From Candidatus Kapaibacterium sp. (GTDB lineage Bacteria > Bacteroidota > Ignavibacteria > Kapaibacteriales > UBA2268), in assembly GCA_938031175.1 (NCBI GenBank), contig CALHGZ010000010.1, positions 83,508 to 147,507 of the forward strand: a stretch of 64,000 nt of DNA, in the 5' to 3' direction. Shown here piece after piece: positions 1 through 64,000 of the stretch. The translations under genes and the position numbers were made by a program. A model generated the notes under the pieces. The model did not search any database and was not told where the DNA came from. It saw nothing but the letters and a program-made list of their open reading frames with translations. Position 1 is the stretch's first letter; each line of letters begins with the position of its first letter.

Positions 1-377
1 TCAGCAGAATCATTTTTTAGGAATTGTAGCATTTCAAATTTGTGGCTCAATACAATTTCACTCTTTGTCGAAGCCAGCCTTAATCCAGCTATGGACGATT
101 CAATCTCAGCATCCTTTTGAATTTTGATAACATCAGCTAATGTCTTTCCGACTAATGTATCTTGATTTAAAAGAGTCAATCTTGTAATGCCCATAGCAAT
201 TAAATCAATTTCCTCCTTACTTATTAAATTTTCAGAAATTAATTGCTCAGTTAGACTTGTTATATTGTCTCTTGTTATAACCTGATTCAGTATTTTTGAA
301 TTTGGTTTATCATTCGTGCAATTATTAAAAGTGAAAGAAAAAATAATTAAAGTCAGAATAGCGGTTTTAGTTTTCAT
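1..377 (-). CDS. Hypothetical lipoprotein, partial (runs off window start)
   Basis: Manual translation from ATG at 377: MKTKTAILTLIIFSFTFNNCTNDKPNSK..., open to position 1. Signal-peptide-II-like N-terminus with Cys; SD-like GAGG upstream. Confidence 0.6.
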   Translation of the reverse strand, partial: MKTKTAILTLIIFSFTFNNCTNDKPNSKILNQVITRDNITSLTEQLISENLISKEEIDLIAMGITRLTLLNQDTLVGKTLADVIKIQKDAEIESSIAGLRLASTKSEIVLSHKFEMLQFLKNDSA

Positions 378-447
378 ATTAAATTTCCTCAAATGTGAAA
401 AATCAATTTTCAAAAATAAATGTCCTTATTTTTATGTCAAAATAATA

Positions 448-1353
448 TTAGAATTCATCAACAATAATCAATCCATATCTTAAACCATAGGAGTTAATAG
501 TGCATTTTTCAGCCTGGAAGTATTCAAGTGTTTTTAAAGCAATTAATGTACCAGCAGTTATAACATCAGCTCGCATGGGATGGACTTTGTATTTATTAAC
601 AATTTCATCAATGCTGGAAGACTTTAATATATTGTAAACCTCAATAAAATCAGAAAATGATAATTCAGTATTAGATATCTTATCACGTTCAAAATCGTAT
701 TGATTACGTGAAATTGAAGCTATCGTGGTAAATGTACCTCCAACACCATAAAATCTTTTAAAAAGATTGAATTGTAAATTTTGTTCCAAAGCATGTATGA
801 TAAATTGCTCGGCATTTAGAATTTGTTTTAAATCTGGTGGTTGTGAGGCAAAAAATTTCTCCGTTATTTTGACAGCACCAATATTAATACTTTTAGCTGA
901 TATAATATGACGATTTTCTCCATAAATGATCTCAGTACTTCCACCTCCTATATCAACAACAATAGAGGGAAGTTCACTTTCAATAGTGCCGATAAAACTA
1001 AAAAATGCTTCTTGTTCGCCGCTAATAATTCTAACTTCTGATTCAAGAATATTTTCAAATAGCTTTATTACATCATCAGCATTACTTGCATCTCTCATAG
1101 CAGAAGTAGCTACAGCTCGGATTTGATTTACTTTCAATGCATTAATTAAAATTTTATACCTTTGCAAAATGTCAATAGCTCTATTGATAGCAGTTTTCTT
1201 TATTTTATTATTTTTTGATAGATCCTCACCAAGTCTGGCTAATGCGTGTTGGTCTTCAATTACATTTATTTCACCATCTGGAAATTTATCAGCAATCATC
1301 ATAAGTATAGTGTTTGTGCCGATATCAATAGATGCAATTCTTGTTTTTTCCAT
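448..1353 (-). CDS. ppx: Ppx/GppA family exopolyphosphatase (short form, no C-terminal HD domain)
   Basis: ASKHA motifs IDIGTNT, VATSAMRDA, EQEA, DIGGGSTE, G(V)GGT. Confidence 0.92.
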   Translation of the reverse strand: MEKTRIASIDIGTNTILMMIADKFPDGEINVIEDQHALARLGEDLSKNNKIKKTAINRAIDILQRYKILINALKVNQIRAVATSAMRDASNADDVIKLFENILESEVRIISGEQEAFFSFIGTIESELPSIVVDIGGGSTEIIYGENRHIISAKSINIGAVKITEKFFASQPPDLKQILNAEQFIIHALEQNLQFNLFKRFYGVGGTFTTIASISRNQYDFERDKISNTELSFSDFIEVYNILKSSSIDEIVNKYKVHPMRADVITAGTLIALKTLEYFQAEKCTINSYGLRYGLIIVDEF

Positions 1354-2193
1354 TTATATAGTTACCAATTTTAATGCAATCCATTCGTTTTCTGTCAAAA
1401 TTTTCTTAATTTGAAATCCACATTCATTAGACCTTTTAATAATTTCATCTTTTGAAGTAATAAGCAAACCTGAACAAATGAGAACACCTTCCTTATTTTT
1501 CAACGCTGAGAAAAAATTGGGAAATTGTTCATAAAGTAAATTATAATTCAAATTTGCTAAAATTCCATTACAGTCAGACATTTTGTAATCCGATAAGTCT
1601 GCATCAATAATTTCAACTTTATCTTCACAATTATTTAATTTTACATTTTCTAGAGCATTTTCAATAGCCCAAGGATTATTATCTATTGCAATGACTTTAC
1701 AGGCGCCCAATTTAGCAGCTAAAATTGATAAAATACCTGTACCTGTACCAGCATCAATCCAAAATTTTCCTTTAAAATCTGTTTCCAACATTAACTTACA
1801 AACTAATCTCGTTGATTCATGACTTCCAGTTCCAAAAGACATTTTGGGATTTATTATAATCTTTAAGTCAGTAGCTAAATCGTCTATCTTCCAGGAAGGT
1901 GCAATACCTAATCTATCGGATATAATTATTGGTTCAATACTTTTTTCCCATTCTTCATTCCAATTTTTCTCAGGAATTGTAATTTCATTAATTATTTTAA
2001 CTTCCTTGTAAATACGTTGCAAGTCATTGAGAATATTATTTTTAATTTTAACATTAAATTTTTTTGTTTCAAATGTAACAGCTAATAAATCATACTTTTC
2101 TTCAATTCCACAAATAGGATAACAACTCAATATTCCAATAGCAAGATCGAAATATTCCTCAGGTATTAAAAATTCAACTGTAATATAAGTCAT
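1354..2193 (-). CDS. prmA: Ribosomal protein L11 methyltransferase
   Basis: WNEEWEK, INPKMSFGTGSHESTRL, DAGTGTGILSI, ILANL motifs. Confidence 0.95.
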   Translation of the reverse strand: MTYITVEFLIPEEYFDLAIGILSCYPICGIEEKYDLLAVTFETKKFNVKIKNNILNDLQRIYKEVKIINEITIPEKNWNEEWEKSIEPIIISDRLGIAPSWKIDDLATDLKIIINPKMSFGTGSHESTRLVCKLMLETDFKGKFWIDAGTGTGILSILAAKLGACKVIAIDNNPWAIENALENVKLNNCEDKVEIIDADLSDYKMSDCNGILANLNYNLLYEQFPNFFSALKNKEGVLICSGLLITSKDEIIKRSNECGFQIKKILTENEWIALKLVTI

Positions 2194-2228
2194 AAGTCAA
2201 TTTCATTGTAATAATGATTAAATTTCCG

Positions 2229-2236
2229 TAAATTTG
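2229..2236 (+). promoter_or_regulatory. Bacteroidota-type -7 promoter element (TAnnTTTG) upstream of kdsC operon
   Basis: TAAATTTG, 63 nt upstream of the ATG at 2300. Confidence 0.45.
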
Positions 2237-2299
2237 GATATATTTACAACAATTTATTGAATACTTTAACAGACATGGCGATACAAAAATATGTAATTT

Positions 2300-2797
2300 A
2301 TGAGTATATTAAAAAAAATAAGTGAACGTCTGAGGAATATAAGACTATTTGTTATGGATGTTGACGGAACAATGACTGATTCGGGGATGTATTATCTTTC
2401 GAATGGGGAAGAGGTAAAAAGATTTTCATCAAGAGACGGTATGGGAATTGTATTGCTAAATGAGGCTGGTATCAAAACAGCAATCATAACAAGTGAAAAT
2501 TCAAATATAATTTCAAATCGAGCAAAAAAATTAAAAATAGATTGGGTTATTCAAAATTCACAAAATAAATTAGACGATTTAAAGAAATTATCCATAAAAT
2601 CAGGAATTTCACAGGAACAAATTTTATACATAGGTGATGATATTAATGATATTGAAGCCATAAAATGGGCTGAAATAGGTGCTTGTCCAGTGGATGCAGT
2701 TCAAGAGGTACTTAATGTTGCCGATTATATTTGTAGTAAACCTGGTGGATATGGTGCTATCAGAGAGATAGTTGACTTAATATTGAATCATAAATAA
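2300..2797 (+). CDS. kdsC: KDO 8-phosphate phosphatase (HAD family, KdsC)
   Basis: DVDGTMTD, RDGMGI, YIGDDIND, GGYGAIRE motifs. Confidence 0.9.
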   Translation: MSILKKISERLRNIRLFVMDVDGTMTDSGMYYLSNGEEVKRFSSRDGMGIVLLNEAGIKTAIITSENSNIISNRAKKLKIDWVIQNSQNKLDDLKKLSIKSGISQEQILYIGDDINDIEAIKWAEIGACPVDAVQEVLNVADYICSKPGGYGAIREIVDLILNHK

Positions 2798-2827
2798 TAT
2801 TTATTCACATAAAGAAAGGGTTATATT

Positions 2828-3268
2828 ATGACATCGAATGATAATGGTTCGGGCTACACAAAAGGATTCATATTAGGCGCAATTATAGGAGGAGCTATTG
2901 GTGCAATTACAGCATTATTGTTTGCTCCCAAAAGTGGTGCCGAGTTAAGACGCGAAATCGCTAGTAAATCAGGTGAATTATATGACAAAGCTTACGATTA
3001 TTTTGATGAATTACAAGACAAAGTAGGCTCAAAAGTTACTCAAACTATCAATGAAGGAAGAATCAAGGCGGAAAGCATTATTGAAAGTGCCCGAAAACAA
3101 GCTAAAGAAATAATTAGTAGTGCAGAACAAATTATGCAGGATGCAAAATCTAAAGCTCTCTACACAAAAGAACAAATCGAAGAAAAATACGATAACATTA
3201 AAGAGGCAGTTAAAGCTGGAACTGAAGCCTTTAAAGATGAAATGAAATCTTCGGAACACAATGTATAG
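2828..3268 (+). CDS. YtxH domain-containing protein
   Basis: GFILGAIIGGAIGAITALLFAPKSGAELR signature followed by coiled coil. Confidence 0.9.
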   Translation: MTSNDNGSGYTKGFILGAIIGGAIGAITALLFAPKSGAELRREIASKSGELYDKAYDYFDELQDKVGSKVTQTINEGRIKAESIIESARKQAKEIISSAEQIMQDAKSKALYTKEQIEEKYDNIKEAVKAGTEAFKDEMKSSEHNV

Positions 3269-3277
3269 AAGGAGAAT

Positions 3278-3799
3278 ATGGAACTTGCAATTAGAATTTT
3301 TGCCTTAATAGCTCTAGGTTCATTTTCAATATTAGCTATTATAGTAATGTTCACTTTAAGAAATTTTTCGATTCTTATTAAAGATGCCCGGGATAGTTTG
3401 AAAGAACTTTCCCGGGATATAAAAGAGTTAAAAAATAAACTCATCTCTTCACTTGATGATATTAAAGACTTAAAAGGTCAAATCTCTGGAACACTCAATG
3501 AATTCAATAAGTTACAGGATAAACTTATGATTGCCGTGGACGATTTAAGGGATGTGAAAGACGAGACTTTAACTCTTATGAAAAGTGCAGAAGACTCATT
3601 CAATAATTTCAAGCTTGCAGTAAATAGGATCGAAGAACAAGCAGAGAAAATTACATTAATTGTAAAACCTTTTAACAACTTATCTAATTATATATATAAA
3701 AAAATAGCTCCACCTTTGATAGAGACAGCCAACATAGTATCAGCAACTTCCAAAGCTGTTTCTGTTTTTATGAATTTTCTAACCCGTAAGAAAGAATAA
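3278..3799 (+). CDS. DUF948/YtxG-like membrane-anchored coiled-coil protein
   Basis: N-terminal TM helix plus heptad repeats; adjacent to the YtxH gene, a common pairing. Confidence 0.65.
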   Translation: MELAIRIFALIALGSFSILAIIVMFTLRNFSILIKDARDSLKELSRDIKELKNKLISSLDDIKDLKGQISGTLNEFNKLQDKLMIAVDDLRDVKDETLTLMKSAEDSFNNFKLAVNRIEEQAEKITLIVKPFNNLSNYIYKKIAPPLIETANIVSATSKAVSVFMNFLTRKKE

Positions 3800-3809
3800 T
3801 TCTAAATTA

Positions 3810-6125
3810 CTATAATCTTACATTGATACCTATTCGATAAGTCCTTGGTTTTAATGGACCATAAATGTAATTAGAATCACGATTTGGTCCTCTATCAAAA
3901 TCTTTCTGATAGTTATTAAACAGATTGTTTATCGCGAAAGTTAATTTAATTTCTGGAACATCAGAAAAAATGTAAGAGATTGAAGAGTTGATTTCTAAAA
4001 AATTGGATGTTGTTTTAAGTAAATTTTCCTTATTTATGTTACCATCAATACCTATACCACCGGCAAAATGTGGTACTTGCATACTGCCAGTGTATATCAT
4101 TGAAATAACAAATTCTAAATGCTCAATTGGATTTATAAATGCAGTTAAATAGCCATAACTATTTGGAGTGCGTAAAATTTCGGAGGTGGTCAGATTTTTT
4201 GAACCATTTTCAGATTCATCGAGGTACCATATAACAGGTGAATCATATAAAGCCTTTTGCAATGTTATTCCAAATTGTAATTGATAGTAGTATGAATAAG
4301 ATGTTCTAAGTTCAAAATTAGCTCCGTAAACACTTGCTCCATCACCGTTAGTTTTAATGTAGATGATATTCCCTAAATCATCTTGACCTGAATCCTCATT
4401 AACAAAAACATCAATTAGTTTTGAGTAGAAAATCTCACCGGATAAAGAAAATGGATATTCGTAAATCGAAAAGTATTTATCTAACCCAAAATTCAAGGAA
4501 TAAGATCGCTCTTCTTTTAAATTTTCACTAAGTTGAATCAACATTCTTTGACCAGCACGGAATTCAGCATGAAGGTCTTCATCATAAGCCTGAGGAGCCC
4601 GATATCCAGTGGTGAAGGAGGTTCTTATTGATAAATCATTGGGATTTTTAAATAAAATTGATATTCTCGGGTTAAAAATTAGATTTTTAATGAAGTTGTG
4701 TTTATCAATCCGCACACCACTTAAAATATTTATATGATCATTAATTATCCAATCCATCTGGCAGTAAAATCCGAATTGATGAACATTTTGGTCAAACGTG
4801 CTTCTGTAGCCGGTAGCTTCATTAAAAATTCTCTCATACAAATATTCAATCCCTGATGTAAAGATAGCTGAACCCCAGTAACCATTGTTTAAATTATATG
4901 AAAACTGACTACCTGATACGAATATTTTGCTATCAGTTAAACCATAGCCATTTGGGTCTTTGTTGGTACCTGTATAATTTCTTTTGTTTGTATTATTAAT
5001 TGAAGCGTATAAAGAAAGTTTGCTGTTAATATTATCAAGAAATTGTTCATAACTTATACTACCGGCATTAATTTTATGAGTTAAGTCTTCAGCCATCATT
5101 ACTTCATGCGGTGGAAGATGGAGACTATCTCCGCCACGTCTGTATTCGTTGATACTTTGGAAATCAAAAATAAATTTAGATTTTATTGTAGGGGAGTAAA
5201 ATGCTCGGGCACCAAAGGAGGTATTGTTGATTGTCGGAATTTCTGAAAATCCATCTGAATTAGAATCGAACGCATCTCTTTTATTGAAATTCCCGAAAAC
5301 ATAGAATCCAATTTGATGATTTTCTGTTAATGCAGAGCCATTAATTTGATGTGAGTAATCAAGTGCCTTATTTCCAATCAAACCGTAACTGGAATTGTAT
5401 TCAAAGCTATTGTCAATAGGAGCTTTTGTGATTATATTGACAATGCCGGCAATAGCATTACCACCATAAAGAGCAGAACCACCACCTCTTATTACTTCCA
5501 CTCGGTCAATCATATTAGCTGGTATCTGGTCTAAACCATACAGCGAGTTCAGAGCTGAAAAAATCGGTTTTCCATCAATTAGAATTTGTGAATATCTACC
5601 TTCTAATCCATTAAGTCTCACCTGCGAAAAACCGCAATTTTGACAATTAGCCTCAATTCGTAATCCCGGTGAGAACCTAATTCCTTCTTGGATTGACGCA
5701 GTTAGTGTTGATTCAAATACTCTGTTATCAATAGTTGACACTTTGATTGGAATATCCTCATAAATTTTCTCTGTTCTGGTAGCTGATATAACTACATCTT
5801 GAGATAGTATGCTCGATTCACTTAAAATTACCAAGATTTCTTCAGTAATATCTTCTTTGTGGGAAAAATCAATTTCTCTAAGGAAAGGTTCATATCCTAC
5901 AGCACTTACACGCATTTTATAAATACCTGGGGGGATTCTTTTCAGTATGAATTCACCATTCTTATTTGCAATAGCTCCTAAAGTGGTATTTTCTAACCTT
6001 ATTGTTGCACCAATAACTGGATTACCAAGTGAATCTTTAATAGTGCCTTTAACTGTATTATGTGCATATGAATTAGATATTATTAGAATTGATAAAAGTA
6101 TGATGTATTTTATATGTTTTATCAT
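3810..6125 (-). CDS. TonB-dependent receptor (CarboxypepD_reg-like N-domain, plug, barrel), probable metal/cofactor uptake
   Basis: Signal peptide; N-terminal TVKGTIKD...GYE domain; TonB-box-like DVVISATR; plug motif IDRVEVIRGGGSALYGGNAIAGIVNIITK; C-terminal YGPLKPRTYRIGINVRL. Confidence 0.92.
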   Translation of the reverse strand: MIKHIKYIILLSILIISNSYAHNTVKGTIKDSLGNPVIGATIRLENTTLGAIANKNGEFILKRIPPGIYKMRVSAVGYEPFLREIDFSHKEDITEEILVILSESSILSQDVVISATRTEKIYEDIPIKVSTIDNRVFESTLTASIQEGIRFSPGLRIEANCQNCGFSQVRLNGLEGRYSQILIDGKPIFSALNSLYGLDQIPANMIDRVEVIRGGGSALYGGNAIAGIVNIITKAPIDNSFEYNSSYGLIGNKALDYSHQINGSALTENHQIGFYVFGNFNKRDAFDSNSDGFSEIPTINNTSFGARAFYSPTIKSKFIFDFQSINEYRRGGDSLHLPPHEVMMAEDLTHKINAGSISYEQFLDNINSKLSLYASINNTNKRNYTGTNKDPNGYGLTDSKIFVSGSQFSYNLNNGYWGSAIFTSGIEYLYERIFNEATGYRSTFDQNVHQFGFYCQMDWIINDHINILSGVRIDKHNFIKNLIFNPRISILFKNPNDLSIRTSFTTGYRAPQAYDEDLHAEFRAGQRMLIQLSENLKEERSYSLNFGLDKYFSIYEYPFSLSGEIFYSKLIDVFVNEDSGQDDLGNIIYIKTNGDGASVYGANFELRTSYSYYYQLQFGITLQKALYDSPVIWYLDESENGSKNLTTSEILRTPNSYGYLTAFINPIEHLEFVISMIYTGSMQVPHFAGGIGIDGNINKENLLKTTSNFLEINSSISYIFSDVPEIKLTFAINNLFNNYQKDFDRGPNRDSNYIYGPLKPRTYRIGINVRL

Positions 6126-6275
6126 CTTTCATTAAATTTTATAATAAAATTTTAATCAACGGGATAAAAAATATTTTATTATTTTAAGCTGATATGAAGC
6201 TATAAAATGATTGACTGATGTTAAATCTTCAATTAATATTAAAAAAAAATTTTTCAAAAAATTAATTTACCAAAT

Positions 6276-6283
6276 TAATTTTG
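6276..6283 (+). promoter_or_regulatory. Bacteroidota-type -7 promoter element upstream of TRL-like gene, outside the inverted repeat
   Basis: TAATTTTG(CA) at 6276-6283. Confidence 0.5.
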
Positions 6284-6300
6284 CAATAAATATAATTTCA

Positions 6301-6315
6301 AACAGGTTAGGTGAT
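6301..6315. repeat. Left arm of perfect 15-bp inverted repeat
   Basis: AACAGGTTAGGTGAT; its reverse complement lies at 6725-6739. Confidence 0.9.
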
Positions 6316-6359
6316 ACATTAAACAATATTTATTAATCAATAACATTCAGGTGGAAACT

Positions 6360-6686
6360 ATGAAAAGGTTTGTCACAAGTATTGTAATTTTAATATTAGG
6401 AGCAACTCTTTTGGTCAGTTGTGGGGCTGCTTATGCAATATCGCCTGTTTTGGGAGCCTTATATACAGATGTAAAAGCACCTTTAACAGCTACATCACAC
6501 ACAGGTTCCTCAAAAGTTGGAACAGCTGGAGCCACATCAATCTTAGGTATAATAGCTACAGGAGATGCCAGCATTAATGCTGCTGCTAAAAGTGCAGGGA
6601 TTACAAAGATAAGTTATATCGATTACCATACTATGAGCATTTTGGGTATTTATGCTAAATATACGGTTTATGTTTATGGTGAATAA
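6360..6686 (+). CDS. TRL-like family lipoprotein
   Basis: MKRFVTSIVILILGATLLVSC lipobox; GALYTDVKAP, SILGIIATGDASINAAAKSAGITKISYIDY match my recollection of the TRL-like family. The ORF track starts at GTG 6351; ATG 6360 is preferred. Confidence 0.85.
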   Translation: MKRFVTSIVILILGATLLVSCGAAYAISPVLGALYTDVKAPLTATSHTGSSKVGTAGATSILGIIATGDASINAAAKSAGITKISYIDYHTMSILGIYAKYTVYVYGE

Positions 6687-6703
6687 GTTTTAAATTATTA
6701 ATA

Positions 6704-6749
6704 AGTCGCAAAGAAAAATTATTAATCACCTAACCTGTTCTTTGCGACT
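6704..6749. terminator. 12-bp stem / 22-nt loop hairpin between convergent genes (possible bidirectional terminator)
   Basis: AGTCGCAAAGAA (6704-6715) pairs with TTCTTTGCGACT (6738-6749). Confidence 0.6.
6725..6739. repeat. Right arm of perfect 15-bp inverted repeat
   Basis: ATCACCTAACCTGTT is the reverse complement of 6301-6315. Confidence 0.9.
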
Positions 6750-6802
6750 GTCTATTTTATTTTAAAAATTCTTGATTTATTATCTCAAATAAAGCTAATC
6801 CA

Positions 6803-7333
6803 TTAATCGATTGACTTTAGTTTCATATTTGTGTAAGTTTTTTCAATCAAGTAATAAGCACCAAATAAAATTGTAGTGAATATAAAATCGCCTAAAAGTG
6901 AGTTTCTAAAAAAGGGGATAGCCATCACGTAGCATTCATATAAACCATTTAAATCTTTTGTATACATTCCACTTGTTAACCAAACAGAAAAATTTGTTAT
7001 AAGGTAAAATAAGAAAGAGGAGAATAAAGTAACTCCAAATATTCGGGTTATGTTTAAATTATTTCTTATTGCCCTGCCTAAAGCAACAACAATTAGAAAA
7101 GACAAATATACAGCTGGTATATCAGGGTGTAATCCAAGAAAAAGATCGCTTAAAAAGAGTATAAAAATAGGTATAAAAAAAGCTAATCTTTTATCATTAA
7201 TATAAACACTTCCAAATAAAGCTATCGCCATTATAGGCGAAAAATTTGGTGGGTGTGGCAAAAAACGTGATATTACAGAAACTAAAATTATGGCTAACAC
7301 CATTATAAATTTTGTATTTAGAATATTTTTCAT
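6803..7333 (-). CDS. DUF6580 family putative transport protein (ECF S-component-like)
   Basis: SRFLPHPPNFSPIMAIALF, ITNFSVW, CYVMAIPFFRNSLLGD; about 6 TM helices. Confidence 0.8.
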   Translation of the reverse strand: MKNILNTKFIMVLAIILVSVISRFLPHPPNFSPIMAIALFGSVYINDKRLAFFIPIFILFLSDLFLGLHPDIPAVYLSFLIVVALGRAIRNNLNITRIFGVTLFSSFLFYLITNFSVWLTSGMYTKDLNGLYECYVMAIPFFRNSLLGDFIFTTILFGAYYLIEKTYTNMKLKSID

Positions 7334-7365
7334 ATATGCACCAATTAATTTTTATTTTTATATTG

Positions 7366-7373
7366 CAAAATTA
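7366..7373 (-). promoter_or_regulatory. Bacteroidota-type -7 element upstream of DUF6580 gene
   Basis: TAATTTTG(CA) on minus strand, about 32 nt upstream of ATG. Confidence 0.5.
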
Positions 7374-7478
7374 TGAATTAAAAACTAAATATCCTAAAAT
7401 CTTATTAAATTCTGAAGGTAAGTATAAGATGTAGCTAAAATAATTAGTTTACATAATATAGATTATATTGCAATCAAA

Positions 7479-7661
7479 TTACTTCTTTTTAAATTTATCT
7501 GTTTTATTATCCTCAATCAGATACGAGCGAATTAAACGTTTTACTAATTCTAAATTAGAATCGGTCTTTTCTGAAATTTTTTTTACATATTCTTTTTTTA
7601 ATATCTCTTTATAAAAAACATTATTTTCTTCATCAACATTATTTTTGTTTTTCGAGATCAT
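7479..7661 (-). CDS. Small hypothetical protein (60 aa)
   Basis: ORF fills an intergenic gap co-directional with pyrC; charged and helical; no family recognised with confidence. Confidence 0.45.
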   Translation of the reverse strand: MISKNKNNVDEENNVFYKEILKKEYVKKISEKTDSNLELVKRLIRSYLIEDNKTDKFKKK

Positions 7662-7773
7662 AATTATTTACTTATTAAAATTTTCATTTATAACTACTTT
7701 ATAAATTTTATCGGTAGATAAGTAAATTTACTTTAGAAAGAATAATAAAGATATTACATCATATTTAGAGAAA

Positions 7774-9057
7774 TTATAAAGTTGATTTGTGAATTTGATT
7801 ATTATTTATAACATATTTTGGCTTCCCTTTTAAAACGTATCCATTAAATGGAGTATTAAGAGATTTAGAAAGAAAATTATTTTTATCAACAGTCCATTCC
7901 TCATTTGGATCAAAAATTGAAATATTAGCATTTACCCCCTTTTGAATTTTTATATCAGGAAGACCAAGAATCCTTCTTGGATTTACAGACATTTTCATAA
8001 TCAATTCTTGGAGTGATAAAATCCCTTTATGAACTAACCTATCCAGTGATAAAGCTAAAGCGGTTTCAAGACCAATTATACCATTCGGAGCAGACTCAAA
8101 TTCAACATCTTTTTCATGAAGTGCATGCGGAGCGTGATCAGTAGCAATACAATCTATTGTTCCATCGCTTAATCCTTCTAAGATGGCATCAATATCTCTT
8201 TGTCTTCTTAATGGGGGACTCATTTTGTAATTAGTATCATAAGATTCAAGTAGAGAATCGGTAAGTGTGAAATGATGAGGTGTTACTTCGCAAGTTACTC
8301 TAAGTCCACGTTTTTTTGCATCACGAACTAAACGAACAGCACCGTTTGTACTTATGTGTGAGACATGATAACGTCTTCTACCACAATATTCAGACAACAT
8401 TATATCACGTGCTATGATAATTTCCTCTGCAATGTAAGGAAAACCTTTCAAACCTAATTTATCTGATAAGGCTCCTTCATTCATAGCAAAGTTATGAGTT
8501 AATGTGATATCCTCACAATGTTGACTAACCAACAAATCTTTTGTTGCTGCATAATCAAAAATAATTCTCATAACATCCGAGCGTTGAACGCAATTACCAT
8601 CATCGGTAAACATCAAAGCACCTGAATTATATAAATCCATCATTGGTGCTATATGTTTGCCCTCTAAATTGTTAGTTAATGCTGCAGAAGGATATACATC
8701 AACAAGCAGATTTTTGGATTTTTGTTTAATGTATTCAAGAACAACAGGATTATCAATTACAGGTTTTGTATTGGGCATGCATAGAACTCCAGTAAACCCC
8801 CCATTTGCTGCTGCTGAAGAGCCTGATTTAATATCTTCTTTATAACTAAATCCTGGTTCTCTTAAATGAACATGCATATCAAATAAACCAGGCGAACAAA
8901 CCCAATTAGATGCCTCTATCAATTCTGTATCATTATCCCAGTTTGGTTCTGATAAATCACAATGCTCAATAATCCCATTTTTAATCCATAAATTAACTTT
9001 ATTAGTTATGTTTACTGCTGGGTTAATTATTGTAATATTTAAAAATCCTATATTCAT
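7774..9057 (-). CDS. pyrC: Dihydroorotase (type I)
   Basis: DMHVHLREPG, MPNTKP, HCED, HVSHIST, EVTPHH, IATDHAPH motifs. Confidence 0.95.
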   Translation of the reverse strand: MNIGFLNITIINPAVNITNKVNLWIKNGIIEHCDLSEPNWDNDTELIEASNWVCSPGLFDMHVHLREPGFSYKEDIKSGSSAAANGGFTGVLCMPNTKPVIDNPVVLEYIKQKSKNLLVDVYPSAALTNNLEGKHIAPMMDLYNSGALMFTDDGNCVQRSDVMRIIFDYAATKDLLVSQHCEDITLTHNFAMNEGALSDKLGLKGFPYIAEEIIIARDIMLSEYCGRRRYHVSHISTNGAVRLVRDAKKRGLRVTCEVTPHHFTLTDSLLESYDTNYKMSPPLRRQRDIDAILEGLSDGTIDCIATDHAPHALHEKDVEFESAPNGIIGLETALALSLDRLVHKGILSLQELIMKMSVNPRRILGLPDIKIQKGVNANISIFDPNEEWTVDKNNFLSKSLNTPFNGYVLKGKPKYVINNNQIHKSTL

Positions 9058-9152
9058 AATTACCTCAATATTTTGTTATTAAATGCAAATTAATTAGATT
9101 TTGACTAAGAAAAAAATGACTTATACGTTTATTTTGACTAAATTAGATTGAT

Positions 9153-9160
9153 TAAATTTG
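9153..9160 (+). promoter_or_regulatory. Bacteroidota-type -7 element upstream of IgGFc-binding gene
   Basis: TAAATTTG, 37 nt before the TTG start; GGAG SD at about 9188. Confidence 0.45.
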
Positions 9161-9197
9161 AACTTATATTTTTTTTAAATCTATTAGGGAGTAAAAA

Positions 9198-10508
9198 TTG
9201 AAAAAACTAATTTTATCTATTTTTGTCTCTTACAATATTTTAATCTTCACATTATTCGCTGCTTTTACTGACTCTGGTACTGAATTTTGGTTTTGTTTTA
9301 ACCAAAATTATATGAATAATCCTGAATATGTTCAAAACCTTCAATTGAAAGTAATAATCGTACCACTTCAGGACACAAAAATTTTTTTGACTGAATTTAG
9401 AACAGGTAAAATAACTGAATATTTAGTTAAAAAGGATAGCATGTTGGTGATTGAATTAGATAAGGAGAATCAAATTACAAAATATGAAGAGCCTTTAAAA
9501 CATTCCTTCAGATTGAAAAGTGAAAAACCAATAGTCGTATGGGCAACAAGTGAAATACCGAATTCTGCAGATTCCTACACTGTATTACCATTAGAAATGT
9601 TAGGTAAGGATTATAACATAATGTCATATTACAATCGAATGGCATTTCTTCTTTTTGGTCAAATGACAGTTTTAGCAACTGAAGATGACACAGAAGTTAC
9701 AATCATTCCAACAACACTAACTGGTGGCGGTAAACCTATGTTTCGTCCATTAGAAATTAAGCTAAATCAAGGCGAGACATATTCAATCTTTTCAATTGTT
9801 CCAGCGGAAGAAATGGAAGGAATGCCACAACAAGAATTGAGTGGTACGATAGTTAAATCAAATAAAAATATTGCAGTATTTTCTGGACATCAATGTGGTT
9901 TTGTGCCGAGGGAAACTCTTGCTTGCGATTATTTTATTGAACAAATACTACCGATAAAATTTTGGGGGAATGAATATTTTCTTGGTTCAATTCAAAAACG
10001 TACAAAATTTACTTATCGCATTCTCACGACAGAAAATGGAATTGATATTCGCAAAAATTCAAAATGGGTGGGCAATATAAATGCTTTTCAAGTGTTCGAT
10101 GATGAAATAAAAGGTGATTATGTACATATTGAAACTTCATCACCAACATTAGTTATGCAATATACTCATGGATTTATGGATATTGATTCTATTGGTGACC
10201 CAACTATGATAACAATACGCCCTGTTAACCATTATCAAAAAAAATATACATTAGCAACCCCTTTTGACAAAGAATGGTTACATTTTGTAAATATTTATAT
10301 CCCTACATCTTCTATTGATAAGTTATTTTGGAATGGGCAAAAAGTTGATAAAAATATTTTTAAGAAAGTTCCTGATACTAAATATTCAGTAGGTAGTCTA
10401 CAATTAAATTATGGTGTTCATCATCTCGAATGTGATGAACCCTTTGGTGTTACAAGCTATGGTCATAGCAATAAGAAAGATGAGCTTAGCTCGTATGGGC
10501 ATAGATAA
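9198..10508 (+). CDS. Secreted IgGFc-binding N-terminal domain protein (stand-alone)
   Basis: Signal peptide; GTEFWFCF, DSYTVLP..LGKDY, VLATEDDTEV, SNKNIAVFSGHQC, CDYFIEQILP..WG, GDP, C-terminal SYG. Confidence 0.8.
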   Translation: MKKLILSIFVSYNILIFTLFAAFTDSGTEFWFCFNQNYMNNPEYVQNLQLKVIIVPLQDTKIFLTEFRTGKITEYLVKKDSMLVIELDKENQITKYEEPLKHSFRLKSEKPIVVWATSEIPNSADSYTVLPLEMLGKDYNIMSYYNRMAFLLFGQMTVLATEDDTEVTIIPTTLTGGGKPMFRPLEIKLNQGETYSIFSIVPAEEMEGMPQQELSGTIVKSNKNIAVFSGHQCGFVPRETLACDYFIEQILPIKFWGNEYFLGSIQKRTKFTYRILTTENGIDIRKNSKWVGNINAFQVFDDEIKGDYVHIETSSPTLVMQYTHGFMDIDSIGDPTMITIRPVNHYQKKYTLATPFDKEWLHFVNIYIPTSSIDKLFWNGQKVDKNIFKKVPDTKYSVGSLQLNYGVHHLECDEPFGVTSYGHSNKKDELSSYGHR

Positions 10509-10509
10509 T

Positions 10510-11136
10510 TTAATAATTTGATACAAATAATTGGGGTTCTTTTAGGATGTTTTTAAGAAATCTTATTCTGTGAATTGGTGTAATACCAAATTTTAAAATG
10601 TTTTGAATATGTTCCAATGTAGCATATCCCTTATGTTTTGCAAATCCATAATTAGGATATAAGCGATCAGCAACTTCTATCATAAAATTATCTCTTGAGA
10701 CCTTAGCAACAATTGAAGCTGCTGCAATTGACAATGATTTCGAATCGCCTTTGACGATTGTTTTAAAAGGTTTGTCTGTTGTTCTATAACGATTTCCATC
10801 AATGAGTAAGAATTCAGGTTGTGGCACCAGAGTATCAATTGCCTTCTTCATAGCTTCAAAAGTAGCATTTAATATGTTTATCTTATCAATTTGAAGATTA
10901 TCAACATAGGCCACTGATACCTTGCAAGAGTTTATTATTTCATAATAAGATCGTAACCTTTGCTTGCTGGATAATTTCTTAGAATCCTTAATTTTAATTG
11001 AATAATTGATATTATTATTGAAAATAACAGCAGCAGCGAAAACTGGACCGGCTAATGCTCCCCTACCCGCTTCATCAATACCGGCTATTATTTTGTATTT
11101 TTTAGAATAAAGGTTTTCTAAATCGAAGTTAGGCAT
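10510..11136 (-). CDS. rnhB: Ribonuclease HII
   Basis: GIDEAGRGALAGPV, KDSKKL, LLIDGN, KGDSKSLSIAAASIVAKVSRD, HKGY. Confidence 0.97.
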   Translation of the reverse strand: MPNFDLENLYSKKYKIIAGIDEAGRGALAGPVFAAAVIFNNNINYSIKIKDSKKLSSKQRLRSYYEIINSCKVSVAYVDNLQIDKINILNATFEAMKKAIDTLVPQPEFLLIDGNRYRTTDKPFKTIVKGDSKSLSIAAASIVAKVSRDNFMIEVADRLYPNYGFAKHKGYATLEHIQNILKFGITPIHRIRFLKNILKEPQLFVSNY

Positions 11137-11142
11137 TGTGAA

Positions 11143-11898
11143 TTATTTGTCTTCTATAAGTTTTAAGAATTCATTCCTCAAATTTTGATCATCGAGAAGC
11201 AATCCCCTCATAACAGATGTAATCATTAAAGAATCAGTTTCTGAACCTCTAACTCCACGGGCAATCATACAGTAATGCTTAGCTTTAATTACTACACCTA
11301 AAGCCCGTGGTTTAATTAATGATTCAATATAATCGGCAATTTGCTCACCTAATTCTTCTTGGATCTGAGCTCTTCTGGAAAACCATTCTACAACACGGGA
11401 TAGCTTGGATAAACCAATGACATAATCACCTGGAATGTATCCAATGGCACATTTGCCGGTAATTGGCTGCCAATGATGGGAACATAATGACATAACCTCA
11501 ATTCCTTTTGAGATTATCAATTCATCGACTTTTTTTCTATTTGGAAATACTGTAATCTTTGGTCCTTTTGTGTATCTGCCAATTAAAAGCTCATTGACAA
11601 GCATCCTTGCAATACGTAAAGGTGTATTAGTTGAATTTGGATCAAGACGCGATATTCTTAGAATTTCGAGAACCTCAATAAACTTCCTTTCCAATAAATG
11701 AATCATTTCTTCTCGTTCTGATTCGCTTATTGGGATATTTCCATTAGCATCAAATAATTTATAGCCTAAGGAATTATAATCAGGGTAGTATTTGGTTACG
11801 TTATCAGTAAATTCTTTTTGCAACTCATCTTCACTTAAAGCGAATAAGTCTTTGATTTTCGTATCTTTCATATGTGTATTACTTGATTCTGAATCCAT
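11143..11898 (-). CDS. folE: GTP cyclohydrolase I
   Basis: TPLRIARM, SLCSHHWQP, GLSKLSRVV, QIQEEL, HYCMIARGV. Confidence 0.95.
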   Translation of the reverse strand: MDSESSNTHMKDTKIKDLFALSEDELQKEFTDNVTKYYPDYNSLGYKLFDANGNIPISESEREEMIHLLERKFIEVLEILRISRLDPNSTNTPLRIARMLVNELLIGRYTKGPKITVFPNRKKVDELIISKGIEVMSLCSHHWQPITGKCAIGYIPGDYVIGLSKLSRVVEWFSRRAQIQEELGEQIADYIESLIKPRALGVVIKAKHYCMIARGVRGSETDSLMITSVMRGLLLDDQNLRNEFLKLIEDK

Positions 11899-11924
11899 TT
11901 AGATTAACTCCATTGATCTTAATA

Positions 11925-12332
11925 CTAATTTCCAAAATACTCAACGTAACTATTCTCTGTCTCCCAAATTTTTATTTTGTATAATTTACCATTAGGAATT
12001 TTATCTTCTAATTCTTTCCAAAATGCAATTGCAATGTTTTCAACTGATGGAATTATGTTTATCATAAAATCTACATCTGTGTTAAAATGTTTATGGTCAA
12101 CTTTGTCAATGATAATATTTTCAACAATTTTTTTTAGAATTTTTAAATCAATAACATATCCGGTATCGGGGTTGGGTTCTCCAGCTATAGTAACCTCCAA
12201 AACATAATTATGCCCGTGTCCATTAGGATTATTGCATTTATCGAATACTTCCTTGTTCCATTCGTCACTAAACTTTGGGTTGTGTAGCCTATGCGATGCT
12301 GAAAATGTTAATCGTTTTGTTACATATACCAT
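11925..12332 (-). CDS. queD: 6-carboxytetrahydropterin synthase / PTPS
   Basis: FSASHRL, CNNPNGHGHNY, DHKH, SVENIA, WETENS. Confidence 0.9.
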   Translation of the reverse strand: MVYVTKRLTFSASHRLHNPKFSDEWNKEVFDKCNNPNGHGHNYVLEVTIAGEPNPDTGYVIDLKILKKIVENIIIDKVDHKHFNTDVDFMINIIPSVENIAIAFWKELEDKIPNGKLYKIKIWETENSYVEYFGN

Positions 12333-12428
12333 TACAAATTGCTTAATGATTAAACATAAAACAGATTTGTTGACGTCAAACTTATGATTATATTTGTTTT
12401 TGGAATTAGGATATACTTAATTAAAACA

Positions 12429-13181
12429 ATGTCAAAATATATAAATTTAATAATTTTGTTCATTTCCTTAATGACTTTTTCTTGTAGCAGTAGCAAATCA
12501 ACTAAAGTATCACAATTCATTCAAGAGCTACCTACCAAAAATACGAATAAATTAAATTTGGAATTAAAACTTTCAATGAATATTAATTTTGATAATAATA
12601 ATTACAAAGCAAATGCAGAAATAAAAATTGCTGGTTATGATTCTTTGTCAATGCTAATATCAAGTCAATTTAACTTACCAGTTGCAAGAATATATTCCAG
12701 AAAAACATACTTTGCTTTTTATAATTTTTTTGAGGAGCTTATCTACGAAGGCAATCCAAATAAACTATCACTACAAGAAATATTTAAGTTTCCTGTGTCC
12801 TTAAACAATTTTATTGATATTTTAATGTGTCAACCATACTCTTCAGCAGATGAATACATTCTAGAACGAATTAACGAAAAGGAGATGAATATCCTATTTT
12901 CGAGGATCACTGATAAACTGGAATATGTCCTATATTCTATCAATGAAGCTGGCATTATTCAATATCAAAAAAAAGCATATGATGGTTCAATTATTACGAA
13001 CATTAGCTATGCTAATTACAAAGACTTTAAAAATATTTATTACCCCTCAAAAATTTCAATTAAACTGATTAATGCAAATGTTGATATAAACGTACTTTCA
13101 GCCCAGAAAGTTGAAGTATTCACCACACCATTTAGCTTTACTATTCCAAAAAGTATTCAAAGAGTACAAATCACTGACTAA
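12429..13181 (+). CDS. DUF4292 family lipoprotein (LolB-like fold suspected)
   Basis: Lipobox FSCS after the ATG at 12429 (ORF track starts at 12384); translationally coupled to the lptD-like gene (TAATG overlap). Confidence 0.65.
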   Translation: MSKYINLIILFISLMTFSCSSSKSTKVSQFIQELPTKNTNKLNLELKLSMNINFDNNNYKANAEIKIAGYDSLSMLISSQFNLPVARIYSRKTYFAFYNFFEELIYEGNPNKLSLQEIFKFPVSLNNFIDILMCQPYSSADEYILERINEKEMNILFSRITDKLEYVLYSINEAGIIQYQKKAYDGSIITNISYANYKDFKNIYYPSKISIKLINANVDINVLSAQKVEVFTTPFSFTIPKSIQRVQITD

Positions 13182-15805
13182 TGAAGGTATTGATAAATAT
13201 TGAATTTTTTCTACAAATTACCTTCTTATTATATTTCACACAATATTTTTACTGCTTTAGCCAAGAGATTCAAGAAATAGATACTAAAAATTCTCTTAAA
13301 GATACATTATTATTGACTGAATCCAAAAGAAGTGGTATTGATACAATAGTATTTTATCGTGCTACCGATAGCATTATATTTGATATTGAACAAAAAATAA
13401 TGATTTTAAGAGGCAGTTCATCTATTGAAATGAAAAATCAGAAGTTGAGTGCTGAACTTATCGAGCTTGATTTTGAAAGGTCAATTCTAAAAGCTGAAGG
13501 AATCAGAGACTCAAATAATAAACTAATTGGAATACCTCATTTTACAGAAGAAGGTGAAGAATATTATGGGAAACACATACTTTACAATTTCAGTACAAAT
13601 AGAGGTACAATCACATTCGGTGAAACGGAATTAGGGGAAGGTTTTTACTTTGGCTCAAAAATCAAACGCATTTCTGAAAATGAGCTATTTGTGCAGAATG
13701 GTTATTATACTACCTGTGATGCTGGTCATCCACATTTCTATTTTGGTTCTCCTAAAATGAAGGTTGCTTTGAGGGATAGAATATTTATAGATCCAATAAT
13801 TTTTTATATAGAGGACATGCCAATTTTTGGAGTGCCTTTTGGCTTATTTTTCCCGAGTAAAAGTGGTAGACAATCAGGTATAATAGTACCTTCATTTTTT
13901 TTCTCACAAAACAGAGGTGTTGTTTTAAATGAATTAGGAATATATTTAGCTTTGAGCGACTATTATGACACTAAATTTTCCATGGATTTTTTTTCAAAAG
14001 GTGGTTTTATTCTCAAAAATTATACACAGTGGCACCTTGTCAATAAATTCTCAGGTAATGCACGTATTGAGTGGGGACGAACGCGACTCTCACCAGACCA
14101 GGAATTTGAACAAAGATATAGTATAGGTCTATCACATAATCATCAAATCTCCCCTTTTACAAAATTTGATGCAAGTCTAGACTTCCGATCTCAAGATTAT
14201 AACAGAAATACCAGTTTTAATATTTTTGAAACAACGCAACAAAATATCAGTTCCAATGCATCTTATTCAACAAGATTTGAAGATGGTTCGAGTTTTTCTA
14301 TTTCATTCCAAAGGGACCAAAATATTATTACAGATGAATATACACAGACTTTACCAAGATTGAGTTATATTATTCCAAATTTGTACCCATTAAGAAATTT
14401 AGTTTCAACTACTAATTGGATGCGAGACATAACATTCAGTTATAATACATCATTCCGAAGAGATGAGCAATACAGAAGAATAATACGAAGCATTGAAGAA
14501 ATAAAGGATACAAATTATCAAAAAACTTTTAAAGCATTAATAACCCACTCGCCTGTTTTATCAATCTCCCCTAAATTTGGTTACTTTACTGTACAACCAT
14601 CAGTTAGTTTTTCAGCAAATAACTATTTTCGGAAATTAACAAGAAAGTTTAATCCTGAGGATTCCTCATTAATTGATGAATTACAAGATGGTTTTTTTAC
14701 TGAATATAATTATTCTTTTAATCTATCACTTCAGACAACATTATATGGAATAGTTGATGATAGAAAACCACTGTTTTGGATTTTAAAGCCATCATCAATA
14801 GGAATAAAAGCACTACGCCATATGTGGCAACCGAGATTAACTTTATCCTATACTCCTGATCAATCCGACCCAAAATTTGGTTTCTATGGCAAATACTATG
14901 ACCTAAACCAGAATAGAGAAATAACCTATTCAAGATTCGAATACGATGGTGGTGGTATTGCATCAAGATTTCTTTCCCAAAGTTTATCCTATCGAGATAT
15001 GCACAGATTCGAAATAAAAAAACCAGGCATCGATACACTACCGGACAAGAATATAGAACTTTTCGAACTAACATTTGCCACTAATTATAACTTTGCAGCT
15101 GATTCGATTAGGTTTAGCAATCTAAATCTTACTTTACGCATACCTTCATTAGATGTAATTAATTTCAATTCACGAGCTAGCTTCACTCTTTACGACGAAG
15201 CCCCAGTAATAGATCCGAAAACCGGTTTACCAACAGATAATTACCAGCCAATAAACAAATTTTTATTCGAAACCGGTAAAGGACTTGCGAGAATGACCAC
15301 TTTTGGTATGGAATTATCTACTTCATTTAATTCAAAAGGACTTGGCAGTCAAACCACTCCCCTACATACCTCCAAAGACTCAATATCAATCGGAGAAAGA
15401 TTTTTAAAAAGAATTGAAGAAGAATACGAAGAAGCAGATATTTTTGGTGATAATACTCCAGGTTATACTCCTTTTAATATTCCTTGGAATTTATCATTTG
15501 CTTTGAGTTATTCTTATAACAGTCCTTCGATAAAAAGAATTGATCGAAACTTCAATTTAAGAATAACAGCCTCCTTCTATATCACCCCATCACTCAATGC
15601 AGATATTTCAACTCAATATGATTTAATTAATAAAGAATTTTTAGCACCATTAATAAATATACGCAAAGATTTACACTGCTGGTCTCTTAATTTTACTTGG
15701 TATCCGAGCGGATTTAATCAAGGTTTTTATCTTAAATTTGCTGCTAAATCATCTATGTTGAGCGATTTAAAATTCGAGCGACGTAGTAGTTACTTATATA
15801 GATAA
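13181..15805 (+). CDS. lptD: LPS-assembly protein LptD (Bacteroidota type)
   Basis: OstA-like jellyroll N-terminus, YTTCD...HFYF motif, long beta-barrel, C-terminal RKDLHCW. Confidence 0.88.
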   Translation: MKVLINIEFFLQITFLLYFTQYFYCFSQEIQEIDTKNSLKDTLLLTESKRSGIDTIVFYRATDSIIFDIEQKIMILRGSSSIEMKNQKLSAELIELDFERSILKAEGIRDSNNKLIGIPHFTEEGEEYYGKHILYNFSTNRGTITFGETELGEGFYFGSKIKRISENELFVQNGYYTTCDAGHPHFYFGSPKMKVALRDRIFIDPIIFYIEDMPIFGVPFGLFFPSKSGRQSGIIVPSFFFSQNRGVVLNELGIYLALSDYYDTKFSMDFFSKGGFILKNYTQWHLVNKFSGNARIEWGRTRLSPDQEFEQRYSIGLSHNHQISPFTKFDASLDFRSQDYNRNTSFNIFETTQQNISSNASYSTRFEDGSSFSISFQRDQNIITDEYTQTLPRLSYIIPNLYPLRNLVSTTNWMRDITFSYNTSFRRDEQYRRIIRSIEEIKDTNYQKTFKALITHSPVLSISPKFGYFTVQPSVSFSANNYFRKLTRKFNPEDSSLIDELQDGFFTEYNYSFNLSLQTTLYGIVDDRKPLFWILKPSSIGIKALRHMWQPRLTLSYTPDQSDPKFGFYGKYYDLNQNREITYSRFEYDGGGIASRFLSQSLSYRDMHRFEIKKPGIDTLPDKNIELFELTFATNYNFAADSIRFSNLNLTLRIPSLDVINFNSRASFTLYDEAPVIDPKTGLPTDNYQPINKFLFETGKGLARMTTFGMELSTSFNSKGLGSQTTPLHTSKDSISIGERFLKRIEEEYEEADIFGDNTPGYTPFNIPWNLSFALSYSYNSPSIKRIDRNFNLRITASFYITPSLNADISTQYDLINKEFLAPLINIRKDLHCWSLNFTWYPSGFNQGFYLKFAAKSSMLSDLKFERRSSYLYR

Positions 15806-15885
15806 TTCTAATAATTTTTAACAAAAATTTTGAAATATGAAAGGAAATTTTTAAATTTAATTATATATTAAATTTAAATGAAAAT

Positions 15886-16986
15886 ATGACTAATAAAATT
15901 CTCATAATTGAAGATGAATTAGCTATTCTCGAGAACTTAATCGAAATAATAACAACGTTTGGTTATGATGTAATAGCAGCTGATAATGGTAATGAAGGTA
16001 TAAAATTAGCCATTGAGAATGCACCAGACTTAATTATCTGCGATATTTTAATGCCTGGAATCAATGGTCTCGATGTATTAAAAAAATTACAGGAAAATGA
16101 AATTACAGCTTCGATTCCATTCATATTTTTAACAGCAAAAGCAGATAAACCATCAATTCGTTATGGTATGGAACTTGGTGCTGATGATTATTTGACTAAA
16201 CCATTCACTCCTAATCAGTTACAAAAAGCAATAGAAACACGACTCAGAAAAAAAGAGCAAACATTTGAAGCAATGAATAAAAAAATTGATATACTTAAAT
16301 CCTCATTAGCTACATCGCTCCCTCACGAATTTCGTACACCCTTAAATGGTATTTTGGCTTCTTCTGAATTTCTAATAAAATATTATGACAATTTACCTAT
16401 TGAGGATATTAAACAATTACATTTAAATATTCATAATTCAGCTTCAAGATTGCATAGGCATATAGTTAATTTCTTACTTTATTCAGAAATTAATATTCTC
16501 AAAAATCAAACCGATTTAGAAAAAAATGAGCAAAACTCGCCCCCTATGTATTTACCATCGGATATTGCCTATGCTGTGTTTTATAAATACGCTGTTATGA
16601 ATAATAGATATGAAGATTTACATTTTTTATCTAAGGGAAGCAATTACATTAATGTCAAACAGGAGCATTTTTATAAAATTTGTGAGGAATTAGCCGATAA
16701 CGCTTTTAAATTTTCTGAAAAAGGCACCCCAATAGAAGTCAGCCTTGATTCCAATAACAATAAATTAATAATGAAAATTAAAGATTTTGGCAGAGGTATG
16801 ACCTATAAGCAAATTAAAGAGATTAGTGCTTATACACAATTCGACAGAAACCTATACGAACAACAAGGTTTAGGCTTAGGTTTAGCCATTGTTATTAAAT
16901 TATGCAATTACTATGGTGGAGAATTTGCAATCAATAGCGTTCCTAATTCTTTCACTGAAATTGAAATTAAGTTCAAAACCATTTAA
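15886..16986 (+). CDS. Hybrid response regulator-histidine kinase (REC-HisKA-HATPase)
   Basis: ILIIEDE, ICDILMP, GADDYLTKP; H-box PHEFRTPLNGIL; DNAFKFS, DFGRGM, GLGLGL. Confidence 0.92.
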   Translation: MTNKILIIEDELAILENLIEIITTFGYDVIAADNGNEGIKLAIENAPDLIICDILMPGINGLDVLKKLQENEITASIPFIFLTAKADKPSIRYGMELGADDYLTKPFTPNQLQKAIETRLRKKEQTFEAMNKKIDILKSSLATSLPHEFRTPLNGILASSEFLIKYYDNLPIEDIKQLHLNIHNSASRLHRHIVNFLLYSEINILKNQTDLEKNEQNSPPMYLPSDIAYAVFYKYAVMNNRYEDLHFLSKGSNYINVKQEHFYKICEELADNAFKFSEKGTPIEVSLDSNNNKLIMKIKDFGRGMTYKQIKEISAYTQFDRNLYEQQGLGLGLAIVIKLCNYYGGEFAINSVPNSFTEIEIKFKTI

Positions 16987-18458
16987 TCAAAAATATTACC
17001 AGTTCCTAACAAGTTATCTGGATTAAATAATCTCCTGATATCTCTCATTATTTCAATTGATTCTGCGTTGAACATCCTGTAAAAGTACTTTTTCTTTAAT
17101 TTACCAATACCGTGCTCAGCAGATACAGTGCCTTTCTTATCTAAAGAGTAATCAATAATTATATCATATAAATTCAAAGCATTCTTCATATCATTATCAG
17201 ATGCAGGGAATAAATTTGAATGCAAATGATTATTACCAATGTGCCCCCAGATTGCATATTCGATATTACTTTTAGTAAGCAAATTGTTAATAAAAAGTAT
17301 ATAATCCTTCAAATAATCATCTGGAACAGCTGTATCTGTGCCAATTTTTAATAGTTTTTTTTGAGAAATAATATCATTCACAGCAAGTGGTAAGCGATGT
17401 CTAAATTCAGCTAATTTTTTATGTTCATTGTCGCTTAATGCTATCCATGTATGTTGTGTAAGTGAAGTATAATTATCTATCAATTTATACCATTCATTGA
17501 GAATCAAATCTTCATTATCTTTTATGTATTCTTGCTCAAACCAGATAGCAGCTATAGCTGATTCCGGAATTTGGGGATAAAATGGCTTTAATAAATTCAA
17601 AGATCTGCTGTCAAAATATTCTATTAATCGTGCAGCAATTGTATTTATAATTGAATAATGCTTTTGGTTATTAATCTTACTTAAATCTCTGATTGTCACA
17701 ACAAAATCAGATAGACTTACAATGTCATTAAAAAAAATTACTCCGCCTATGACATAATCAGGTTTATCAAGCAATTTTAATTCAGCAAGAGTAGTTATTG
17801 CAAGTGAACCTTCGCTACCAATAAATAAGTCAATAGCATCCATATTTTTTTTAAGATAATACCCGGAGGCATTTTTAGTGTATGGCATCTTAATATCGTT
17901 GAATTCAATTGAGTAGAGCTTGCCCGAGTTAGTTTTAAATTTCAAAAAATATCCATCTGCTATGGCTTCACCCCTACTTAATTTCACTTTTTCATTATCA
18001 CCGAGAATTAATTCAAGAGATAGGACAAAATCACGAGTAGCACCGTATTTGAATGTTCTCGAGCCGGATGCATTCGTTGCTATATTACCCCCTATCGTAC
18101 TATTATTTTCAGTTGGATTAGGCGGATAAAATAAGTTGTAATCGTCGAGGAATTTTTCCAAATCAATTAAAGTGATGCCGGGTTGTACTTTGATTGTTTT
18201 TTGATTTAAATCGAAGTCGACAACTTTATTCAGCTTTTCCATAGAGATAATTGCCCCACCCTCGGGGACTTTACCACCAGTTAAGCCTGTTCCAGCACCT
18301 GATATAGTAACTTTTTGTTTGTTCCTAATACAATTTTCGAATGCTTCTTGAATTTCAGCTATAGTCTCGGGGATATATACAATATCAGCATATCCCTCAT
18401 AATTAGAGGCATCTTTTAGATAAGGTTTAATTAAATCTTTTTCAGTTTTAATTATCAT
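16983..18458 (-). CDS. FAD-binding oxidoreductase (GlcD / D-2-hydroxyacid dehydrogenase family)
   Basis: GAGTGLTGG, YPPNP, TIGGNIATNASG, FIGSEGSL, GHIGNNHLH, SAEHGIG. Confidence 0.9.
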   Translation of the reverse strand: MIIKTEKDLIKPYLKDASNYEGYADIVYIPETIAEIQEAFENCIRNKQKVTISGAGTGLTGGKVPEGGAIISMEKLNKVVDFDLNQKTIKVQPGITLIDLEKFLDDYNLFYPPNPTENNSTIGGNIATNASGSRTFKYGATRDFVLSLELILGDNEKVKLSRGEAIADGYFLKFKTNSGKLYSIEFNDIKMPYTKNASGYYLKKNMDAIDLFIGSEGSLAITTLAELKLLDKPDYVIGGVIFFNDIVSLSDFVVTIRDLSKINNQKHYSIINTIAARLIEYFDSRSLNLLKPFYPQIPESAIAAIWFEQEYIKDNEDLILNEWYKLIDNYTSLTQHTWIALSDNEHKKLAEFRHRLPLAVNDIISQKKLLKIGTDTAVPDDYLKDYILFINNLLTKSNIEYAIWGHIGNNHLHSNLFPASDNDMKNALNLYDIIIDYSLDKKGTVSAEHGIGKLKKKYFYRMFNAESIEIMRDIRRLFNPDNLLGTGNIFD

Positions 18459-18517
18459 ATATTTAATTAACTTTTTTTTAATATTTTTGAATAATGTATA
18501 ATACGATTTGAAATGAA

Positions 18518-20491
18518 ATGAATTATATTAGAATTTTAATCATTTCGATCCTTTTTATATCTTCAATAACCAAATCCTTATGTGATGAATTTAGAGTTAT
18601 AAATTCAATTGAAGAATTCGGATTAAATGCACGCGGCGGTTTTCAACACAATATTTATACAGCAAATTTTTCTCATTTCCAGGATGCTATTGACTGTGGA
18701 GTATTTAAATTTGGCAATGGTTTAGGCTATGTTCTTGGTGTAGGATTAGAATATCCTTTGCTTTCCCAGTCCCATTTGGGATTAGCAGTATTTATTTCAG
18801 ACCGCTCAGGTACATTAAAATTGAATAGTTCATTTCGCTCATATGACACAACTCTTAAGGAAGTAATAGTTATAAACACTGAAAACAGACTTAAAGTCCG
18901 TTTGCTATACATTGATATTCAATCAGAATTTTATATGTTATTGATGAAAAATCTATTTAATGGTCCATTAAGAAGCTTTTTTAGTTTACGAATGTCCTTA
19001 CCCTTGGAACCTAATTTTGAACAAAAGGAAACAATTTTGTCCCCTCAAAATGCTGTATTTAATATAAATGGAATTAGGACACGAAATCGAATTGTCTCCA
19101 ATGGCAATATTTCAACAATATCATCCCCTGTTTTTGGTATTGGAATTGGTTTGGAAAATATGTTAGATATTGGAAATAACAATTTTTTAACTCAGAAATT
19201 AGGTTTTGATTATTGCTTTAATAACTTAACCAGAGATGTAGAATGGAAAACTTACGCCTTGCGTTTAGAGCTGGGTTTGAGATTTTCATTTAGTAAAATT
19301 TCTGAGAAAATCACAACTCCACCTATTGAAAAAACGATTGAGGATACTATAATAACTAAAGAAGAAATTACTGCCGAAGAATCAACTATACCTCAAATTT
19401 ACCCTATGCCACAATTGGCTATAAGCGAAAAATCGCGAAATTTGGAAATATTAACAGGTAACGAACTTTTAGCTACTCCTCCAATTGTTAACGCAATTTT
19501 CTTCGAAAGGAATTCTGCTGAAATTCCAAAATTTTATGAATTACAAAAAGGATTAGAAAGCTATTACGACCAAGACCCCGTATATATACACAAATACATA
19601 CTTCCCCGAATAGTTGATATTATTAAAAAAAATCCAAACTCGAGGATAATATTAGAAGGTACTACCTCAGGCAGTCAGTATGAACCAGAAGGACTCTCAT
19701 TATCGAGAAAAAGAGCTGAGGCTGTTCAAAAAGCTTTTATCGATCTTGGAGTTGCCAAGAATCTTATATCAATAGAACCAAGAATTTTTCCAAGGGTACC
19801 ATCCAATCAGGAATTTGAAAAAGGGGTTATAGAAAATCAACGAGTAGATATTTTAGTAATTGATGCACCCTTGCAAGAATATATGAATGTGCAAAAATAT
19901 GCTGAATTAAATGGTACTATCGAATTTTTTGCCGATTTTACAAATATTCCAGTTGGTCATTTTGTTCATTTTAAAAGTAACTTTTCTCAAGATAGTGTAT
20001 TGGTTGAAAAGCCAAAGATTATTCCATTAAAGGTAAAACAGCGACTTCAAGATGACAAAGGTTTATATCACTATTTTGGCTTTCTAAAATCTGATACCCT
20101 AACAGCAATTCATAAAAATTTAATTGAATTATCAAAATTATCCAGAAGACAGGTTGAACTTAGTTATGATAGATTTGAGGCTGTATTAACCTTTGATTAT
20201 GACCGAAGTGAACTGAGTAACTCAAACAAGGGATTACTCAAACAATTAGCTGAATTTCTTCCAGATGGTTTCACGATTGTCTTGTTTGGAAGTGCAGATG
20301 CATTAGGTAGCGAACAGCGTAATATTCAACTCGAACGAGAAAGAGCAGACGCCGCAGAAAATTATATCCGAAGTATTACACCCAAAAAATTTAAATTTGA
20401 ACGTATTACAGAATATTTTAATAAATATAGCGAGGAAACTCCACAAGGAAGATTTTTAAATCGATCAATTAGAATTAAATTAAAAAGATAA
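18518..20491 (+). CDS. OmpA family protein with N-terminal barrel and two OmpA-like C-terminal domains
   Basis: Signal peptide; barrel ending RLELGLRFSF; domain 1 IFFERNSA...LSRKRAEAV...NQRVDI; domain 2 FDYDRSEL...GSADALG...NRSIRI. Confidence 0.8.
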   Translation: MNYIRILIISILFISSITKSLCDEFRVINSIEEFGLNARGGFQHNIYTANFSHFQDAIDCGVFKFGNGLGYVLGVGLEYPLLSQSHLGLAVFISDRSGTLKLNSSFRSYDTTLKEVIVINTENRLKVRLLYIDIQSEFYMLLMKNLFNGPLRSFFSLRMSLPLEPNFEQKETILSPQNAVFNINGIRTRNRIVSNGNISTISSPVFGIGIGLENMLDIGNNNFLTQKLGFDYCFNNLTRDVEWKTYALRLELGLRFSFSKISEKITTPPIEKTIEDTIITKEEITAEESTIPQIYPMPQLAISEKSRNLEILTGNELLATPPIVNAIFFERNSAEIPKFYELQKGLESYYDQDPVYIHKYILPRIVDIIKKNPNSRIILEGTTSGSQYEPEGLSLSRKRAEAVQKAFIDLGVAKNLISIEPRIFPRVPSNQEFEKGVIENQRVDILVIDAPLQEYMNVQKYAELNGTIEFFADFTNIPVGHFVHFKSNFSQDSVLVEKPKIIPLKVKQRLQDDKGLYHYFGFLKSDTLTAIHKNLIELSKLSRRQVELSYDRFEAVLTFDYDRSELSNSNKGLLKQLAEFLPDGFTIVLFGSADALGSEQRNIQLERERADAAENYIRSITPKKFKFERITEYFNKYSEETPQGRFLNRSIRIKLKR

Positions 20492-20518
20492 TTATTTTAA
20501 ATGCCAAAATAAACAAAA

Positions 20519-20548
20519 CCCCAAATCATTATTTAGATAATTTTGGGG
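20519..20548. terminator. Probable bidirectional intrinsic terminator
   Basis: CCCCAAA / TTTGGGG stem flanked by A-rich and T-rich tracts between convergent genes. Confidence 0.5.
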
Positions 20549-20567
20549 CTTTATTTTTCTAAAAAAC

Positions 20568-21059
20568 TTATTCTGAAATGTCTTCGTTCAACAAATCAAT
20601 TGCTCTTTTGCCCCCCGCCATCTCCACAATAATATCATCATAATAATCAGCGATAGTAGCAACTGAATTAATCGTTGTCAATAATTCATTTTCATCTAAA
20701 TTAGCACCAGTTATAGCATGAGAAAATGTTATAGTATCATCAAAAAGTAAACCAAATGCACCGTAATGCAATTCTGCGTTTTTTCTTAATAAAAATTTAG
20801 CAAGATCCAAATCGATATTAGCGCCGGTTACTAATTGGGAGATACATTCGACGCAAGTATCCTCATCTGTAAATGGACGAACAACTATAATAATCTGTGT
20901 TGAACCGAAAGGTATCGTAAACTGACCATCGGTAAATGATAAATGGTCGGGAAAATATTTATCAAGAATAGTTTTAACTTTGGTAATAGTTTTTTCCAGT
21001 AATTCAGGTGGAGTATATATAGCGTTTGTATCAGATTTTTTTATTTTATCGTCACTCAT
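20568..21059 (-). CDS. YbjN / type III secretion chaperone-like protein
   Basis: FGSTQI, LLRKNAELHYGAFGL, ADYYDD pattern typical of the YbjN/CesT fold. Confidence 0.7.
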   Translation of the reverse strand: MSDDKIKKSDTNAIYTPPELLEKTITKVKTILDKYFPDHLSFTDGQFTIPFGSTQIIIVVRPFTDEDTCVECISQLVTGANIDLDLAKFLLRKNAELHYGAFGLLFDDTITFSHAITGANLDENELLTTINSVATIADYYDDIIVEMAGGKRAIDLLNEDISE

Positions 21060-21086
21060 TTTTAACCTCTTGTTTGATTGTTAATA

Positions 21087-21779
21087 CTATTTATCACCGG
21101 ATTCATCTGAACTAGGCAATAATCCCATTTTAGCTTTTAATTGTAATAGCTCATCGTCAACTGTAGAACTCGTTGCAAGCTTCTTAAATTCATCATCGAG
21201 ATATGTTTTTTCTCCGGCTAATTGTTGAAAAGCTTCAGCTTCTGATTCAAGTTTTTCTATTTTCGTTTCATATTTTTCAAATTTACTAAAAGCATCAGAG
21301 CCAACACCGCTAAAAGCTTGAGCAATTTGCTTTTGTGCTTTTGCAGCTTGAGATCGGGCTATTAATGTACTTTGCCTTGCTCGAGCTTCTTCAAGTTTTG
21401 CCTTCAATTGATCGAGTTGCTGTCTTAATTTATTTGTCATAGCTCTAGATTGTTCGAGGACAGGCTGTAAATCATTTACATTTCTAAGACTTATAGCTTT
21501 TTTCTCAAGAGCCGCTTTTGCCAAATCTTCTCTTCCAGCGGATAATGCCTGCATAGCCTTTTGTTCCCAATCAATTACATCTTTTCTTGCTTTTTCGATT
21601 TTACGTTCGAGCAATTTTTCGTTTGCAATAGCTGATGCAACATGCAGGGTTGTCTTGTTGACTGATTCCTCCATCTCGATTATCATCTCTTTAATCATTT
21701 TTTCTGGATCTTCAGCTTTATCGAGTAAATCATTGATATTTGCTTTGAAAATATCAGCTATACGATTAAATATTCCCAT
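21087..21779 (-). CDS. pspA: PspA/IM30 family protein
   Basis: MGIFNRIADIFKANINDLLDKAEDPEKM, GREDLAKAAL, VDDELLQLKAKM. Confidence 0.95.
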   Translation of the reverse strand: MGIFNRIADIFKANINDLLDKAEDPEKMIKEMIIEMEESVNKTTLHVASAIANEKLLERKIEKARKDVIDWEQKAMQALSAGREDLAKAALEKKAISLRNVNDLQPVLEQSRAMTNKLRQQLDQLKAKLEEARARQSTLIARSQAAKAQKQIAQAFSGVGSDAFSKFEKYETKIEKLESEAEAFQQLAGEKTYLDDEFKKLATSSTVDDELLQLKAKMGLLPSSDESGDK

Positions 21780-21828
21780 AAAAACCTCGTTTCTATTAAA
21801 AAAATTATTCTGAATCGATTGCTTATAA

Positions 21829-21836
21829 CAAATTTA
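21829..21836 (-). promoter_or_regulatory. Bacteroidota-type -7 element upstream of pspA
   Basis: TAAATTTG on minus strand, about 49 nt upstream of ATG. Confidence 0.45.
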
Positions 21837-21919
21837 AAATATACTTTCGAGAATGCGAAAGAATTTATTAATTTCGATAACAACTAAATTGACGTTTTAT
21901 TTTATTTTTTGGAGACCAA

Positions 21920-22246
21920 ATGAAGTTCGATATACAATCAATGCTTGAGCAGGCTCAAAAAATGCAAGCAGAGATGGAAAAAATTAAAAGTGAAATCGCC
22001 GAGAAAGTTATCACTGCGGAATCCGGTGGAGGTATGGTCAAAATACAAATTACAGGAGATCTTCAAATAGTAAGTTTAGAATTAAGTAAGGAATTATTGA
22101 ACGAATCAGAAAAAGAATTTCTAGAGGATTTAATAGTTGCTGCTGTTAATAATGCAATAAAATCAGCACAAAACATGGCAAGCGAAGAAATGAAAAAAAT
22201 TACTGGTATGCTTCCTAATATTCCAGGATTAAATTTACCATTTTGA
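21920..22246 (+). CDS. ybaB: YbaB/EbfC nucleoid-associated protein
   Basis: QAQKMQ, ESGGGMVKI, LEDLIVAAVN; directly upstream of recR. Confidence 0.95.
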   Translation: MKFDIQSMLEQAQKMQAEMEKIKSEIAEKVITAESGGGMVKIQITGDLQIVSLELSKELLNESEKEFLEDLIVAAVNNAIKSAQNMASEEMKKITGMLPNIPGLNLPF

Positions 22247-22265
22247 GAATAATTTCTATATAGAT

Positions 22266-22862
22266 ATGATATACACTTCTGAATCAATAGAAAGAGTAGT
22301 TGAGTACTTTTCAAATTTGCCTTCCATAGGTCGTAAAACGGCTTACAGACTGACTATGTTTTTATTAAATCAAAATAGTGATTTCATTGAAAAATTTGCA
22401 CAATCTTTGATTAATCTTAAACAAAATATTAAATATTGCTCACAATGTTATAATTTTACTGAACTTGATCCTTGTCCAATTTGCAGATCTGAGAAAAGAA
22501 ATAAATCGATTATCTGTGTTGTAGAAGAACCAGCAGATGTGAATGCAATAGAAAAAACAAACGAATATCACGGCTTATATCATGTATTACAAGGGGTTAT
22601 TAATCCATTGGAAAACATATCACCGGATGATTTAAAAATTAGAGAGCTTTTACAAAGAATCAAAAGTGACACTGAAGAAGTGATATTAGCTTTAAATCCA
22701 AGCACTGAAGGAGAAGTAACAACTCAGTATTTAACAAAAATCCTGAAACCACTTGGTATAAAAGTTACGAGGATTGCTCGCGGTGTCCCAATGGGTTTAT
22801 CTTTAGAATTTGCCGATGAAGCAACCCTCTCCCGAGCAATTCAAGGAAGGGTCGAGGTATAA
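22266..22862 (+). CDS. recR: Recombination mediator RecR
   Basis: LPSIGRKTA, C4 zinc finger CSQC...CPIC, Toprim EVILALNPSTEGE. Confidence 0.97.
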   Translation: MIYTSESIERVVEYFSNLPSIGRKTAYRLTMFLLNQNSDFIEKFAQSLINLKQNIKYCSQCYNFTELDPCPICRSEKRNKSIICVVEEPADVNAIEKTNEYHGLYHVLQGVINPLENISPDDLKIRELLQRIKSDTEEVILALNPSTEGEVTTQYLTKILKPLGIKVTRIARGVPMGLSLEFADEATLSRAIQGRVEV

Positions 22863-22863
22863 G

Positions 22864-23460
22864 ATGAGAGAGCAATTCATTATATTGTTTATATTTGCCT
22901 TAATCATCCAAAGTTGTGATTTCTTAACAACACGAACCCCAGAAATACCAGATACTGGTGGTAGTTCTTTCAATGTTCCTTTAGAGCCTGAAACAGTAAT
23001 AAACAATTTCAAATCGGCTGTGAACGAGAAAAATATGCAAAACTATTTGCAATGCTTCTCAGATTCAAATAGAAACAAAACGGGTTTTTATTTCATACCT
23101 ACAGCTGAAGTGATGGCTATATATCCTTCAATTTTTCAAAATTGGTCAATTGAAAATGAAAAAAGATATTTCAGCTCAATGATTAATACAATGGCAAACG
23201 AAGTTTATCCCGAACTTACATTTTTTGCAAATAGTTTTCATTCCAAATTACCAGATTCAGCGGTATTTATTTCTGATTATCATCTTAAAATCAGAACAAA
23301 AAGCAACTCCGTTCCAGATGAATATAAAGGTCGTATTCAATTAACCATTACTATTGATAAATCTGGTTTATGGAGTATCTCTCGATGGATTGATTCTAAA
23401 TTACACGCTGATTCGATTAATTCAACTTGGAGTTTGGCAAAAGCATTATTTTCAAATTAA
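22864..23460 (+). CDS. Hypothetical lipoprotein (NTF2/SnoaL-like fold suspected)
   Basis: Start re-assigned to ATG 22864; lipobox IQSC; PETVINNFKSAV...YLQCF; C-terminal WSISRWID. Confidence 0.65.
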   Translation: MREQFIILFIFALIIQSCDFLTTRTPEIPDTGGSSFNVPLEPETVINNFKSAVNEKNMQNYLQCFSDSNRNKTGFYFIPTAEVMAIYPSIFQNWSIENEKRYFSSMINTMANEVYPELTFFANSFHSKLPDSAVFISDYHLKIRTKSNSVPDEYKGRIQLTITIDKSGLWSISRWIDSKLHADSINSTWSLAKALFSN

Positions 23461-23464
23461 TCTG

Positions 23465-23992
23465 ATGAACTCATTTAATCAAATAAAATTCTTTTTTATA
23501 ATTGTTTTTGCATTATTAACAATTGTATTATTTCAAGCATGTATCAATCCTTTTGCTCCTAAAATTGTTGACAATGAAACTCAAAATATTCTTTCAGATC
23601 AAAAAACCATAGAAGGTGTTTTCGATAATTTTCGTTATGCATATATGTTCAAAGATACTGTTGTCTATGGCAAATTATTAGCTGAGGATTTTGTGTTTGT
23701 ATTTCGTAATTACGACAAAGGTATAGATGTATCCTGGGGCAGAAGCGAAGATATGATATCGACTTATAGATTATTTAATGCAACTCAAAATATTGAATTA
23801 CTTTGGAATAACGTACTAACTCCAAGTGGTGATTCCTTGCTTGTAGAAGTTTCTCGCGGATTTACACTTACAATTATTTTCAATCCTTCAGACATTGTCA
23901 AAATTCAAGGGAGAGCCATTTTTCGACTTAAAAGAAATGATACAAACTCACCTTGGTTAATTATACTTTGGAGAGATGAATCTAATTATTGA
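23465..23992 (+). CDS. Hypothetical lipoprotein, paralog-like of upstream gene
   Basis: Start re-assigned to ATG 23465; lipobox FQAC; FDNFRYAY...YGKLLAEDFVF; C-terminal WLIILWRDES. Confidence 0.65.
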   Translation: MNSFNQIKFFFIIVFALLTIVLFQACINPFAPKIVDNETQNILSDQKTIEGVFDNFRYAYMFKDTVVYGKLLAEDFVFVFRNYDKGIDVSWGRSEDMISTYRLFNATQNIELLWNNVLTPSGDSLLVEVSRGFTLTIIFNPSDIVKIQGRAIFRLKRNDTNSPWLIILWRDESNY

Positions 23993-24951
23993 GTTTCTTC
24001 AAGCATTTGTATTTCCTGATTCTGCCTTGGCTTTAATATATATTCATCAATCAAAACATTGCATTCAGGTAAACATTTGATAATATTAGATATTTTTTCG
24101 AAAGGTATTTTATTATTCCGTAAGTTCAATATTTTTAAATTTTTTAGATTACAAATTGTCGCTGGTAAGTCTTTCAAACGATTATTTTCAAGATTCAATT
24201 CTGTTAATTTTTCTAATTTACCTATTTCGGGACTAAGCTGAGCTATTCTGTTGTTGGCAAGGTCAAGATAATGTAATTCTTTTAATCCCGAGATAGATGC
24301 CGGTAAGTTTTTTATTCGATTGTTTGATAAGTCTAAATATGCAAGATCTTTGAAGCGAGTAATACCTTCTGGGAATTGATTGAATCTGTTGTTAGCCAAA
24401 CTTAAACTTTTAGTATTTTCAGGAATATCTGCAGGTAAATTTTTTAGTTTTTGCCTGTCGAAATTTAACGATTTTTCCCCGGCAATAGCATTATAAGTAT
24501 TTGAATTAAGGGATTGCGCCATTAGTAATTTGTTCCCTTCAATTTCATCAACAAGTTCATTCATACTTCTTAAAAGAGCTTCAATAGGTATCGGAGAGCC
24601 ATCAGGTTGGAATATTATTCTTTTATAAATGGCAAGGGCTTCGTTAAATGAGTCTATAGCATTTTGATAAAATAATTTTTTTTCATTTAAATCATTTTTA
24701 CTGCGTCCAATATCACGCATAATATAGCCGTAATATTCTTTTGCAACAGCCAACCAATAATCGCTATTACCAACTAATATTTTGCCTTTTTCGATGTATT
24801 CGATTGCTTTGTCATAATAGCCTGCTTCTCTGTAACTATTGCTTAGTTTGATAAATCTAATTCCAAGTTCGAATGAGTTTCGCTGAGAAAATAGATATTC
24901 CTGATTAAAAATCATTAGTAATATGAATATGGCAGTAAAAATTGTTTTCAT
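23986..24951 (-). CDS. Secreted TPR + leucine-rich-repeat protein
   Basis: Signal peptide; TPR-like AGYYDKAIEY, AIDSFNEALAIY; about 5-6 LRRs (LxxLxLxxNxI/L). Confidence 0.85.
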   Translation of the reverse strand: MKTIFTAIFILLMIFNQEYLFSQRNSFELGIRFIKLSNSYREAGYYDKAIEYIEKGKILVGNSDYWLAVAKEYYGYIMRDIGRSKNDLNEKKLFYQNAIDSFNEALAIYKRIIFQPDGSPIPIEALLRSMNELVDEIEGNKLLMAQSLNSNTYNAIAGEKSLNFDRQKLKNLPADIPENTKSLSLANNRFNQFPEGITRFKDLAYLDLSNNRIKNLPASISGLKELHYLDLANNRIAQLSPEIGKLEKLTELNLENNRLKDLPATICNLKNLKILNLRNNKIPFEKISNIIKCLPECNVLIDEYILKPRQNQEIQMLEETQ

Positions 24952-24969
24952 TATTGTTCTTTTATAAGG

Positions 24970-26106
24970 TTAGAAAATTGTTCTCCAAAAATTATATCTT
25001 AATCCTAAGGTCAGAGCAAAGTTTGTACGAGAGAGATTAAATTCATTGTCTCTAAAATTATCAGCCCTAAGGATTAATTCTTTGTTCAAAGAATGAAATA
25101 CTGAAAAAGAAATATATAATTCAATGGGTAAAAAGCGAGCGAAATTACCTGCAAAATATTCGACATCACCACGCAGACCAGACCAATCATAATCAGTGAA
25201 TGATTTGTTATATATATATCCGTTAGCCCAAAAATATCCTAAACCCAATTTGAAGCCGTCTGTATAATTATCTAAATTAATTATTGGCATAATCCTACCG
25301 CTGAATCCAATGGAATGTAGATTTGAATTCCATACTTCCTTTAATTCATAACTTGGCATACCTTGTATAATGCTTGTTGTTATTATACGTGGAGCAACAT
25401 ATTCATACCAAATGTCAAGTCCACGCCAGAAACCAAATAATTTATATACGTTCAAGTTAATTCGGACACCAAGTGAGGGATCATTTGTAACTTTTTGACC
25501 ATTATTGTTGAGGAAAAGATTTTCGCTTATTGAAACAGAAAGAATTGTTATCATATCAATATCTTGTTCTTCTAGTGCCTTGTATAACTTGCTTATTCTC
25601 TCGTAACAGTCTTTATTAAGTTTTTTAATAATATCTAGCTTTTCCTGTTGACAATCTTTAAGTTGTGTCCAATTATCTTGTAATGTATTTAATACTTCCT
25701 GGATATGTTTTTTTTCATTTGTAATTATTTGCTGTTGTAGCTGTACTATTTTTCTTTCTGGCTCAGCTAAGACCTGATTATAAAAGTCCCAAGCTATACG
25801 GTAATACTTTTTAATAATTTCTATATCAGGTACAGTTAATTCTTCAAGCGTTGGTGGAAAAATTTCTCTTACATTTTCACGTCCACTAAGAACAAGTTGA
25901 GTTCGTAAGACAGCGGCAGAATAGAAATACTCCATAACTTTAAGTGCATAAAGTTCTTCACTTTCTTCATAAAGTTCTAATTGTTCGTCAGGTGGAATTT
26001 GGCTGACCTTTATCAATGGTACAGCTGCATAAAGAAAATTAGTCCCTATTACGAGTATAATTATTACTCTGATAAACAACATTAATCTACTCCTAAAATA
26101 TTTCAA
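24970..26106 (-). CDS. Hypothetical exported protein: helical/coiled-coil N-half, beta-barrel-like C-half
   Basis: Signal peptide; coiled coil; amphipathic beta strands ending LTLGLRYNF. Confidence 0.6.
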   Translation of the reverse strand: MKYFRSRLMLFIRVIIILVIGTNFLYAAVPLIKVSQIPPDEQLELYEESEELYALKVMEYFYSAAVLRTQLVLSGRENVREIFPPTLEELTVPDIEIIKKYYRIAWDFYNQVLAEPERKIVQLQQQIITNEKKHIQEVLNTLQDNWTQLKDCQQEKLDIIKKLNKDCYERISKLYKALEEQDIDMITILSVSISENLFLNNNGQKVTNDPSLGVRINLNVYKLFGFWRGLDIWYEYVAPRIITTSIIQGMPSYELKEVWNSNLHSIGFSGRIMPIINLDNYTDGFKLGLGYFWANGYIYNKSFTDYDWSGLRGDVEYFAGNFARFLPIELYISFSVFHSLNKELILRADNFRDNEFNLSRTNFALTLGLRYNFWRTIF

Positions 26107-26209
26107 TTATCAAATTTATTAATAAATAATTTATGTGTTGCGAATTTTTTGGTTTGTGGATAGAAAACAACTTGCCCCTAAAATATTATCGGAATTAAAA
26201 TTATTTACT

Positions 26210-27484
26210 TTAAGTTTCAAAAGAATGTTCAGGTAAATCTATTTGAAAAACAGTACCTTTTCCAGGAGATGTTTCTTTGATAAAAATTTTACCTTTGTGA
26301 TAATCTTCAATTATCCTTTTAGTTAAACTCAAGCCTAAACCCCATCCTCTTTTTTTTGTCGTAAAACCAGGATAAAATGCCTGTCTTTTCGTTTGTAAAC
26401 TCATTCCCTTCCCGTTATCCTTAACTAAAATACTTACTTTTTTGTTGTTTTTTGTCAGATGAATTTCTACTTGCCCTTTTTTATTATCAATGGCTTCAAC
26501 AGCATTTTTAAAAAGGTTTTCCATGACCCATTTAAATAAATCTTCGTTAATTTCTGCAAAGACATTGCTTTCGAGAAATCTTTTAATTTCAATTTTAGTC
26601 CCAAGATGTGGTAGTCTCTTTTCAAAATAGTTGCAAACTTCATCAATAATCAAGGCTAAATTTTTGACGTTCATTTCAGGTAATGAACCAATCTTAGAAA
26701 ATCTAACGGTGATAGTTTCAAGTCTATTAATATCTTTTTGCATTTCATTTAATATTTCATCTATTTTTTGTGGGTCATTAATATTTATTTTTAAAACTTC
26801 AATCCAAGCAAGTAGGCTTGAAAGAGGAGTACCAAGTTGATGAGCCGCTTCCTTTGACATACCAACCCAAACTTTCGATTCTTCATTTTTTCTAAAATAA
26901 TCAAAAGCCATATACCCAATAAATACAAATATACCCATAACAATAATTGTAAGGATGGGAAAATATCTCAGGTAATCAACTAATTTAGAATGAGAATAAT
27001 ATAATTTTTGTAGAATTATCCCCATATCCTCTATTTCGATTGTTATAGGCTCATATATAGCTCCCATTTCTTTGATCAATTTAATTAGATATTCTCTTTG
27101 TTTATAGGGTGGAAGTTTGGTATCTAAATCAATATTTAAAAGATAAGTTGAGTAAATGGTATCATTAGTAAACTCATCAACGATATATAGGGGATTGTCT
27201 TCAGCATCAGTCATTATAACGGGAAATTTGATTGTAGGAGCTATTTCATATAAGTAGAAGTCAATATCCGATGTATTCTGATTTCGTGGGTCGGTATATT
27301 GACGGAAAATTTCAGCATAGAAATTGATTGTACGTGTTTCTCTATCAATCAACTCTGTAGATAAATATCTGGCATATAAAATAACAGTAATAGAGATGAA
27401 CACTGAAAAGGTAAGCAGAATTAATTTTACCTTATTTTTAGTAAGTAAAATCTTAATCACTCTATTGAAAAAATTTTCGAGCAA
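26210..27484 (-). CDS. Membrane sensor histidine kinase
   Basis: Two TM helices; H-box AAHQLGTPLSSL; ENLFKNAVEA, DNGKGM, GWGLGL. Confidence 0.92.
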   Translation of the reverse strand: MLENFFNRVIKILLTKNKVKLILLTFSVFISITVILYARYLSTELIDRETRTINFYAEIFRQYTDPRNQNTSDIDFYLYEIAPTIKFPVIMTDAEDNPLYIVDEFTNDTIYSTYLLNIDLDTKLPPYKQREYLIKLIKEMGAIYEPITIEIEDMGIILQKLYYSHSKLVDYLRYFPILTIIVMGIFVFIGYMAFDYFRKNEESKVWVGMSKEAAHQLGTPLSSLLAWIEVLKININDPQKIDEILNEMQKDINRLETITVRFSKIGSLPEMNVKNLALIIDEVCNYFEKRLPHLGTKIEIKRFLESNVFAEINEDLFKWVMENLFKNAVEAIDNKKGQVEIHLTKNNKKVSILVKDNGKGMSLQTKRQAFYPGFTTKKRGWGLGLSLTKRIIEDYHKGKIFIKETSPGKGTVFQIDLPEHSFET

Positions 27485-27496
27485 TTTATATATAGT

Positions 27497-28738
27497 CTAT
27501 TTAACTAAAAATTCAATATCATCGAAACTGATTTCCTTTTGAGTACCGTTTTGCATATCTTTCAAGATAAATTTTTGGTTTTTGAACTCAAGGTCACCTA
27601 TAATAATAACGTATTTAGCATTATACTTATTAGCTTCTCTCAATTGAGCCTTAAGTGAACGTCGCATTAAGTCAATTCTTGTGGAAAAATTATTTTCAAT
27701 GAGTTTTTTTTGTATTCCGATCCCAACTTTTATAAACTCAGGATTAGAACAAGCAATATAATAGTCACAACTATCTTTAGTTTGTTTAAATAAGTTATCA
27801 AGAATTAAAATCAATCTTTCCACCCCCATAGCAAATCCAACAGCAGGTGTTTTCTTACCGCCTAATTGTTCAAACAAGCCATCATATCTCCCACCACCAC
27901 CAAAAGAGTCTTGTGCACCAAGTTTTTTGCTACGAAATTCGAAAACGGTATGGCAATAATAATCTAAACCTCTGACTAATTGAGATGTAATAGTAAATCT
28001 AATATTATTATATTTAAGGTAATCCTGAACTTTGCTAAAGTGATTTAAGCTTTCTTCATCAAGATAATCCAGAATATTTGGTGAATTTTTAATTATCTCT
28101 AAATCACCAGTATCTTTAGAATCCAAAATTCTAAGTGGATTAGTTTCCAATCTAAACTTGCTATCCTCAGATAAATCATTTTTGAACTTTTGAAAATATT
28201 CTACAAGTGCCTTGCGGTATCTAATTCGAGTCTGATTTGTACCGAGTGTGTTTATAAGCAAATCATAATCATATATGCCACAAGTTTTCAATATTAAATC
28301 AGCTAAAATTATAACCTCTGCATCAGCTTCGGGATAAGGTGAACCAAGGCATTCAGCTCCGTATTGATGAAATTGTCTCAAACGGCCTTTTTGTGGGCGT
28401 TCATATCTAAAAAAGGGTCCAAAATACCATAAGCGTAAAATAGATGATTGCTCAGCCAATTGATGTTGAATGACGCTACGAACCAAAGCTGCAGTCATCT
28501 CGGGTCTTAGCGTAATTGATTCACCACCTTTATCTGTAAAAGTGTACATTTCTTTATTTACAATATCAGATGTTTCACCTATACTTCTTGAAAATACTTC
28601 AGTTTTCTCGAAAATCGGTGTTCTTAATTCATTGTAACCGAATAAATTTGAAACACGATGGAATATATCTTCAATATAATGCCATTTGTTAATTTCAGTT
28701 GGCAAAATATCTTTTGTACCTCTTATTGATTGTATCAT
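27497..28738 (-). CDS. hisS: Histidine--tRNA ligase
   Basis: IRGTKDILP, LRPEMTA, FRYERPQKGRLRQFHQ, LVRGLDYY, GGGRYDGL; start taken at MIQS (28738). Confidence 0.97.
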   Translation of the reverse strand: MIQSIRGTKDILPTEINKWHYIEDIFHRVSNLFGYNELRTPIFEKTEVFSRSIGETSDIVNKEMYTFTDKGGESITLRPEMTAALVRSVIQHQLAEQSSILRLWYFGPFFRYERPQKGRLRQFHQYGAECLGSPYPEADAEVIILADLILKTCGIYDYDLLINTLGTNQTRIRYRKALVEYFQKFKNDLSEDSKFRLETNPLRILDSKDTGDLEIIKNSPNILDYLDEESLNHFSKVQDYLKYNNIRFTITSQLVRGLDYYCHTVFEFRSKKLGAQDSFGGGGRYDGLFEQLGGKKTPAVGFAMGVERLILILDNLFKQTKDSCDYYIACSNPEFIKVGIGIQKKLIENNFSTRIDLMRRSLKAQLREANKYNAKYVIIIGDLEFKNQKFILKDMQNGTQKEISFDDIEFLVK

Positions 28739-28833
28739 TTGAACTTTGAATAAGTTAAACAATTTTAAATATTTTTCGTTTTACTCATTGACGTAATAAC
28801 AAAAATAACTAATATTTCAGTGTATTTAATATT

Positions 28834-30885
28834 ATGAATTCTTTTCCTGTTCAAGAATTAGTATTAATTGGGGGAAAATTATACACAGAAAATGAATTAA
28901 AATTTGCTCTCGATTTGGTTAATTACATAAAAAATCTTCAATTAGATGAGCATTCAATCATTTTAAGTTTTCTGATGAATGTAGATTTAAAAGACACATC
29001 AAAAATCAACATTTTAAAGGATAATTTTGACAATAAATTTATTGAAAAGATAGAGCTTCTGCAAAGAATCGGTAGCATTAATATACCTGACACGGGAAAA
29101 AAAATTCAAAAATTAAGAAAACTATTTGTTGAAATAACTAGCGATTTAAAAATTATAATTATAAAGCTTGCAGAAAGACTTGTAAAATTAAAAAACAGCT
29201 TTGAAATGGAATTAGATGATTTAGGGAAAATTTCCGAGGAGTGCCTTTACTTATATTCCCCGATAGCGCATCGCTTAGGGATTCGGAAAATATATACACA
29301 AATGGAAGATATAGCATTTAGTGTTTTATACCCAAATGATTATCAAAAACTCAATAACATCATTGAGAAAAACCGCAAGGTATATGAGCTAAAGCTAAAT
29401 TTAATTAAGGGCGATTTGAAAAATTTACTTGAAAAAAATCAAATTGAAGCTACAATACAGTCACGGGTAAAGAGATTATACAGCATTTACCTAAAACTTA
29501 AAAATAAGAATACAACTATTGATGAGATATATGATTTGATGGCATTAAGGGTAATTACAAATACAATTGAAAACTGTTATTATACGCTTGGTTTAGTGCA
29601 TCAAAACTGGATACCAATCGAAGGACGTTTTCGGGATTGGATTAGCTACCCTAAACCAAATGGTTATCGTTCAATTCAAACTACAATAGCAACCAAAAAA
29701 GGTGAAAAATTTGAAATTCAAATCAGAACAAATGAAATGCATCGAGAGGCAGAATATGGCTCCGCTGCTCATTGGGCATACAAAGAGGGTATCTCAAAAG
29801 CTGATGATTGGACAATCAGACTCAAAGAATTTCTAGAAAATGATGAATACTTTGACAACCCCTATGTCATAATCGATAAAATAAGTAATGAAATAAAAAG
29901 GAATTATATAAATGTATTAACACCTAAGGGTGATGTAATTACCTTGCCTGAAGGTTCAACAGCAATTGATTTTGCATATCACATTCATACACAACTAGGC
30001 AATCAAATAATTGGTGCTAGAATAAACGGAAGGTATGCAAAACCTAAAAGCAAATTAAATAGTGGTGATGTAATCGAAATAATTACAAATAAAAATGCCA
30101 AGCCTTCGAGAGATTGGCTCAATTATGTAAAAACAACAAAAGCCCGTTCAAAAATACTTATTTGGATTAAGAAAAATGAAAGCGAAAAAATTATTTTTGA
30201 GGGCAAAAGAATTTGGGAAAAATTCAAAAAAACATTCAAGAAAAAACTGGAAGGCTTTGATGACGATCATATTTTTAAAAACAATCTAAATAAAATTGGT
30301 TTCAAATCTGACGAAGATTTTTATTCAGCAATAGCCATCAAATCAATTAAATTAACACGTTCTTTACTAAGAAAACTTTATCCAAAAGCCTTCACAAAAG
30401 ACAAAAAATCGAAATCTATTGATAAAAAAACAAATGATTTATTGAATCTCCAGCCCAAAATATCTGTTGAAGGTATATTTAATATCGAGACACAACTTGC
30501 AAAATGTTGCAATCCGATAAAAGGACAGCCTATCCTTGCTTATATTACAAAAACTTCAAAAATCAAAATACATTCACTTAATTGTCCCTTTATTAAGAGT
30601 AAATTTTTAGATAAGGAACGACTGAGAAAAGCCGAATGGCTCGATACAGAATCTAAACAAACAGTCAGATTGAAAATTTTTGGTCAAAACTACGAAAAAA
30701 TGCTAACTGAATTAATAGAAAAAACAAATGAATTGAAAATCACAATAACAAAAACAGAAAGAATAATAAAAAATAACATAGCACAAATCCTAACTGAATT
30801 AGAAATAATAAATTTTAATCAATTACAACAATTTCAGAACAAATTGATTAATTCAAATAACATCAGTTCATTTCAAATTTTATAA
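28834..30885 (+). CDS. relA: Long RelA/SpoT homolog (synthetase-TGS-ZFD-ACT) with degenerate hydrolase domain
   Basis: SRVKRLYSIY, YDLMALRVI, PKPNGYRSIQT, EIQIRT, AAHWAYKE; TGS STAIDFAYHIH; CC..H..C zinc finger. The HD motif is absent. Confidence 0.9.
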   Translation: MNSFPVQELVLIGGKLYTENELKFALDLVNYIKNLQLDEHSIILSFLMNVDLKDTSKINILKDNFDNKFIEKIELLQRIGSINIPDTGKKIQKLRKLFVEITSDLKIIIIKLAERLVKLKNSFEMELDDLGKISEECLYLYSPIAHRLGIRKIYTQMEDIAFSVLYPNDYQKLNNIIEKNRKVYELKLNLIKGDLKNLLEKNQIEATIQSRVKRLYSIYLKLKNKNTTIDEIYDLMALRVITNTIENCYYTLGLVHQNWIPIEGRFRDWISYPKPNGYRSIQTTIATKKGEKFEIQIRTNEMHREAEYGSAAHWAYKEGISKADDWTIRLKEFLENDEYFDNPYVIIDKISNEIKRNYINVLTPKGDVITLPEGSTAIDFAYHIHTQLGNQIIGARINGRYAKPKSKLNSGDVIEIITNKNAKPSRDWLNYVKTTKARSKILIWIKKNESEKIIFEGKRIWEKFKKTFKKKLEGFDDDHIFKNNLNKIGFKSDEDFYSAIAIKSIKLTRSLLRKLYPKAFTKDKKSKSIDKKTNDLLNLQPKISVEGIFNIETQLAKCCNPIKGQPILAYITKTSKIKIHSLNCPFIKSKFLDKERLRKAEWLDTESKQTVRLKIFGQNYEKMLTELIEKTNELKITITKTERIIKNNIAQILTELEIINFNQLQQFQNKLINSNNISSFQIL

Positions 30886-30958
30886 CAATTTAACATTCAT
30901 TAATGAAATAATTCTTAAATTGCAAAGCAGCATAATTTAAAATTATGACATAGATTAT

Positions 30959-33900
30959 ATGAAAAAATATATATTTATCATCTCATTTGTATTGTTAGCT
31001 ATATACAACTCATATGCTCAACTGAAAATTATCAGCAATAATGCAAGCAATTATCCAAAGCTTGAGCTCGAATTTCTTGCTTTTGATTCGACAGATAAAA
31101 TAATGACTGTAATTCCAACTAACTTAATAACTATTAATGATAACAGCAATCAATTTGAACCAATAGAAATTTACTGTGAGCCATTTCAGCCTCAAAAATT
31201 ATCTTTGCTTATATCGCTTGATTTAGCTATTTCTGATGATTTGGCTAAGCCTAATTTTCACAAAGCAAAAAGTTTAACTTATGAAATCTTCAAACTTGCT
31301 ACACAAAGAAATGAATGTGCCCTCAGTGGTTTTGACAACTTGAGTTATATATTTTCTGACTTTACTACTAATTTAATTCAACTAGAAAATAGTTTACTTA
31401 GATTGAATCGTTCTCGTGGTTCCTATTTTAATGCTGGTTTATTATCCAAACCTGCAGGAGCAATTGAACTAATTAAAGATAAACCCGGTAACAAAATTAT
31501 ATTATTGATAACTGATGCTTCCAGTTCTGCTGATAAAGATAGTATTGTTAAGCTATTAAATCAGTATCAAATAAAACTGTTTGTAGTTAGTTTAAGCCAA
31601 TATCTATCTGATGATATAAAAGATGCAGTTATAGCAAGTGGTGGAAAATATTTTGTTAATATTCTAGATGGATATGATTTATCGCTATGGGCTAAAGTCA
31701 TTTATGCCTATTTAAATAATTATAGCCCGTGTAAATTATTTTATGAAACACAGCACAGTTGCGATGATATTCATAAAGTTATAATGTCCATTTCGAAATT
31801 TAATATTTCCGATAGTATAACATATAAACCACCAAAAGAAAAACTTACGCATATCAAGCCAACACCAGAGTTTTTGTCTTTTGGCGGAGTATTACCTCCA
31901 GCTTACAAAGAAATAAATATTTCTCTTATGGCAGAAAACGATGATATAATAATTGATTCAATAGTTGTTAAAGATTGGCATTTTTCAATAAGTTCAGGTA
32001 TTTCAGAAAATATATATATACCAGCAAATACCGAACATTTAATAAGGCTGAGATTTACCCCAAGCGATTCGACCTTAATTTTCACCAAATTAATTATTTA
32101 TTCATCGAATTCATGTTATGGCAATGAGATTCCTATTACTGCTGGATTTCCTAATACAATTCCCTATCAAAGGACAATAAAAATAGAAAATCCCAAATGT
32201 TCTGATAAACTTATTGTTGGCGATACTGTAATGATTGAATGGAGCGGTATTTTACCAAAAGATGTTGTTCAACTTGAATTTTCAACAAATAATGGTGCAA
32301 CATGGGATACTTTAGTCTATGATATTAATGGTCTAAAATATGAATGGATTGTACCTGACAAAGTTTCGGATTCTTGCCTGATTAGGATTATTCAACTTTG
32401 GCCTAATAATATTGGCAGAACAATGGACCTACCTCATAATGGTGGTGTCAATTCCGCAATGTTTAATTCAGATGAAACTTTGGTAGTTACTGCTAGTCAG
32501 GACTTAACAGCTAGGGTATGGAATGCAAATAATGGTAGAGAATTAATTAGGCTTGTAGGTCACACAAAACCTGTTCTATGGGCAGAATTTAATCATAATG
32601 ACAAATTAATTGCAACTGGTTCTCAGGACTCAACAATAATAATTTGGGATGCTAATAACGGTAGCATTATCAAGAGATTGTATGCTCACCAAGACGAAGT
32701 TAGAGCTGTACGTTTTCATCCATTTAAAGATACAATCGTATCAGTTAGTAAAGACGGATACGTTTTCGAATGGGATTTATTAAGTGGAAGGATAATTGAT
32801 ACTATTGATTACTCACCTATTCATCAATGGTTCGCTGATTATAGCAATAATGGTGAATTATTAGCTATTTCAGGCAATGATAGAAATGTAAAAATATACA
32901 ACCTTGTGACACGCAGATTCGAAAAAATATTCGATACAGGAATCGTACAACAGGGACTTGGAATTAATGTACATTGTGCTTTTTCTCCCGATGATAAAAG
33001 ATTAGCTACATCAAGTTGGTTCGGCAAATCAATTATATGGGATATCGAATCTGGGGATACTTTAGCTACCGTTGAGCATATCGATTCCTCTGGTAGTAAT
33101 AGTGCTATCTTTTTTGCAAGTTTTGATTATACAAGTGATACATTGCTGACTTCAGGATTCGAGCATAAATCAATAATGTGGCATGCACCAACAGGTAAAT
33201 ATATTGCAACCCTACAGGAACATCGAAGTTCAGTAAAAACTGGTATCTTTAATTTTGATGGAATGCGGGTTCTTACCTCAAGTTTCGATTCTACTGCTAA
33301 GCTCTGGAACAGGGGTAAGCGTGATATACAAATGGATACAATCGCTTGTCCATTTCAAATTACACGGGCTAAAATTATTGCTAAAGATATAGATTTTGGT
33401 CAAGTAGCACTTGCTGATGTCGTTGATACTTCAGTTACTGCTTTCATCGTTAACCAAACAAATGCTCCAATTACGATACGTGAATTAAAAATTGAAGGAA
33501 TTTCACGAAATGATTTTACAATACTGAGCAATTTCGCACCTTTTACACTTAATTCAAATGAAGAATATGCTCTCGAAATTAGGTTTAGACCTTTGAATCA
33601 AGGCGTTAGATTAGCAAAGATAAAAATTGTTATCCCAAATGAAACAATCTATGTAAATCTAACCGGTGAAGGATATCAAACTGATTTACAAACGTTTATC
33701 AAGTTCATAGATTTTGGTGAAGTTGTTATAGGTGAACACAAAGATACCACCATAAATCCATTACTAAAAAATAGATTTTTCGATCAAATCAGAATTGATT
33801 CTATCGTATTCAGCCAACCTGAAGATTATCATTTTAAAATGCTCAATGTCTCATTTCCAATTAAATTAAATCCTGATGATAATTTTCCTCTTTCCCTTAG

Positions 33901-34693
33901 ATTCATACCTGATAGCAATACTTTGTTCTACTCAACGCTTAATATTTATTCTAACGGACGAGGTTCACCCAATAAAATACCTGTAATTGGTAAAGGAATT
34001 AACCCGGTTATTGATACAGTTTTAATTGCAGTAGTTTCTTCTGTTGGTAAACCAGGAGAAATAATTGAAATTCCTCTAATTTGCAAGAATCCATCAGGAA
34101 AAGAGTTGAGTGATTCATTTAGAGGAATATTAGCAGATTGCAGTTTTAATTCTACCCTACTTGAGCCAATTGGTTCTGAAATATTAAATGATTACATAGA
34201 TGGTACAATTAGAACTATTACTTTAAAACTGCCATACAATAAAGAAAATGATACATTGCTTGGTAAGATAAAATTCAAAGTTGGACTTGGCAACGATAGT
34301 ATAACACAAATTAAAATACTTAATTCAAAACCTATTCATAGTGAACGAATCCATATAATCGAACATTCCGGGAAATTTAAATTAGATGGAATTTGCTCCG
34401 AAGGCGGTTCACGTTTATTCGATAGCGAAGGGATGCTTTTCCTATCACAAAACCACCCAAATCCATTTTCAGATGAAACTAATATAAGCTTTGGTGTTAT
34501 TGAAAAAGGCTTCACACGTTTGCTTCTATTTGATTTATATGGGAATTTAGAAAAAGTTGTCTTCGCTAATTACCTTGAACCTGGAGAATATGATATTAGT
34601 ATTAAGTCTGAAAACTTGAACTCCGGTTTATACTTTTATGTACTGCAGACACCAACTCAAGTGATAAAGAAAAAATTGGTAATTATCAAGTAA
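30959..34693 (+). CDS. T9SS-secreted multidomain protein: VWA-like + ASH/Ig-like + WD40 propeller + ASH repeats + T9SS C-terminal domain
   Basis: Signal peptide; IILLITD VWA-like segment; GH...WD repeats; IDFGEV ASH-like repeats; C-terminal NHPNPFS...DLYG...LNSGLYFY...KKLVIIK. Confidence 0.85.
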   Translation: MKKYIFIISFVLLAIYNSYAQLKIISNNASNYPKLELEFLAFDSTDKIMTVIPTNLITINDNSNQFEPIEIYCEPFQPQKLSLLISLDLAISDDLAKPNFHKAKSLTYEIFKLATQRNECALSGFDNLSYIFSDFTTNLIQLENSLLRLNRSRGSYFNAGLLSKPAGAIELIKDKPGNKIILLITDASSSADKDSIVKLLNQYQIKLFVVSLSQYLSDDIKDAVIASGGKYFVNILDGYDLSLWAKVIYAYLNNYSPCKLFYETQHSCDDIHKVIMSISKFNISDSITYKPPKEKLTHIKPTPEFLSFGGVLPPAYKEINISLMAENDDIIIDSIVVKDWHFSISSGISENIYIPANTEHLIRLRFTPSDSTLIFTKLIIYSSNSCYGNEIPITAGFPNTIPYQRTIKIENPKCSDKLIVGDTVMIEWSGILPKDVVQLEFSTNNGATWDTLVYDINGLKYEWIVPDKVSDSCLIRIIQLWPNNIGRTMDLPHNGGVNSAMFNSDETLVVTASQDLTARVWNANNGRELIRLVGHTKPVLWAEFNHNDKLIATGSQDSTIIIWDANNGSIIKRLYAHQDEVRAVRFHPFKDTIVSVSKDGYVFEWDLLSGRIIDTIDYSPIHQWFADYSNNGELLAISGNDRNVKIYNLVTRRFEKIFDTGIVQQGLGINVHCAFSPDDKRLATSSWFGKSIIWDIESGDTLATVEHIDSSGSNSAIFFASFDYTSDTLLTSGFEHKSIMWHAPTGKYIATLQEHRSSVKTGIFNFDGMRVLTSSFDSTAKLWNRGKRDIQMDTIACPFQITRAKIIAKDIDFGQVALADVVDTSVTAFIVNQTNAPITIRELKIEGISRNDFTILSNFAPFTLNSNEEYALEIRFRPLNQGVRLAKIKIVIPNETIYVNLTGEGYQTDLQTFIKFIDFGEVVIGEHKDTTINPLLKNRFFDQIRIDSIVFSQPEDYHFKMLNVSFPIKLNPDDNFPLSLRFIPDSNTLFYSTLNIYSNGRGSPNKIPVIGKGINPVIDTVLIAVVSSVGKPGEIIEIPLICKNPSGKELSDSFRGILADCSFNSTLLEPIGSEILNDYIDGTIRTITLKLPYNKENDTLLGKIKFKVGLGNDSITQIKILNSKPIHSERIHIIEHSGKFKLDGICSEGGSRLFDSEGMLFLSQNHPNPFSDETNISFGVIEKGFTRLLLFDLYGNLEKVVFANYLEPGEYDISIKSENLNSGLYFYVLQTPTQVIKKKLVIIK

Positions 34694-34705
34694 AATAGAT
34701 TTGCG

Positions 34706-34777
34706 TAGCGCATAGGGGAATCGAACCCCTGTTTTAGCCTTGAGAGGGCTACGTCCTAACCGCTAGACGAATGCGCC
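34706..34777 (-). tRNA. tRNA-Glu (anticodon CTC)
   Basis: GGCGCATTCGTCTAGCGGTTAGGACGTAGCCCTCTCAAGGCTAAAACAGGGGTTCGATTCCCCTATGCGCTA folds as a cloverleaf; anticodon loop CT-CTC-AA; TTCGA T-loop; CCA not encoded. Confidence 0.95.
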
Positions 34778-34821
34778 AAATTAAAAAATTTTGTTAATTA
34801 ACATTTATTTTTGTTATTTTA

Positions 34822-34829
34822 CAAATATA
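34822..34829 (-). promoter_or_regulatory. Bacteroidota-type -7 element upstream of tRNA-Glu
   Basis: TATATTTG on minus strand, 44 nt upstream of the tRNA 5' end. Confidence 0.5.
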
Positions 34830-34889
34830 AAGTTTTTATTTGTAATTTCAATAATTGGACTTTTCTGACACTAACTAAATAGGTTATAT

Positions 34890-36059
34890 ATGAGAACATT
34901 ATTAAAATTTAATTCTTTGTTATTTTTAGTATTTATCTCATTTTATGTTTATCATTTAAAAGCAGATGAATATATTGTGGTTAGTAAAGATTTTACTTTA
35001 TTCACATCAAAAAATTTACAGGGTTATTTAAAGCCTTTATTCACTACAATAGGCGAAAGCTTTAATTCAAATCTTTATAGCACCGCGCTTTATGAGAACC
35101 AATGGAGGATAGGCCTCGATATATCCATAAATGGTATGTTCATACCAGATGCACATAAGTTCTTTGATGCCGAACTTCCTATTGCTTATGGTACTGATGT
35201 TGTTGATAATGCAATGCTTAAAGATGGAAAACTCTATCGGCAGATAGGAAAAAGTATATCCCAACCAACACTTTACGGAGGAACATCAAATGCAATTTTC
35301 AGTGCTCCTCAGAATCCTTCTGGTTCAACATTCGGAGAAGATTCAAATGGCAATATCATTTATGATTCAACTTTTAAATCCGTTGCTTTTGCTGAGGGTA
35401 ATAATATTGATTTTCTTGCTGGTCTTCCGACAATTCAATTAATAGCAGGTTTTCCAATTGGCACAGAATTAAGATTACGCTTTTGGACTTTCCCGCTTCA
35501 AGACCAAATGATGACTTATTGGGCAGCAATACTCAATCAGAGAATTGACCACATATTTGATCTTTTTTATCCAGATACAACTATGGGAATAGCTTTGAAC
35601 TTTGCATATCACAATTTAGATAGAGGCAAAGGATTCAATATAAATTCATTTGCTTTAGGACTTCACTTCAGCAAAAGCTGGGATATCGGATTTAACCTTT
35701 ATGGCGGATTGCAATATGAAAATTTATCAGGCGATTTTATGGCTATTCGAGATACTGCAGGTATTAAGCCTACTGATGTTGCAAATAATCCCTACATTGA
35801 AGTCCGAGAGCGTCAACCTATAGAATTTAAGATTGAAAGTTTTAACAATTTTCGATTTCTCGGAGGTATAAGCTATAGAGCATCAATATTTGAATTACAT
35901 GCTGACGCTGCATGGGCTGCTCAACCTGTCGTTACCGTCGGATTGACAATCTGGATAGCTGAGTGGGGTAGAAAATACCGAGAAACTAAGAAAATTGAAA
36001 GATTTGAAGAAATCGAAAGAATCGAACGTATCAAAAGAAAAGAGATTATTCAAGATTAA
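34890..36059 (+). CDS. DUF6588-like outer-membrane beta-barrel protein
   Basis: Signal peptide; YLKPLFTTIGESFNSNLYSTA, QPTLYGG, GTELRLRF resemble DUF6588 as I recall it. Confidence 0.6.
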   Translation: MRTLLKFNSLLFLVFISFYVYHLKADEYIVVSKDFTLFTSKNLQGYLKPLFTTIGESFNSNLYSTALYENQWRIGLDISINGMFIPDAHKFFDAELPIAYGTDVVDNAMLKDGKLYRQIGKSISQPTLYGGTSNAIFSAPQNPSGSTFGEDSNGNIIYDSTFKSVAFAEGNNIDFLAGLPTIQLIAGFPIGTELRLRFWTFPLQDQMMTYWAAILNQRIDHIFDLFYPDTTMGIALNFAYHNLDRGKGFNINSFALGLHFSKSWDIGFNLYGGLQYENLSGDFMAIRDTAGIKPTDVANNPYIEVRERQPIEFKIESFNNFRFLGGISYRASIFELHADAAWAAQPVVTVGLTIWIAEWGRKYRETKKIERFEEIERIERIKRKEIIQD

Positions 36060-36074
36060 TTAAAGGAGAAGAAG

Positions 36075-36755
36075 ATGAAATATATAATATTTTTACCATT
36101 TATATTAATAACTATGATTTTATCATCATGTTTTACTGAAACAATTGATGCTTTTTCGACAATTAATTTCCAATTAGTTGCACCATTCCACTCAACTCAC
36201 GTTGATAAAACTGTGCCAGACACATCAGTAGATTTCACTAATCTTAATAAATACAAAGAATACAAAGACAATAAAGAAAGAATAAAGAAAGCAATGATCC
36301 TGCAATTCAATTATTGGCTTGATTCACTTGTATATATAGATAAAGGGGGAAATAAAGTCAACTTTAATCCAAAAGTACCAAATATGCCCGAGATTAAATT
36401 TAATCATATTAGATTTTATTTGAGGTTTGCCGATAAAAAAAAGTTCCCCGTCAATGGGGACGAATTTGATGCTGTAAATTATGAATTCAGCAAATCTGAT
36501 ACTACTATGTATTTACTTGGTGAATTTTTAAATGTTGACATTAAAGATTATTTTCGGCAGGCATATCATATAGTTGATGTCAGCGATGATGTTGCACGAG
36601 TTATATCCGATGCTGTTAAAAATAGACCAATGTTTTTTATAATTACAGAATATAGCCATATGTCTGATCAAAACCCACAAATCGAACCTAAACGATTCTT
36701 CCCATATATTGCAGCACGATTTGATTTAGTAATAAAATTTGAAGTGAGCCTCTAA
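36075..36755 (+). CDS. Hypothetical lipoprotein
   Basis: Lipobox LSSC; AAGGAG SD; operonic with upstream barrel gene. Confidence 0.7.
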   Translation: MKYIIFLPFILITMILSSCFTETIDAFSTINFQLVAPFHSTHVDKTVPDTSVDFTNLNKYKEYKDNKERIKKAMILQFNYWLDSLVYIDKGGNKVNFNPKVPNMPEIKFNHIRFYLRFADKKKFPVNGDEFDAVNYEFSKSDTTMYLLGEFLNVDIKDYFRQAYHIVDVSDDVARVISDAVKNRPMFFIITEYSHMSDQNPQIEPKRFFPYIAARFDLVIKFEVSL

Positions 36756-36814
36756 AAATCATTTAAAATAAACAAATAGCTGGTGGATCTACACGATTCT
36801 AACTGCTTTTTCCG

Positions 36815-36822
36815 TAATTTTG
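36815..36822 (+). promoter_or_regulatory. Bacteroidota-type -7 element
   Basis: TAATTTTG, 28 nt upstream of ATG 36851. Confidence 0.4.
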
Positions 36823-36850
36823 TATTAATTTTCTACAGCAGGAAATAAAT

Positions 36851-37765
36851 ATGTTCAGGCTAATATTAATTATTATAACAGCACTTCATCTATTGCAAAC
36901 TGAAAATACTTTCGATAATGACTATGAATATGAATCCGACTTTTTAAGAATTGGAGACACAGTCTGTTTTTCATATCGATTTTATCCAGGTGATACGCTA
37001 TTGTATTATATCCATTCTTTTGACAGTATAATTATAGATAATGATAGTCCATTACTTCGCGAGAGATTCGAACGAATCCGCATAATATGCGATTCAATCA
37101 ATTCTGAGGGTCACTTTTTTCTACGCCAGAATTTAGTTAATTATTTAGCTTATGAATCAACGCGAGAATACAGAAATATAGAGCGAACTACAAGTCCATG
37201 GATAAACCGCACAATTGGTTATGAAATAGATTCTTTAGGCAAACGCTTTTCCTATTTTCTTGATGATTCGACAATAGCATCTATAGCCCCAGGGGGTGCT
37301 TTTGCACCCCATTTGCTATTCTACTTAGGCGCAAATTGTAAAAGAGTCAATGAATCGTGGAATGTTGAATCACTCGATGATCTACCTGAAAATGGCATAC
37401 CAGTGCCAATAATAAATCAGGCATCTTTATTCAGGGCAAATGACTATGGTGACACATTAGGAAGAAAGTGCATAAAACTGGAATATATAAAAACTGCTCA
37501 GGGTAGTAATTGGGTAAAAACCGACAATGATTTTATACTTGTGACATTAATTGCAAATGGCTTTGGTTTTTTATTTCTAGATAGTCTGGAACGCATACCT
37601 GTTCATTATTTTGCTACATTGGAACAGAAGTTAACAATTAATTTTCCGGATGGTACTGTTAAAGGCGGTTTGCATTTTATAAGCACAAACTTTACTCTTG
37701 AATATATCAATGATAGAAATCGTAGATTACAGAAAAATATCAAATCCAAGCCAGTCAGAAAATAA
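36851..37765 (+). CDS. Hypothetical exported beta-rich protein
   Basis: 304-aa ORF with signal-peptide-like N-terminus; no family recognised with confidence. Confidence 0.65.
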   Translation: MFRLILIIITALHLLQTENTFDNDYEYESDFLRIGDTVCFSYRFYPGDTLLYYIHSFDSIIIDNDSPLLRERFERIRIICDSINSEGHFFLRQNLVNYLAYESTREYRNIERTTSPWINRTIGYEIDSLGKRFSYFLDDSTIASIAPGGAFAPHLLFYLGANCKRVNESWNVESLDDLPENGIPVPIINQASLFRANDYGDTLGRKCIKLEYIKTAQGSNWVKTDNDFILVTLIANGFGFLFLDSLERIPVHYFATLEQKLTINFPDGTVKGGLHFISTNFTLEYINDRNRRLQKNIKSKPVRK

Positions 37766-37773
37766 TATTACCC

Positions 37774-39282
37774 TCAATATTCTTTTTTTGTAATCATTTT
37801 TTCTGAACCAGCAATAGCAACACAAACGGCTGCATCACCAGTAATATTTGTAACTGTTCTTGCCATATCAAGCAATCTATCAACACCTAAAATCAATGCT
37901 ATACCTTGCGCAGGTATGTTAATAGATTCTAAAATTATAACAAGCATAATTATTCCCACACCTGGTACAGGAGCCGTTCCAATAGAAGCCAGTAAAGCAG
38001 TGAGCAAAATAGTCAGTTGTTGACTTATATTCAAATCAAGTCCATATACCTGTGCAATGAAAACAGCAGCAACACCTTGATACAGAGCGGTGCCATCCAT
38101 GTTTATAGTAGCCCCAAGAGGTAAAATAAAACCGGATACCGACTTTGGTACACCAATTTTATTTTCAACGCAATCAAATGTAATTGGTAATGTTGCAGCA
38201 CTTGAACTTGAGCTAAATCCTATAATTTGAGCAGTACGGAGATTTCTAAAAAAATCGAGTATTTTATATCTGCCAATAAATTTAACCACTAAGCTATATG
38301 TAACAAATGTATGAATAACAAGACCGAGCAATACTGCAAGTATATACCAGATTAATGTTGATAATATCTCGTATCCAAATTCAGCAATTGTTGCAGAAAT
38401 TAGAGCAAAAACTCCTATCGGAGCAATTTTCATAATAATTTGTACCATTTTAATCATTATTTCACTCACTCCGGAAAAGAAACCTATTACATAATTAGCT
38501 TTGCTCTTATCAATAAATAAAATTGTTAACCCAAAGATTAAAGCAAAAAAGACTACTTGCAACATCGCTCCATTAGCCATAGCATTAATGGGATTCTTTG
38601 GTACGATTGAAACTATGAAATCAAATATATTAATTTCAAAATGTTCACTTATGTTAATTGGCGTTTCTTCCTGAAATTCAGCCATTAATCTGACACTTGT
38701 TTCGTAAGGTACCTTCATACCCGGTTGAACAAAATTACCAATAATTAATCCGATACTGATAGCTATAATGCTTGTCAAAATATATAAGGCAAGTGTTTTA
38801 GCACCGATTTTCCCCAGCTTCTTCACATCTTCAAGGCTTGAAGCGCCAATGATTAAAGAGGCAATAACTAAAGGTATAGCTATTAAAGTCAAAAGATTGA
38901 TAAAAAGAGTTCCTAATGGCTTTAATTGAGTTGCTATTGTTTCATCTTTTGAGATTGATTGTAAATTGTGCAAAAACTCAGACTTTTCATGATAATTTAT
39001 GAGAATATCTACTCTGTCTTTCTCATTAATATGTTTTTTTATTTTTTGGCGAAGCAAATAAACTTCGTTATTCGAAAATGCGTATTTTTCAGCCCCCTCA
39101 TTAATAAAAACAGTGATAGTATCCCAGTTATTAATTTCCCTTGATTGTCTAATAAAATCATGATCTGAGTACTTGACATTAATTGAATGATAGTCTATTT
39201 TAAATATTATTCCAAATATAGAACCGAGTAATAAAGCTATTAGGATTTGAATATGAAGAGGAAGTATTTTTTCTGGGAGCAT
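37774..39282 (-). CDS. Dicarboxylate/amino acid:cation symporter (GltP/DAACS)
   Basis: FSSSSSAATLP, LPLGATINMDGTALY, SIGTAPVPG, GVDRLLDMART..N.TGD. Confidence 0.95.
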   Translation of the reverse strand: MLPEKILPLHIQILIALLLGSIFGIIFKIDYHSINVKYSDHDFIRQSREINNWDTITVFINEGAEKYAFSNNEVYLLRQKIKKHINEKDRVDILINYHEKSEFLHNLQSISKDETIATQLKPLGTLFINLLTLIAIPLVIASLIIGASSLEDVKKLGKIGAKTLALYILTSIIAISIGLIIGNFVQPGMKVPYETSVRLMAEFQEETPINISEHFEINIFDFIVSIVPKNPINAMANGAMLQVVFFALIFGLTILFIDKSKANYVIGFFSGVSEIMIKMVQIIMKIAPIGVFALISATIAEFGYEILSTLIWYILAVLLGLVIHTFVTYSLVVKFIGRYKILDFFRNLRTAQIIGFSSSSSAATLPITFDCVENKIGVPKSVSGFILPLGATINMDGTALYQGVAAVFIAQVYGLDLNISQQLTILLTALLASIGTAPVPGVGIIMLVIILESINIPAQGIALILGVDRLLDMARTVTNITGDAAVCVAIAGSEKMITKKEY

Positions 39283-39356
39283 TTGATAATTTAATTATTT
39301 TAACAGCTAACAAATGCTCGAATATATGAATAAATCGAAAAATATAGCATAGAAAA

Positions 39357-40811
39357 CTAATTTTTATTAATTCTTTGTATTATTTTCTTGGTAATTTGAA
39401 TAAACTCAGCAACTCGTTCAATGCCTTCAGCTTTGGCAAGAAATTGCTCATAAAAGTTGAGTGCTTTGTCGATTTCATTTTTATTATGATGAGCTAGTCC
39501 TAAGATATAATAAGGTTCAGGAAGTGTAGGATCAATCAATATAGCTTTATTTGCTAATTCGATAGCTGTATCATTATTTCCCATATTATAATATAGATAT
39601 GCTAAATTAAATATAGCTTCAGCATTATCTGGGCGAATTTCAATGGATTTGCTAATGTCAGCTTCAGCAGAATCAAATCGTTTCATTCTCATATAAGACT
39701 TACCACGATTAAGATAAGCTTCATAATCATATGGATTTAGACTTATTACTTTTGTGAAATCCATAACAGCTAGTGGCTCATATTTTGAATTTTGAAAAAG
39801 CATCCCTCTATTGAAATAGGCATTCGCATAATTTGAATCTAACGCGATGGCTCTATTAAAATCTTGTAAAGCTGAATCAGGCTTCATCAAGTTTTTGTAT
39901 GCTAAACCTCTATTCACATAAGCTTCAATATTGTTTGGGTCAAGGGCAATTACATTGCTGAATTCTGCAATGGCTTTTTGGAATTCGCCTAAATTTGAAT
40001 AGACAATACCAATTTTATTTTTTACAATTTTATTATTCGGTAAAATTTTATCAGAGATAATTAAATCATTGAGAGCTAATTGATTTTCATTAATATCAAT
40101 ATAAGATAATCCTCGATTAAAGAATGCATCAAAATTATTACTATCGAGAGATATAATTTTAGAGAAGTCATTAATTGAATTTTGAATTTGCCCGATGAAT
40201 TTATATGCAAAAGCTCGGCTTAGCATTGCTTCTATTAAATTATCGCTTATTTCGAGTGCTTTTGTATAATCAGCAATTGCTTTTTCATATTGTTTCAAAA
40301 TGAAATGTGCATTTCCTCTTTTTACATAAGTTCTAAAATCATTCGTATTGAATTGAAGTGATTCGTTGAACATTTCGATTGCATCACTGAATCTGCCCTG
40401 TTCTAAATATATTAAGCCGATATTATTATAGGAGCGATGATATGAGTTATCGCAATTTATAGCTTTTTGAAATTCTTGTAAAGCTAAATCATATTTTTTT
40501 AAAAAATAATATATTGTCCCTCGATTGTTGAATGCATCAGAATAACAGGGATTTAATTCAATTGCTCTATTATAATCTTTGAGTGCTGAATCGAAAAATG
40601 CTTTATTTAGATAGGAATTACCTCTCTTGTAATAATACAATGAATTAAGAGAATCAAGAGCGATTGCTTTGTTAAAAAATTCAATTGATTCATCAAATTT
40701 GCTAGCTTCCTGCTTTTCAATTGCCTGATTGTAATAAAAATTAGCTTCTTGGGAATTGATTGTAATTATAAAAAAATTGAATACCAATATTAGATGAATT
40801 GGCGAAATCAT
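39357..40811 (-). CDS. Exported tetratricopeptide repeat protein (about 12-13 TPRs)
   Basis: Repeated AY.NRG...A..D...AI.L.P units; N-terminal signal-like segment. Confidence 0.92.
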   Translation of the reverse strand: MISPIHLILVFNFFIITINSQEANFYYNQAIEKQEASKFDESIEFFNKAIALDSLNSLYYYKRGNSYLNKAFFDSALKDYNRAIELNPCYSDAFNNRGTIYYFLKKYDLALQEFQKAINCDNSYHRSYNNIGLIYLEQGRFSDAIEMFNESLQFNTNDFRTYVKRGNAHFILKQYEKAIADYTKALEISDNLIEAMLSRAFAYKFIGQIQNSINDFSKIISLDSNNFDAFFNRGLSYIDINENQLALNDLIISDKILPNNKIVKNKIGIVYSNLGEFQKAIAEFSNVIALDPNNIEAYVNRGLAYKNLMKPDSALQDFNRAIALDSNYANAYFNRGMLFQNSKYEPLAVMDFTKVISLNPYDYEAYLNRGKSYMRMKRFDSAEADISKSIEIRPDNAEAIFNLAYLYYNMGNNDTAIELANKAILIDPTLPEPYYILGLAHHNKNEIDKALNFYEQFLAKAEGIERVAEFIQITKKIIQRINKN

Positions 40812-40876
40812 TTTTCATTTTCTAAAAGTTTATATAAAATTTCGTCATTTCATTGAAAATATTTAAAGGCTAAAAT

Positions 40877-41302
40877 TTATGTGTTTTGGAAATGGAAGGA
40901 ATATTCCAATTCCACTTCGTTGCTTAAGCTTCTTGTAACGGGACAAGTTTTAACCACATTAGAGAGGAGTTTAAAATCATCATCTTTGAGAACATTAGGA
41001 TAAATTATCTCCAATGTTAATTTCTTTATTTTCCTGAACGGGACATTAGTCATCTCTTTTGTGACATTGATTTTCATTCCTGTTATATCAATATTATTGT
41101 TGCGTGCAACAATTCCCATAATTGTTGCAACACATGAGCCAATTGAAGCGGCCGCTAAATCAGTTGGTGAAATATATTCCCCTTTACCTTGATTATCAAG
41201 CGGTGCATCTGTTAAAAATGTTTGTCCTGATAAACTATGCGTGACGGAACAGTGCAAATCGCCGAGGTATTCAATAAATATTTTTACTTTGTAGTCTTCC
41301 AT
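40877..41302 (-). CDS. OsmC family protein
   Basis: TDAPLDNQGKG, SPTDL..SIGSC, CPVTRSL. Confidence 0.9.
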   Translation of the reverse strand: MEDYKVKIFIEYLGDLHCSVTHSLSGQTFLTDAPLDNQGKGEYISPTDLAAASIGSCVATIMGIVARNNNIDITGMKINVTKEMTNVPFRKIKKLTLEIIYPNVLKDDDFKLLSNVVKTCPVTRSLSNEVELEYSFHFQNT

Positions 41303-41304
41303 AG

Positions 41305-42183
41305 CTATAGGTTTATGTGTTTTTCAGCATGATAAGAACTTCTAACAAGTGGACCTGACTCAACAATTTTAAAGCCTTTTTGTAAACCAACCTTTCTATA
41401 TTCATCGAATTCATCGGGATGGACGTAACGTGCAACAGGTAAATGTTGGTTTGTCGGTTGTAAATACTGACCAATAGTGATTATATCAATGTTAATTGCA
41501 ATTAAGTCATCCATTACTTGGAATACTTCTTGCTTAGTCTCACCTAATCCGACCATCATACCGGTTTTTGTTTTCATTCCTAAATGCTTGGATTCTTTTA
41601 AAATATCAAGTGATCGTAGATATTTTGCTTGTGGTCTTACTTTAGGATAAAGGCGAGGTACAGTTTCTATATTATGATTTAAAACATCAGGTTTTGCATC
41701 AATGACTCTGTGTAAAGCCTCAATATCACCTTTGAAATCAGGAATAAGAACTTCGATGGTAGTATTTGGACAGAGTTCTTTAATAGCTTTAATAGTTTCA
41801 GCCCAAATAGCAGAACCACCATCATTAAGCTCATCACGATTAACTGAAGTAATTACAGCGTGTTTAACGCCCATCCTCATTACCGATTCAGCCACTCTTT
41901 TTGGTTCATTCCAATCTAATTCTGAAGGTCTACCGGTTTTTATTGCACAAAACCCACAAGAACGTGTACAAATATCACCCAAAATAAGGAATGTTGCAGT
42001 GCCATTATTCCAACACTCATTAATATTTGGACAGTGTGCTTCTTCGCAAACAGTATGCAAAGATTTGGAGCGCATCATTTTTCGAATATTCGAAAAATTA
42101 ACCCCACCGGGGGCTTTCACCTTTAGCCAGTAGGGTTTTCTTTGTAAATCCTGAAAATCGTCAGGTCTATCTATTTTGTGCAT
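41305..42183 (-). CDS. lipA: Lipoyl synthase
   Basis: [24 protein letters not shown] motif. Confidence 0.97.
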
Positions 42184-42208
42184 TTATTTACCCATTATAT
42201 GTTATAAT

Positions 42209-43075
42209 CTATAATGCACCAAGATATGTTCTAAGAGATTTAGAACGTGATGCATGTCTTAATCTTCTTATTGCTTTTTCTTTAATTTGCCTTACTCTTT
42301 CACGTGTAAGGTTGAACTTTTCACCTATTTCTTCCAAAGTCAAAGGTGGTCCGTCTAATCCAAAATATAGTTTTATAACCTCAGCCTCTCGTTGAGACAA
42401 AGTGGTTAAGACTTGTTGGACTTCTAATCTTAATGACTCTCTTATTAATTCATGGTCGGGTGGTGGTTGATGTTCATTAGGTAAAACATCAAGTAATCTA
42501 TTGTCCTCACCTTGAACGAATGGAGCATCAACCGATAAATGCCTGCCGGATATTTTTATTGTTTCTGCAATTTCGTTATCAGACATATTTAAATTCTGAG
42601 CAAGCTCGGCAGCAGTTGGTTCTCTTTCAAATTTTTGTTCAAGTTCACTGAATTTTTTCCCAATTTTATTTAATGCCCCAACTCTGTTTAGTGGCAATCG
42701 GACAATACGTGATTGTTCAGCAAGAGCTTGCAAAATAGATTGTCTTATCCACCATACAGCATAGGAAATGAATTTAAATCCACGTGTTTCATCGAATCTT
42801 CGAGCAGCTTTTATTAAACCCAAGTTTCCTTCATTGATTAGATCGCCGAGCGACAATCCCTGATTTTGATACTGTTTTGCAACAGATACAACAAATCTTA
42901 AATTAGCATTGACAAGGCGTTCTAAGGCTTTTTGCCCCTCGTAACCACCTTTTCTGATTTTTTGAGCTAATTCAATCTCTTCTTTGGGATTGAGCAATTC
43001 GACACGCCCAATTTCTTGCAAATATTTGTCCAGAGATTGACTTTCTCGATTTGTGTACTGTTTAGTTATCCTCAT
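42209..43075 (-). CDS. rpoD: Primary-type sigma-70 factor lacking region 1.1 (Bacteroidota RpoD)
   Basis: [55 protein letters not shown]. Confidence 0.9.
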
Positions 43076-43160
43076 AAATTGCTACCACTTTTTTTGAAAT
43101 AATCAATACCAATTAATAACGTTTCTGCTATTTGTCTATTGTATTACTTCTATAATTGTC

Positions 43161-44819
43161 TCATTGTTTGTTTTTATCTATCCGATTCAAAGCTAATATT
43201 GTGTAATATTTATCGGACGTTATTAAATTCAATGCTGCTTGTGCAATTTCATCAGTTATGAGCGTGTGTTTTATGTATTCTTCTTCTGTTAAAAATCGAT
43301 TTTTTATTTCTAATTCGAGGTATTTTTTTATATCCCAAATATTGTTTTTAATTAACTCAGGCTTTTCTTTTTTTAGTTCATTTTGCAATTGTGTTATAGT
43401 ATTGATTATTCTATCACTATATTTATCCATTTTTGCTTGAGTTTTTATATCCTCGAGTTTTTTGTTAAGCCCGAAAGTATAATCAATATTTTGAGTTTTT
43501 AAATATGCCTCGAATTCGCTTATGATCCTCTCATCGATTGAGAAATTTTCATCGAGCTTTTTTAGTTTTGCGGTGTAAATATTAGCAAAATTGAAGAATT
43601 TGTTTGTATTTAACAATTCATTTATGAAATTGGATTTTTCCTTCGGTTCTATAATTGTATCAGGGATGATACCGACATATTCATATACTCTTCTTCCATT
43701 TTGAGTGTAAAATATAGTTGTATCATGGCTTGGGAAAGTTTCATTTTTTCTTGAATTTTTTACATAGTCTAGTTTCTGAATACATCTACCGGATGGAGTA
43801 TAATATTTAGCTGTCGTTAACTTGATACTTCCTTTATATGGGATATCAAATACAGATTGAACAAGTCCCTTACCATACGAACGACGTCCAATAATAATGC
43901 CTCTATCTAAATCTTGAATAGCACCAGCTACTATTTCACTTGCACTCGCACTATTTTCGTTTATAAGTATTGCTAATGGCTGGTAAGGCAATAGAGGCTC
44001 CTTATGTGATCGATAGACAATTTCATCACTTTTATTTCTTCCTTTGGTTTTTACAATTACACTCCCTTTAGGTACAAACAATTCACAAATGGATATTGCA
44101 GATTCAAGTAAACCTCCGGGATTATCTCTTAAATCCAAGATGAGTGATTTGATTGTATCTTTATCGGACAATTTATTAATCACAGCTCTAAGCTCTGATT
44201 CACAGTTTCTAGAAAATCGCTCAAGTTTGATATAGGCTACATTTTTTTTGATAAATCCTGAGAATGAAACATTTTGGATTTGAATATTTTCTCTTTCTAA
44301 TCTGAATTTAAGTGTATCTGTAATCCCATCTCTTATTATGTAAAAATCGCAAAAACTACCTGGTTCCCCTCGGGTAAATTGCCTTAGCTCTTTTGTTGAT
44401 TTATTAATTACAATTGTTGTATCAATCTTATATAACCTGTCTCCTATTCTAATTCCGCTTTTTCTTGCTGAGTACCCATCGCGTAAACCAACAATAGTCA
44501 TCATGCTATCACGTATTCCAACCGAAATCCCTAAGCCGGTGTATGTACCTGTTATAAGAAAATCTATATCATCTACTTCACTTTGAGTATAATACTCAGT
44601 AAATGGGTCAAGGTTTTCAAGTAATCCATCTATACTTGATTTGATCAATTCTTCAGGCGCTATTTCCTCAACGTAGTTTAGCGCAACGTGCTTAAATACA
44701 GACCCAAATATTTCGAAAGATTTATTTATGTTAAAGATATTTTTATCAATGGAAGACGTTAGAGTCAGAAATGTAATAACAGACAATATTCCCAGTAAGT
44801 ATATATTGAATTTCTTCAT
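43161..44819 (-). CDS. S41 family carboxyl-terminal processing protease
   Basis: PDZ domain; LDLRDNPGGLL, SASASEIVAGA, SYGKGLVQ, TTAKYYTPSGR. Confidence 0.95.
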   Translation of the reverse strand: MKKFNIYLLGILSVITFLTLTSSIDKNIFNINKSFEIFGSVFKHVALNYVEEIAPEELIKSSIDGLLENLDPFTEYYTQSEVDDIDFLITGTYTGLGISVGIRDSMMTIVGLRDGYSARKSGIRIGDRLYKIDTTIVINKSTKELRQFTRGEPGSFCDFYIIRDGITDTLKFRLERENIQIQNVSFSGFIKKNVAYIKLERFSRNCESELRAVINKLSDKDTIKSLILDLRDNPGGLLESAISICELFVPKGSVIVKTKGRNKSDEIVYRSHKEPLLPYQPLAILINENSASASEIVAGAIQDLDRGIIIGRRSYGKGLVQSVFDIPYKGSIKLTTAKYYTPSGRCIQKLDYVKNSRKNETFPSHDTTIFYTQNGRRVYEYVGIIPDTIIEPKEKSNFINELLNTNKFFNFANIYTAKLKKLDENFSIDERIISEFEAYLKTQNIDYTFGLNKKLEDIKTQAKMDKYSDRIINTITQLQNELKKEKPELIKNNIWDIKKYLELEIKNRFLTEEEYIKHTLITDEIAQAALNLITSDKYYTILALNRIDKNKQ

Positions 44820-44832
44820 GTTTAATAAAATT

Positions 44833-46263
44833 TTAAAATGTGTACCCGGTTAATTTTTCCAAGAAAAATTGCTTCAAGTTATCAGCGTTGATTCTGATTT
44901 GATACATAGAATCTCTATCACGCACGGTTACTGTATTATCCTGTAAAGTTTGTCCATCAACAGTAATGCAATAAGGTGTACCTACTTCGTCTTGACGGCG
45001 GTAACGCCTACCTATTGCACCACTTGAATCATAACGGACACGTATAATTTTTTGTAAATCCAAAAATAATTTTTCTGCATATTCAGGCATACCCTCTTTA
45101 TTTACCAAAGGGAAAACCGCAGCAGTTATAGGTGCTATCAAAGGATGTAACCTAAGAACTACACGTTTTTCAATCTTACCATCTTCATTCTGAATATCCT
45201 CTTCATCATATGCATCGCATAAAAATGCCATAAATGAGCGTGTAACTCCTCCAGAAGTTTCAATAACATAAGGGATATATCTTTCGTTTGTAACAGCATC
45301 GAAATATTCAAGTTTTTTACCTGAAAATTGCTGATGATTACTTAAATCGAAATCAGTCCTTGAATGAATTCCTTCAATTTCTCCCCAACCAAATGGAAAT
45401 TCGTATTCAATATCGATGGCATAATTTGCATAGTGGGCTAATTTTTCATGCTTTTTAAAATTAAGACGCTCAGCTTTGATTCCGCAGTTAACGAACCATT
45501 TCATTCTTTCTTCTTTCCAATATTCGAACCATTCTATTTCGGTACCTGGTTTAATAAAATATTGCATCTCCATTTGTTCAAATTCTCTTGTTCGGAACAG
45601 AAAGTTTTTCGTGTTAATTTCATTGCGGAAAGCTTTACCAATTTGGGCTATACCGAAAGGTATTTTCTGTCTGCTACTATCTAATACATTTTTAAAATTT
45701 ACAAAAATTCCTTGTGCCGATTCTGGGCGTAAATATACAACACTTGATTGATCTTCAACAGGACCAATAAAAGTTTTAAACATTAGATTAAAATTCCGTA
45801 CCTCGGTCCAATCGCAAGTGCCGGATATAGGATCAGGTATTTTATAATCAATAATTATTTTATAATAATCAAGTGGTTCTTCTGCGGAGTTCAATTTAGT
45901 TTCAATTTCATAAGCCAAATCATTTTTCCCTTTTCTTTTAAGTGTATCAATGTAATCTTCAATTAGATTGTCAGCTCTATATCTTGCTTTACTTGTTTTA
46001 TTGTCAATCATTGGATCACTAAACTTTGATGTATGACCGCTTGCATCCCAGGTGCGTGGATGCATTAAAATTGAAGCATCAATTCCTTCAATATCCTTAC
46101 GATAAGTCATTGAACGCCACCATAATTCCTTAATGTTACGAAGCATTTCGACACCTAGCTGACCGAAATCCCAGCAACCATTAAGTCCGCCGTATATCTC
46201 CGATGATTGAAAAACAAATCCACGTCGTTTAGCTAATGATATTATTGTTTCTAATTTTACCAT
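44833..46263 (-). CDS. glyQS: Glycine--tRNA ligase (homodimeric type)
   Basis: KRRGF..SSEIYGG, YLRPESAQGIF, GKAFRNEI, FRTREFEQME, IGRRYRRQDEVGTP. Confidence 0.96.
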   Translation of the reverse strand: MVKLETIISLAKRRGFVFQSSEIYGGLNGCWDFGQLGVEMLRNIKELWWRSMTYRKDIEGIDASILMHPRTWDASGHTSKFSDPMIDNKTSKARYRADNLIEDYIDTLKRKGKNDLAYEIETKLNSAEEPLDYYKIIIDYKIPDPISGTCDWTEVRNFNLMFKTFIGPVEDQSSVVYLRPESAQGIFVNFKNVLDSSRQKIPFGIAQIGKAFRNEINTKNFLFRTREFEQMEMQYFIKPGTEIEWFEYWKEERMKWFVNCGIKAERLNFKKHEKLAHYANYAIDIEYEFPFGWGEIEGIHSRTDFDLSNHQQFSGKKLEYFDAVTNERYIPYVIETSGGVTRSFMAFLCDAYDEEDIQNEDGKIEKRVVLRLHPLIAPITAAVFPLVNKEGMPEYAEKLFLDLQKIIRVRYDSSGAIGRRYRRQDEVGTPYCITVDGQTLQDNTVTVRDRDSMYQIRINADNLKQFFLEKLTGYTF

Positions 46264-46296
46264 ATTTTTTTAGTTTTTGACTTACTTTGAAAACTG

Positions 46297-46304
46297 CAAA
46301 TTTA
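46297..46304 (-). promoter_or_regulatory. Bacteroidota-type -7 element upstream of glyQS
   Basis: TAAATTTG(CA) on minus strand, 33 nt upstream of ATG. Confidence 0.5.
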
Positions 46305-46423
46305 TGAAAAATATCACAAAAATACAGGGAGGGAACTCTATGTGAATTTAAAATCTATATATTTGTTAAATAAATTATTCTATTTGGAATAATTTTGCTG
46401 GTTTGTAGGTAATAATATAATTT

Positions 46424-46467
46424 TCCACTGCGAGTTTAGCGTCATTTGATTTTACTCGCTTAATGGA
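46424..46467 (-). other. Bulged stem-loop just 3' of the arr operon
   Basis: Minus strand: TCCATT-AA-GCGAGT-(18 nt)-ACTCGC-AGTGGA. Confidence 0.45.
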
Positions 46468-46475
46468 TACATAAA

Positions 46476-47114
46476 TCAATTTTGCTGCAATTTTGAAAAT
46501 TTCTTTATATCATTTGAATATTCAAACAAGATGTTTGATGCAATTAGATAAAAATGATTATCAGTAGCACCCAGTATTGTTTTTACAAAATCATTCATCC
46601 AACTTGTGAAATAAATCAATACAAAGTTTTTAAAAATACTCTGGTAATCAATCAATTGCCCGTTTTGATTGATTATAGCTTCATACTGCTTATATAAAAG
46701 ATATTCAATAAATTCCAATTCAGCTAAAATATGATCAGGTAGGTCTTTGAATTCATCATTCATCAAAAGACCTGCCCTCGCATATAGTTGCTCTACTTCA
46801 TTGGTAGATTCACCCATTAATTTGCCATTTTCCAAATAATGTGAGCCATATGGTACAGCCAATACATGATAGGGACCAATAAAAAGCCTCGAGTATTCAA
46901 TCAAAAGTTGATCTTTTTCTGAATTATTTAATAACTCATTCAATATTTGGGCATTGATTTTATATTTTTCAAATAACTTAGAATTAAGTAATCGTTCATA
47001 AATGATAGAGAAGCTTTTTTTATACTCTTCTAAATTTGATATCGGAGAAAAAATAATTTTAATAAATTTAGTTAAATCGTATAAAAAGCTAATTTTTTCT
47101 AATTCGTCATTCAT
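46476..47114 (-). CDS. arrD: TorD/DmsD family redox-enzyme maturation chaperone (ArrD)
   Basis: EYSRLFIG, PYGSHY, LPDHILAELEF motif; coupled to arrB by a TAATG overlap. Confidence 0.88.
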   Translation of the reverse strand: MNDELEKISFLYDLTKFIKIIFSPISNLEEYKKSFSIIYERLLNSKLFEKYKINAQILNELLNNSEKDQLLIEYSRLFIGPYHVLAVPYGSHYLENGKLMGESTNEVEQLYARAGLLMNDEFKDLPDHILAELEFIEYLLYKQYEAIINQNGQLIDYQSIFKNFVLIYFTSWMNDFVKTILGATDNHFYLIASNILFEYSNDIKKFSKLQQN

Positions 47115-47899
47115 TAGAGTTTACTTTTTGTAAATTCCCCGATATAATAAACATTTGGTTTGGTTCCCTCTTCAGAGTCGCCTAAAAATTCTCCTCTATT
47201 GTTCTTTAGACGTTTAAATGGATTATTTTTGATTAATTTGCTAACTTCACTTTCCTTATCATCAAAATCACCGAAAATTCTAGCACCAGCTGGACATGAA
47301 ACAACACAGAAGGGCTGTAAACCAATTCTTCTTCTGTGGTCGCATAATATGCATTTTTCAACTACATATTCTCTTCTGATCGGTTCATAATCGGGATGTT
47401 CATATAAATTAGCATTAGGTGGGATAGAACCTGTAATTTTTGATATTTCATTAGCAGAAGATGTACAATTTGCAATTACTTGTTTTCTATTTTTCCAGAA
47501 ATCATGAACATTCTCTGAATTATAACTGATCACACTATATTGAACATCTTCATTTTGCATACTTCGTACACTATATGGACAAGCATCCATACAACGGCGG
47601 CAACCGATACATCTTTCATCATTGTGTAGAGTAATACCTTCATTCGATTTGAACATGGCCTTTGGTTCCACAGGGCAAACTTCAACACATGGTGCGTTAG
47701 AACAGTGATTGCATAATACTGGCAAGAATTGATATTTTATATTTGGAAATGTTCCTTCGTAAGAAATATAATAATCAGCCCAATTAAATGTTTGTGAATT
47801 GGTACTTGTCTGAGTATTATTTTCAGCTTTGCAGGCAATTGCACAAGCACCGCAACCGGTGCATTTATTTAAATCAATTACCATTCCATATTGTGACAT
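47114..47899 (-). CDS. arrB: 4x[4Fe-4S] electron-transfer subunit of respiratory arsenate reductase (ArrB)
   Basis: CTGCGACAIAC, CNHCSNAPCVEVCP, CIGCRRCMDACP, CILC...CVVSCP; the long ArrB-type insert (ISYN..HDFWK...PN...Y..IR..VVEKC) between clusters; no signal peptide. Confidence 0.88.
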   Translation of the reverse strand: MSQYGMVIDLNKCTGCGACAIACKAENNTQTSTNSQTFNWADYYISYEGTFPNIKYQFLPVLCNHCSNAPCVEVCPVEPKAMFKSNEGITLHNDERCIGCRRCMDACPYSVRSMQNEDVQYSVISYNSENVHDFWKNRKQVIANCTSSANEISKITGSIPPNANLYEHPDYEPIRREYVVEKCILCDHRRRIGLQPFCVVSCPAGARIFGDFDDKESEVSKLIKNNPFKRLKNNRGEFLGDSEEGTKPNVYYIGEFTKSKL

Positions 47900-47924
47900 T
47901 TTAACCTCTTTATATATTTTACAA

Positions 47925-50789
47925 TTATTTACTTACGATAAATTTAAATGATTCACGGTAAAAACCATTTTCGATAACACCTAAGTATAAGCCATTTTCC
48001 AGCTCTGATGTATCAATTTTCAAAGTATGGTTACCAGTTGTCAAGAGATGATTATTTTTAAGAACAAGACTACCATTGACATTAAAGACTTTAAGCGTCA
48101 TATTAACATTTACATAAGTTGTTATGTTAACTGTGGTATATTCTCGTGCTGGATTTGGATACACGGAAGAAATATTTAAGCTCGGTTGCAATTTTTCAGA
48201 ATTTTTTTCTATACTTGTTGCGGGTTCAATTTTTACACCGAAAAATCCGCCATTTCGACAAGTTGATCCTGAAAAGCGCTCATATTCGTCAGGTATGATA
48301 TCATTATTATTACTACCACGTGGTATCCCATTATTAAAATCAAGTGATGCTATTGCACCATAATATTTATGTCCTTGGCCAAAGCATTTTGTAATTGTAC
48401 CTTCTCGAATTCCCTCCCATAATTTGACTTCTGCTATTATGCTACCCGTAGGTGATGTAATTCTAACTTTGTCACCATCATTTAAATTCAATTTTGCTGC
48501 ATCTTTATGATTAATTTTTACCACATCAGCCCAGGATTTATCACCGGGATCAACTTTTTTAAACTCATGGTACCATGTGATGTTTTGACTCCTACCTTCG
48601 CGATTAAATTTAGACTTGTAATCAATGAAGTAAAATGGATATTCCTTACTATCACCAATTCTTGGAGGTGGTTCATAGTGTGGAACAAAAGCTAATTCTC
48701 CTTGAGCTAAATAATTCGAAGCAATTAAGATATCGTCTATTGTGGTTTCGTGTTTATCAGCATGATCTTGTAATACTTTTTTCAAAGTTTCACTGTAAAA
48801 TTCAAATTTCTTAGTAATCGTACCAAAATTACCCCATAACTTTCTAAATTCATATTTTTTGGAAATAACAATTCCTTCTTCTTTGAATTTTTCCCAACCT
48901 CCTATAGTATCATAACTGGGTTTTGTTCTCATTTTTGTAACTATTTCAGCAAATTCAGTGGCATTAGTTGCTGATTGATTTGTTTCAGGATCTTTAATTT
49001 CATTGGTTAAATAATTATATAAATTGGGAAATCCCTTTTCATTTAACTTTTCCGCAATATTCCATACAAATTCATTTTCATCAGCTCGTACATCCCACAT
49101 TCTTTTTATTAGGGGTTGTTGTATTGAGAGAAAAGCATAAGTATTAGCAAAAGAATTAGATCCAGACCATTTCTCAGCGGATGGATGAGCAGCAGGTAAT
49201 ACTATATCGGCATAATGAGTCATTTCACTTGCATTAGTTGTTATATGAACTAAAAAAGGTATTTTAGCTAATACCTCGCTCCATCTTTGTCCCTGTGTAC
49301 CTGAATAATTAAAGTTACACCAGTAAGCTATACAAATTTTTATATCATAGGGATCATTTTTTAGTAGAGCGTTTGGAACGTTATTTGTAACTACAGCGGA
49401 ACCAGCTTTGCCTGAAGCTATTGCTGGAAAGTTTTTATAACCTCTTTGGTCAATTTTTTTCATCTTTACACCCGCTTTTGCAATATCATCCTGATAATTT
49501 GCTTCACTAGGGAAAGATGTCAAAGAAATCTTATTTGAACGGATTGGACCTCCCTCATTGTCAGTAGAACCGAGAAGTCCATTAAGTGCATGGATAGCCA
49601 TCGATGTATAAGCACCTCTTGGAGTCATTACTGCTCCTGGTCCGAGCCAAACAGACACTTTCGGTGCAGCTTGTCCCATTCCTCTTGCAATTCTAATGAT
49701 TTGTTCTTTGGGTATCAAAGTAATCTTCTCAGCCCATTCAGGTGTTTTATCTTTGAGTTCGAGGTTCCACCATTTTATTAATCCGTTAGTATGAACTTCA
49801 TTAAATACATCTTCATTTAGTTCCTGTCCTGCTATGAATTGATTTTGTCCATTTTTAAAATCACCTACAAATTCTTTGTTCCATAATCCCTCAGTCAATA
49901 TAACATGTGCAATTGCAGATGCCAATGCACCGTCTTCGCCTGGTTTAATGGGCAACCATTCATGTGATTTTGCTGCTGCTGAGCTAAATCGGGGGTCAAT
50001 GGTTACTAATGTTGCATTTTGACTTATATGGGAGATTTTATTTAGCATATTTGGTATTTGTCTATTTGAACTAAATGGGTCGGTACCCCAGAAAACAATG
50101 TATTTTGAGTTCATTAAATCGTAATCTCTATAACCCCAAAAACCTTCAGTGTAATAGGGTCCAAATTTCTCTGCTTCTGCACATATAGCACTGTGTGAAA
50201 TATTATTTGGAGAGCCAATAATTTTGGGAAAAATTGAGTAGAGTAAATCGGTATTTAAAGTGGAATATCTTCCACGTAAAAGCAAAAATTTATGTGGTTC
50301 ATTATTTTGGCGTAATTCAATTAATTTTTCAGCTATGGTATCTAATGCTTCATCCCAACTAATTGGCACAAAGTTTGGATTCTCATTTGGACCTTTTCGT
50401 GGATTAGTTCTTTTCATTGGCACTTTGACTCGGTCAGGATCATAAATTTCAAGTGTTAATAAATGTCCTTTAGGACAGACAAATCCATTATTAGACAAAG
50501 AACGTTGATTACCACGAACTTTGGTAGCTCTACCATTTTGAACAAAAATTTCAACAGCACACCAAGTGGTACATCCCTGACAAGTTGTCGGTATCCACTT
50601 ACCATTAATATCGAGTATTGCATCGTAATTACCTGTTTTAGCTTTGAATGCTTTTAAAACAGGCGGTGCTAATAAAGTTCCAGTCGCTAATATTGTGGAA
50701 TTTACTAAAAACTTCCTACGACTGGATGATTTTAGATCAGAATTTTTTATTTCTGAGTTTAATACTGAATTAGTTTTACTTTGAATCAT
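47925..50789 (-). CDS. arrA: Respiratory arsenate reductase catalytic subunit ArrA (Mo-bisPGD, [4Fe-4S]) fused to a C-terminal T9SS sorting domain
   Basis: Tat motif SRRKFL; CQGCTTWC..CPKG cluster; RGRY (ArrA) rather than GRGW (ArxA); SHSAICAEAEKFGPYY..G.WGY active-site loop; last ~98 aa contain YPNP, KVFNVNGSLV, IDTSELENGLYL, KFIVSK. Confidence 0.92.
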   Translation of the reverse strand: MIQSKTNSVLNSEIKNSDLKSSSRRKFLVNSTILATGTLLAPPVLKAFKAKTGNYDAILDINGKWIPTTCQGCTTWCAVEIFVQNGRATKVRGNQRSLSNNGFVCPKGHLLTLEIYDPDRVKVPMKRTNPRKGPNENPNFVPISWDEALDTIAEKLIELRQNNEPHKFLLLRGRYSTLNTDLLYSIFPKIIGSPNNISHSAICAEAEKFGPYYTEGFWGYRDYDLMNSKYIVFWGTDPFSSNRQIPNMLNKISHISQNATLVTIDPRFSSAAAKSHEWLPIKPGEDGALASAIAHVILTEGLWNKEFVGDFKNGQNQFIAGQELNEDVFNEVHTNGLIKWWNLELKDKTPEWAEKITLIPKEQIIRIARGMGQAAPKVSVWLGPGAVMTPRGAYTSMAIHALNGLLGSTDNEGGPIRSNKISLTSFPSEANYQDDIAKAGVKMKKIDQRGYKNFPAIASGKAGSAVVTNNVPNALLKNDPYDIKICIAYWCNFNYSGTQGQRWSEVLAKIPFLVHITTNASEMTHYADIVLPAAHPSAEKWSGSNSFANTYAFLSIQQPLIKRMWDVRADENEFVWNIAEKLNEKGFPNLYNYLTNEIKDPETNQSATNATEFAEIVTKMRTKPSYDTIGGWEKFKEEGIVISKKYEFRKLWGNFGTITKKFEFYSETLKKVLQDHADKHETTIDDILIASNYLAQGELAFVPHYEPPPRIGDSKEYPFYFIDYKSKFNREGRSQNITWYHEFKKVDPGDKSWADVVKINHKDAAKLNLNDGDKVRITSPTGSIIAEVKLWEGIREGTITKCFGQGHKYYGAIASLDFNNGIPRGSNNNDIIPDEYERFSGSTCRNGGFFGVKIEPATSIEKNSEKLQPSLNISSVYPNPAREYTTVNITTYVNVNMTLKVFNVNGSLVLKNNHLLTTGNHTLKIDTSELENGLYLGVIENGFYRESFKFIVSK

Positions 50790-51030
50790 AAAATTTCCCT
50801 TTGATATAGTTGAATAATTAGATTAGTTACAAATTAAATTAAATTGGATTGTTAATCAAGAATTTATTAACACAATTATTTTACAAAATTTATATTAATT
50901 TAATATAATAATTAGATTAGGTATAATTAATCTTGATGATATTCACATAAGTAAGTTTAAATTTATTCATAAAAACATTTCAATTAATTGATTAATTTTG
51001 ATATTTGATGCTTTTCAATGATTAAATGAT

Positions 51031-53937
51031 ATGCAAGTTAAAAAGAGTGTTGAAAAAACAGATATTAGCTCATTTTCTGAGCTGAATCAAATTGTAATTG
51101 AAGGAGCACGCGAGCATAATCTGAAGAATATAAACGTTCGAATACCAAGAGACAAATTCATAGTTATTACTGGAGTTTCGGGTTCAGGTAAATCGAGTCT
51201 AGCTTTCGACACAATTTACGCGGAGGGACAACGACGCTATGTAGATTGCTTATCAGCTTATGCACGTCAGTATCTTGGAATATTGAAAAAAGCAGATGTA
51301 GATAAAATTGAAGGTTTATCACCATCAATATCCATCGATCAAAAATCTATAAGTCACAATCCTCGTTCTACTGTCGGAACAGTCACAGAAATTTATGACT
51401 ATATGCGTTTATTGTTTGCTAAAATAGGTATGCAGTATTGTATTGATTGTAATATTGCTGTAGAACAAAAATCTGTTGATACAATAGTAGATGAAATTCT
51501 AGAGCAATATTCTGGTAAACCAATACAGATATTATCACCTATCGTAAGAGGTAGAAAAGGTCATTATAAAGAATTGTTCAACCAGTTTTTAAAACTTGGT
51601 TTTACAAAGGTTAGAGTAGATGGCCAATTGCTTGACATTGTGCCCGATATGCAATTAAACAGATATCAAATCCATGATATCGAACTTATTATTGATCGTC
51701 TGACAGTGGATAAAAAACATATTCAGCGTATTACTGAATCAGTTGAACTAGCATTGCAAAAAAGTGAGGGAATCGTTATTATAAATACACATGGCAACAA
51801 TGGATTACCAAAAGACAAAACATTTTCAACTTTGAATTCATGTCCATCATGTGGTAAAGCATATGAAGCTCTTGCTCCTAATATGTTTTCTTTCAATTCA
51901 CCATACGGGGCTTGTAAAAAATGTGATGGATTAGGTGAAATTCAAAGTTTTGAACCAAATTTACTAATTCCAGACACTAATTTATCTATTGAAAACGGGG
52001 GTATAGCACCTTTGGGTAAATTCCGACCTAATTATTTATGGTCTTTGGTTGAGGCATACTGTATCAAGAGGGAAATTGATTTATCTAAACCTATCAAGGA
52101 ATTGAGTCAAGAAAAACTACATTCTCTACTTTATGGAGGTAATTCTGAAACAATTGATGTAAATTATCAATTCCAAACGGGAACAGTATCTAAATATAAA
52201 CAAACATTTAGTGGACTTATTGAAATTCTTAATCATCTATATGAAACAACCCCAAGCAAATCCAAAAAAAGAGAACTTGAAGAATTTATGTCAACCACTG
52301 TATGTAATGTATGTAATGGTGGGAGACTCAAACTTGAAAATCTAGCTGTAAAGATTTTAGATAAAAATATACATCAACTTTCTTTAATGGATATTAAGAC
52401 TTTACATTTATTTTTTTCTGCTCTACCGGAAAAACTTAACAAAAGAGATAGAATCATTGCAAATATGATCATAAAAGAAATAACTGAACGATTGCAATTT
52501 ATGTTGGATGTGGGTTTATCATATTTATCAATTAACCGTCCATCAAGAACACTATCAGGTGGAGAAGCTCAAAGAATTAGATTGGCTTCTCAAATCGGTT
52601 CAAAATTAGTTGGTATCACTTACATTTTAGATGAGCCAAGCATCGGCTTGCACCAGCACGACAATGGGAAATTAATTAGCTCACTTAAAACCCTCTCTGA
52701 AATGGGGAACACTGTAATTGTCGTAGAACACGACAAGCAAATGATGGAAAATGCTGATTACATTGTAGACATTGGTCCAGGTGCAGGTATTCACGGCGGG
52801 AAAATATTAATTTCTGCCTCAAAAGATGAAATTGAACACTTAAGTGAAAATGAAATTAGTAAATCCATAACAATTCAATATTTAAAAAAAATTAAAAACA
52901 TACCTATTCCGCCTCAACGAAGGCAGGGAAATGGTAAATTGTTAATTCTCGAAGGTGCCAGTGGTAATAATCTAAAAAATATTACCCTTAGATTACCTCT
53001 TGGAGTAATGATTTGTATTACAGGAATGAGTGGTTCTGGTAAGTCGTCTTTGATAAACGATACTTTATATCCAATATTAGCACGCCATTTTTACAAATCA
53101 AAACTCAAACCTTTACCCTATTCACAAATTACTGGTATCGAGTATATAGATAAAATTATTGAAATTGACCAAACTCCCATAGGACGAACCCCTCGTTCCA
53201 ATCCTGCAACATATACCGGGCTTTTTACGCTAATCCGTGATTTTTATACTTTACTTCCTGAATCAAAAATAAGAGGATACACTGCTGGAAGATTTTCTTT
53301 TAACGTCAAAGGTGGTAGATGTGAAGCATGCGAAGGTGCTGGGTTGAAAAAAATTGAAATGAATTTTCTACCGGAAATTTATGTTGAGTGTGATATATGC
53401 AATGGGAAAAGATACAATCGTGAAACACTTATGGTTAAATATAAAGGCAAATCGATCGCAGATGTACTGGATATGACAGTTGAAGAAGCTTTAGAGTTTT
53501 TCAAAGATATACCAAAAATAAAAAGGAAATTGAAAGTACTCAGTGATGTGGGGTTAAATTATTTAATACTTGGTCAGCAGGCACCAACTTTGTCTGGTGG
53601 AGAGGCTCAAAGGATTAAGTTAGCAACTGAACTTTCCAAAACGGCAACTGGTAAAACTTTGTACCTATTGGATGAGCCAACAACAGGTTTACATTTCGAA
53701 GATATTAGTCTTCTGCTAAAATTACTGAACAGATTAACTGACAAAGGCAATACAATTGTAATTATTGAACATAATATGGATATCATTAAATGTGCTGATT
53801 GGATTATAGACTTAGGCCCCGAAGGTGGTGACAGAGGTGGTTATATCATTGCTGAAGGTACACCGGAAGAGATTGTAAAAAACAAAAATAGCCTTACTGC
53901 TAAATATTTGGCAGAAGAGTTGAAAGCTAATAATTAA
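51031..53937 (+). CDS. uvrA: Excinuclease ABC subunit A
   Basis: [20 protein letters not shown], two zinc fingers, LSGGEAQRI twice, GMSGSGKS. Confidence 0.98.
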
Positions 53938-54541
53938 TTCTAAAAAAAACAATTAATGAATTGGTTTCGAAAGGCGAAGTTGCAAAAAATGTAATTTCAA
54001 ATGCTCCTGAAATATTTTTTTTCACTGTTTCAAATTCGTAAAATTTAAGCAATGCAGTAGCCTGATTTTCTGTAAAATAATAAATTTTATCATTAACATA
54101 TTCATAAATAAAAACTCTGTAAGACCTGTTTTTGTATACAGGTTCATTTAAAAGTATAGTGCCAATAGGATTAACAGAATCTACTCTGAATTCAACCTGA
54201 GAAATCCAGTCATTTCTACGTGGGAAACCGGGAGTTGTTTTAGAGCTTTTCAGATTAAGATTGAACCATAAAAATGGTAATTGATTAGTTGTGTCAATGT
54301 AAATATCATAAGCTAATACTGTGTAATTTGTATCCCAAAAATATGTCTCAATGAACTTATATTTTTCACTGATAGTTATGTTCATAGTCTCAAGCCTATA
54401 TTTATTGCTTTTTAATGGTGGTTTGTCAATATATGTTATCTTAGGATTTGGCTCAATACCAAGCGAATCTTTGCAGGCATAAAATAGAACAGAACACAGT
54501 AAACAGAATATAAGGACTCTATAAATTGAAACCAATACCAT
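53927..54541 (-). CDS. Hypothetical lipoprotein
   Basis: Lipobox FYAC-KD; third gene of the ECF operon. Confidence 0.65.
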   Translation of the reverse strand: MVLVSIYRVLIFCLLCSVLFYACKDSLGIEPNPKITYIDKPPLKSNKYRLETMNITISEKYKFIETYFWDTNYTVLAYDIYIDTTNQLPFLWFNLNLKSSKTTPGFPRRNDWISQVEFRVDSVNPIGTILLNEPVYKNRSYRVFIYEYVNDKIYYFTENQATALLKFYEFETVKKNISGAFEITFFATSPFETNSLIVFFRINY

Positions 54542-55694
54542 AAGTCAGCCCTATTTTGTATGAGTAAAAGGGGTTATTATCATGTGTATATCTAAACAAA
54601 CTTGATTCAATGCCCAAGATGAATTTATAATCCTCGCTCAGAGACCAATCAAGACCGATAATTCCTCTTCCGATTATTCCGTATTGATTACCACCAGCTG
54701 TCATTCCTGCATTGATAGATATATTATCAAATTTTAAAAGATTATATTTTATACCAGCGGATATTGTATAAAAGTTTGGATATTGTGAATACAAAACTTT
54801 ATAGCCTTGTGAATCAAAGCCTTCGAATTTTTGATAAAAGTATTCTTGCCTGAAATCAGCGGTCAATTCGATATTATCTGCAATACTATAAGCCATTCCG
54901 ATTCCGCTATTACTGAACCGAGGACGTGACTGATATTCAATATCCGGTTTCAAAAGTGAAAAATATTGATTTCCAAATAAGCTGAACGATAAACCTACTT
55001 TAGGTTTTTCAATTTTTATATATTCAACAGTTTGAATTGATAGATTAAGATTTGCTGGTTCTTTCCCAACTTTTAAAATTATCGGGGATAAATACTCTTT
55101 TGATTTATCTACGTTTTGTATCGATCTCTCAGCAAATTCATTTTTGTATTTTAAATTTTGAACAGTGAATTGATTGTTATAATCTATAGATGTTTTTTTT
55201 CGATTAGATAAATTCGTTTTTCCCGTCAATTGTCTTTCGTCTTGTTTATCAGTCTCAATAGCTGGAATTAAGCTATTAGTATTTCCAGACTCCATTTTTT
55301 CAAACGTATTTAGATTTTTATTTGCAATTGAGGTATTATCCTTAGAATTAAAAAAATTAATATAGAGCGTAAAGATCATTGTTGTTAAAACTGCTGCAAT
55401 TAAGCCTCCGATGATACCTTGTGAATATTTATTAAACACATTATACAATGAGTACAAAATCGAACTGGGATTAGCATTTGGATTAAAACCAAGAGAAGAA
55501 AATATACTCATTGTAGCTTTAGCAGATGGAGTTATACTTTGAGCATCAGCCTTGAGGGATTTTTCCATTACAAGATATTTTTTAAATTCAGAGCGAAAAT
55601 CTTCGTCAGTTGAGAGTTTCAAAACGAATTCATCCTCAAGCTCTGAATTCAGATTCCCATCTAAAAATTCATTTATTAGTTCATTATTTTCCAT
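54519..55694 (-). CDS. Putative anti-sigma factor fused to a C-terminal outer-membrane beta-barrel
   Basis: N-terminal LINEFLDGNL..E.EDEF anti-sigma-like helices; TM segment GIIGGLIAAVLTTMIFTLYINFF; polar linker; about 8 amphipathic strands ending YGIGFNL. Confidence 0.65.
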   Translation of the reverse strand: MENNELINEFLDGNLNSELEDEFVLKLSTDEDFRSEFKKYLVMEKSLKADAQSITPSAKATMSIFSSLGFNPNANPSSILYSLYNVFNKYSQGIIGGLIAAVLTTMIFTLYINFFNSKDNTSIANKNLNTFEKMESGNTNSLIPAIETDKQDERQLTGKTNLSNRKKTSIDYNNQFTVQNLKYKNEFAERSIQNVDKSKEYLSPIILKVGKEPANLNLSIQTVEYIKIEKPKVGLSFSLFGNQYFSLLKPDIEYQSRPRFSNSGIGMAYSIADNIELTADFRQEYFYQKFEGFDSQGYKVLYSQYPNFYTISAGIKYNLLKFDNISINAGMTAGGNQYGIIGRGIIGLDWSLSEDYKFILGIESSLFRYTHDNNPFYSYKIGLTYGIGFNL

Positions 55695-55703
55695 TCAACA
55701 CCA

Positions 55704-56273
55704 TTATTTATTATTTTCTAAATCTTTAAGATATGGAGATAATATATCTTTCAGCTTTTCTTTTGCCCGATGTACTCTGATACGTGCATTGCCAACAGAT
55801 ATATTTAGTATTTCGGCTATTTCCTCGTAACTAAGTTCATTATAAACTCTTAATATTAGTGGTTCTTTGTATTCTATTTCAAGCAATTCAATTCCATACT
55901 TTATTAAATCTAAGTATTCTTTGTCATCAGAGCTTTTGTGCTGAGTTATAAAGTTTTCAATTTCTTCTAATGGTAAATTAATTTTTGAATTTCTTTTAAA
56001 GTTAAGACATAAGTTTCGTGCTATTCTGATTAAAAATCTTTGTATGTTTAATTTTTGGTGTTCGGGATCGATGTATTGATAAAATCTTAAAAATGTTTCT
56101 TGAAAAATGTCTTCAGCAATTTCTTTATTTCCTAATATGCGATAGCAGTATGCGTAAATTTTTTGTGAATATCTATCATAAATTTCAGTAAAAGCAAATT
56201 CACTGTTTTTTTTATCGAATTTTAGTAAATAAGCTAATTCTTTATCACTATATGTACTGAATTTGTTTTTCAT
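55704..56273 (-). CDS. ECF RNA polymerase sigma factor
   Basis: AFTEIYDRY, AEDIFQETF, IARNLCLN, LSYEEIAEIL.IS.GNARIRVHRAK. Confidence 0.95.
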   Translation of the reverse strand: MKNKFSTYSDKELAYLLKFDKKNSEFAFTEIYDRYSQKIYAYCYRILGNKEIAEDIFQETFLRFYQYIDPEHQKLNIQRFLIRIARNLCLNFKRNSKINLPLEEIENFITQHKSSDDKEYLDLIKYGIELLEIEYKEPLILRVYNELSYEEIAEILNISVGNARIRVHRAKEKLKDILSPYLKDLENNK

Positions 56274-56335
56274 TTAAATAGTAGAAATCTATTAATATAT
56301 ATGCATTGACTCAGTTAATGTTACAATATTATATT

Positions 56336-56359
56336 AAAAAGGGCAGTCAATACTGCCCT
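56336..56359 (-). terminator. Intrinsic terminator of M4 peptidase gene
   Basis: GGGCAGT-CAAT-ACTGCCC stem-loop with a U-tract on the minus strand. Confidence 0.85.
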
Positions 56360-56368
56360 ATTTTATGA

Positions 56369-59320
56369 TTACTTCATTTTTATTATTGGTACCGATAAGA
56401 TTTGATCAAATTGGCTTATTCTCAAAAAGTAATTACCAGCAGGCAATGCTGATAATTCTTCAATAAGATTTAAGCCCGAGGAAATTGATATTGTGGCGAT
56501 TCTTACCCCAATTGAATTAAAAACAAATAACTGTGTATCTGGCTTGTTGATATTGCAGATCTCTATGTTAATATGATTTTCAAAAGGATTGGGGTATATG
56601 TTTATGCAATCAAAACTGTTTGTCATAGCAACAGAAGTTGCTTGCTCAATCGATAGAATTTCAAAATCATCAATAAGTACTTCGGTTATAGAATAAGCTG
56701 TTTGTCCTTGAACAGGGACATCTACAACAAATTTGAATTTCATTTTATCAGTTACTTTAATTAAGTCAGTTATTGGAATATCAATTTTCTCCCAATTTGC
56801 ATAGGGTTTGGTTTGACTGAAAATCAAAATCCATGTAGTTCCATCATTATTGGAAGCATATACCTCAAATTTACCAATTAATTGTATAACCACTCTCGGT
56901 ATGTTTTGCATCCAGTACCAAAAACGTAAAACTGGTTTATTCATCTTACTCAGGTCATAAGTATTGCTAATTAAAGTGGTTCTCCCGTTTGGCATAAATT
57001 GAATATAATTTTGTACGGAACCACCAGCACCGGTAACATAACAATATTGTCCGCCCGGAGTATGATTTGAACCTGTTTGTAGGACTATATTAGAGCCATA
57101 AGGTCTGAAATCAATTTCATTTGGTTTAGCTCTTTCCCACTTCCCAGTAGTAGCATTATCATTAACGTCGCCGATTGTAAATCCTGCACTTTCATCTTCA
57201 AAATTATGGAATATCTGTCTTTTATAACCTACGAGAAAAGAATAAGGTTTGAACTCACTAAATTTTGAGCTTAAAACTATCTGTTTGTTCGTAAATGGAT
57301 CTAAAGCAGTAAAATAATATTTTATTATAGTTCCTGCCGGTTGTGGTGGTATTTGTACCGTAAATTTGTTATTTCCCAGAAAAGTTGCCGGTATCATGTT
57401 TAATGTATATAAATTATCTGTTGAATATACGAGATAAACGGAGTCCAAAGTAAATTCTTCAAATGGTAAAGTAAAAAGGGTGAAATCAGTTATATATGGG
57501 TACTTAGTATTTTGTGTATCATTCAGAGGTTCATGCACAAAGGTCGTAGATAAATACAAGTCAGTTCCAATACCGTGATTATTAAAAGCATTCAAAATGT
57601 TTATTAAGTTTGGTGTACCATTAGTTAAATCGCCGTCATCATCGTCGGCAATTAGTGTTTCAAAAAACCATTCACTGAAAGCTAATCCAGTGTTAGGGTC
57701 ATCAGGTAAACCATATTTTGCAAAATGAGATAATTTTTTGACATACTCAAGCGAGGTCATCATTCTCAGATCCCAAAATGCTCCCCCAAGAATCTGACCA
57801 TCATAGTGTGATTCTCCCTTTAAACTATCGGGATAGATAATTTTGTTGTTCAAGGTTCTAATGTAGCGGTTGGGTTCGGAGGCAAAAACACCTAAACCCA
57901 TTTCAGCTTCGTCTAGTATTAAGCAAGAGTTCAAATCTGCCATTGCTTCATTGCAAGTAGCATTAATCATTCCATAAGTTGCACCAAGTTGTTGATATAG
58001 TTTTTGATTTATTCCGTGCCCATATTCATGATAAATTACTGCTGGTCCTTCAGCCATTTTAAATTGATTATTACTTAGAGCAATAAATGTGATAGATTCA
58101 CCATCCCAGAATGCATTAGCGCTTGAACCTTGAAATCTTAAGTTCACTTTAACCTGATAATCCATGCCAGTAAAATTTGGATCTATTGCTTTTATCCAAT
58201 TATGGACTTTGTTGGTGTGATAAAATAAAATTCTCTCGAATTTATGTGAATTGTTATCATCCCATTCTATATGATGCTTAACGCCTGGAGTTAATGTTCC
58301 CTGGTATTGGTTTTTTGTCATACCTTGATCATTAATAATAACTTTGCACCAAGGTCCTTGTAATGTAACATTGATATCAGTTGGTTGAGTTATATTGACT
58401 TTGACATTTCCTCTGCTATCGGTTTTTAAAGTGTCCTTGTTTACTACTATATACAAGTCTTCAAAATTATCTGTAACAAAATTATCCATTGGAGATCGTT
58501 TTTTTATACTTCCTCTTGCGTTTATTTCTGTGTAAACATTGTGTATTTTGTTATATCTCCATAAAATCTCACCATTGTGTGCATCGACAAATGTCTGATA
58601 TCGGGCTTGCTCTAAGGGTTGATGAATATCAATACTATAAACAAGATGATAGTATACATTGCCATCTTTAGCAATAGGAAGAATATAATATTTGTGTTTA
58701 GATTGAATTGTATGCTCGTTTTCAAATACTTTCAATCCTTTGGTGGCAAAATTTATAGCTTCACTGATCGAAATCTGGGGTTTAGTATCCACTTTTATAT
58801 CACTATAGTAAACAATACCCATAGCAAATACATTACCTGATTCGCTGATTCTTAATTCAATTTCCGACAACAAGACATCAATTCCTTCGTGAACTTGTAT
58901 ATAAGATACATACCATTTATTTTGAACTTTTGTCGCTCTTACAAATTTTAGATTTCTATGCTCTATCCCTAGTAATGATGCATTATCATGTAAAAACTTA
59001 TCAGCAGCCTGTTGAATATTGCTTTCATCAATATAATTGTAGCCTGTAATTTTGATAGGCTTACCAAAAGCTCTTTGGAATGTTCCTGTATGTTTGTTAA
59101 CGACTCCATTCCATAAACCATAGTTATGAACAAATTTTTGCCATTGCTCAGTATTTTTGAGATGTTTAAAATTTGATGAAAAAACCATTTTTTCGCTTTG
59201 CACTGGCAGTAATATCTCATTTCTATCATTATTCAATGCATTCGATTTGAAGATTAGGAGAAAAAAGAAAGTAAATAGAATTACTAACCAACCGTTTTTA
59301 AATTTTGATATAAGCATCAT
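56369..59320 (-). CDS. T9SS-secreted zinc metalloprotease (M4/M36 gluzincin: FTP/PepSY propeptide, catalytic, Ig-like and jelly-roll domains, T9SS CTD)
   Basis: FVDAHNGEIL (PepSY), ANAFWDG, VIYHEYGHG, NEAMAD, ESHYDG; CTD IYPNPF...LPAGNYFLRI...IIKMK. Confidence 0.88.
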   Translation of the reverse strand: MMLISKFKNGWLVILFTFFFLLIFKSNALNNDRNEILLPVQSEKMVFSSNFKHLKNTEQWQKFVHNYGLWNGVVNKHTGTFQRAFGKPIKITGYNYIDESNIQQAADKFLHDNASLLGIEHRNLKFVRATKVQNKWYVSYIQVHEGIDVLLSEIELRISESGNVFAMGIVYYSDIKVDTKPQISISEAINFATKGLKVFENEHTIQSKHKYYILPIAKDGNVYYHLVYSIDIHQPLEQARYQTFVDAHNGEILWRYNKIHNVYTEINARGSIKKRSPMDNFVTDNFEDLYIVVNKDTLKTDSRGNVKVNITQPTDINVTLQGPWCKVIINDQGMTKNQYQGTLTPGVKHHIEWDDNNSHKFERILFYHTNKVHNWIKAIDPNFTGMDYQVKVNLRFQGSSANAFWDGESITFIALSNNQFKMAEGPAVIYHEYGHGINQKLYQQLGATYGMINATCNEAMADLNSCLILDEAEMGLGVFASEPNRYIRTLNNKIIYPDSLKGESHYDGQILGGAFWDLRMMTSLEYVKKLSHFAKYGLPDDPNTGLAFSEWFFETLIADDDDGDLTNGTPNLINILNAFNNHGIGTDLYLSTTFVHEPLNDTQNTKYPYITDFTLFTLPFEEFTLDSVYLVYSTDNLYTLNMIPATFLGNNKFTVQIPPQPAGTIIKYYFTALDPFTNKQIVLSSKFSEFKPYSFLVGYKRQIFHNFEDESAGFTIGDVNDNATTGKWERAKPNEIDFRPYGSNIVLQTGSNHTPGGQYCYVTGAGGSVQNYIQFMPNGRTTLISNTYDLSKMNKPVLRFWYWMQNIPRVVIQLIGKFEVYASNNDGTTWILIFSQTKPYANWEKIDIPITDLIKVTDKMKFKFVVDVPVQGQTAYSITEVLIDDFEILSIEQATSVAMTNSFDCINIYPNPFENHINIEICNINKPDTQLFVFNSIGVRIATISISSGLNLIEELSALPAGNYFLRISQFDQILSVPIIKMK

Positions 59321-59466
59321 TTAAGTCCTTTTATAATTAATTAATAAAATCTTTTATTAAATCTTTTATTTTTTAAATAACACAGTAAATGTATAAAATG
59401 TTGCAGATGAAAGCAATTTATTTTAATTTTGAAAAATCTAAATAACATTATCAATATCGGTATTGA

Positions 59467-61695
59467 ATGACAAAATCCAAAGAGACACTATTTCAAAAAA
59501 TCAAAGCAGAACACAGTCAAGGCCTATACGAAAAAAGCGAAGGATTAAAATATTCAGCAAAAATAAGATATTTAATAATAATTTCTGTCGCAATCATAAG
59601 TTCACTTTTTTTCTGGTTTCACCTTGGATACAATTTAGAAAGGAACATTTACCAAAATTTTCTACCCGGATATATTTGGAATAATCAGACAATTAAAGCT
59701 GAATTCACTTTCCCAATTTATCGTGATAAAAGTGAAATAGAAGAAGATATAAAAAAAGCTATAAGCGAAGCGCCATTAGTTTTTACCCTGAATAAAACAG
59801 CAGAAATTGAGGCTAAAAACAAACTCGATACACTTATTGAAAAACTCAAAAGCCCCAATTTCCCTGAAACAAATGATCTATCAGCTATATTTACTGAATC
59901 AGCATTAAGATATATAAAAAGATTAAGTTATAATCAAAGAGAATATGAGATAAAACGTGTACATATTGAGCTTAATAAATTTTTATTTAAAATTTACAAT
60001 CAAGGGTTCATAAATATTTCTGTGAAGTCCATACAAAATCCAATCATAGTTGTAAAAATTCATCCTAACAGTGAAATAGCCCTCCAAACTCAGGGATTAT
60101 ATGACTCACTGTCCTATTTATCGGAAGTGAATACTGTTTTGAAAAGACGTCTCGGGGATTCTTTAATGCCTCTTGTCAGTCAGATTGCATCAAAAATTAT
60201 GTTTACAAATCTTAATTATTCTAAAATTTTAACTGAACAATCATACGAATTTATAAAATTATCTATTCCTAAAACGAAGGGAATTGTACGAAGGGGTGAA
60301 ATAATTGTCAACAAAGGAGATAAACTAACTAATGAACAAATTGAGAAACTGAAATCATATATATATTCTCAATTTATCCGCCAGGAAAGTGGATATTCTC
60401 TAACTAATTATTTGGGTAGCTTGCTTCACGCTTCACTAGTCTATCTTGTTTTGCTTTTTTATTTATTTCTTTTGAGAAAAAGAATATATTACGATAACTC
60501 TCAATTACTCATTTTAAGTTTAATTATAGTATTTGTTGCTCTTCAATCTTGGTTGACACAGCAAATTCCAACAAATTTACCAATAGAATATCTTATTTTA
60601 ATTCCATCTTTATCAATGCTTGTTGCAATTGTTTTCGATTCACGAACGGCATTTTATACAACCGTTACAATGGCATTATTAATCGCAGGCATTCGCGGTA
60701 ATGACTATGAGACTTCAACTGCTATGCTCATAGCTGGCTCATTTGCAGCTTATTCTGTAAGGGATATACAAAGTCGGACACAAATTTATTTTTCATTTGT
60801 TTTTATAGCAGTTTGTTTTGTTTTAATCATTCTTGCCTTTAGCTTAGAACGTTCAACCGAACTATCGCTTACAATTAATAGAATCATTTTTGCTTTAATT
60901 AATTCAGCAATTGCACCACTTGTAACATTTGGATTACTTTTTATTATCGAACGTACAACAAATATAGCAACTGATCTAAGGATCAAAGAGTTTGATAATT
61001 TAAATCACCCCTTACTTAATAAGCTGAGTGAAATCGCACCCGGCACTTATCAACATACTTTAACTGTGGCAATAATTGCTGAAAAATCTGCAAGAGCAAT
61101 TGGTGCAAATCCATTACTAACCAGAGTTGGAACTTATTTCCATGATATTGGCAAAATAAACAAACCTGAGTATTTCGTTGAAAATCAAATAGACTCCGAC
61201 AGTAAACATGACTTAATTTCACCAAAGAAAAGTGCAACGGCTATCAGAGAACATGTTTTAGATGGCATTGAATTAGCCCGACAATACAAATTACCACAAA
61301 GATTAATTGATTTTATACCGATGCATCACGGTACTACATTAATAAAACACTTTTATGCAAAAGCTCTTGAGGAACAAAACAAAGATGAAATTAATCAGGA
61401 AGATTACAGATATCCTGGTCCAAAGCCTAACTCTAAAGAAACTGCTATTTTAATGATTTGCGATACAGCAGAAGCTATCTCAAAAATTAGCGGTATCGAT
61501 AGAGAATCATTCGAGGATATGCTAAAAAAAATTGTTTATGATAGAATTTTGGACGGTCAATTTGACGAATGCAATATTACTATGAATGAAATATCAATTA
61601 TAATTGAAACTTGTACTAAAAATTTAATGGGAGTTACACACCAGAGAAAACCGTATAAGGAAATTCCTCCAAATGATTTGGATACCAACGATTAA
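59467..61695 (+). CDS. pgpH: 7TM-HD (HDIG) phosphohydrolase, PgpH-like c-di-AMP phosphodiesterase
   Basis: 7TM-HD extracellular domain, 7 TM helices, APGTYQH, YFHDIGK, HHGT, ILMICD. Confidence 0.85.
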   Translation: MTKSKETLFQKIKAEHSQGLYEKSEGLKYSAKIRYLIIISVAIISSLFFWFHLGYNLERNIYQNFLPGYIWNNQTIKAEFTFPIYRDKSEIEEDIKKAISEAPLVFTLNKTAEIEAKNKLDTLIEKLKSPNFPETNDLSAIFTESALRYIKRLSYNQREYEIKRVHIELNKFLFKIYNQGFINISVKSIQNPIIVVKIHPNSEIALQTQGLYDSLSYLSEVNTVLKRRLGDSLMPLVSQIASKIMFTNLNYSKILTEQSYEFIKLSIPKTKGIVRRGEIIVNKGDKLTNEQIEKLKSYIYSQFIRQESGYSLTNYLGSLLHASLVYLVLLFYLFLLRKRIYYDNSQLLILSLIIVFVALQSWLTQQIPTNLPIEYLILIPSLSMLVAIVFDSRTAFYTTVTMALLIAGIRGNDYETSTAMLIAGSFAAYSVRDIQSRTQIYFSFVFIAVCFVLIILAFSLERSTELSLTINRIIFALINSAIAPLVTFGLLFIIERTTNIATDLRIKEFDNLNHPLLNKLSEIAPGTYQHTLTVAIIAEKSARAIGANPLLTRVGTYFHDIGKINKPEYFVENQIDSDSKHDLISPKKSATAIREHVLDGIELARQYKLPQRLIDFIPMHHGTTLIKHFYAKALEEQNKDEINQEDYRYPGPKPNSKETAILMICDTAEAISKISGIDRESFEDMLKKIVYDRILDGQFDECNITMNEISIIIETCTKNLMGVTHQRKPYKEIPPNDLDTND

Positions 61696-61710
61696 AGTTA
61701 AAATTTAAAA

Positions 61711-62637
61711 ATGGAATTAAAAAAAAAATTTAATGAACATACTGAATTAATAATCTATTTAGAGCGATTCATTAATTACATAGCTTTCGAACGCGGATTA
61801 TCAGATAACACTCTTGCATCATATAAAAATGACATTATGAGGTTTATCGAATTCTTGATTCAACAGAATATAAATGATTTCACTAAAAGTGATGAAAAAA
61901 TTATTAATTCATTTTTGGTTACACTGTTTGATCTAGGTTTGAGCAATTCTTCAAGAGCACGGTATCTCTCTTCCATTAAAAGCTTCTATAAGTTTTTAAG
62001 TTATATAAATATAATTCCTAATGATATATCAGAAACAATAGAATCTCCGAAAATCAGAAGAAAGCTTCCAGAGACATTATCTTACGAAGAGATAAACAAA
62101 ATTATTGAATCCCCTGATACCAATAGTGATAAGGGAATTCGAGATAGAGCAATTCTTGAATTATTATACGCATGTGGTCTGCGAGTATCGGAATTAATAA
62201 CACTCAAATCAAGGGATTTTCTCCCTGAAATTGGAATAATTAGAGTGTTTGGCAAAGGCTCAAAAGAAAGAATAGTTCCTGTGGGTAGCTCTGCAATTAA
62301 ATGGGTCGAAAATTATAAAAAAAATGTGCGACCATTATTAGTTAACAAAATTAAGCAAACAGATATTTTATTTTTAAATAAAAGAGGAACCCCATTGACA
62401 CGTATGGCAATATGGAAGTTTATTAATTTTTACTCCAATTTAGCTGGAATTCAAAAAAAAGTGCATCCTCATATATTTCGCCATTCATTTGCTACACATT
62501 TGATTGAAGGTGGTGCTGATTTGCGGGCTGTTCAGGAAATGTTGGGGCATTCAGATATTTCTACAACTCAAATCTACACACATTTAGACAGAGATTATAT
62601 AAAAGAAGTACATAAAACATTTCACCCAAGAGCTTAA
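61711..62637 (+). CDS. xerD: Site-specific tyrosine recombinase XerD
   Basis: ERGLSDNTLASY, RDRAILELLYACGLRVSE, GKGSKER, HIFRHSFATHL, LGHSDISTTQIY. Confidence 0.92.
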   Translation: MELKKKFNEHTELIIYLERFINYIAFERGLSDNTLASYKNDIMRFIEFLIQQNINDFTKSDEKIINSFLVTLFDLGLSNSSRARYLSSIKSFYKFLSYINIIPNDISETIESPKIRRKLPETLSYEEINKIIESPDTNSDKGIRDRAILELLYACGLRVSELITLKSRDFLPEIGIIRVFGKGSKERIVPVGSSAIKWVENYKKNVRPLLVNKIKQTDILFLNKRGTPLTRMAIWKFINFYSNLAGIQKKVHPHIFRHSFATHLIEGGADLRAVQEMLGHSDISTTQIYTHLDRDYIKEVHKTFHPRA

Positions 62638-62842
62638 AAAGATAATTCTTACTATATTTGCTATGGCTTATGGTTTGTATAATTATTCAGCGGAAATGAT
62701 CTTATGAATTGATAATTTATCTTTTTAATTCCCAAAAAGTCGTAGATAAATAATATTAAATCGTCAAGATTGAATTTTTAAAGTTTAAAACATTCAATTA
62801 AAGTATTGATATATTTACATTAAAAATTTAAGAAAATTAATT

Positions 62843-63634
62843 ATGAGTTGCAGACAAATTATTTTATTAACTGATTTCGGACCTGATAATTTTTACATAT
62901 CAATGATAAAATCAGTAATTTACACAATAAAAGAAAATTGTAAAGTTATTGATTTTACTCATTCCATTGAACCTCAAAATGTCAGACAAGCTTCGTTCTT
63001 ATTAATGTCTTCCCAGCAATATTTCCCACAAAGTTCTATTTTTCTATCAATAGTAGATAGCGAAGTTGGTACTGATAGATTAATTCTTGGAATTAAAGCT
63101 AAAAATAAATATTTTGTAGCTCCTGACAATGGATTATTAAGTTTCCTAACAATTAATACCCATGACACTGAAGTATATAAATTAACAAATAGTAGCTTAC
63201 TACCAAAGTGTATCAGTTCAACTTTTCATGGCAGAGATGTATTTAGTTACTATGTTGCTTATATAGCATCAGGATTATCTTTAGATTTGTTAGGTGAACA
63301 AATCAATCCTCAAGAAATAAAAAAATTGAATTTAGAACCAAAATTCGAAAAGAATTCTATAATCGGCGAAGTTATGCACATCGACAATTATGGTAATTTA
63401 ATAACAAACATTGACAACAATTCTATTCGGGAACTTTTAGGAAATGGAAAAATAAAAATAAAAATTAAAGACTTTAAATTAGAAAATATACATCGGACTT
63501 TTTCTGATGTTAATCAAGGAGAATTACTTTCGTACATTGGTAGCTTAAATTATTTAGAAATTGCACAGAATATGGGAAATGCCGCTAAACTTCTTAATGT
63601 AAAAATCGGTGATATTGTTAAAATTTTTCTATAA
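62843..63634 (+). CDS. SAM-dependent chlorinase/fluorinase superfamily protein (SAM hydrolase, DUF62 type)
   Basis: LTDFG, VDSEVGTDR, APDNGLL, STFHGRDVF, HIDNYGNL. Confidence 0.88.
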   Translation: MSCRQIILLTDFGPDNFYISMIKSVIYTIKENCKVIDFTHSIEPQNVRQASFLLMSSQQYFPQSSIFLSIVDSEVGTDRLILGIKAKNKYFVAPDNGLLSFLTINTHDTEVYKLTNSSLLPKCISSTFHGRDVFSYYVAYIASGLSLDLLGEQINPQEIKKLNLEPKFEKNSIIGEVMHIDNYGNLITNIDNNSIRELLGNGKIKIKIKDFKLENIHRTFSDVNQGELLSYIGSLNYLEIAQNMGNAAKLLNVKIGDIVKIFL

Positions 63635-63765
63635 CTTTTCAATTCATTAAAAACTTTTGCTTGGATTAGGTTATATTTTTTATCATCATTATAGCCACAT
63701 AAAAATACATATTTGACTCAACTATAGATACATATAAATTTAAATTACTTGTACTTATTTTTAAT

Positions 63766-63797
63766 AAAAAAAGGAGCTTTGCACATACCAAAGCTCC
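63766..63797 (-). terminator. Intrinsic terminator of hppA
   Basis: GGAGCTTTG-CACATAC-CAAAGCTCC stem-loop with a 7-U tract on the minus strand. Confidence 0.85.
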
Positions 63798-63821
63798 CAA
63801 TTTTAATAGATTAAAAAATTA

Positions 63822-64000
63822 TTAAGCGGATAATAAGGATGCCAAAATTAAAGAGACAATAGACATTAATTTTATCAATATATTTAATGAAGGACCTGAA
63901 GTATCTTTGAAAGGATCTCCAACCGTATCACCAGTTACTGCTGATTTATGAGGTTCAGAACCTTTGTAATATTTTTTACCATCAATTTCGACGCCAGCTT
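63822..64000 (-). CDS. hppA: Membrane-bound H+/Na+-translocating pyrophosphatase, C-terminal fragment
   Basis: Manual translation [58 protein letters not shown] contains the diagnostic [10 protein letters not shown]. Confidence 0.93.

Follow-up and report, generated by a model that had tools for sequence, protein, structure and literature searches.

An anchor-less arr operon with a T9SS sorting domain and a candidate unlinked electron supply in Candidatus Kapaibacterium sp.

The arrABD operon of this Candidatus Kapaibacterium genome contains no gene for a quinol-oxidising membrane subunit, and its catalytic subunit ends in a T9SS C-terminal sorting domain (CTD). The reading that we favor, although we stop short of calling it probable, is that ArrAB is exported by the T9SS to the cell surface and is fed menaquinol electrons through an unlinked cytochrome chain, for which the best candidate is a six-gene cluster on another contig (Table 1). 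The lack of an anchor is by itself ordinary and already known; the CTD context in which it occurs here is less ordinary.

Throughout the stretch of 64,000 nucleotides that was analysed (the window), open reading frames and family matches agree with the preliminary description of this DNA, in which the operon consists of arrA, arrB, and arrD only. It is bounded by unrelated housekeeping genes, glyQS downstream and the divergent uvrA upstream. The genes arrA and arrB are 25 nt apart, arrB and arrD overlap by 1 nt, and none of the three frames is disrupted, their catalytic and cluster residues being conserved. Profile and motif scans of the genome also confirmed that the window holds neither an NrfD-type gene nor a CxxCH protein: the CxxCH motif is absent from open frames of at least 30 aa over the whole 64 kb, PF03916 (NrfD) has no match on the contig that carries arr (C10), and the matches of the genome to PF03264 (NapC/NirT) all lie on other contigs. 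Elsewhere in the genome, arsR-acr3 is encoded.

Table 1. Location of the features discussed: window positions for the arr locus, and contig:positions for the rest of the genome (G000)
Feature	Location	Strand	Description
arrA	47925-50789	minus	Arr-type respiratory arsenate reductase by family, catalytic Mo-bisPGD subunit, 954 aa
ArrA Tat signal peptide, residues 1-50	50640-50789	minus	From translation
ArrA type A T9SS C-terminal sorting domain, residues 876-952	47934-48164	minus	PF18962, TIGR04183
arrB	47114-47899	minus	Four-cluster [4Fe-4S] electron-transfer subunit, 261 aa
arrD	46476-47114	minus	Chaperone of the TorD/NarJ family, for Tat proofreading and maturation, 212 aa
glyQS	44833-46263	minus	Glycine-tRNA ligase; NF003211, 654.8 bits, above cut-off
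uvrA	51031-53937	plus	NF001503, 1400 bits, above cut-off
Six-gene cytochrome/porin cluster	C2:336172-343298		Unlinked to arr
Cyc2-like haem-porin	C2:337380-338618		Signal peptide, single N-terminal CxxCH, predicted outer-membrane beta-barrel
PhsC-like dihaem cytochrome b fused to NrfH-like hexahaem c	C2:341076-343298		PF01292, 100 bits; PhsC model, 179 bits
psrABC	C1:39680-43373		
TatC	C1:26276-26911		
NrfH	C9:194228-194824		163.7 bits; model cut-off 134.2
SprA translocon gene	C7:176852-178201		2311-aa ORF

By sequence family, the product of arrABD is an Arr-type arsenate reductase, and arsenate-reducing growth is predicted. ArrA (Pfam domains PF04879, PF00384, and PF01568) scores 1074 bits with the NCBIfam ArrA model, which is below the strict equivalog cut-off of 1600, and the runner-up, PhsA, scores 257 bits. 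Compared with proteins of known structure, it gives 951 bits with ArrA of Shewanella ANA-3 (6CZ7_A) versus 162 bits with Psr (2VPW_A). In the HMMER alignment to 6CZ7_A, the segments LLRGRYS, ISHSAICAEAEK, and FWGY line up with the Shewanella residues; we take the arsenate site to comprise RGRY, the Mo-ligand Cys of HSxxC, and then Lys and Tyr. The protein has the other attributes expected of Arr, namely a Tat signal, an N-terminal Fe-S Cys motif, and a neighboring four-cluster ArrB. The latter matches the NCBIfam ArrB model with 252 bits and 6CZ7_B with 211 bits, the alignment starting from residue 4, and its 16 Cys form four ferredoxin-type motifs, corresponding to four [4Fe-4S] clusters. Since the first of these motifs begins at residue 13, ArrB indeed lacks a signal peptide, as had been noted. 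ArrD matches PF02613 (84.8 bits) and the NCBIfam TorD model (54.6 bits).

The preliminary description had concluded that the electron-supply route is missing. This holds insofar as a quinol-oxidising subunit is missing from the operon and the supply must be unlinked, but the situation is not unusual. Of the 80 Arr loci in our survey, about half have no anchor, and anchor-less arrAB(D) is the layout met most often. According to the tree and the locus survey, the FCB Arr clade, to which the window belongs, has no member with ArrC or an adjacent NrfD gene, and the operons with ArrC form a separate clade. The anchor-less layout was already in the literature in 2008 (PMC2500031), which also bears out the earlier statement that CymA supplies the anchor-less ArrAB of Shewanella (PMC2762525, PMC2500031). 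A cognate ArrC/NrfD encoded elsewhere, the finding that had been named as speaking against an unlinked supply, did not emerge from a genome-wide NrfD search, because each of the four intact NrfD proteins has a complex of its own (PsrABC, DsrMKJOP, or one of two ACIII complexes) and the fifth copy, interrupted by stop codons, is a pseudogene. The PF03916 profile found no orphan NrfD or NrfCD pair in the genome. The search for NapC/NirT proteins returned NrfH, the sole true member in the genome, whose gene adjoins that of NrfA, and a 44-bit NrfH-like domain fused to the PhsC-like cytochrome b.

Both ends of ArrA carry export signals. The N terminus has the twin-arginine motif SSRRKFL (residues 22-28, nt 50706-50726), and TatC is encoded in the genome. 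At the C terminus, the Por_Secre_tail domain scores 45.4 bits with PF18962 (cut-off 27) and 36 bits with TIGR04183 (cut-off 23), stops 2 residues short of the stop codon, and ranks ninth by strength among the 105 CTD matches of the genome; the presence of T9SS machinery is judged from SprA together with these 105 matches. Canonical T9SS cargo carries Sec signals (PMC12618676), and in this respect ArrA, with its twin-arginine signal, departs from type A cargo. The CTD is located on ArrA at the window locus and at L012-L014 and L016, and on ArrB, without any signal peptide, at L017, L018, L038, L043, L045, L048, L049, and L080 (PF18962, 27-53 bits); L040 and L064, which were left out of this Pfam scan, have the same ArrB extension. 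The two types are sister clades within one FCB clade (SH-aLRT 98), and at least 14 genomes, from two classes, have the CTD fixed on one or the other Arr subunit. With the tag on ArrB in the sister lineages, the T9SS cargo is probably the folded ArrAB dimer, and judging from the sequences, the pattern is hard to explain other than by selection for T9SS recognition. Export of ArrAB would, however, require SprA to pass a Tat-delivered, cofactor-loaded dimer of roughly 130 kDa. The expectation of CTD-bearing cytochromes failed: CxxCH occurs in none of the 105 CTD proteins of the genome.

The unlinked porin-cytochrome conduit that had been predicted for a surface enzyme has a counterpart in the genome, the cluster on contig C2, which co-occurs with CTD-tagged Arr. 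It encodes the cytochrome b-hexahaem fusion, a 13-haem cytochrome, a monohaem c, a Rieske protein, the Cyc2-like haem-porin, and a lipoprotein pentahaem cytochrome. The 13-haem and pentahaem proteins match MtrC domains, and the latter is an MtrC-like lipoprotein on a collagen-like stalk. No Pfam or NCBIfam model matched the haem-porin, whose likeness to Cyc2 is one of architecture only. Its AF2 model, of moderate confidence (pLDDT 61), shows about 20 strands within residues 89-410 and resembles the 16-strand porins OprP, OprO, and OmpF-type (Foldseek probability 1.0, TM about 0.5); the C-terminal residue is aromatic. Synteny of the six genes is kept in G002, G003, G005, and G006, and partially in the Bacteroidia G008, G011, and G014. 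A second conduit, with a neighbor resembling ExtKL, is found on contig C4. The C2 cluster is the best candidate for the supply route and could be the electron donor of ArrAB. It is not dedicated to Arr, since about 9% of the genomes that lack Arr have it too, and its Rieske protein and Cyc2-like porin could make it an Fe(II)-oxidation module.

We propose the following mechanism. The operon would never have possessed a quinol-oxidising subunit of its own, as is the rule in the FCB-group clade. ArrD would mature ArrA, ArrB would enter the periplasm riding on the Tat signal of ArrA, and the type A CTD would pass the folded ArrAB to the T9SS, which would place it at or on the outer membrane. Electrons from menaquinol would reach it through the unlinked chain, with the cytochrome b-hexahaem fusion acting as quinol dehydrogenase, in the role of Shewanella CymA. 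The periplasm would be bridged by the membrane-tethered 13-haem cytochrome, the monohaem c, and the Tat Rieske protein, and the outer membrane by the Cyc2-like monohaem porin; the MtrC-like pentahaem lipoprotein would hand electrons to the Fe-S chain of ArrB. Proton-motive force would then arise upstream and at quinol oxidation, and not from Arr. Precedents exist for transfer from a cytochrome to ArrB, in CymA (PMC2762525), and for an exported Mo/Fe-S dimer that receives its electrons through a porin-cytochrome conduit, in Shewanella DmsEFAB (PMC9048795).

The proposed check for co-occurrence of CTD-tagged Arr and the conduit was positive. Homologues of the pentahaem cytochrome (E<=1e-30) occur in 10 of the 14 other CTD-Arr genomes, and in 12 if two fragments are included, versus 14 of 150 in the class background (9%; Fisher p=5e-7), in counts that ignore phylogeny and are affected by the incompleteness of MAGs. 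They were not detected in the CTD-Arr genomes G009 and G013. Among Arr genomes without a CTD, one in seven has a homologue, and none of 16 same-family or same-order relatives does. Within the order of G006, homologues are present in 3/3 Arr-positive versus 11/118 Arr-negative genomes. The second conduit is not enriched (6/14 CTD-Arr genomes versus 35/150 in the background). At the Cyclobacteriaceae locus L049, a homologue of the C2 pentahaem protein and an MtrC-like octahaem cytochrome directly flank arr. Nitrospirota and Victivallales loci have a gene for an 11-haem cytochrome directly upstream of arrA, which suggests the same arrangement of cytochrome to ArrB. The co-occurrence could be ecological, since both traits may be selected for in anoxic habitats that are metal- and arsenic-rich.

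Somewhat unlikely, yet to be taken seriously, is that ArrAB stays in the periplasm, its CTD unused for export or serving only to dock it at PorV or at the outer membrane's inner face, with a short, Shewanella-like electron route. Its donor would be a NapC/NirT-type dehydrogenase, either NrfH or the NrfH-like domain of the fusion, or the haem subunits of ACIII. The genome offers both kinds, with an NrfH scoring above its model cut-off and two ACIII clusters with pentahaem ActA, and CymA, the proven donor in Shewanella, is a NapC/NirT-family protein. Furthermore, the T9SS may not handle Tat cargo, because canonical cargo is Sec-dependent (PMC12618676). However, such a location leaves a CTD that is high-scoring and conserved on either subunit to be explained, and NrfH, given its gene neighborhood, would normally be in a dedicated complex with NrfA. 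We know of no periplasmic docking role for a CTD. That an existing NrfD-type subunit, most plausibly PsrC, doubles as the anchor of ArrAB seems the least probable of all. ArrC proteins of other lineages do match the PsrC of this genome best by BLAST, and ArrC and PsrC are recognised relatives (PMC2500031), but psrABC is a complete operon that supplies its own B subunit. The sole NrfD without a complex is the pseudogene, which lies in a ttrBCA-like operon that has decayed, adjacent NrfD genes are absent throughout the FCB Arr clade, and docking at the membrane is hard to square with an outer-membrane export tag.

An exported ArrAB might also not be fed by quinol, acting as a soluble or surface enzyme on extracellular reductants, or running in reverse as an arsenite oxidase, with electrons flowing inward through the Cyc2-like porin, the monohaem c, and the Rieske protein to a caa3 oxidase. 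In other Bacteroidota many type A CTD proteins are released, the Cyc2-like and Rieske components are those with which iron oxidisers typically bring electrons inward, and ACIII and cytochrome oxidase are present. We nevertheless regard this as improbable: the nearest structural relative is a reductase (6CZ7_A), and the active-site motif RGRY of ArrA is of the Arr and not the Arx type. Even less credit is due to a recently acquired or stranded cassette, non-functional here for want of partners, regulators, and cofactor synthesis. In contrast to relatives, no arrRS or ArsR regulator lies beside arr; moaA, moaC, and moeA were not found in the 97%-complete assembly; and Arr is present in 0 of 16 sampled same-family and same-order genomes. 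Against this stand the three intact frames with their conserved residues, as well as arsR-acr3. MoaC is also absent in three relatives that keep intact arr operons beside a TonB-receptor/ECF-like/MobA cluster, which suggests an alternative cofactor supply and not decay.

The surface-exposed, cytochrome-fed ArrAB that we favor can be compared with several known systems. Shewanella ANA-3 (ArrAB/CymA; 6CZ7) shares the enzyme family, the two subunits with a chaperone, and the absence of a membrane subunit. Its electrons come from CymA, an unlinked membrane cytochrome of NapC/NirT type (PMC2762525, PMC2500031), where the candidate quinol dehydrogenase here is the cytochrome b-hexahaem fusion; Shewanella ArrAB is periplasmic and has no sorting domain, whereas ArrA here bears a T9SS CTD. 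The arrCAB operons of Bacillota, Gemmatimonadota, Rhodothermota, and Phycisphaerae (Duval 2008) share the catalytic and Fe-S subunits and the chaperone with the window, but have directly upstream of arrA an NrfD/PsrC-type ArrC of about 304-339 aa, of which the clade of the window has none. With T9SS type A cargo such as gingipains and Flavobacterium glycoside hydrolases, ArrA shares the PF18962/TIGR04183 domain at the extreme C terminus, in a genome that also encodes SprA and about 100 such cargos. Canonical cargo has a Sec signal, whereas ArrA has a Tat signal and is part of a cofactor-loaded heterodimer, and, unlike canonical cargo, the sister lineages put the tag on a subunit without signal peptide. 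Fused cytochrome-porins of the Cyc2 type share the signal peptide, the one N-terminal CxxCH, and the porin-like barrel, a likeness by architecture, while characterised Cyc2 oxidises Fe(II) and does not feed a molybdoenzyme. As in Mtr/Ext conduits, the C2 porin adjoins a lipoprotein cytochrome with an MtrC domain, and the neighbor on C4 is ExtKL-like. The closest precedent is DmsEFAB of Shewanella oneidensis MR-1, a Mo and Fe-S heterodimer of the same superfamily that crosses the outer membrane (PMC9048795). Its export is by the T2SS and dmsEF lie in the operon, whereas for ArrAB the T9SS and the surface location are predicted and the conduit is unlinked; its decahaem cytochrome sits in a 26-strand MtrB-type barrel, in place of which ArrAB would have a monohaem Cyc2-like porin and a pentahaem lipoprotein. 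DmsEFAB combines quinol oxidation of the CymA type at the inner membrane with a porin-cytochrome conduit that feeds the enzyme (PMC9048795), and this is the mechanism that we propose for ArrAB.

Three ORFs make up the arr operon of the window, between the genes for glycine-tRNA ligase and UvrA. The enzyme is an Arr: the 954-aa ArrA scores 1074 bits against the NCBIfam ArrA model versus 257 for the next family, and 951 bits against the ArrA structure of Shewanella ANA-3 (6CZ7_A) versus 162 against polysulfide reductase. In the alignment to 6CZ7_A, the RGRY motif and the HSxxC cysteine that ligates Mo match up, as do the Lys and Tyr that come after it; these we take, from the structural work on 6CZ7, to be the defining Arr residues. 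In ArrB (261 aa) there are four Cys motifs of ferredoxin type; since the earliest begins at residue 13, the protein lacks a signal peptide, and its alignment with 6CZ7_B starts at residue 4. The third ORF encodes a TorD/NarJ-type chaperone. ArrA itself carries two targeting signals, a twin-arginine motif (SSRRKFL) and, at residues 876-952, a type A sorting domain for type IX secretion (T9SS; a C-terminal domain, CTD) that exceeds both family cut-offs. The preliminary description had noted that the window lacks both an NrfD-type anchor and a CxxCH gene, and this was borne out by the ORFs, by the flanks and by a scan in which no open frame of at least 30 aa across the whole 64 kb contained CxxCH. 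Every genomic match to NrfD or NapC/NirT falls on a contig other than the window's. Scanning the operon for sigma-70 promoters and terminators gave nothing useful beyond shuffled expectation.

A cognate ArrC or NrfD encoded elsewhere would have spoken against the preliminary description. A genome-wide search found no such orphan anchor: by gene context, the four intact NrfD-family genes each sit in a complex of their own, and a fifth match is a pseudogene (see table), so a hidden ArrC or spare NrfD is ruled out. One of the four belongs to a DsrMKJOP-like set of five genes, for a membrane protein, a 540-aa protein, a trihaem cytochrome, a Tat-signal Fe-S protein and the NrfD protein. According to tblastn, the pseudogene is flanked by remnants of B and A subunits in the order B-C-A, which is ttr-type. 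This decayed operon, lying by arsR-acr3, resembles the ttr-ars neighborhood of Melioribacter roseus. We considered M. roseus as a published precedent and rejected it, because the enzymes it induces with arsenate are of the Psr and Ttr types rather than Arr.

We surveyed 80 ArrA loci, one genome per species, with our own ORF and BLAST script. arrAB(D) stands alone in about 40 of the 80; a NrfD-type ArrC lies immediately upstream in about 17 and an 11-haem cytochrome in about 8, and about 14 loci encode a CTD-tagged Arr. These arrangements track clades in the maximum-likelihood tree, where the window's Arr falls within a well-supported clade (the FCB clade, SH-aLRT 98), no member of which has ArrC. 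Clusters of arrAB without C have already been described by Duval et al. 2008 (PMC2500031), who regard various solutions as possible for coupling a two-subunit Arr to the quinone pool; that of Shewanella draws on CymA (PMC2500031; PMC2762525). Being both clade-wide and previously described, the missing anchor is by itself a known arrangement. The statement that the electron-supply route is missing thus holds in that no anchor is linked to the operon; it does not hold beyond this, since the arrangement was known and the genome contains a named six-gene candidate. The loci with an 11-haem cytochrome before arrA form one clade (Nitrospirota, Victivallales, Kiritimatiellae and SAR324), which suggests a third, cytochrome-based mode of feeding Arr. 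As a partner for the window's Arr this cytochrome was discarded: BLAST of the Nitrospirota and Victivallales proteins against the cytochromes of the genome gave weak and partial matches, with no full-length counterpart.

The window's ArrA carries the sorting domain, as does ArrA of loci L012-L014 and L016; in eight other loci, which belong to Bacteroidota and Kapabacteria, it is ArrB that carries it (PF18962, Por_Secre_tail, 27-53 bits). In these eight, ArrA measures 833-838 aa and has no CTD, and ArrB is about 100 aa longer, ending in the Por_Secre_tail domain. L040 and L064 have the same ArrB extension (the Pfam scan covered the eight other loci). B-tagged ArrB begins straight at its first Fe-S motif, so that it could enter the periplasm only as a passenger on the Tat signal of ArrA. 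In the tree, the clade of A-tagged enzymes is sister to that of the B-tagged ones. That the CTD is fixed on either subunit argues, at the level of sequence, that the T9SS cargo would be the assembled ArrAB dimer. L041 and L050, which are nested in the B-tagged clade, have a CTD on neither subunit and a second ArrA-like ORF of 1185-1190 aa beside arrABD.

Both export machineries are present in the genome of the window, with a SprA ORF of 2311 aa and TatC. Among its 105 CTD matches, which mark it as a heavy user of T9SS and of which 99 lie at the extreme C-terminus, that of ArrA ranks ninth by strength. Two more proteins pair a Tat motif with a CTD (see table), and judging from its motifs the Rieske-type one is apparently a second redox protein going via Tat and then T9SS. 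Searches of the available literature library turned up no Tat-dependent or respiratory T9SS cargo, and a recent abstract continues to describe T9SS cargo as Sec-dependent (PMC12618676). The CTD-bearing cytochromes that the preliminary description proposed did not materialize: CxxCH occurs in none of the 105 CTD proteins.

From CxxCH counts over all ORFs of the genome and gene-context scans, we obtained as candidate supply routes NrfH-NrfA (contig C9), the haem subunits of ACIII, a module on contig C4 (an ExtKL-like tetrahaem with a monohaem barrel), and a cluster of six genes on contig C2. For the 412-aa product of the second C2 gene, an AF2 model (five-sequence alignment, pLDDT 61, pTM 0.61) shows about 20 strands between residues 89 and 410, and Foldseek matches it to porins with 16 strands, OprP and OmpF among them, with probability 1.0 and TM about 0.5; as modeled, its architecture is that of a Cyc2-type fused cytochrome-porin. 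Neither Cyc2-like protein has a matching model in Pfam or NCBIfam. Based on predicted domains and the barrel model, the C2 cluster would encode a four-part chain: a membrane protein that oxidizes quinol, haems that span the periplasm, and, at the outer membrane, a haem-porin and a lipoprotein cytochrome. A candidate thus exists for the unlinked porin-cytochrome conduit envisaged at the outset.

Using the C2 pentahaem lipoprotein as marker (homologues at E<=1e-30), we found homologues in 10 of the 14 other genomes with a CTD-tagged Arr, plus two contig-end fragments, versus 14 of 150 sampled genomes of the same class (Fisher p=5e-7, not phylogenetically corrected, the genomes being incomplete MAGs). 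This agrees with the expectation that a conduit co-occurs with tagged Arr. Arr genomes without CTD have the pentahaem in one case out of seven. ArrA occurs in only three genomes of the class sample, including that of the window, and ArrA, pentahaem and C4 tetrahaem are all absent from the 16 relatives of the same family or order. We also searched the order of the comparison genome G006 with a chimeric ArrA and pentahaem query: ArrA is present in 3 of 121 genomes (A-tagged in G002 and G003, B-tagged in G006), and the pentahaem in 3/3 ArrA-positive versus 11/118 ArrA-negative genomes. All six C2 genes, in conserved order, are found in G002, G003, G005 and G006, and a reduced version in the Bacteroidia G008, G011 and G014. 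In L049 (Cyclobacteriaceae) an MtrC-like octahaem lipoprotein and a pentahaem homologue (30% identity, 384 aa, E 2e-38) are encoded on the flanks of the arr operon; this locus and its sister L040 are Cytophagales arr operons with ArrB-CTD and lipoprotein haem proteins of their own. The C4 module was rejected as an Arr-specific partner, as it shows no enrichment (6/14 versus 35/150, p=0.12).

At some of the surveyed loci, the operon is followed by genes that serve or may serve the supply of molybdenum cofactor. The genes after arr in L013 and L014, considered as ars resistance genes, proved instead to be for cofactor biosynthesis (moaA, moaC, moeA, mobA). In L012, L017 and L018 the operon is followed instead by a cluster encoding two membrane proteins, one of them ECF-S-like (PF09605), together with a TonB-dependent receptor, an NTPase (PF03266) and MobA, which in the genome of the window comes after psrABC, outside the window. 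The four genomes that have this cluster (G000, G001, G005, G006) are precisely the ones without MoaC (PF01967), which occurs in 12/12 others tested (p=5e-4); in G000, moaA and moeA were not found by tblastn either. This pattern suggests that genomes with the cluster may scavenge molybdenum cofactor or a precursor.

Coordinates of the features discussed (G000, genome of the window; C1, C2 and so on, its contigs; L, surveyed Arr loci in their own coordinates)
Feature	Location	Remarks
arrABD operon	window 46476-50789	minus strand
11-haem cytochrome, 450-526 aa	L024, L027, L028, L029, L034, L039, L052, L065	directly upstream of arrA, ~10001 in most
ArrB-CTD	L017:12563-13651; L018:12522-13613; L038:5516-6592; L043:8159-9235; L045:11487-12563; L048:12518-13591; L080:5786-6862; L049:12979-13683	no signal peptide
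Tat motif, Rieske-type CxH...CxxH, T9SS CTD, 257 aa	G000 C5:113735-116651	downstream of two dihaem peroxidase/MauG-like genes
Tat motif (MDRRTFVKK), T9SS CTD, 530 aa	G000 C10:7170-8762	contig of the window, outside window
Lipoprotein haem proteins, MtrC-like octahaem and stalked hexahaem	L049:8744-9889, 14908-15996	
Lipoprotein, EB_dh haem-b domain and cytochrome c domain	L040:8438-9969	precedes arrA; L040 is sister of L049
Six-gene cluster	G000 C2:336172-343298	
Gene 1, lipoprotein pentahaem	C2 cluster	collagen-like stalk, MtrC-domain match
Gene 2, 412 aa	C2 cluster	signal peptide, single N-terminal CxxCH, terminal aromatic residue
Gene 3, Tat Rieske protein	C2 cluster	
Gene 4, monohaem c	C2 cluster	
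Gene 5, 13-haem cytochrome	C2 cluster	C-terminal membrane helix
Gene 6, 740 aa	C2 cluster	PhsC-like cytochrome b (PF01292 100 bits; PhsC model 179 bits) fused to NrfH-like hexahaem
NrfD 1	G000 C1	complete psrABC operon, MerR regulator
NrfD 2	within G000 C9:103840-108858	DsrMKJOP-like cluster, whose span is given
NrfD 3	G000 C8	ACIII and cytochrome oxidase cluster
NrfD 4	G000 C6	second ACIII-like cluster
NrfD 5	G000 C9:234005-234702	pseudogene, stop codons
Decayed ttrBCA-like molybdoenzyme operon	G000 C9:233338-235500 and C9:236093-237684	beside arsR and Acr3 arsenite pump
ECF-S-like/TonB-receptor/NTPase/MobA cluster	G000 C1:33462-37703; L012:6411-10681; L017:14786-19019; L018:14695-18939	

We tentatively suggest, as a possibility to which we give somewhat less than even weight, that Kapabacteria and other Bacteroidota carry out extracellular arsenate respiration. 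The cofactor-loaded ArrAB dimer would cross the inner membrane via Tat, with ArrB carried by the signal of ArrA, and then the outer membrane via T9SS, the untagged subunit being carried by the CTD of the other. A cytochrome b-multihaem quinol dehydrogenase would supply a Cyc2-like haem-porin together with an MtrC-like lipoprotein cytochrome on a stalk, and these would in turn feed the surface ArrAB. The main rival, a plausible one by sequence, is that ArrAB is periplasmic and takes electrons from NrfH, ACIII or the NrfH-like domain of the C2 fusion, all of them encoded in this genome; the CTD on one or the other subunit would favor export. The association of tagged Arr with the C2 cluster could also be the product of a common habitat. 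About 9% of genomes have the cluster but no Arr, and Arr would therefore at most plug into a general extracellular electron-transfer chain.

Arsenate respiration mobilizes arsenic into groundwater, and since current models place Arr in the periplasm, only dissolved arsenate would be respired. Surface ArrAB on porin-cytochrome wiring would allow attack on arsenate sorbed to iron minerals, so that mineral-bound arsenate would be reduced directly and arsenite kept outside the periplasm; Bacteroidota and Kapabacteria would then join the organisms sought in arsenic-affected aquifers. If extracellular respiration is correct, ArrAB would be the first respiratory enzyme exported by T9SS, as well as the first cargo to pass from Tat to T9SS, and T9SS would be able to accept a Tat-delivered, folded, non-covalent heterodimer. 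The nearest precedent is DmsEFAB of Shewanella oneidensis, and because this paradigm exists, the proposal is not wholly new in kind.

What the first reader, a model, noticed from the sequence alone, without database searches (positions are those of the whole stretch)
47925..50789. Respiratory arsenate reductase ArrA carrying both a Tat signal and a T9SS C-terminal sorting domain: candidate surface-exported molybdoenzyme
Seen: an N-terminal twin-arginine signal (SRRKFL plus hydrophobic h-region); the FS0 motif C-x2-C-x3-C-x27-C; RGRY; and H-S-x-x-C-A-E-x-x-K...W-G-Y. The ArrA fold ends at about GVKIEP and is followed in frame (48221-47925) by a ~98-aa domain with the T9SS type-A CTD hallmarks (YPNP, beta strand KVFNVNG.LV, ID.S.L.NG.Y, terminal KFIVSK). 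Two other genes in this window (30959, 56369) end with the same CTD pattern. Established: these residues correspond to the Mo-ligating Cys and the arsenate-binding Arg/Tyr/His/Ser/Lys/Tyr of Shewanella ArrA, from my memory of that sequence. Known Arr enzymes are periplasmic or membrane-bound, while T9SS cargo is typically Sec-exported, crosses the outer membrane via SprA, and is released or LPS-anchored. Inference: a cofactor-loaded ArrAB complex exported by Tat and then handed to the T9SS, placing arsenate respiration on the cell surface (for example for mineral-sorbed As(V), or to keep As(III) outside the cell). I know of no described molybdoenzyme with this dual targeting.
Basis: partly seen in the sequence, partly recalled or inferred. 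Interest (0 to 1): 0.95.

Follow-up and report, generated by a model that had tools for sequence, protein, structure and literature searches.

The report
Arsenate reductase tagged for T9SS export
A bacterium of the Bacteroidota/Ignavibacteria/Kapabacteria group encodes an arsenate-respiring molybdenum enzyme carrying both a Tat export signal and an outer-membrane (type IX) secretion tag; relatives put the same tag on the enzyme's partner subunit instead, suggesting the whole folded enzyme is sent to the cell surface.

Summary
ORF 47925-50789 (-) encodes a 954-aa ArrA. It matches solved Shewanella ArrA at E = 6.6e-285, and the Mo-ligand Cys, the arsenate-binding residues and the FS0 cluster motif are all conserved. 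It has an S-R-R-K-F-L Tat motif and a C-terminal T9SS type-A sorting domain that scores above the curated cut-offs (PF18962 45.4 vs 27 bits; TIGR04183 36 vs 23 bits). arrB and a TorD-type chaperone gene follow.

The fusion is not an assembly artefact. The identical protein lies on at least 8 contigs, and 17 protein clusters share the architecture.

The main new result is that many related arr operons (91 of the 120 best ArrB homologues) carry the same sorting domain on ArrB instead. ArrB has no signal peptide of its own. In 15 tagged loci there is exactly one CTD per ArrAB pair, and 75 mostly non-FCB loci have none. This fits the ArrAB holoenzyme being the cargo: Tat across the inner membrane, then T9SS across the outer membrane.

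Surface location, T9SS machinery in this genome and the electron supply were not shown. No multihaem conduit lies nearby.

Extracellular Tat-dependent molybdoenzymes are not unprecedented (S. oneidensis DmsAB via T2SS). I found no published description of a Tat-to-T9SS route or of an Arr enzyme carrying a CTD.

The parts
47925..50789 (-). arrA-CTD gene: 954-aa ArrA catalytic subunit with an N-terminal Tat signal and a C-terminal T9SS type-A sorting domain (stop codon 47925-47927)
   Evidence: NF041714 scores 1074 bits, the best family by far but below its 1600-bit equivalog cut-off. PDB 6CZ7 ArrA matches at E = 6.6e-285 over residues 63-853.
50646..50789 (-). Tat signal region (residues 1-48). 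The twin-arginine motif S-R-R-K-F-L is residues 23-28 (nt 50706-50723), followed by the h-region NSTILATGTLLAPPVL and then KAF/KAK.
   Evidence: Sequence read. R24, R25 and F27 are invariant in 15 CTD-bearing homologues. Every ArrA-CTD in the loci has an RR motif. The cleavage site was not predicted with a dedicated tool.
50445..50600 (-). FS0 [4Fe-4S] domain, C70-x2-C73-x3-C77-x27-C105
   Evidence: PF04879 at 46.5 bits. Motif confirmed.
48261..50432 (-). Molybdopterin (residues 120-568) and molybdopterin-dinucleotide-binding (750-843) domains. They include the active-site residues R174, Y175, H199, S200, C203 (Mo ligand), K208 and Y220.
   Evidence: PF00384 109.7 bits, PF01568 53.1 bits. In the alignment to 6CZ7, chain index + 40 gives R165, Y166, H189, S190, C193, K198 and Y210. 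All are invariant in A1.
48180..48230 (-). Flexible linker between the ArrA core and the CTD (residues 854-870, IEPATSIEKNSEKLQPS)
   Evidence: AlphaFold2 gives pLDDT < 50 for residues 856-866. Conservation is low, 0-53% identity.
47928..48179 (-). T9SS type-A C-terminal sorting domain (residues 871-954): a seven-strand beta-sandwich with YPNP at 877-880, G906 in the beta3-beta4 loop and K949 in the middle of beta7
   Evidence: PF18962 at 45.4 bits vs 27, TIGR04183 at 36 vs 23. AF2 pLDDT > 90. Strand mapping. Motif criteria taken from PMC11285876. Foldseek finds the T. forsythia mirolase CTD 8QB1 (TMt 0.69) among generic Ig-like hits.
47114..47899 (-). arrB: 261-aa four-cluster Fe-S subunit with no signal peptide and no CTD
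   Evidence: NF041715 ArrB at 251.7 bits (best family, below the 450 cut-off) and PF13247. The N-terminus MSQYGMVIDLNKCTGCGAC starts directly at the first Cys cluster.
46476..47114 (-). arrD: 212-aa TorD/DmsD-family redox-enzyme maturation (Tat proofreading) chaperone. Its start overlaps the arrB stop.
   Evidence: PF02613 at 84.8 bits; best NCBIfam hits are TorD and DmsD. The same gene follows arrB in all related loci.

Best explanation
arrA-arrB-arrD encodes a respiratory arsenate reductase whose assembled, cofactor-loaded ArrAB heterodimer is targeted across both membranes by two separate signals.

Proposed steps:
1. In the cytoplasm, ArrA receives its Mo-bisPGD cofactor and FS0 cluster, with the ArrD chaperone holding the twin-arginine leader. 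ArrA then binds the Fe-S subunit ArrB. This step is inferred from established knowledge of DMSO-reductase-family enzymes.
2. The Tat system exports the folded complex using ArrA's SRRKFL signal, and the signal-less ArrB rides along. The signal, the chaperone and, in relatives, an adjacent tatA gene are shown. The transport itself is inferred.
3. [quoted passage not shown] The domain sits on ArrA here and on ArrB in many relatives. The enzyme is then either tethered to the surface or released after CTD removal. This step is inferred.

The likely benefit is reduction of arsenate outside the cell, for example of mineral-sorbed As(V), or keeping As(III) out of the periplasm. How electrons reach an external enzyme is unknown.
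For: - The enzyme is ArrA-type. It matches 6CZ7 at E = 6.6e-285 with all Mo-ligand and arsenate-binding residues and FS0 conserved. Relatives sit in arr islands with ArrX/S/R-like sensor genes and molybdenum cofactor biosynthesis genes.
- Both signals are conserved. RR-x-F and the CTD hallmarks are invariant over 15 proteins of 53-85% identity, although the CTD as a whole has diverged to 24-69% identity.
- The CTD meets published structural and motif criteria: seven beta strands, Gly before beta4, Lys in the middle of beta7, at the extreme C-terminus.
- It is not a chimera. The identical protein is on at least 8 contigs from several samples.
- In L011, L073, L078, L088-L091 and L093, ArrA lacks the CTD and ArrB carries it (PF18962 27-51 bits; TIGR04183 33-48 bits). 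91 of the 120 best ArrB homologues have it. These ArrB proteins have no signal peptide (first Cys at residues 7-31).
- There is exactly one CTD per ArrAB pair in 15 loci, and none in 75 mostly non-FCB loci.
- tatA lies directly upstream of arrA-CTD in L007 and L009.
- The other CTD cargo with complete N-termini, in the window and in L007/L009, have ordinary Sec signals, and there are three CTD proteins in 64 kb. This points to an organism that uses a T9SS routinely.
- T9SS is reported as probably present in Ignavibacteriota and Chlorobiota.
- There is a precedent for a surface-located Tat-type molybdoenzyme: S. oneidensis DmsAB.
Against: - No T9SS core gene was found in the window, and the rest of the genome could not be scanned.
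- No multihaem cytochrome or porin-cytochrome conduit lies in the window (0 CxxCH motifs) or within 10 kb (6 kb for L091-L093) of arr in eight related loci. An external enzyme therefore has no visible electron supply.
- The 102 experimentally verified T9SS cargo compiled for T9GPred led its authors to require a Sec signal and the absence of a Tat signal.
- ArrAB is a compact cargo of about 120 kDa with a minimal sphere diameter of about 6.5 nm. That is close to the roughly 7 nm SprA lumen, a figure I recall and did not verify here.
- Secretion of a non-covalently bound partner through the T9SS has not been described, to my knowledge.
- The NCBIfam ArrA and ArrB scores are below the equivalog cut-offs.
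- Some FCB-labelled arr loci (Gemmatimonadota, Rhodothermales) and P0012 have no CTD on either subunit.
Confidence: 0.6

Rival explanations
1. The CTD-tagged ArrAB stays inside the outer membrane. The CTD acts as a docking module, for example binding a PorV-like barrel or another envelope partner, and tethers the enzyme to the periplasmic face of the outer membrane or loads it into outer-membrane vesicles. Arsenate is still reduced in the periplasm, with electrons from a CymA-like quinol dehydrogenase.
For: No outer-membrane electron conduit lies near arr in the window or in eight related loci. The cargo is large and compact. All verified T9SS cargo are Sec substrates. The reference ArrAB is periplasmic and takes electrons from CymA (abstract of PMC2762525).
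Against: The domain belongs to the same family as the ordinary Sec-type secreted cargo of the same genomes. It keeps the Gly (L-beta3-beta4) and Lys (beta7) positions that are needed for translocation in P. gingivalis. It is always at the extreme C-terminus. No periplasmic-retention role of a type-A CTD is known.
Confidence: 0.2
2. The enzyme is secreted but is not a respiratory terminal reductase at the surface. It could be released as a soluble or vesicle-bound enzyme that transforms arsenic (or a related oxyanion) using extracellular reductants. Alternatively it could run in reverse as an arsenite oxidase that feeds electrons to surface cytochromes.
For: No membrane anchor (ArrC) or conduit gene lies in the cluster. 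The NCBIfam ArrA and ArrB scores are below the equivalog cut-offs, which leaves some room for altered function.
Against: The arsenate-binding residues and the ArrA-type RGRY motif are invariant. Related loci have ArrX/S/R-type arsenic-sensing regulators (family described in PMC5908839). ArrB, the electron-entry subunit, is always retained.
Confidence: 0.1
3. The fusion is an assembly or gene-calling artefact, or a decaying remnant with no function.
For: The sequences come from metagenome assemblies. One related locus (L089) has a fragmented arrA.
Against: The identical 954-aa protein is on at least 8 contigs from several samples. 17 ArrA-CTD clusters and 91 ArrB-CTD clusters exist. The reading frame is uninterrupted, and key residues are invariant across 53-85% identity.
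Confidence: 0.01

Closest known systems
Shewanella sp. ANA-3 respiratory arsenate reductase ArrAB (PDB 6CZ7)
   Same: Same enzyme family. The match is E = 6.6e-285 over about 790 residues, with identical Mo-ligand Cys, arsenate-binding Arg/Tyr/His/Ser/Lys/Tyr and FS0 motif. Both have a Tat leader on ArrA, a signal-less ArrB, and no ArrC membrane anchor.
   Different: The Shewanella enzyme ends at the ArrA core and is periplasmic, taking electrons from CymA (abstract of PMC2762525). Here a linker of about 17 residues and an 84-residue T9SS sorting domain follow the core. A TorD-type chaperone gene is part of the cluster.
Shewanella oneidensis MR-1 extracellular DMSO reductase DmsEFAB
   Same: [quoted passage not shown] 2006). 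From my own knowledge, not checked here, DmsA carries a Tat signal. Functionally this is the closest analogue of what is proposed.
   Different: It is secreted by the T2SS with no C-terminal tag, not via a T9SS CTD. The substrate is DMSO or iodate. The decahaem DmsE and porin DmsF that deliver electrons are encoded in the same operon. No such conduit was found near any arr-CTD locus.
Canonical T9SS type-A cargo (e.g. P. gingivalis RgpB, T. forsythia mirolase)
   Same: Both have a C-terminal Ig-like 3+4 beta-sandwich of about 80 residues that matches PF18962/TIGR04183, with the conserved Gly before beta4 and Lys in beta7.
   Different: Known cargo are single polypeptides exported by Sec with a type I signal peptide. 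Here the inner-membrane step would be Tat. The cargo carries buried metal cofactors. In the ArrB-CTD variant, the inner-membrane and outer-membrane signals are on different subunits.
Tat-dependent substrates of the type II secretion system (e.g. Pseudomonas aeruginosa phospholipase C; recalled from memory, not checked here)
   Same: Two-step secretion in which a folded Tat substrate is handed to an outer-membrane secretion machine.
   Different: A different outer-membrane machine (T2SS), no dedicated C-terminal sorting domain, and not a multisubunit redox enzyme.

Membership tests
ArrA, respiratory arsenate reductase catalytic subunit (NCBIfam NF041714) | Score at or above the curated equivalog cut-off of the ArrA model | tested here: not met
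   1074.2 bits against a cut-off of 1600. It is still by far the best family (next is PhsA at 257 bits). CTD-less ArrAs from L011 and L078 also score only 974-1043 bits, so the cut-off appears tuned to a narrower set.
ArrA, respiratory arsenate reductase catalytic subunit (NCBIfam NF041714) | Mo-ligating Cys and the arsenate-binding residues of the solved ArrA (R165, Y166, H189, S190, C193, K198, Y210), plus the FS0 Cys motif | tested here: met
   The aligned residues are R174, Y175, H199, S200, C203, K208 and Y220, all invariant in A1. C-x2-C-x3-C-x27-C is at residues 70-105. The residue list is from memory but agrees with the 6CZ7 chain index + 40.
ArrA, respiratory arsenate reductase catalytic subunit (NCBIfam NF041714) | Adjacent ArrB Fe-S subunit, and an arr-type gene context | tested here: met
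   arrB lies 25 nt downstream (NF041715 at 251.7 bits: best hit, below the 450 cut-off), followed by a TorD-type chaperone gene. Relatives add ArrX/S/R-like genes and moa/moe genes.
ArrA, respiratory arsenate reductase catalytic subunit (NCBIfam NF041714) | Placement in the ArrA clade rather than the ArxA (arsenite oxidase) clade | not tested
   No ArxA reference sequences were included in the trees. The very strong match to Shewanella ArrA (E = 6.6e-285 over about 790 residues) and the RGRY motif argue for ArrA. The motif as an ArrA-type marker is recalled from memory.
ArrA, respiratory arsenate reductase catalytic subunit (NCBIfam NF041714) | Arsenate reductase activity that supports respiration | not testable with these tools
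   Requires enzymology or physiology. All sequences come from uncultured organisms.
T9SS type-A CTD cargo (TIGR04183 / PF18962) | C-terminal domain scoring above the curated cut-offs and located at the extreme C-terminus | tested here: met
   PF18962 at 45.4 bits (gathering 27), residues 876-952 of 954. TIGR04183 at 36.0 bits (cut-off 23).
T9SS type-A CTD cargo (TIGR04183 / PF18962) | Ig-like seven-strand beta-sandwich, with a conserved Gly at the beta3-beta4 junction and a conserved Lys in the middle of beta7 (criteria from PMC11285876) | tested here: met
   The AF2 model has seven strands with pLDDT > 90. G906 lies between beta3 (895-902) and beta4 (908-916), and K949 lies in beta7 (945-952). 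Both are invariant in A1. The fold search is consistent but not discriminating.
T9SS type-A CTD cargo (TIGR04183 / PF18962) | N-terminal Sec (type I) signal peptide | tested here: not met
   The N-terminus has a twin-arginine motif, SRRKFL, instead. ArrB-CTD proteins have no signal at all. The other CTD cargo with complete N-termini in the window and in L007/L009 do have Sec signals.
T9SS type-A CTD cargo (TIGR04183 / PF18962) | T9SS machinery (SprA/Sov, PorV, PorU, GldK/L/M/N) encoded in the same genome | not testable with these tools
   No such gene is among the window ORFs scanned. The only hit is a weak one to PorE through its OmpA domain (25 bits vs 600). Indirect support comes from three CTD proteins in 64 kb and from literature placing T9SS in Ignavibacteriota and Chlorobiota.
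T9SS type-A CTD cargo (TIGR04183 / PF18962) | T9SS-dependent secretion with CTD cleavage | not testable with these tools
   Requires experiments.
Extracellular DMSO-reductase-family respiratory module (S. oneidensis DmsEFAB type) | Catalytic and Fe-S subunits directed beyond the outer membrane | tested here: inconclusive
   An outer-membrane sorting signal is present on ArrA or on ArrB. Localisation itself is not shown.
Extracellular DMSO-reductase-family respiratory module (S. oneidensis DmsEFAB type) | Co-encoded porin-cytochrome conduit (DmsE/DmsF-like) that supplies electrons | tested here: not met
   There are 0 CxxCH motifs in any window ORF of 90 aa or more. No multihaem or porin genes lie within 10 kb (6 kb for L091-L093) in L005-L007, L088-L091 or L093. 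L088 has only a monohaem cytochrome c.

The most novel reading that the evidence does not exclude
FCB-group bacteria run a Tat-to-T9SS relay that exports a fully assembled, cofactor-loaded heterodimeric respiratory enzyme. The two targeting signals can be split between subunits: the Tat leader on ArrA and the T9SS CTD on ArrB. Each subunit then depends on the other to cross one membrane. The outcome would be extracellular arsenate respiration in a widespread, uncultured group of Bacteroidota, Ignavibacteria, Kapabacteria and Chlorobiota. It would also be the first Tat-dependent cargo, and the first hitchhiking cargo, of the T9SS.
Probability: 0.5. Interest if true: 0.88.

Novelty: new variant of a known kind. 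Interest (0 to 1): 0.78.

Why it matters
If the prediction holds, three things follow.

1. The T9SS is currently defined by Sec-dependent cargo, and prediction tools exclude Tat proteins outright. It would have to be extended to folded, metal-cofactor-bearing Tat substrates and to non-covalent complexes. That has consequences for how its translocon recognises and accommodates cargo.

2. Arsenate respiration is always drawn as periplasmic. It would have an extracellular variant in a common group of sediment and aquifer bacteria. This bears on how mineral-sorbed As(V) is mobilised into groundwater.

3. It would offer a natural template for displaying complex redox enzymes on Bacteroidota cell surfaces.

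Even if the enzyme turns out to stay in the periplasm, one question still needs an answer. A T9SS sorting domain has been attached to either subunit of the same enzyme and conserved there, and that needs explaining.

Tried and rejected
- Assembly chimera: rejected. The identical protein is on at least 8 contigs, and there are many diverged homologues.
- Melioribacter roseus arsenate respiration as a precedent: rejected. That organism has no Arr-type enzyme.
- Single gain of the CTD on ArrA: the point-estimate NJ trees show one exclusive clade, but bootstrap support is only 63/200 and 65/200. I leave one versus two gains open. The two subclades are supported (189/200 and 158/200).
- Fold search of the CTD model: the hits are generic Ig/FnIII sandwiches, with one real T9SS CTD (8QB1) at rank 25. 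This is consistent but not discriminating.
- Homology search with the CTD alone, to find other architectures with the closest CTDs: no candidates, because of the word-index limit.
- T9SS core genes in the window: none found in 20 ORFs scanned against NCBIfam and Pfam.
- Multihaem cytochromes near arr: none (and the locus tables).
- A sigma-54 promoter upstream of arrA, expected because relatives have a sigma-54 activator: no match in 50790-51030.
- Literature searches for Arr plus T9SS, Tat plus T9SS, and T9SS in Ignavibacteria or Kapabacteria: no description of this architecture found.
- The ArrAB structure paper could not be retrieved. The active-site numbering therefore rests on memory plus the 6CZ7 alignment.


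Full report
**1. What is in the sequence**

Positions 47925-50789 on the minus strand hold one uninterrupted ORF of 954 codons. Pfam finds four domains:
- the molybdopterin-oxidoreductase Fe4S4 domain, residues 64-115;
- the molybdopterin domain, residues 120-568;
- the molybdopterin-dinucleotide-binding domain, residues 750-843;
- Por_Secre_tail PF18962 at the very end, residues 876-952 (45.4 bits against a gathering score of 27, E = 9.8e-12).

NCBIfam ranks the ArrA model NF041714 first at 1074 bits. The next family, PhsA, scores 257. TIGR04183, "T9SS type A sorting domain", scores 36.0 bits against a cut-off of 23. The ArrA score is below that model's equivalog cut-off of 1600. CTD-less ArrAs from related loci behave the same way at 974-1043 bits.

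Against solved structures, the best match is ArrA of Shewanella sp. ANA-3 (6CZ7), E = 6.6e-285 over residues 63-853. In that alignment the residues I remember as the Mo ligand and the arsenate pocket are R165, Y166, H189, S190, C193, K198 and Y210. This numbering equals the chain index plus 40. They align with identical residues in the window protein: R174, Y175, H199, S200, C203, K208 and Y220. The FS0 motif C-x2-C-x3-C-x27-C is at residues 70-105. The N-terminus reads ...SSS-R-R-K-F-L-VNSTILATGTLLAPPVLKAF..., a twin-arginine consensus followed by a hydrophobic region.

Twenty-five bases downstream lies a 261-aa ArrB-like four-cluster ferredoxin with no signal peptide. Overlapping its stop codon is a 212-aa TorD/DmsD-family chaperone gene.

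**2. The fusion is real and conserved**

The identical 954-aa protein is encoded on at least eight contigs from several samples, always with the same neighbours. Among the 120 best homologues, 17 protein clusters have the ArrA + PF18962 architecture. These include MAG proteins labelled Ignavibacteria (MBM2814762.1) and Bacteroidota (MBR9977146.1). In named genomes it occurs in Candidatus Kapabacteria/Kapaibacteriota MAGs.

In an alignment of 15 such proteins (53-85% identical), R24, R25 and F27 of the Tat motif are invariant. So are P878-N879-P880, G906, G919, G933, Y935 and K949 of the CTD. Meanwhile the CTD as a whole has drifted to 24-69% identity and the linker to 0-53%. That pattern indicates selection on both signals.

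An AlphaFold2 model of residues 846-954 gives a disordered linker (856-866) and a confident seven-strand sandwich with pLDDT above 90. A 2024 structural study of CTDs defines the domain as a 3+4 sandwich, beta1-beta7. It shows that a Gly at the start of beta4 and the C-terminal strand, with a conserved mid-strand Lys, matter for secretion (PMC11285876). Here G906 sits in the beta3-beta4 loop and K949 in the middle of beta7. Foldseek returns generic Ig-like sandwiches with the mirolase CTD 8QB1 among them. That is compatible but not discriminating.

**3. The unexpected finding: the tag can sit on the other subunit**

I scanned all fetched loci with a profile of the ArrA CTDs. This picked up the ORF immediately downstream of arrA in three MAGs: a Chlorobiota (L078), a Bacteroidia (L073) and a Kapabacteria (L011). 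In these loci:
- ArrA is 835-838 aa, has an RR signal and stops at "GVKIEKA/L".
- ArrB is 358-363 aa instead of about 261.
- The extra residues in ArrB are a type-A CTD. PF18962 scores 51.3, 47.2 and 27.2 bits. TIGR04183 scores 48.1, 42.4 and 33.5 bits.

A database search with one of these ArrB proteins shows the variant is common. 91 of the 120 best ArrB homologues carry the CTD (median 358 aa against 264 aa without). They come from Bacteroidota, Bacteroidales, Chlorobiota and a hydrothermal-vent metagenome. Some are annotated only as "T9SS type A sorting domain-containing protein". These proteins begin directly at the first Fe-S cysteine cluster, so they have no export signal of their own.

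Across 90 loci, nine have the CTD on ArrA only, six on ArrB only, none on both, and 75 (mostly non-FCB phyla) on neither. Further look-ups added two more ArrB-CTD loci and one related locus with no CTD.

In a tree of 204 ArrA cores, the ArrA-CTD and ArrB-CTD operons fall into one 36-tip neighbourhood. Bootstrap support for its internal order is weak. At least two independent fusion events, on two different genes of the same operon, are therefore required.

**4. Mechanism**

ArrB can only reach the periplasm bound to ArrA, using ArrA's Tat signal. This is how Fe-S partners of Tat-dependent molybdoenzymes are exported (established knowledge). A T9SS tag on ArrB therefore makes sense only if the ArrAB complex is what the T9SS handles. 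One tag per complex, on either subunit, is what that model predicts.

Three observations support real use of Tat:
- the TorD-type chaperone gene is present in every locus;
- a tatA gene sits directly upstream of arrA-CTD in L007 and L009;
- the RR motif is invariant.

The other CTD proteins with complete N-termini, in the window and in L007/L009, have ordinary Sec signal peptides. Arr is thus the exception in an organism that otherwise looks like a normal T9SS user, with three CTD proteins in 64 kb.

I therefore consider this sequence most likely: cytoplasmic assembly, then Tat export of the holo-complex, then CTD-dependent passage through the T9SS, then a surface-attached or released enzyme. 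My confidence is about 0.6. The signals and their distribution are shown. Every transport step is inferred.

**5. What argues against it**

- I could not show T9SS core genes. None are among the window ORFs scanned, and the rest of the genome is out of reach.
- I found no way for electrons to reach an external enzyme. No ORF in the window has a CxxCH motif. No multihaem or porin genes lie within 10 kb (6 kb for L091-L093) of arr in eight related loci. L088 has only a monohaem cytochrome c. In the one established extracellular analogue, S. oneidensis DmsEFAB, the conduit is in the same operon.
- ArrA core plus ArrB is about 120 kDa with a minimal sphere diameter of about 6.5 nm. That is near the roughly 7 nm lumen I recall for SprA.
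- All 102 experimentally verified cargo used to build T9GPred are Sec substrates, and that tool excludes Tat proteins.

The main rival is that the CTD tethers or docks the enzyme inside the outer membrane. That remains possible, at about 0.2.

**6. Comparison with what is known**

- The enzyme part is an ordinary ArrAB of the Shewanella type.
- The tag is an ordinary type-A CTD.
- A surface-located Tat-type molybdoenzyme exists already: DmsAB via the T2SS.
- What I could not find in the literature I searched is a Tat substrate, a cofactor-bearing redox enzyme or a multisubunit complex as T9SS cargo, or any mention of a CTD on ArrA or ArrB. A recent survey of the DMSO-reductase superfamily lists ArrA simply as periplasmic.
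- The sequences are in public databases under generic names.

I class this as a new variant of known kinds. It is strengthened by the ArrB-CTD evidence, still untested for localisation and electron supply, and the claim of no precedent needs the DmsAB qualification.

**7. Verdict**

This is a real, conserved and apparently undescribed architecture, with a specific and testable prediction. Interest is 0.78. The most novel reading is split targeting signals driving a Tat-to-T9SS relay and extracellular arsenate respiration, with probability about 0.5.

Noticed in passing
L078:7748-8824, L073:12530-13606, L011:12522-13613; also L088-L091 and L093: In many related arr operons the T9SS sorting domain is fused to ArrB, the signal-less Fe-S subunit, instead of ArrA. 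91 of the 120 best ArrB homologues have it. The two placements are mutually exclusive.
   Followed up: yes
window 30959-34693 (+) and 56369-59320 (-): Two large proteins (1244 and 983 aa) carry TIGR04183 type-A CTDs (27.8 and 31.7 bits) and classical Sec signal peptides. The first signal ends ...SYA|Q, as in the Bacteroidetes Q-rule. They show that the organism has ordinary T9SS cargo.
   Followed up: yes
window 50801-50832 and 50895-50926: A 32-nt direct repeat (78% identical, exact core AATAATTAGATTAG) occurs twice, 94 nt apart, in the AT-rich arrA-uvrA intergenic region. It may be an operator pair. No sigma-54 -24/-12 element is present, although relatives have a sigma-54 activator upstream of arrA.
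   Followed up: partly
window 46476-50789 compared with L005-L007, L091, L093: The window's arr cluster is minimal: arrA-arrB-arrD wedged between uvrA and glyS. Relatives also carry ArrX/S/R-like sensor genes, and several add a small CMD-family gene (PF02627), a MOT1 molybdate transporter or moaA/moaC/MOSC/moeA/mobA.
   Followed up: partly
L009 (CAYYPE010000009.1): This contig is labelled 'uncultured Hyphomicrobiales'. It carries a Kapabacteria-like arrA-CTD (68% identical), a tatA directly upstream and two further Sec-type CTD cargo genes. It is probably mis-binned.
   Followed up: partly
L089:7463-9976: arrA next to an intact arrB-CTD is split into three ORFs (121, 542 and 109 aa). This is either a decaying gene or frameshift errors in the MAG.
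   Followed up: no
L088:12145-12549: A 134-aa monohaem cytochrome c gene (PF13442) lies just downstream of arrD in a Bacteroidota genome with arrB-CTD. It is the only cytochrome seen near any arr-CTD locus and could be an electron donor.
   Followed up: no
window 53927-56273: An ECF sigma factor gene (55704-56273) is followed by a 391-aa protein with an anti-sigma-like N-terminus and no family match, then by a 204-aa unknown. These lie directly beside the 983-aa CTD cargo gene and may form a regulatory unit for it.
   Followed up: no
window 9198-10508; 12384-15805: A 436-aa protein with an IgGFc_binding domain (PF17517, 206 bits). Separately, a DUF4292 lipoprotein gene paired with an 874-aa LptD_2 outer-membrane protein gene.
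   Followed up: no
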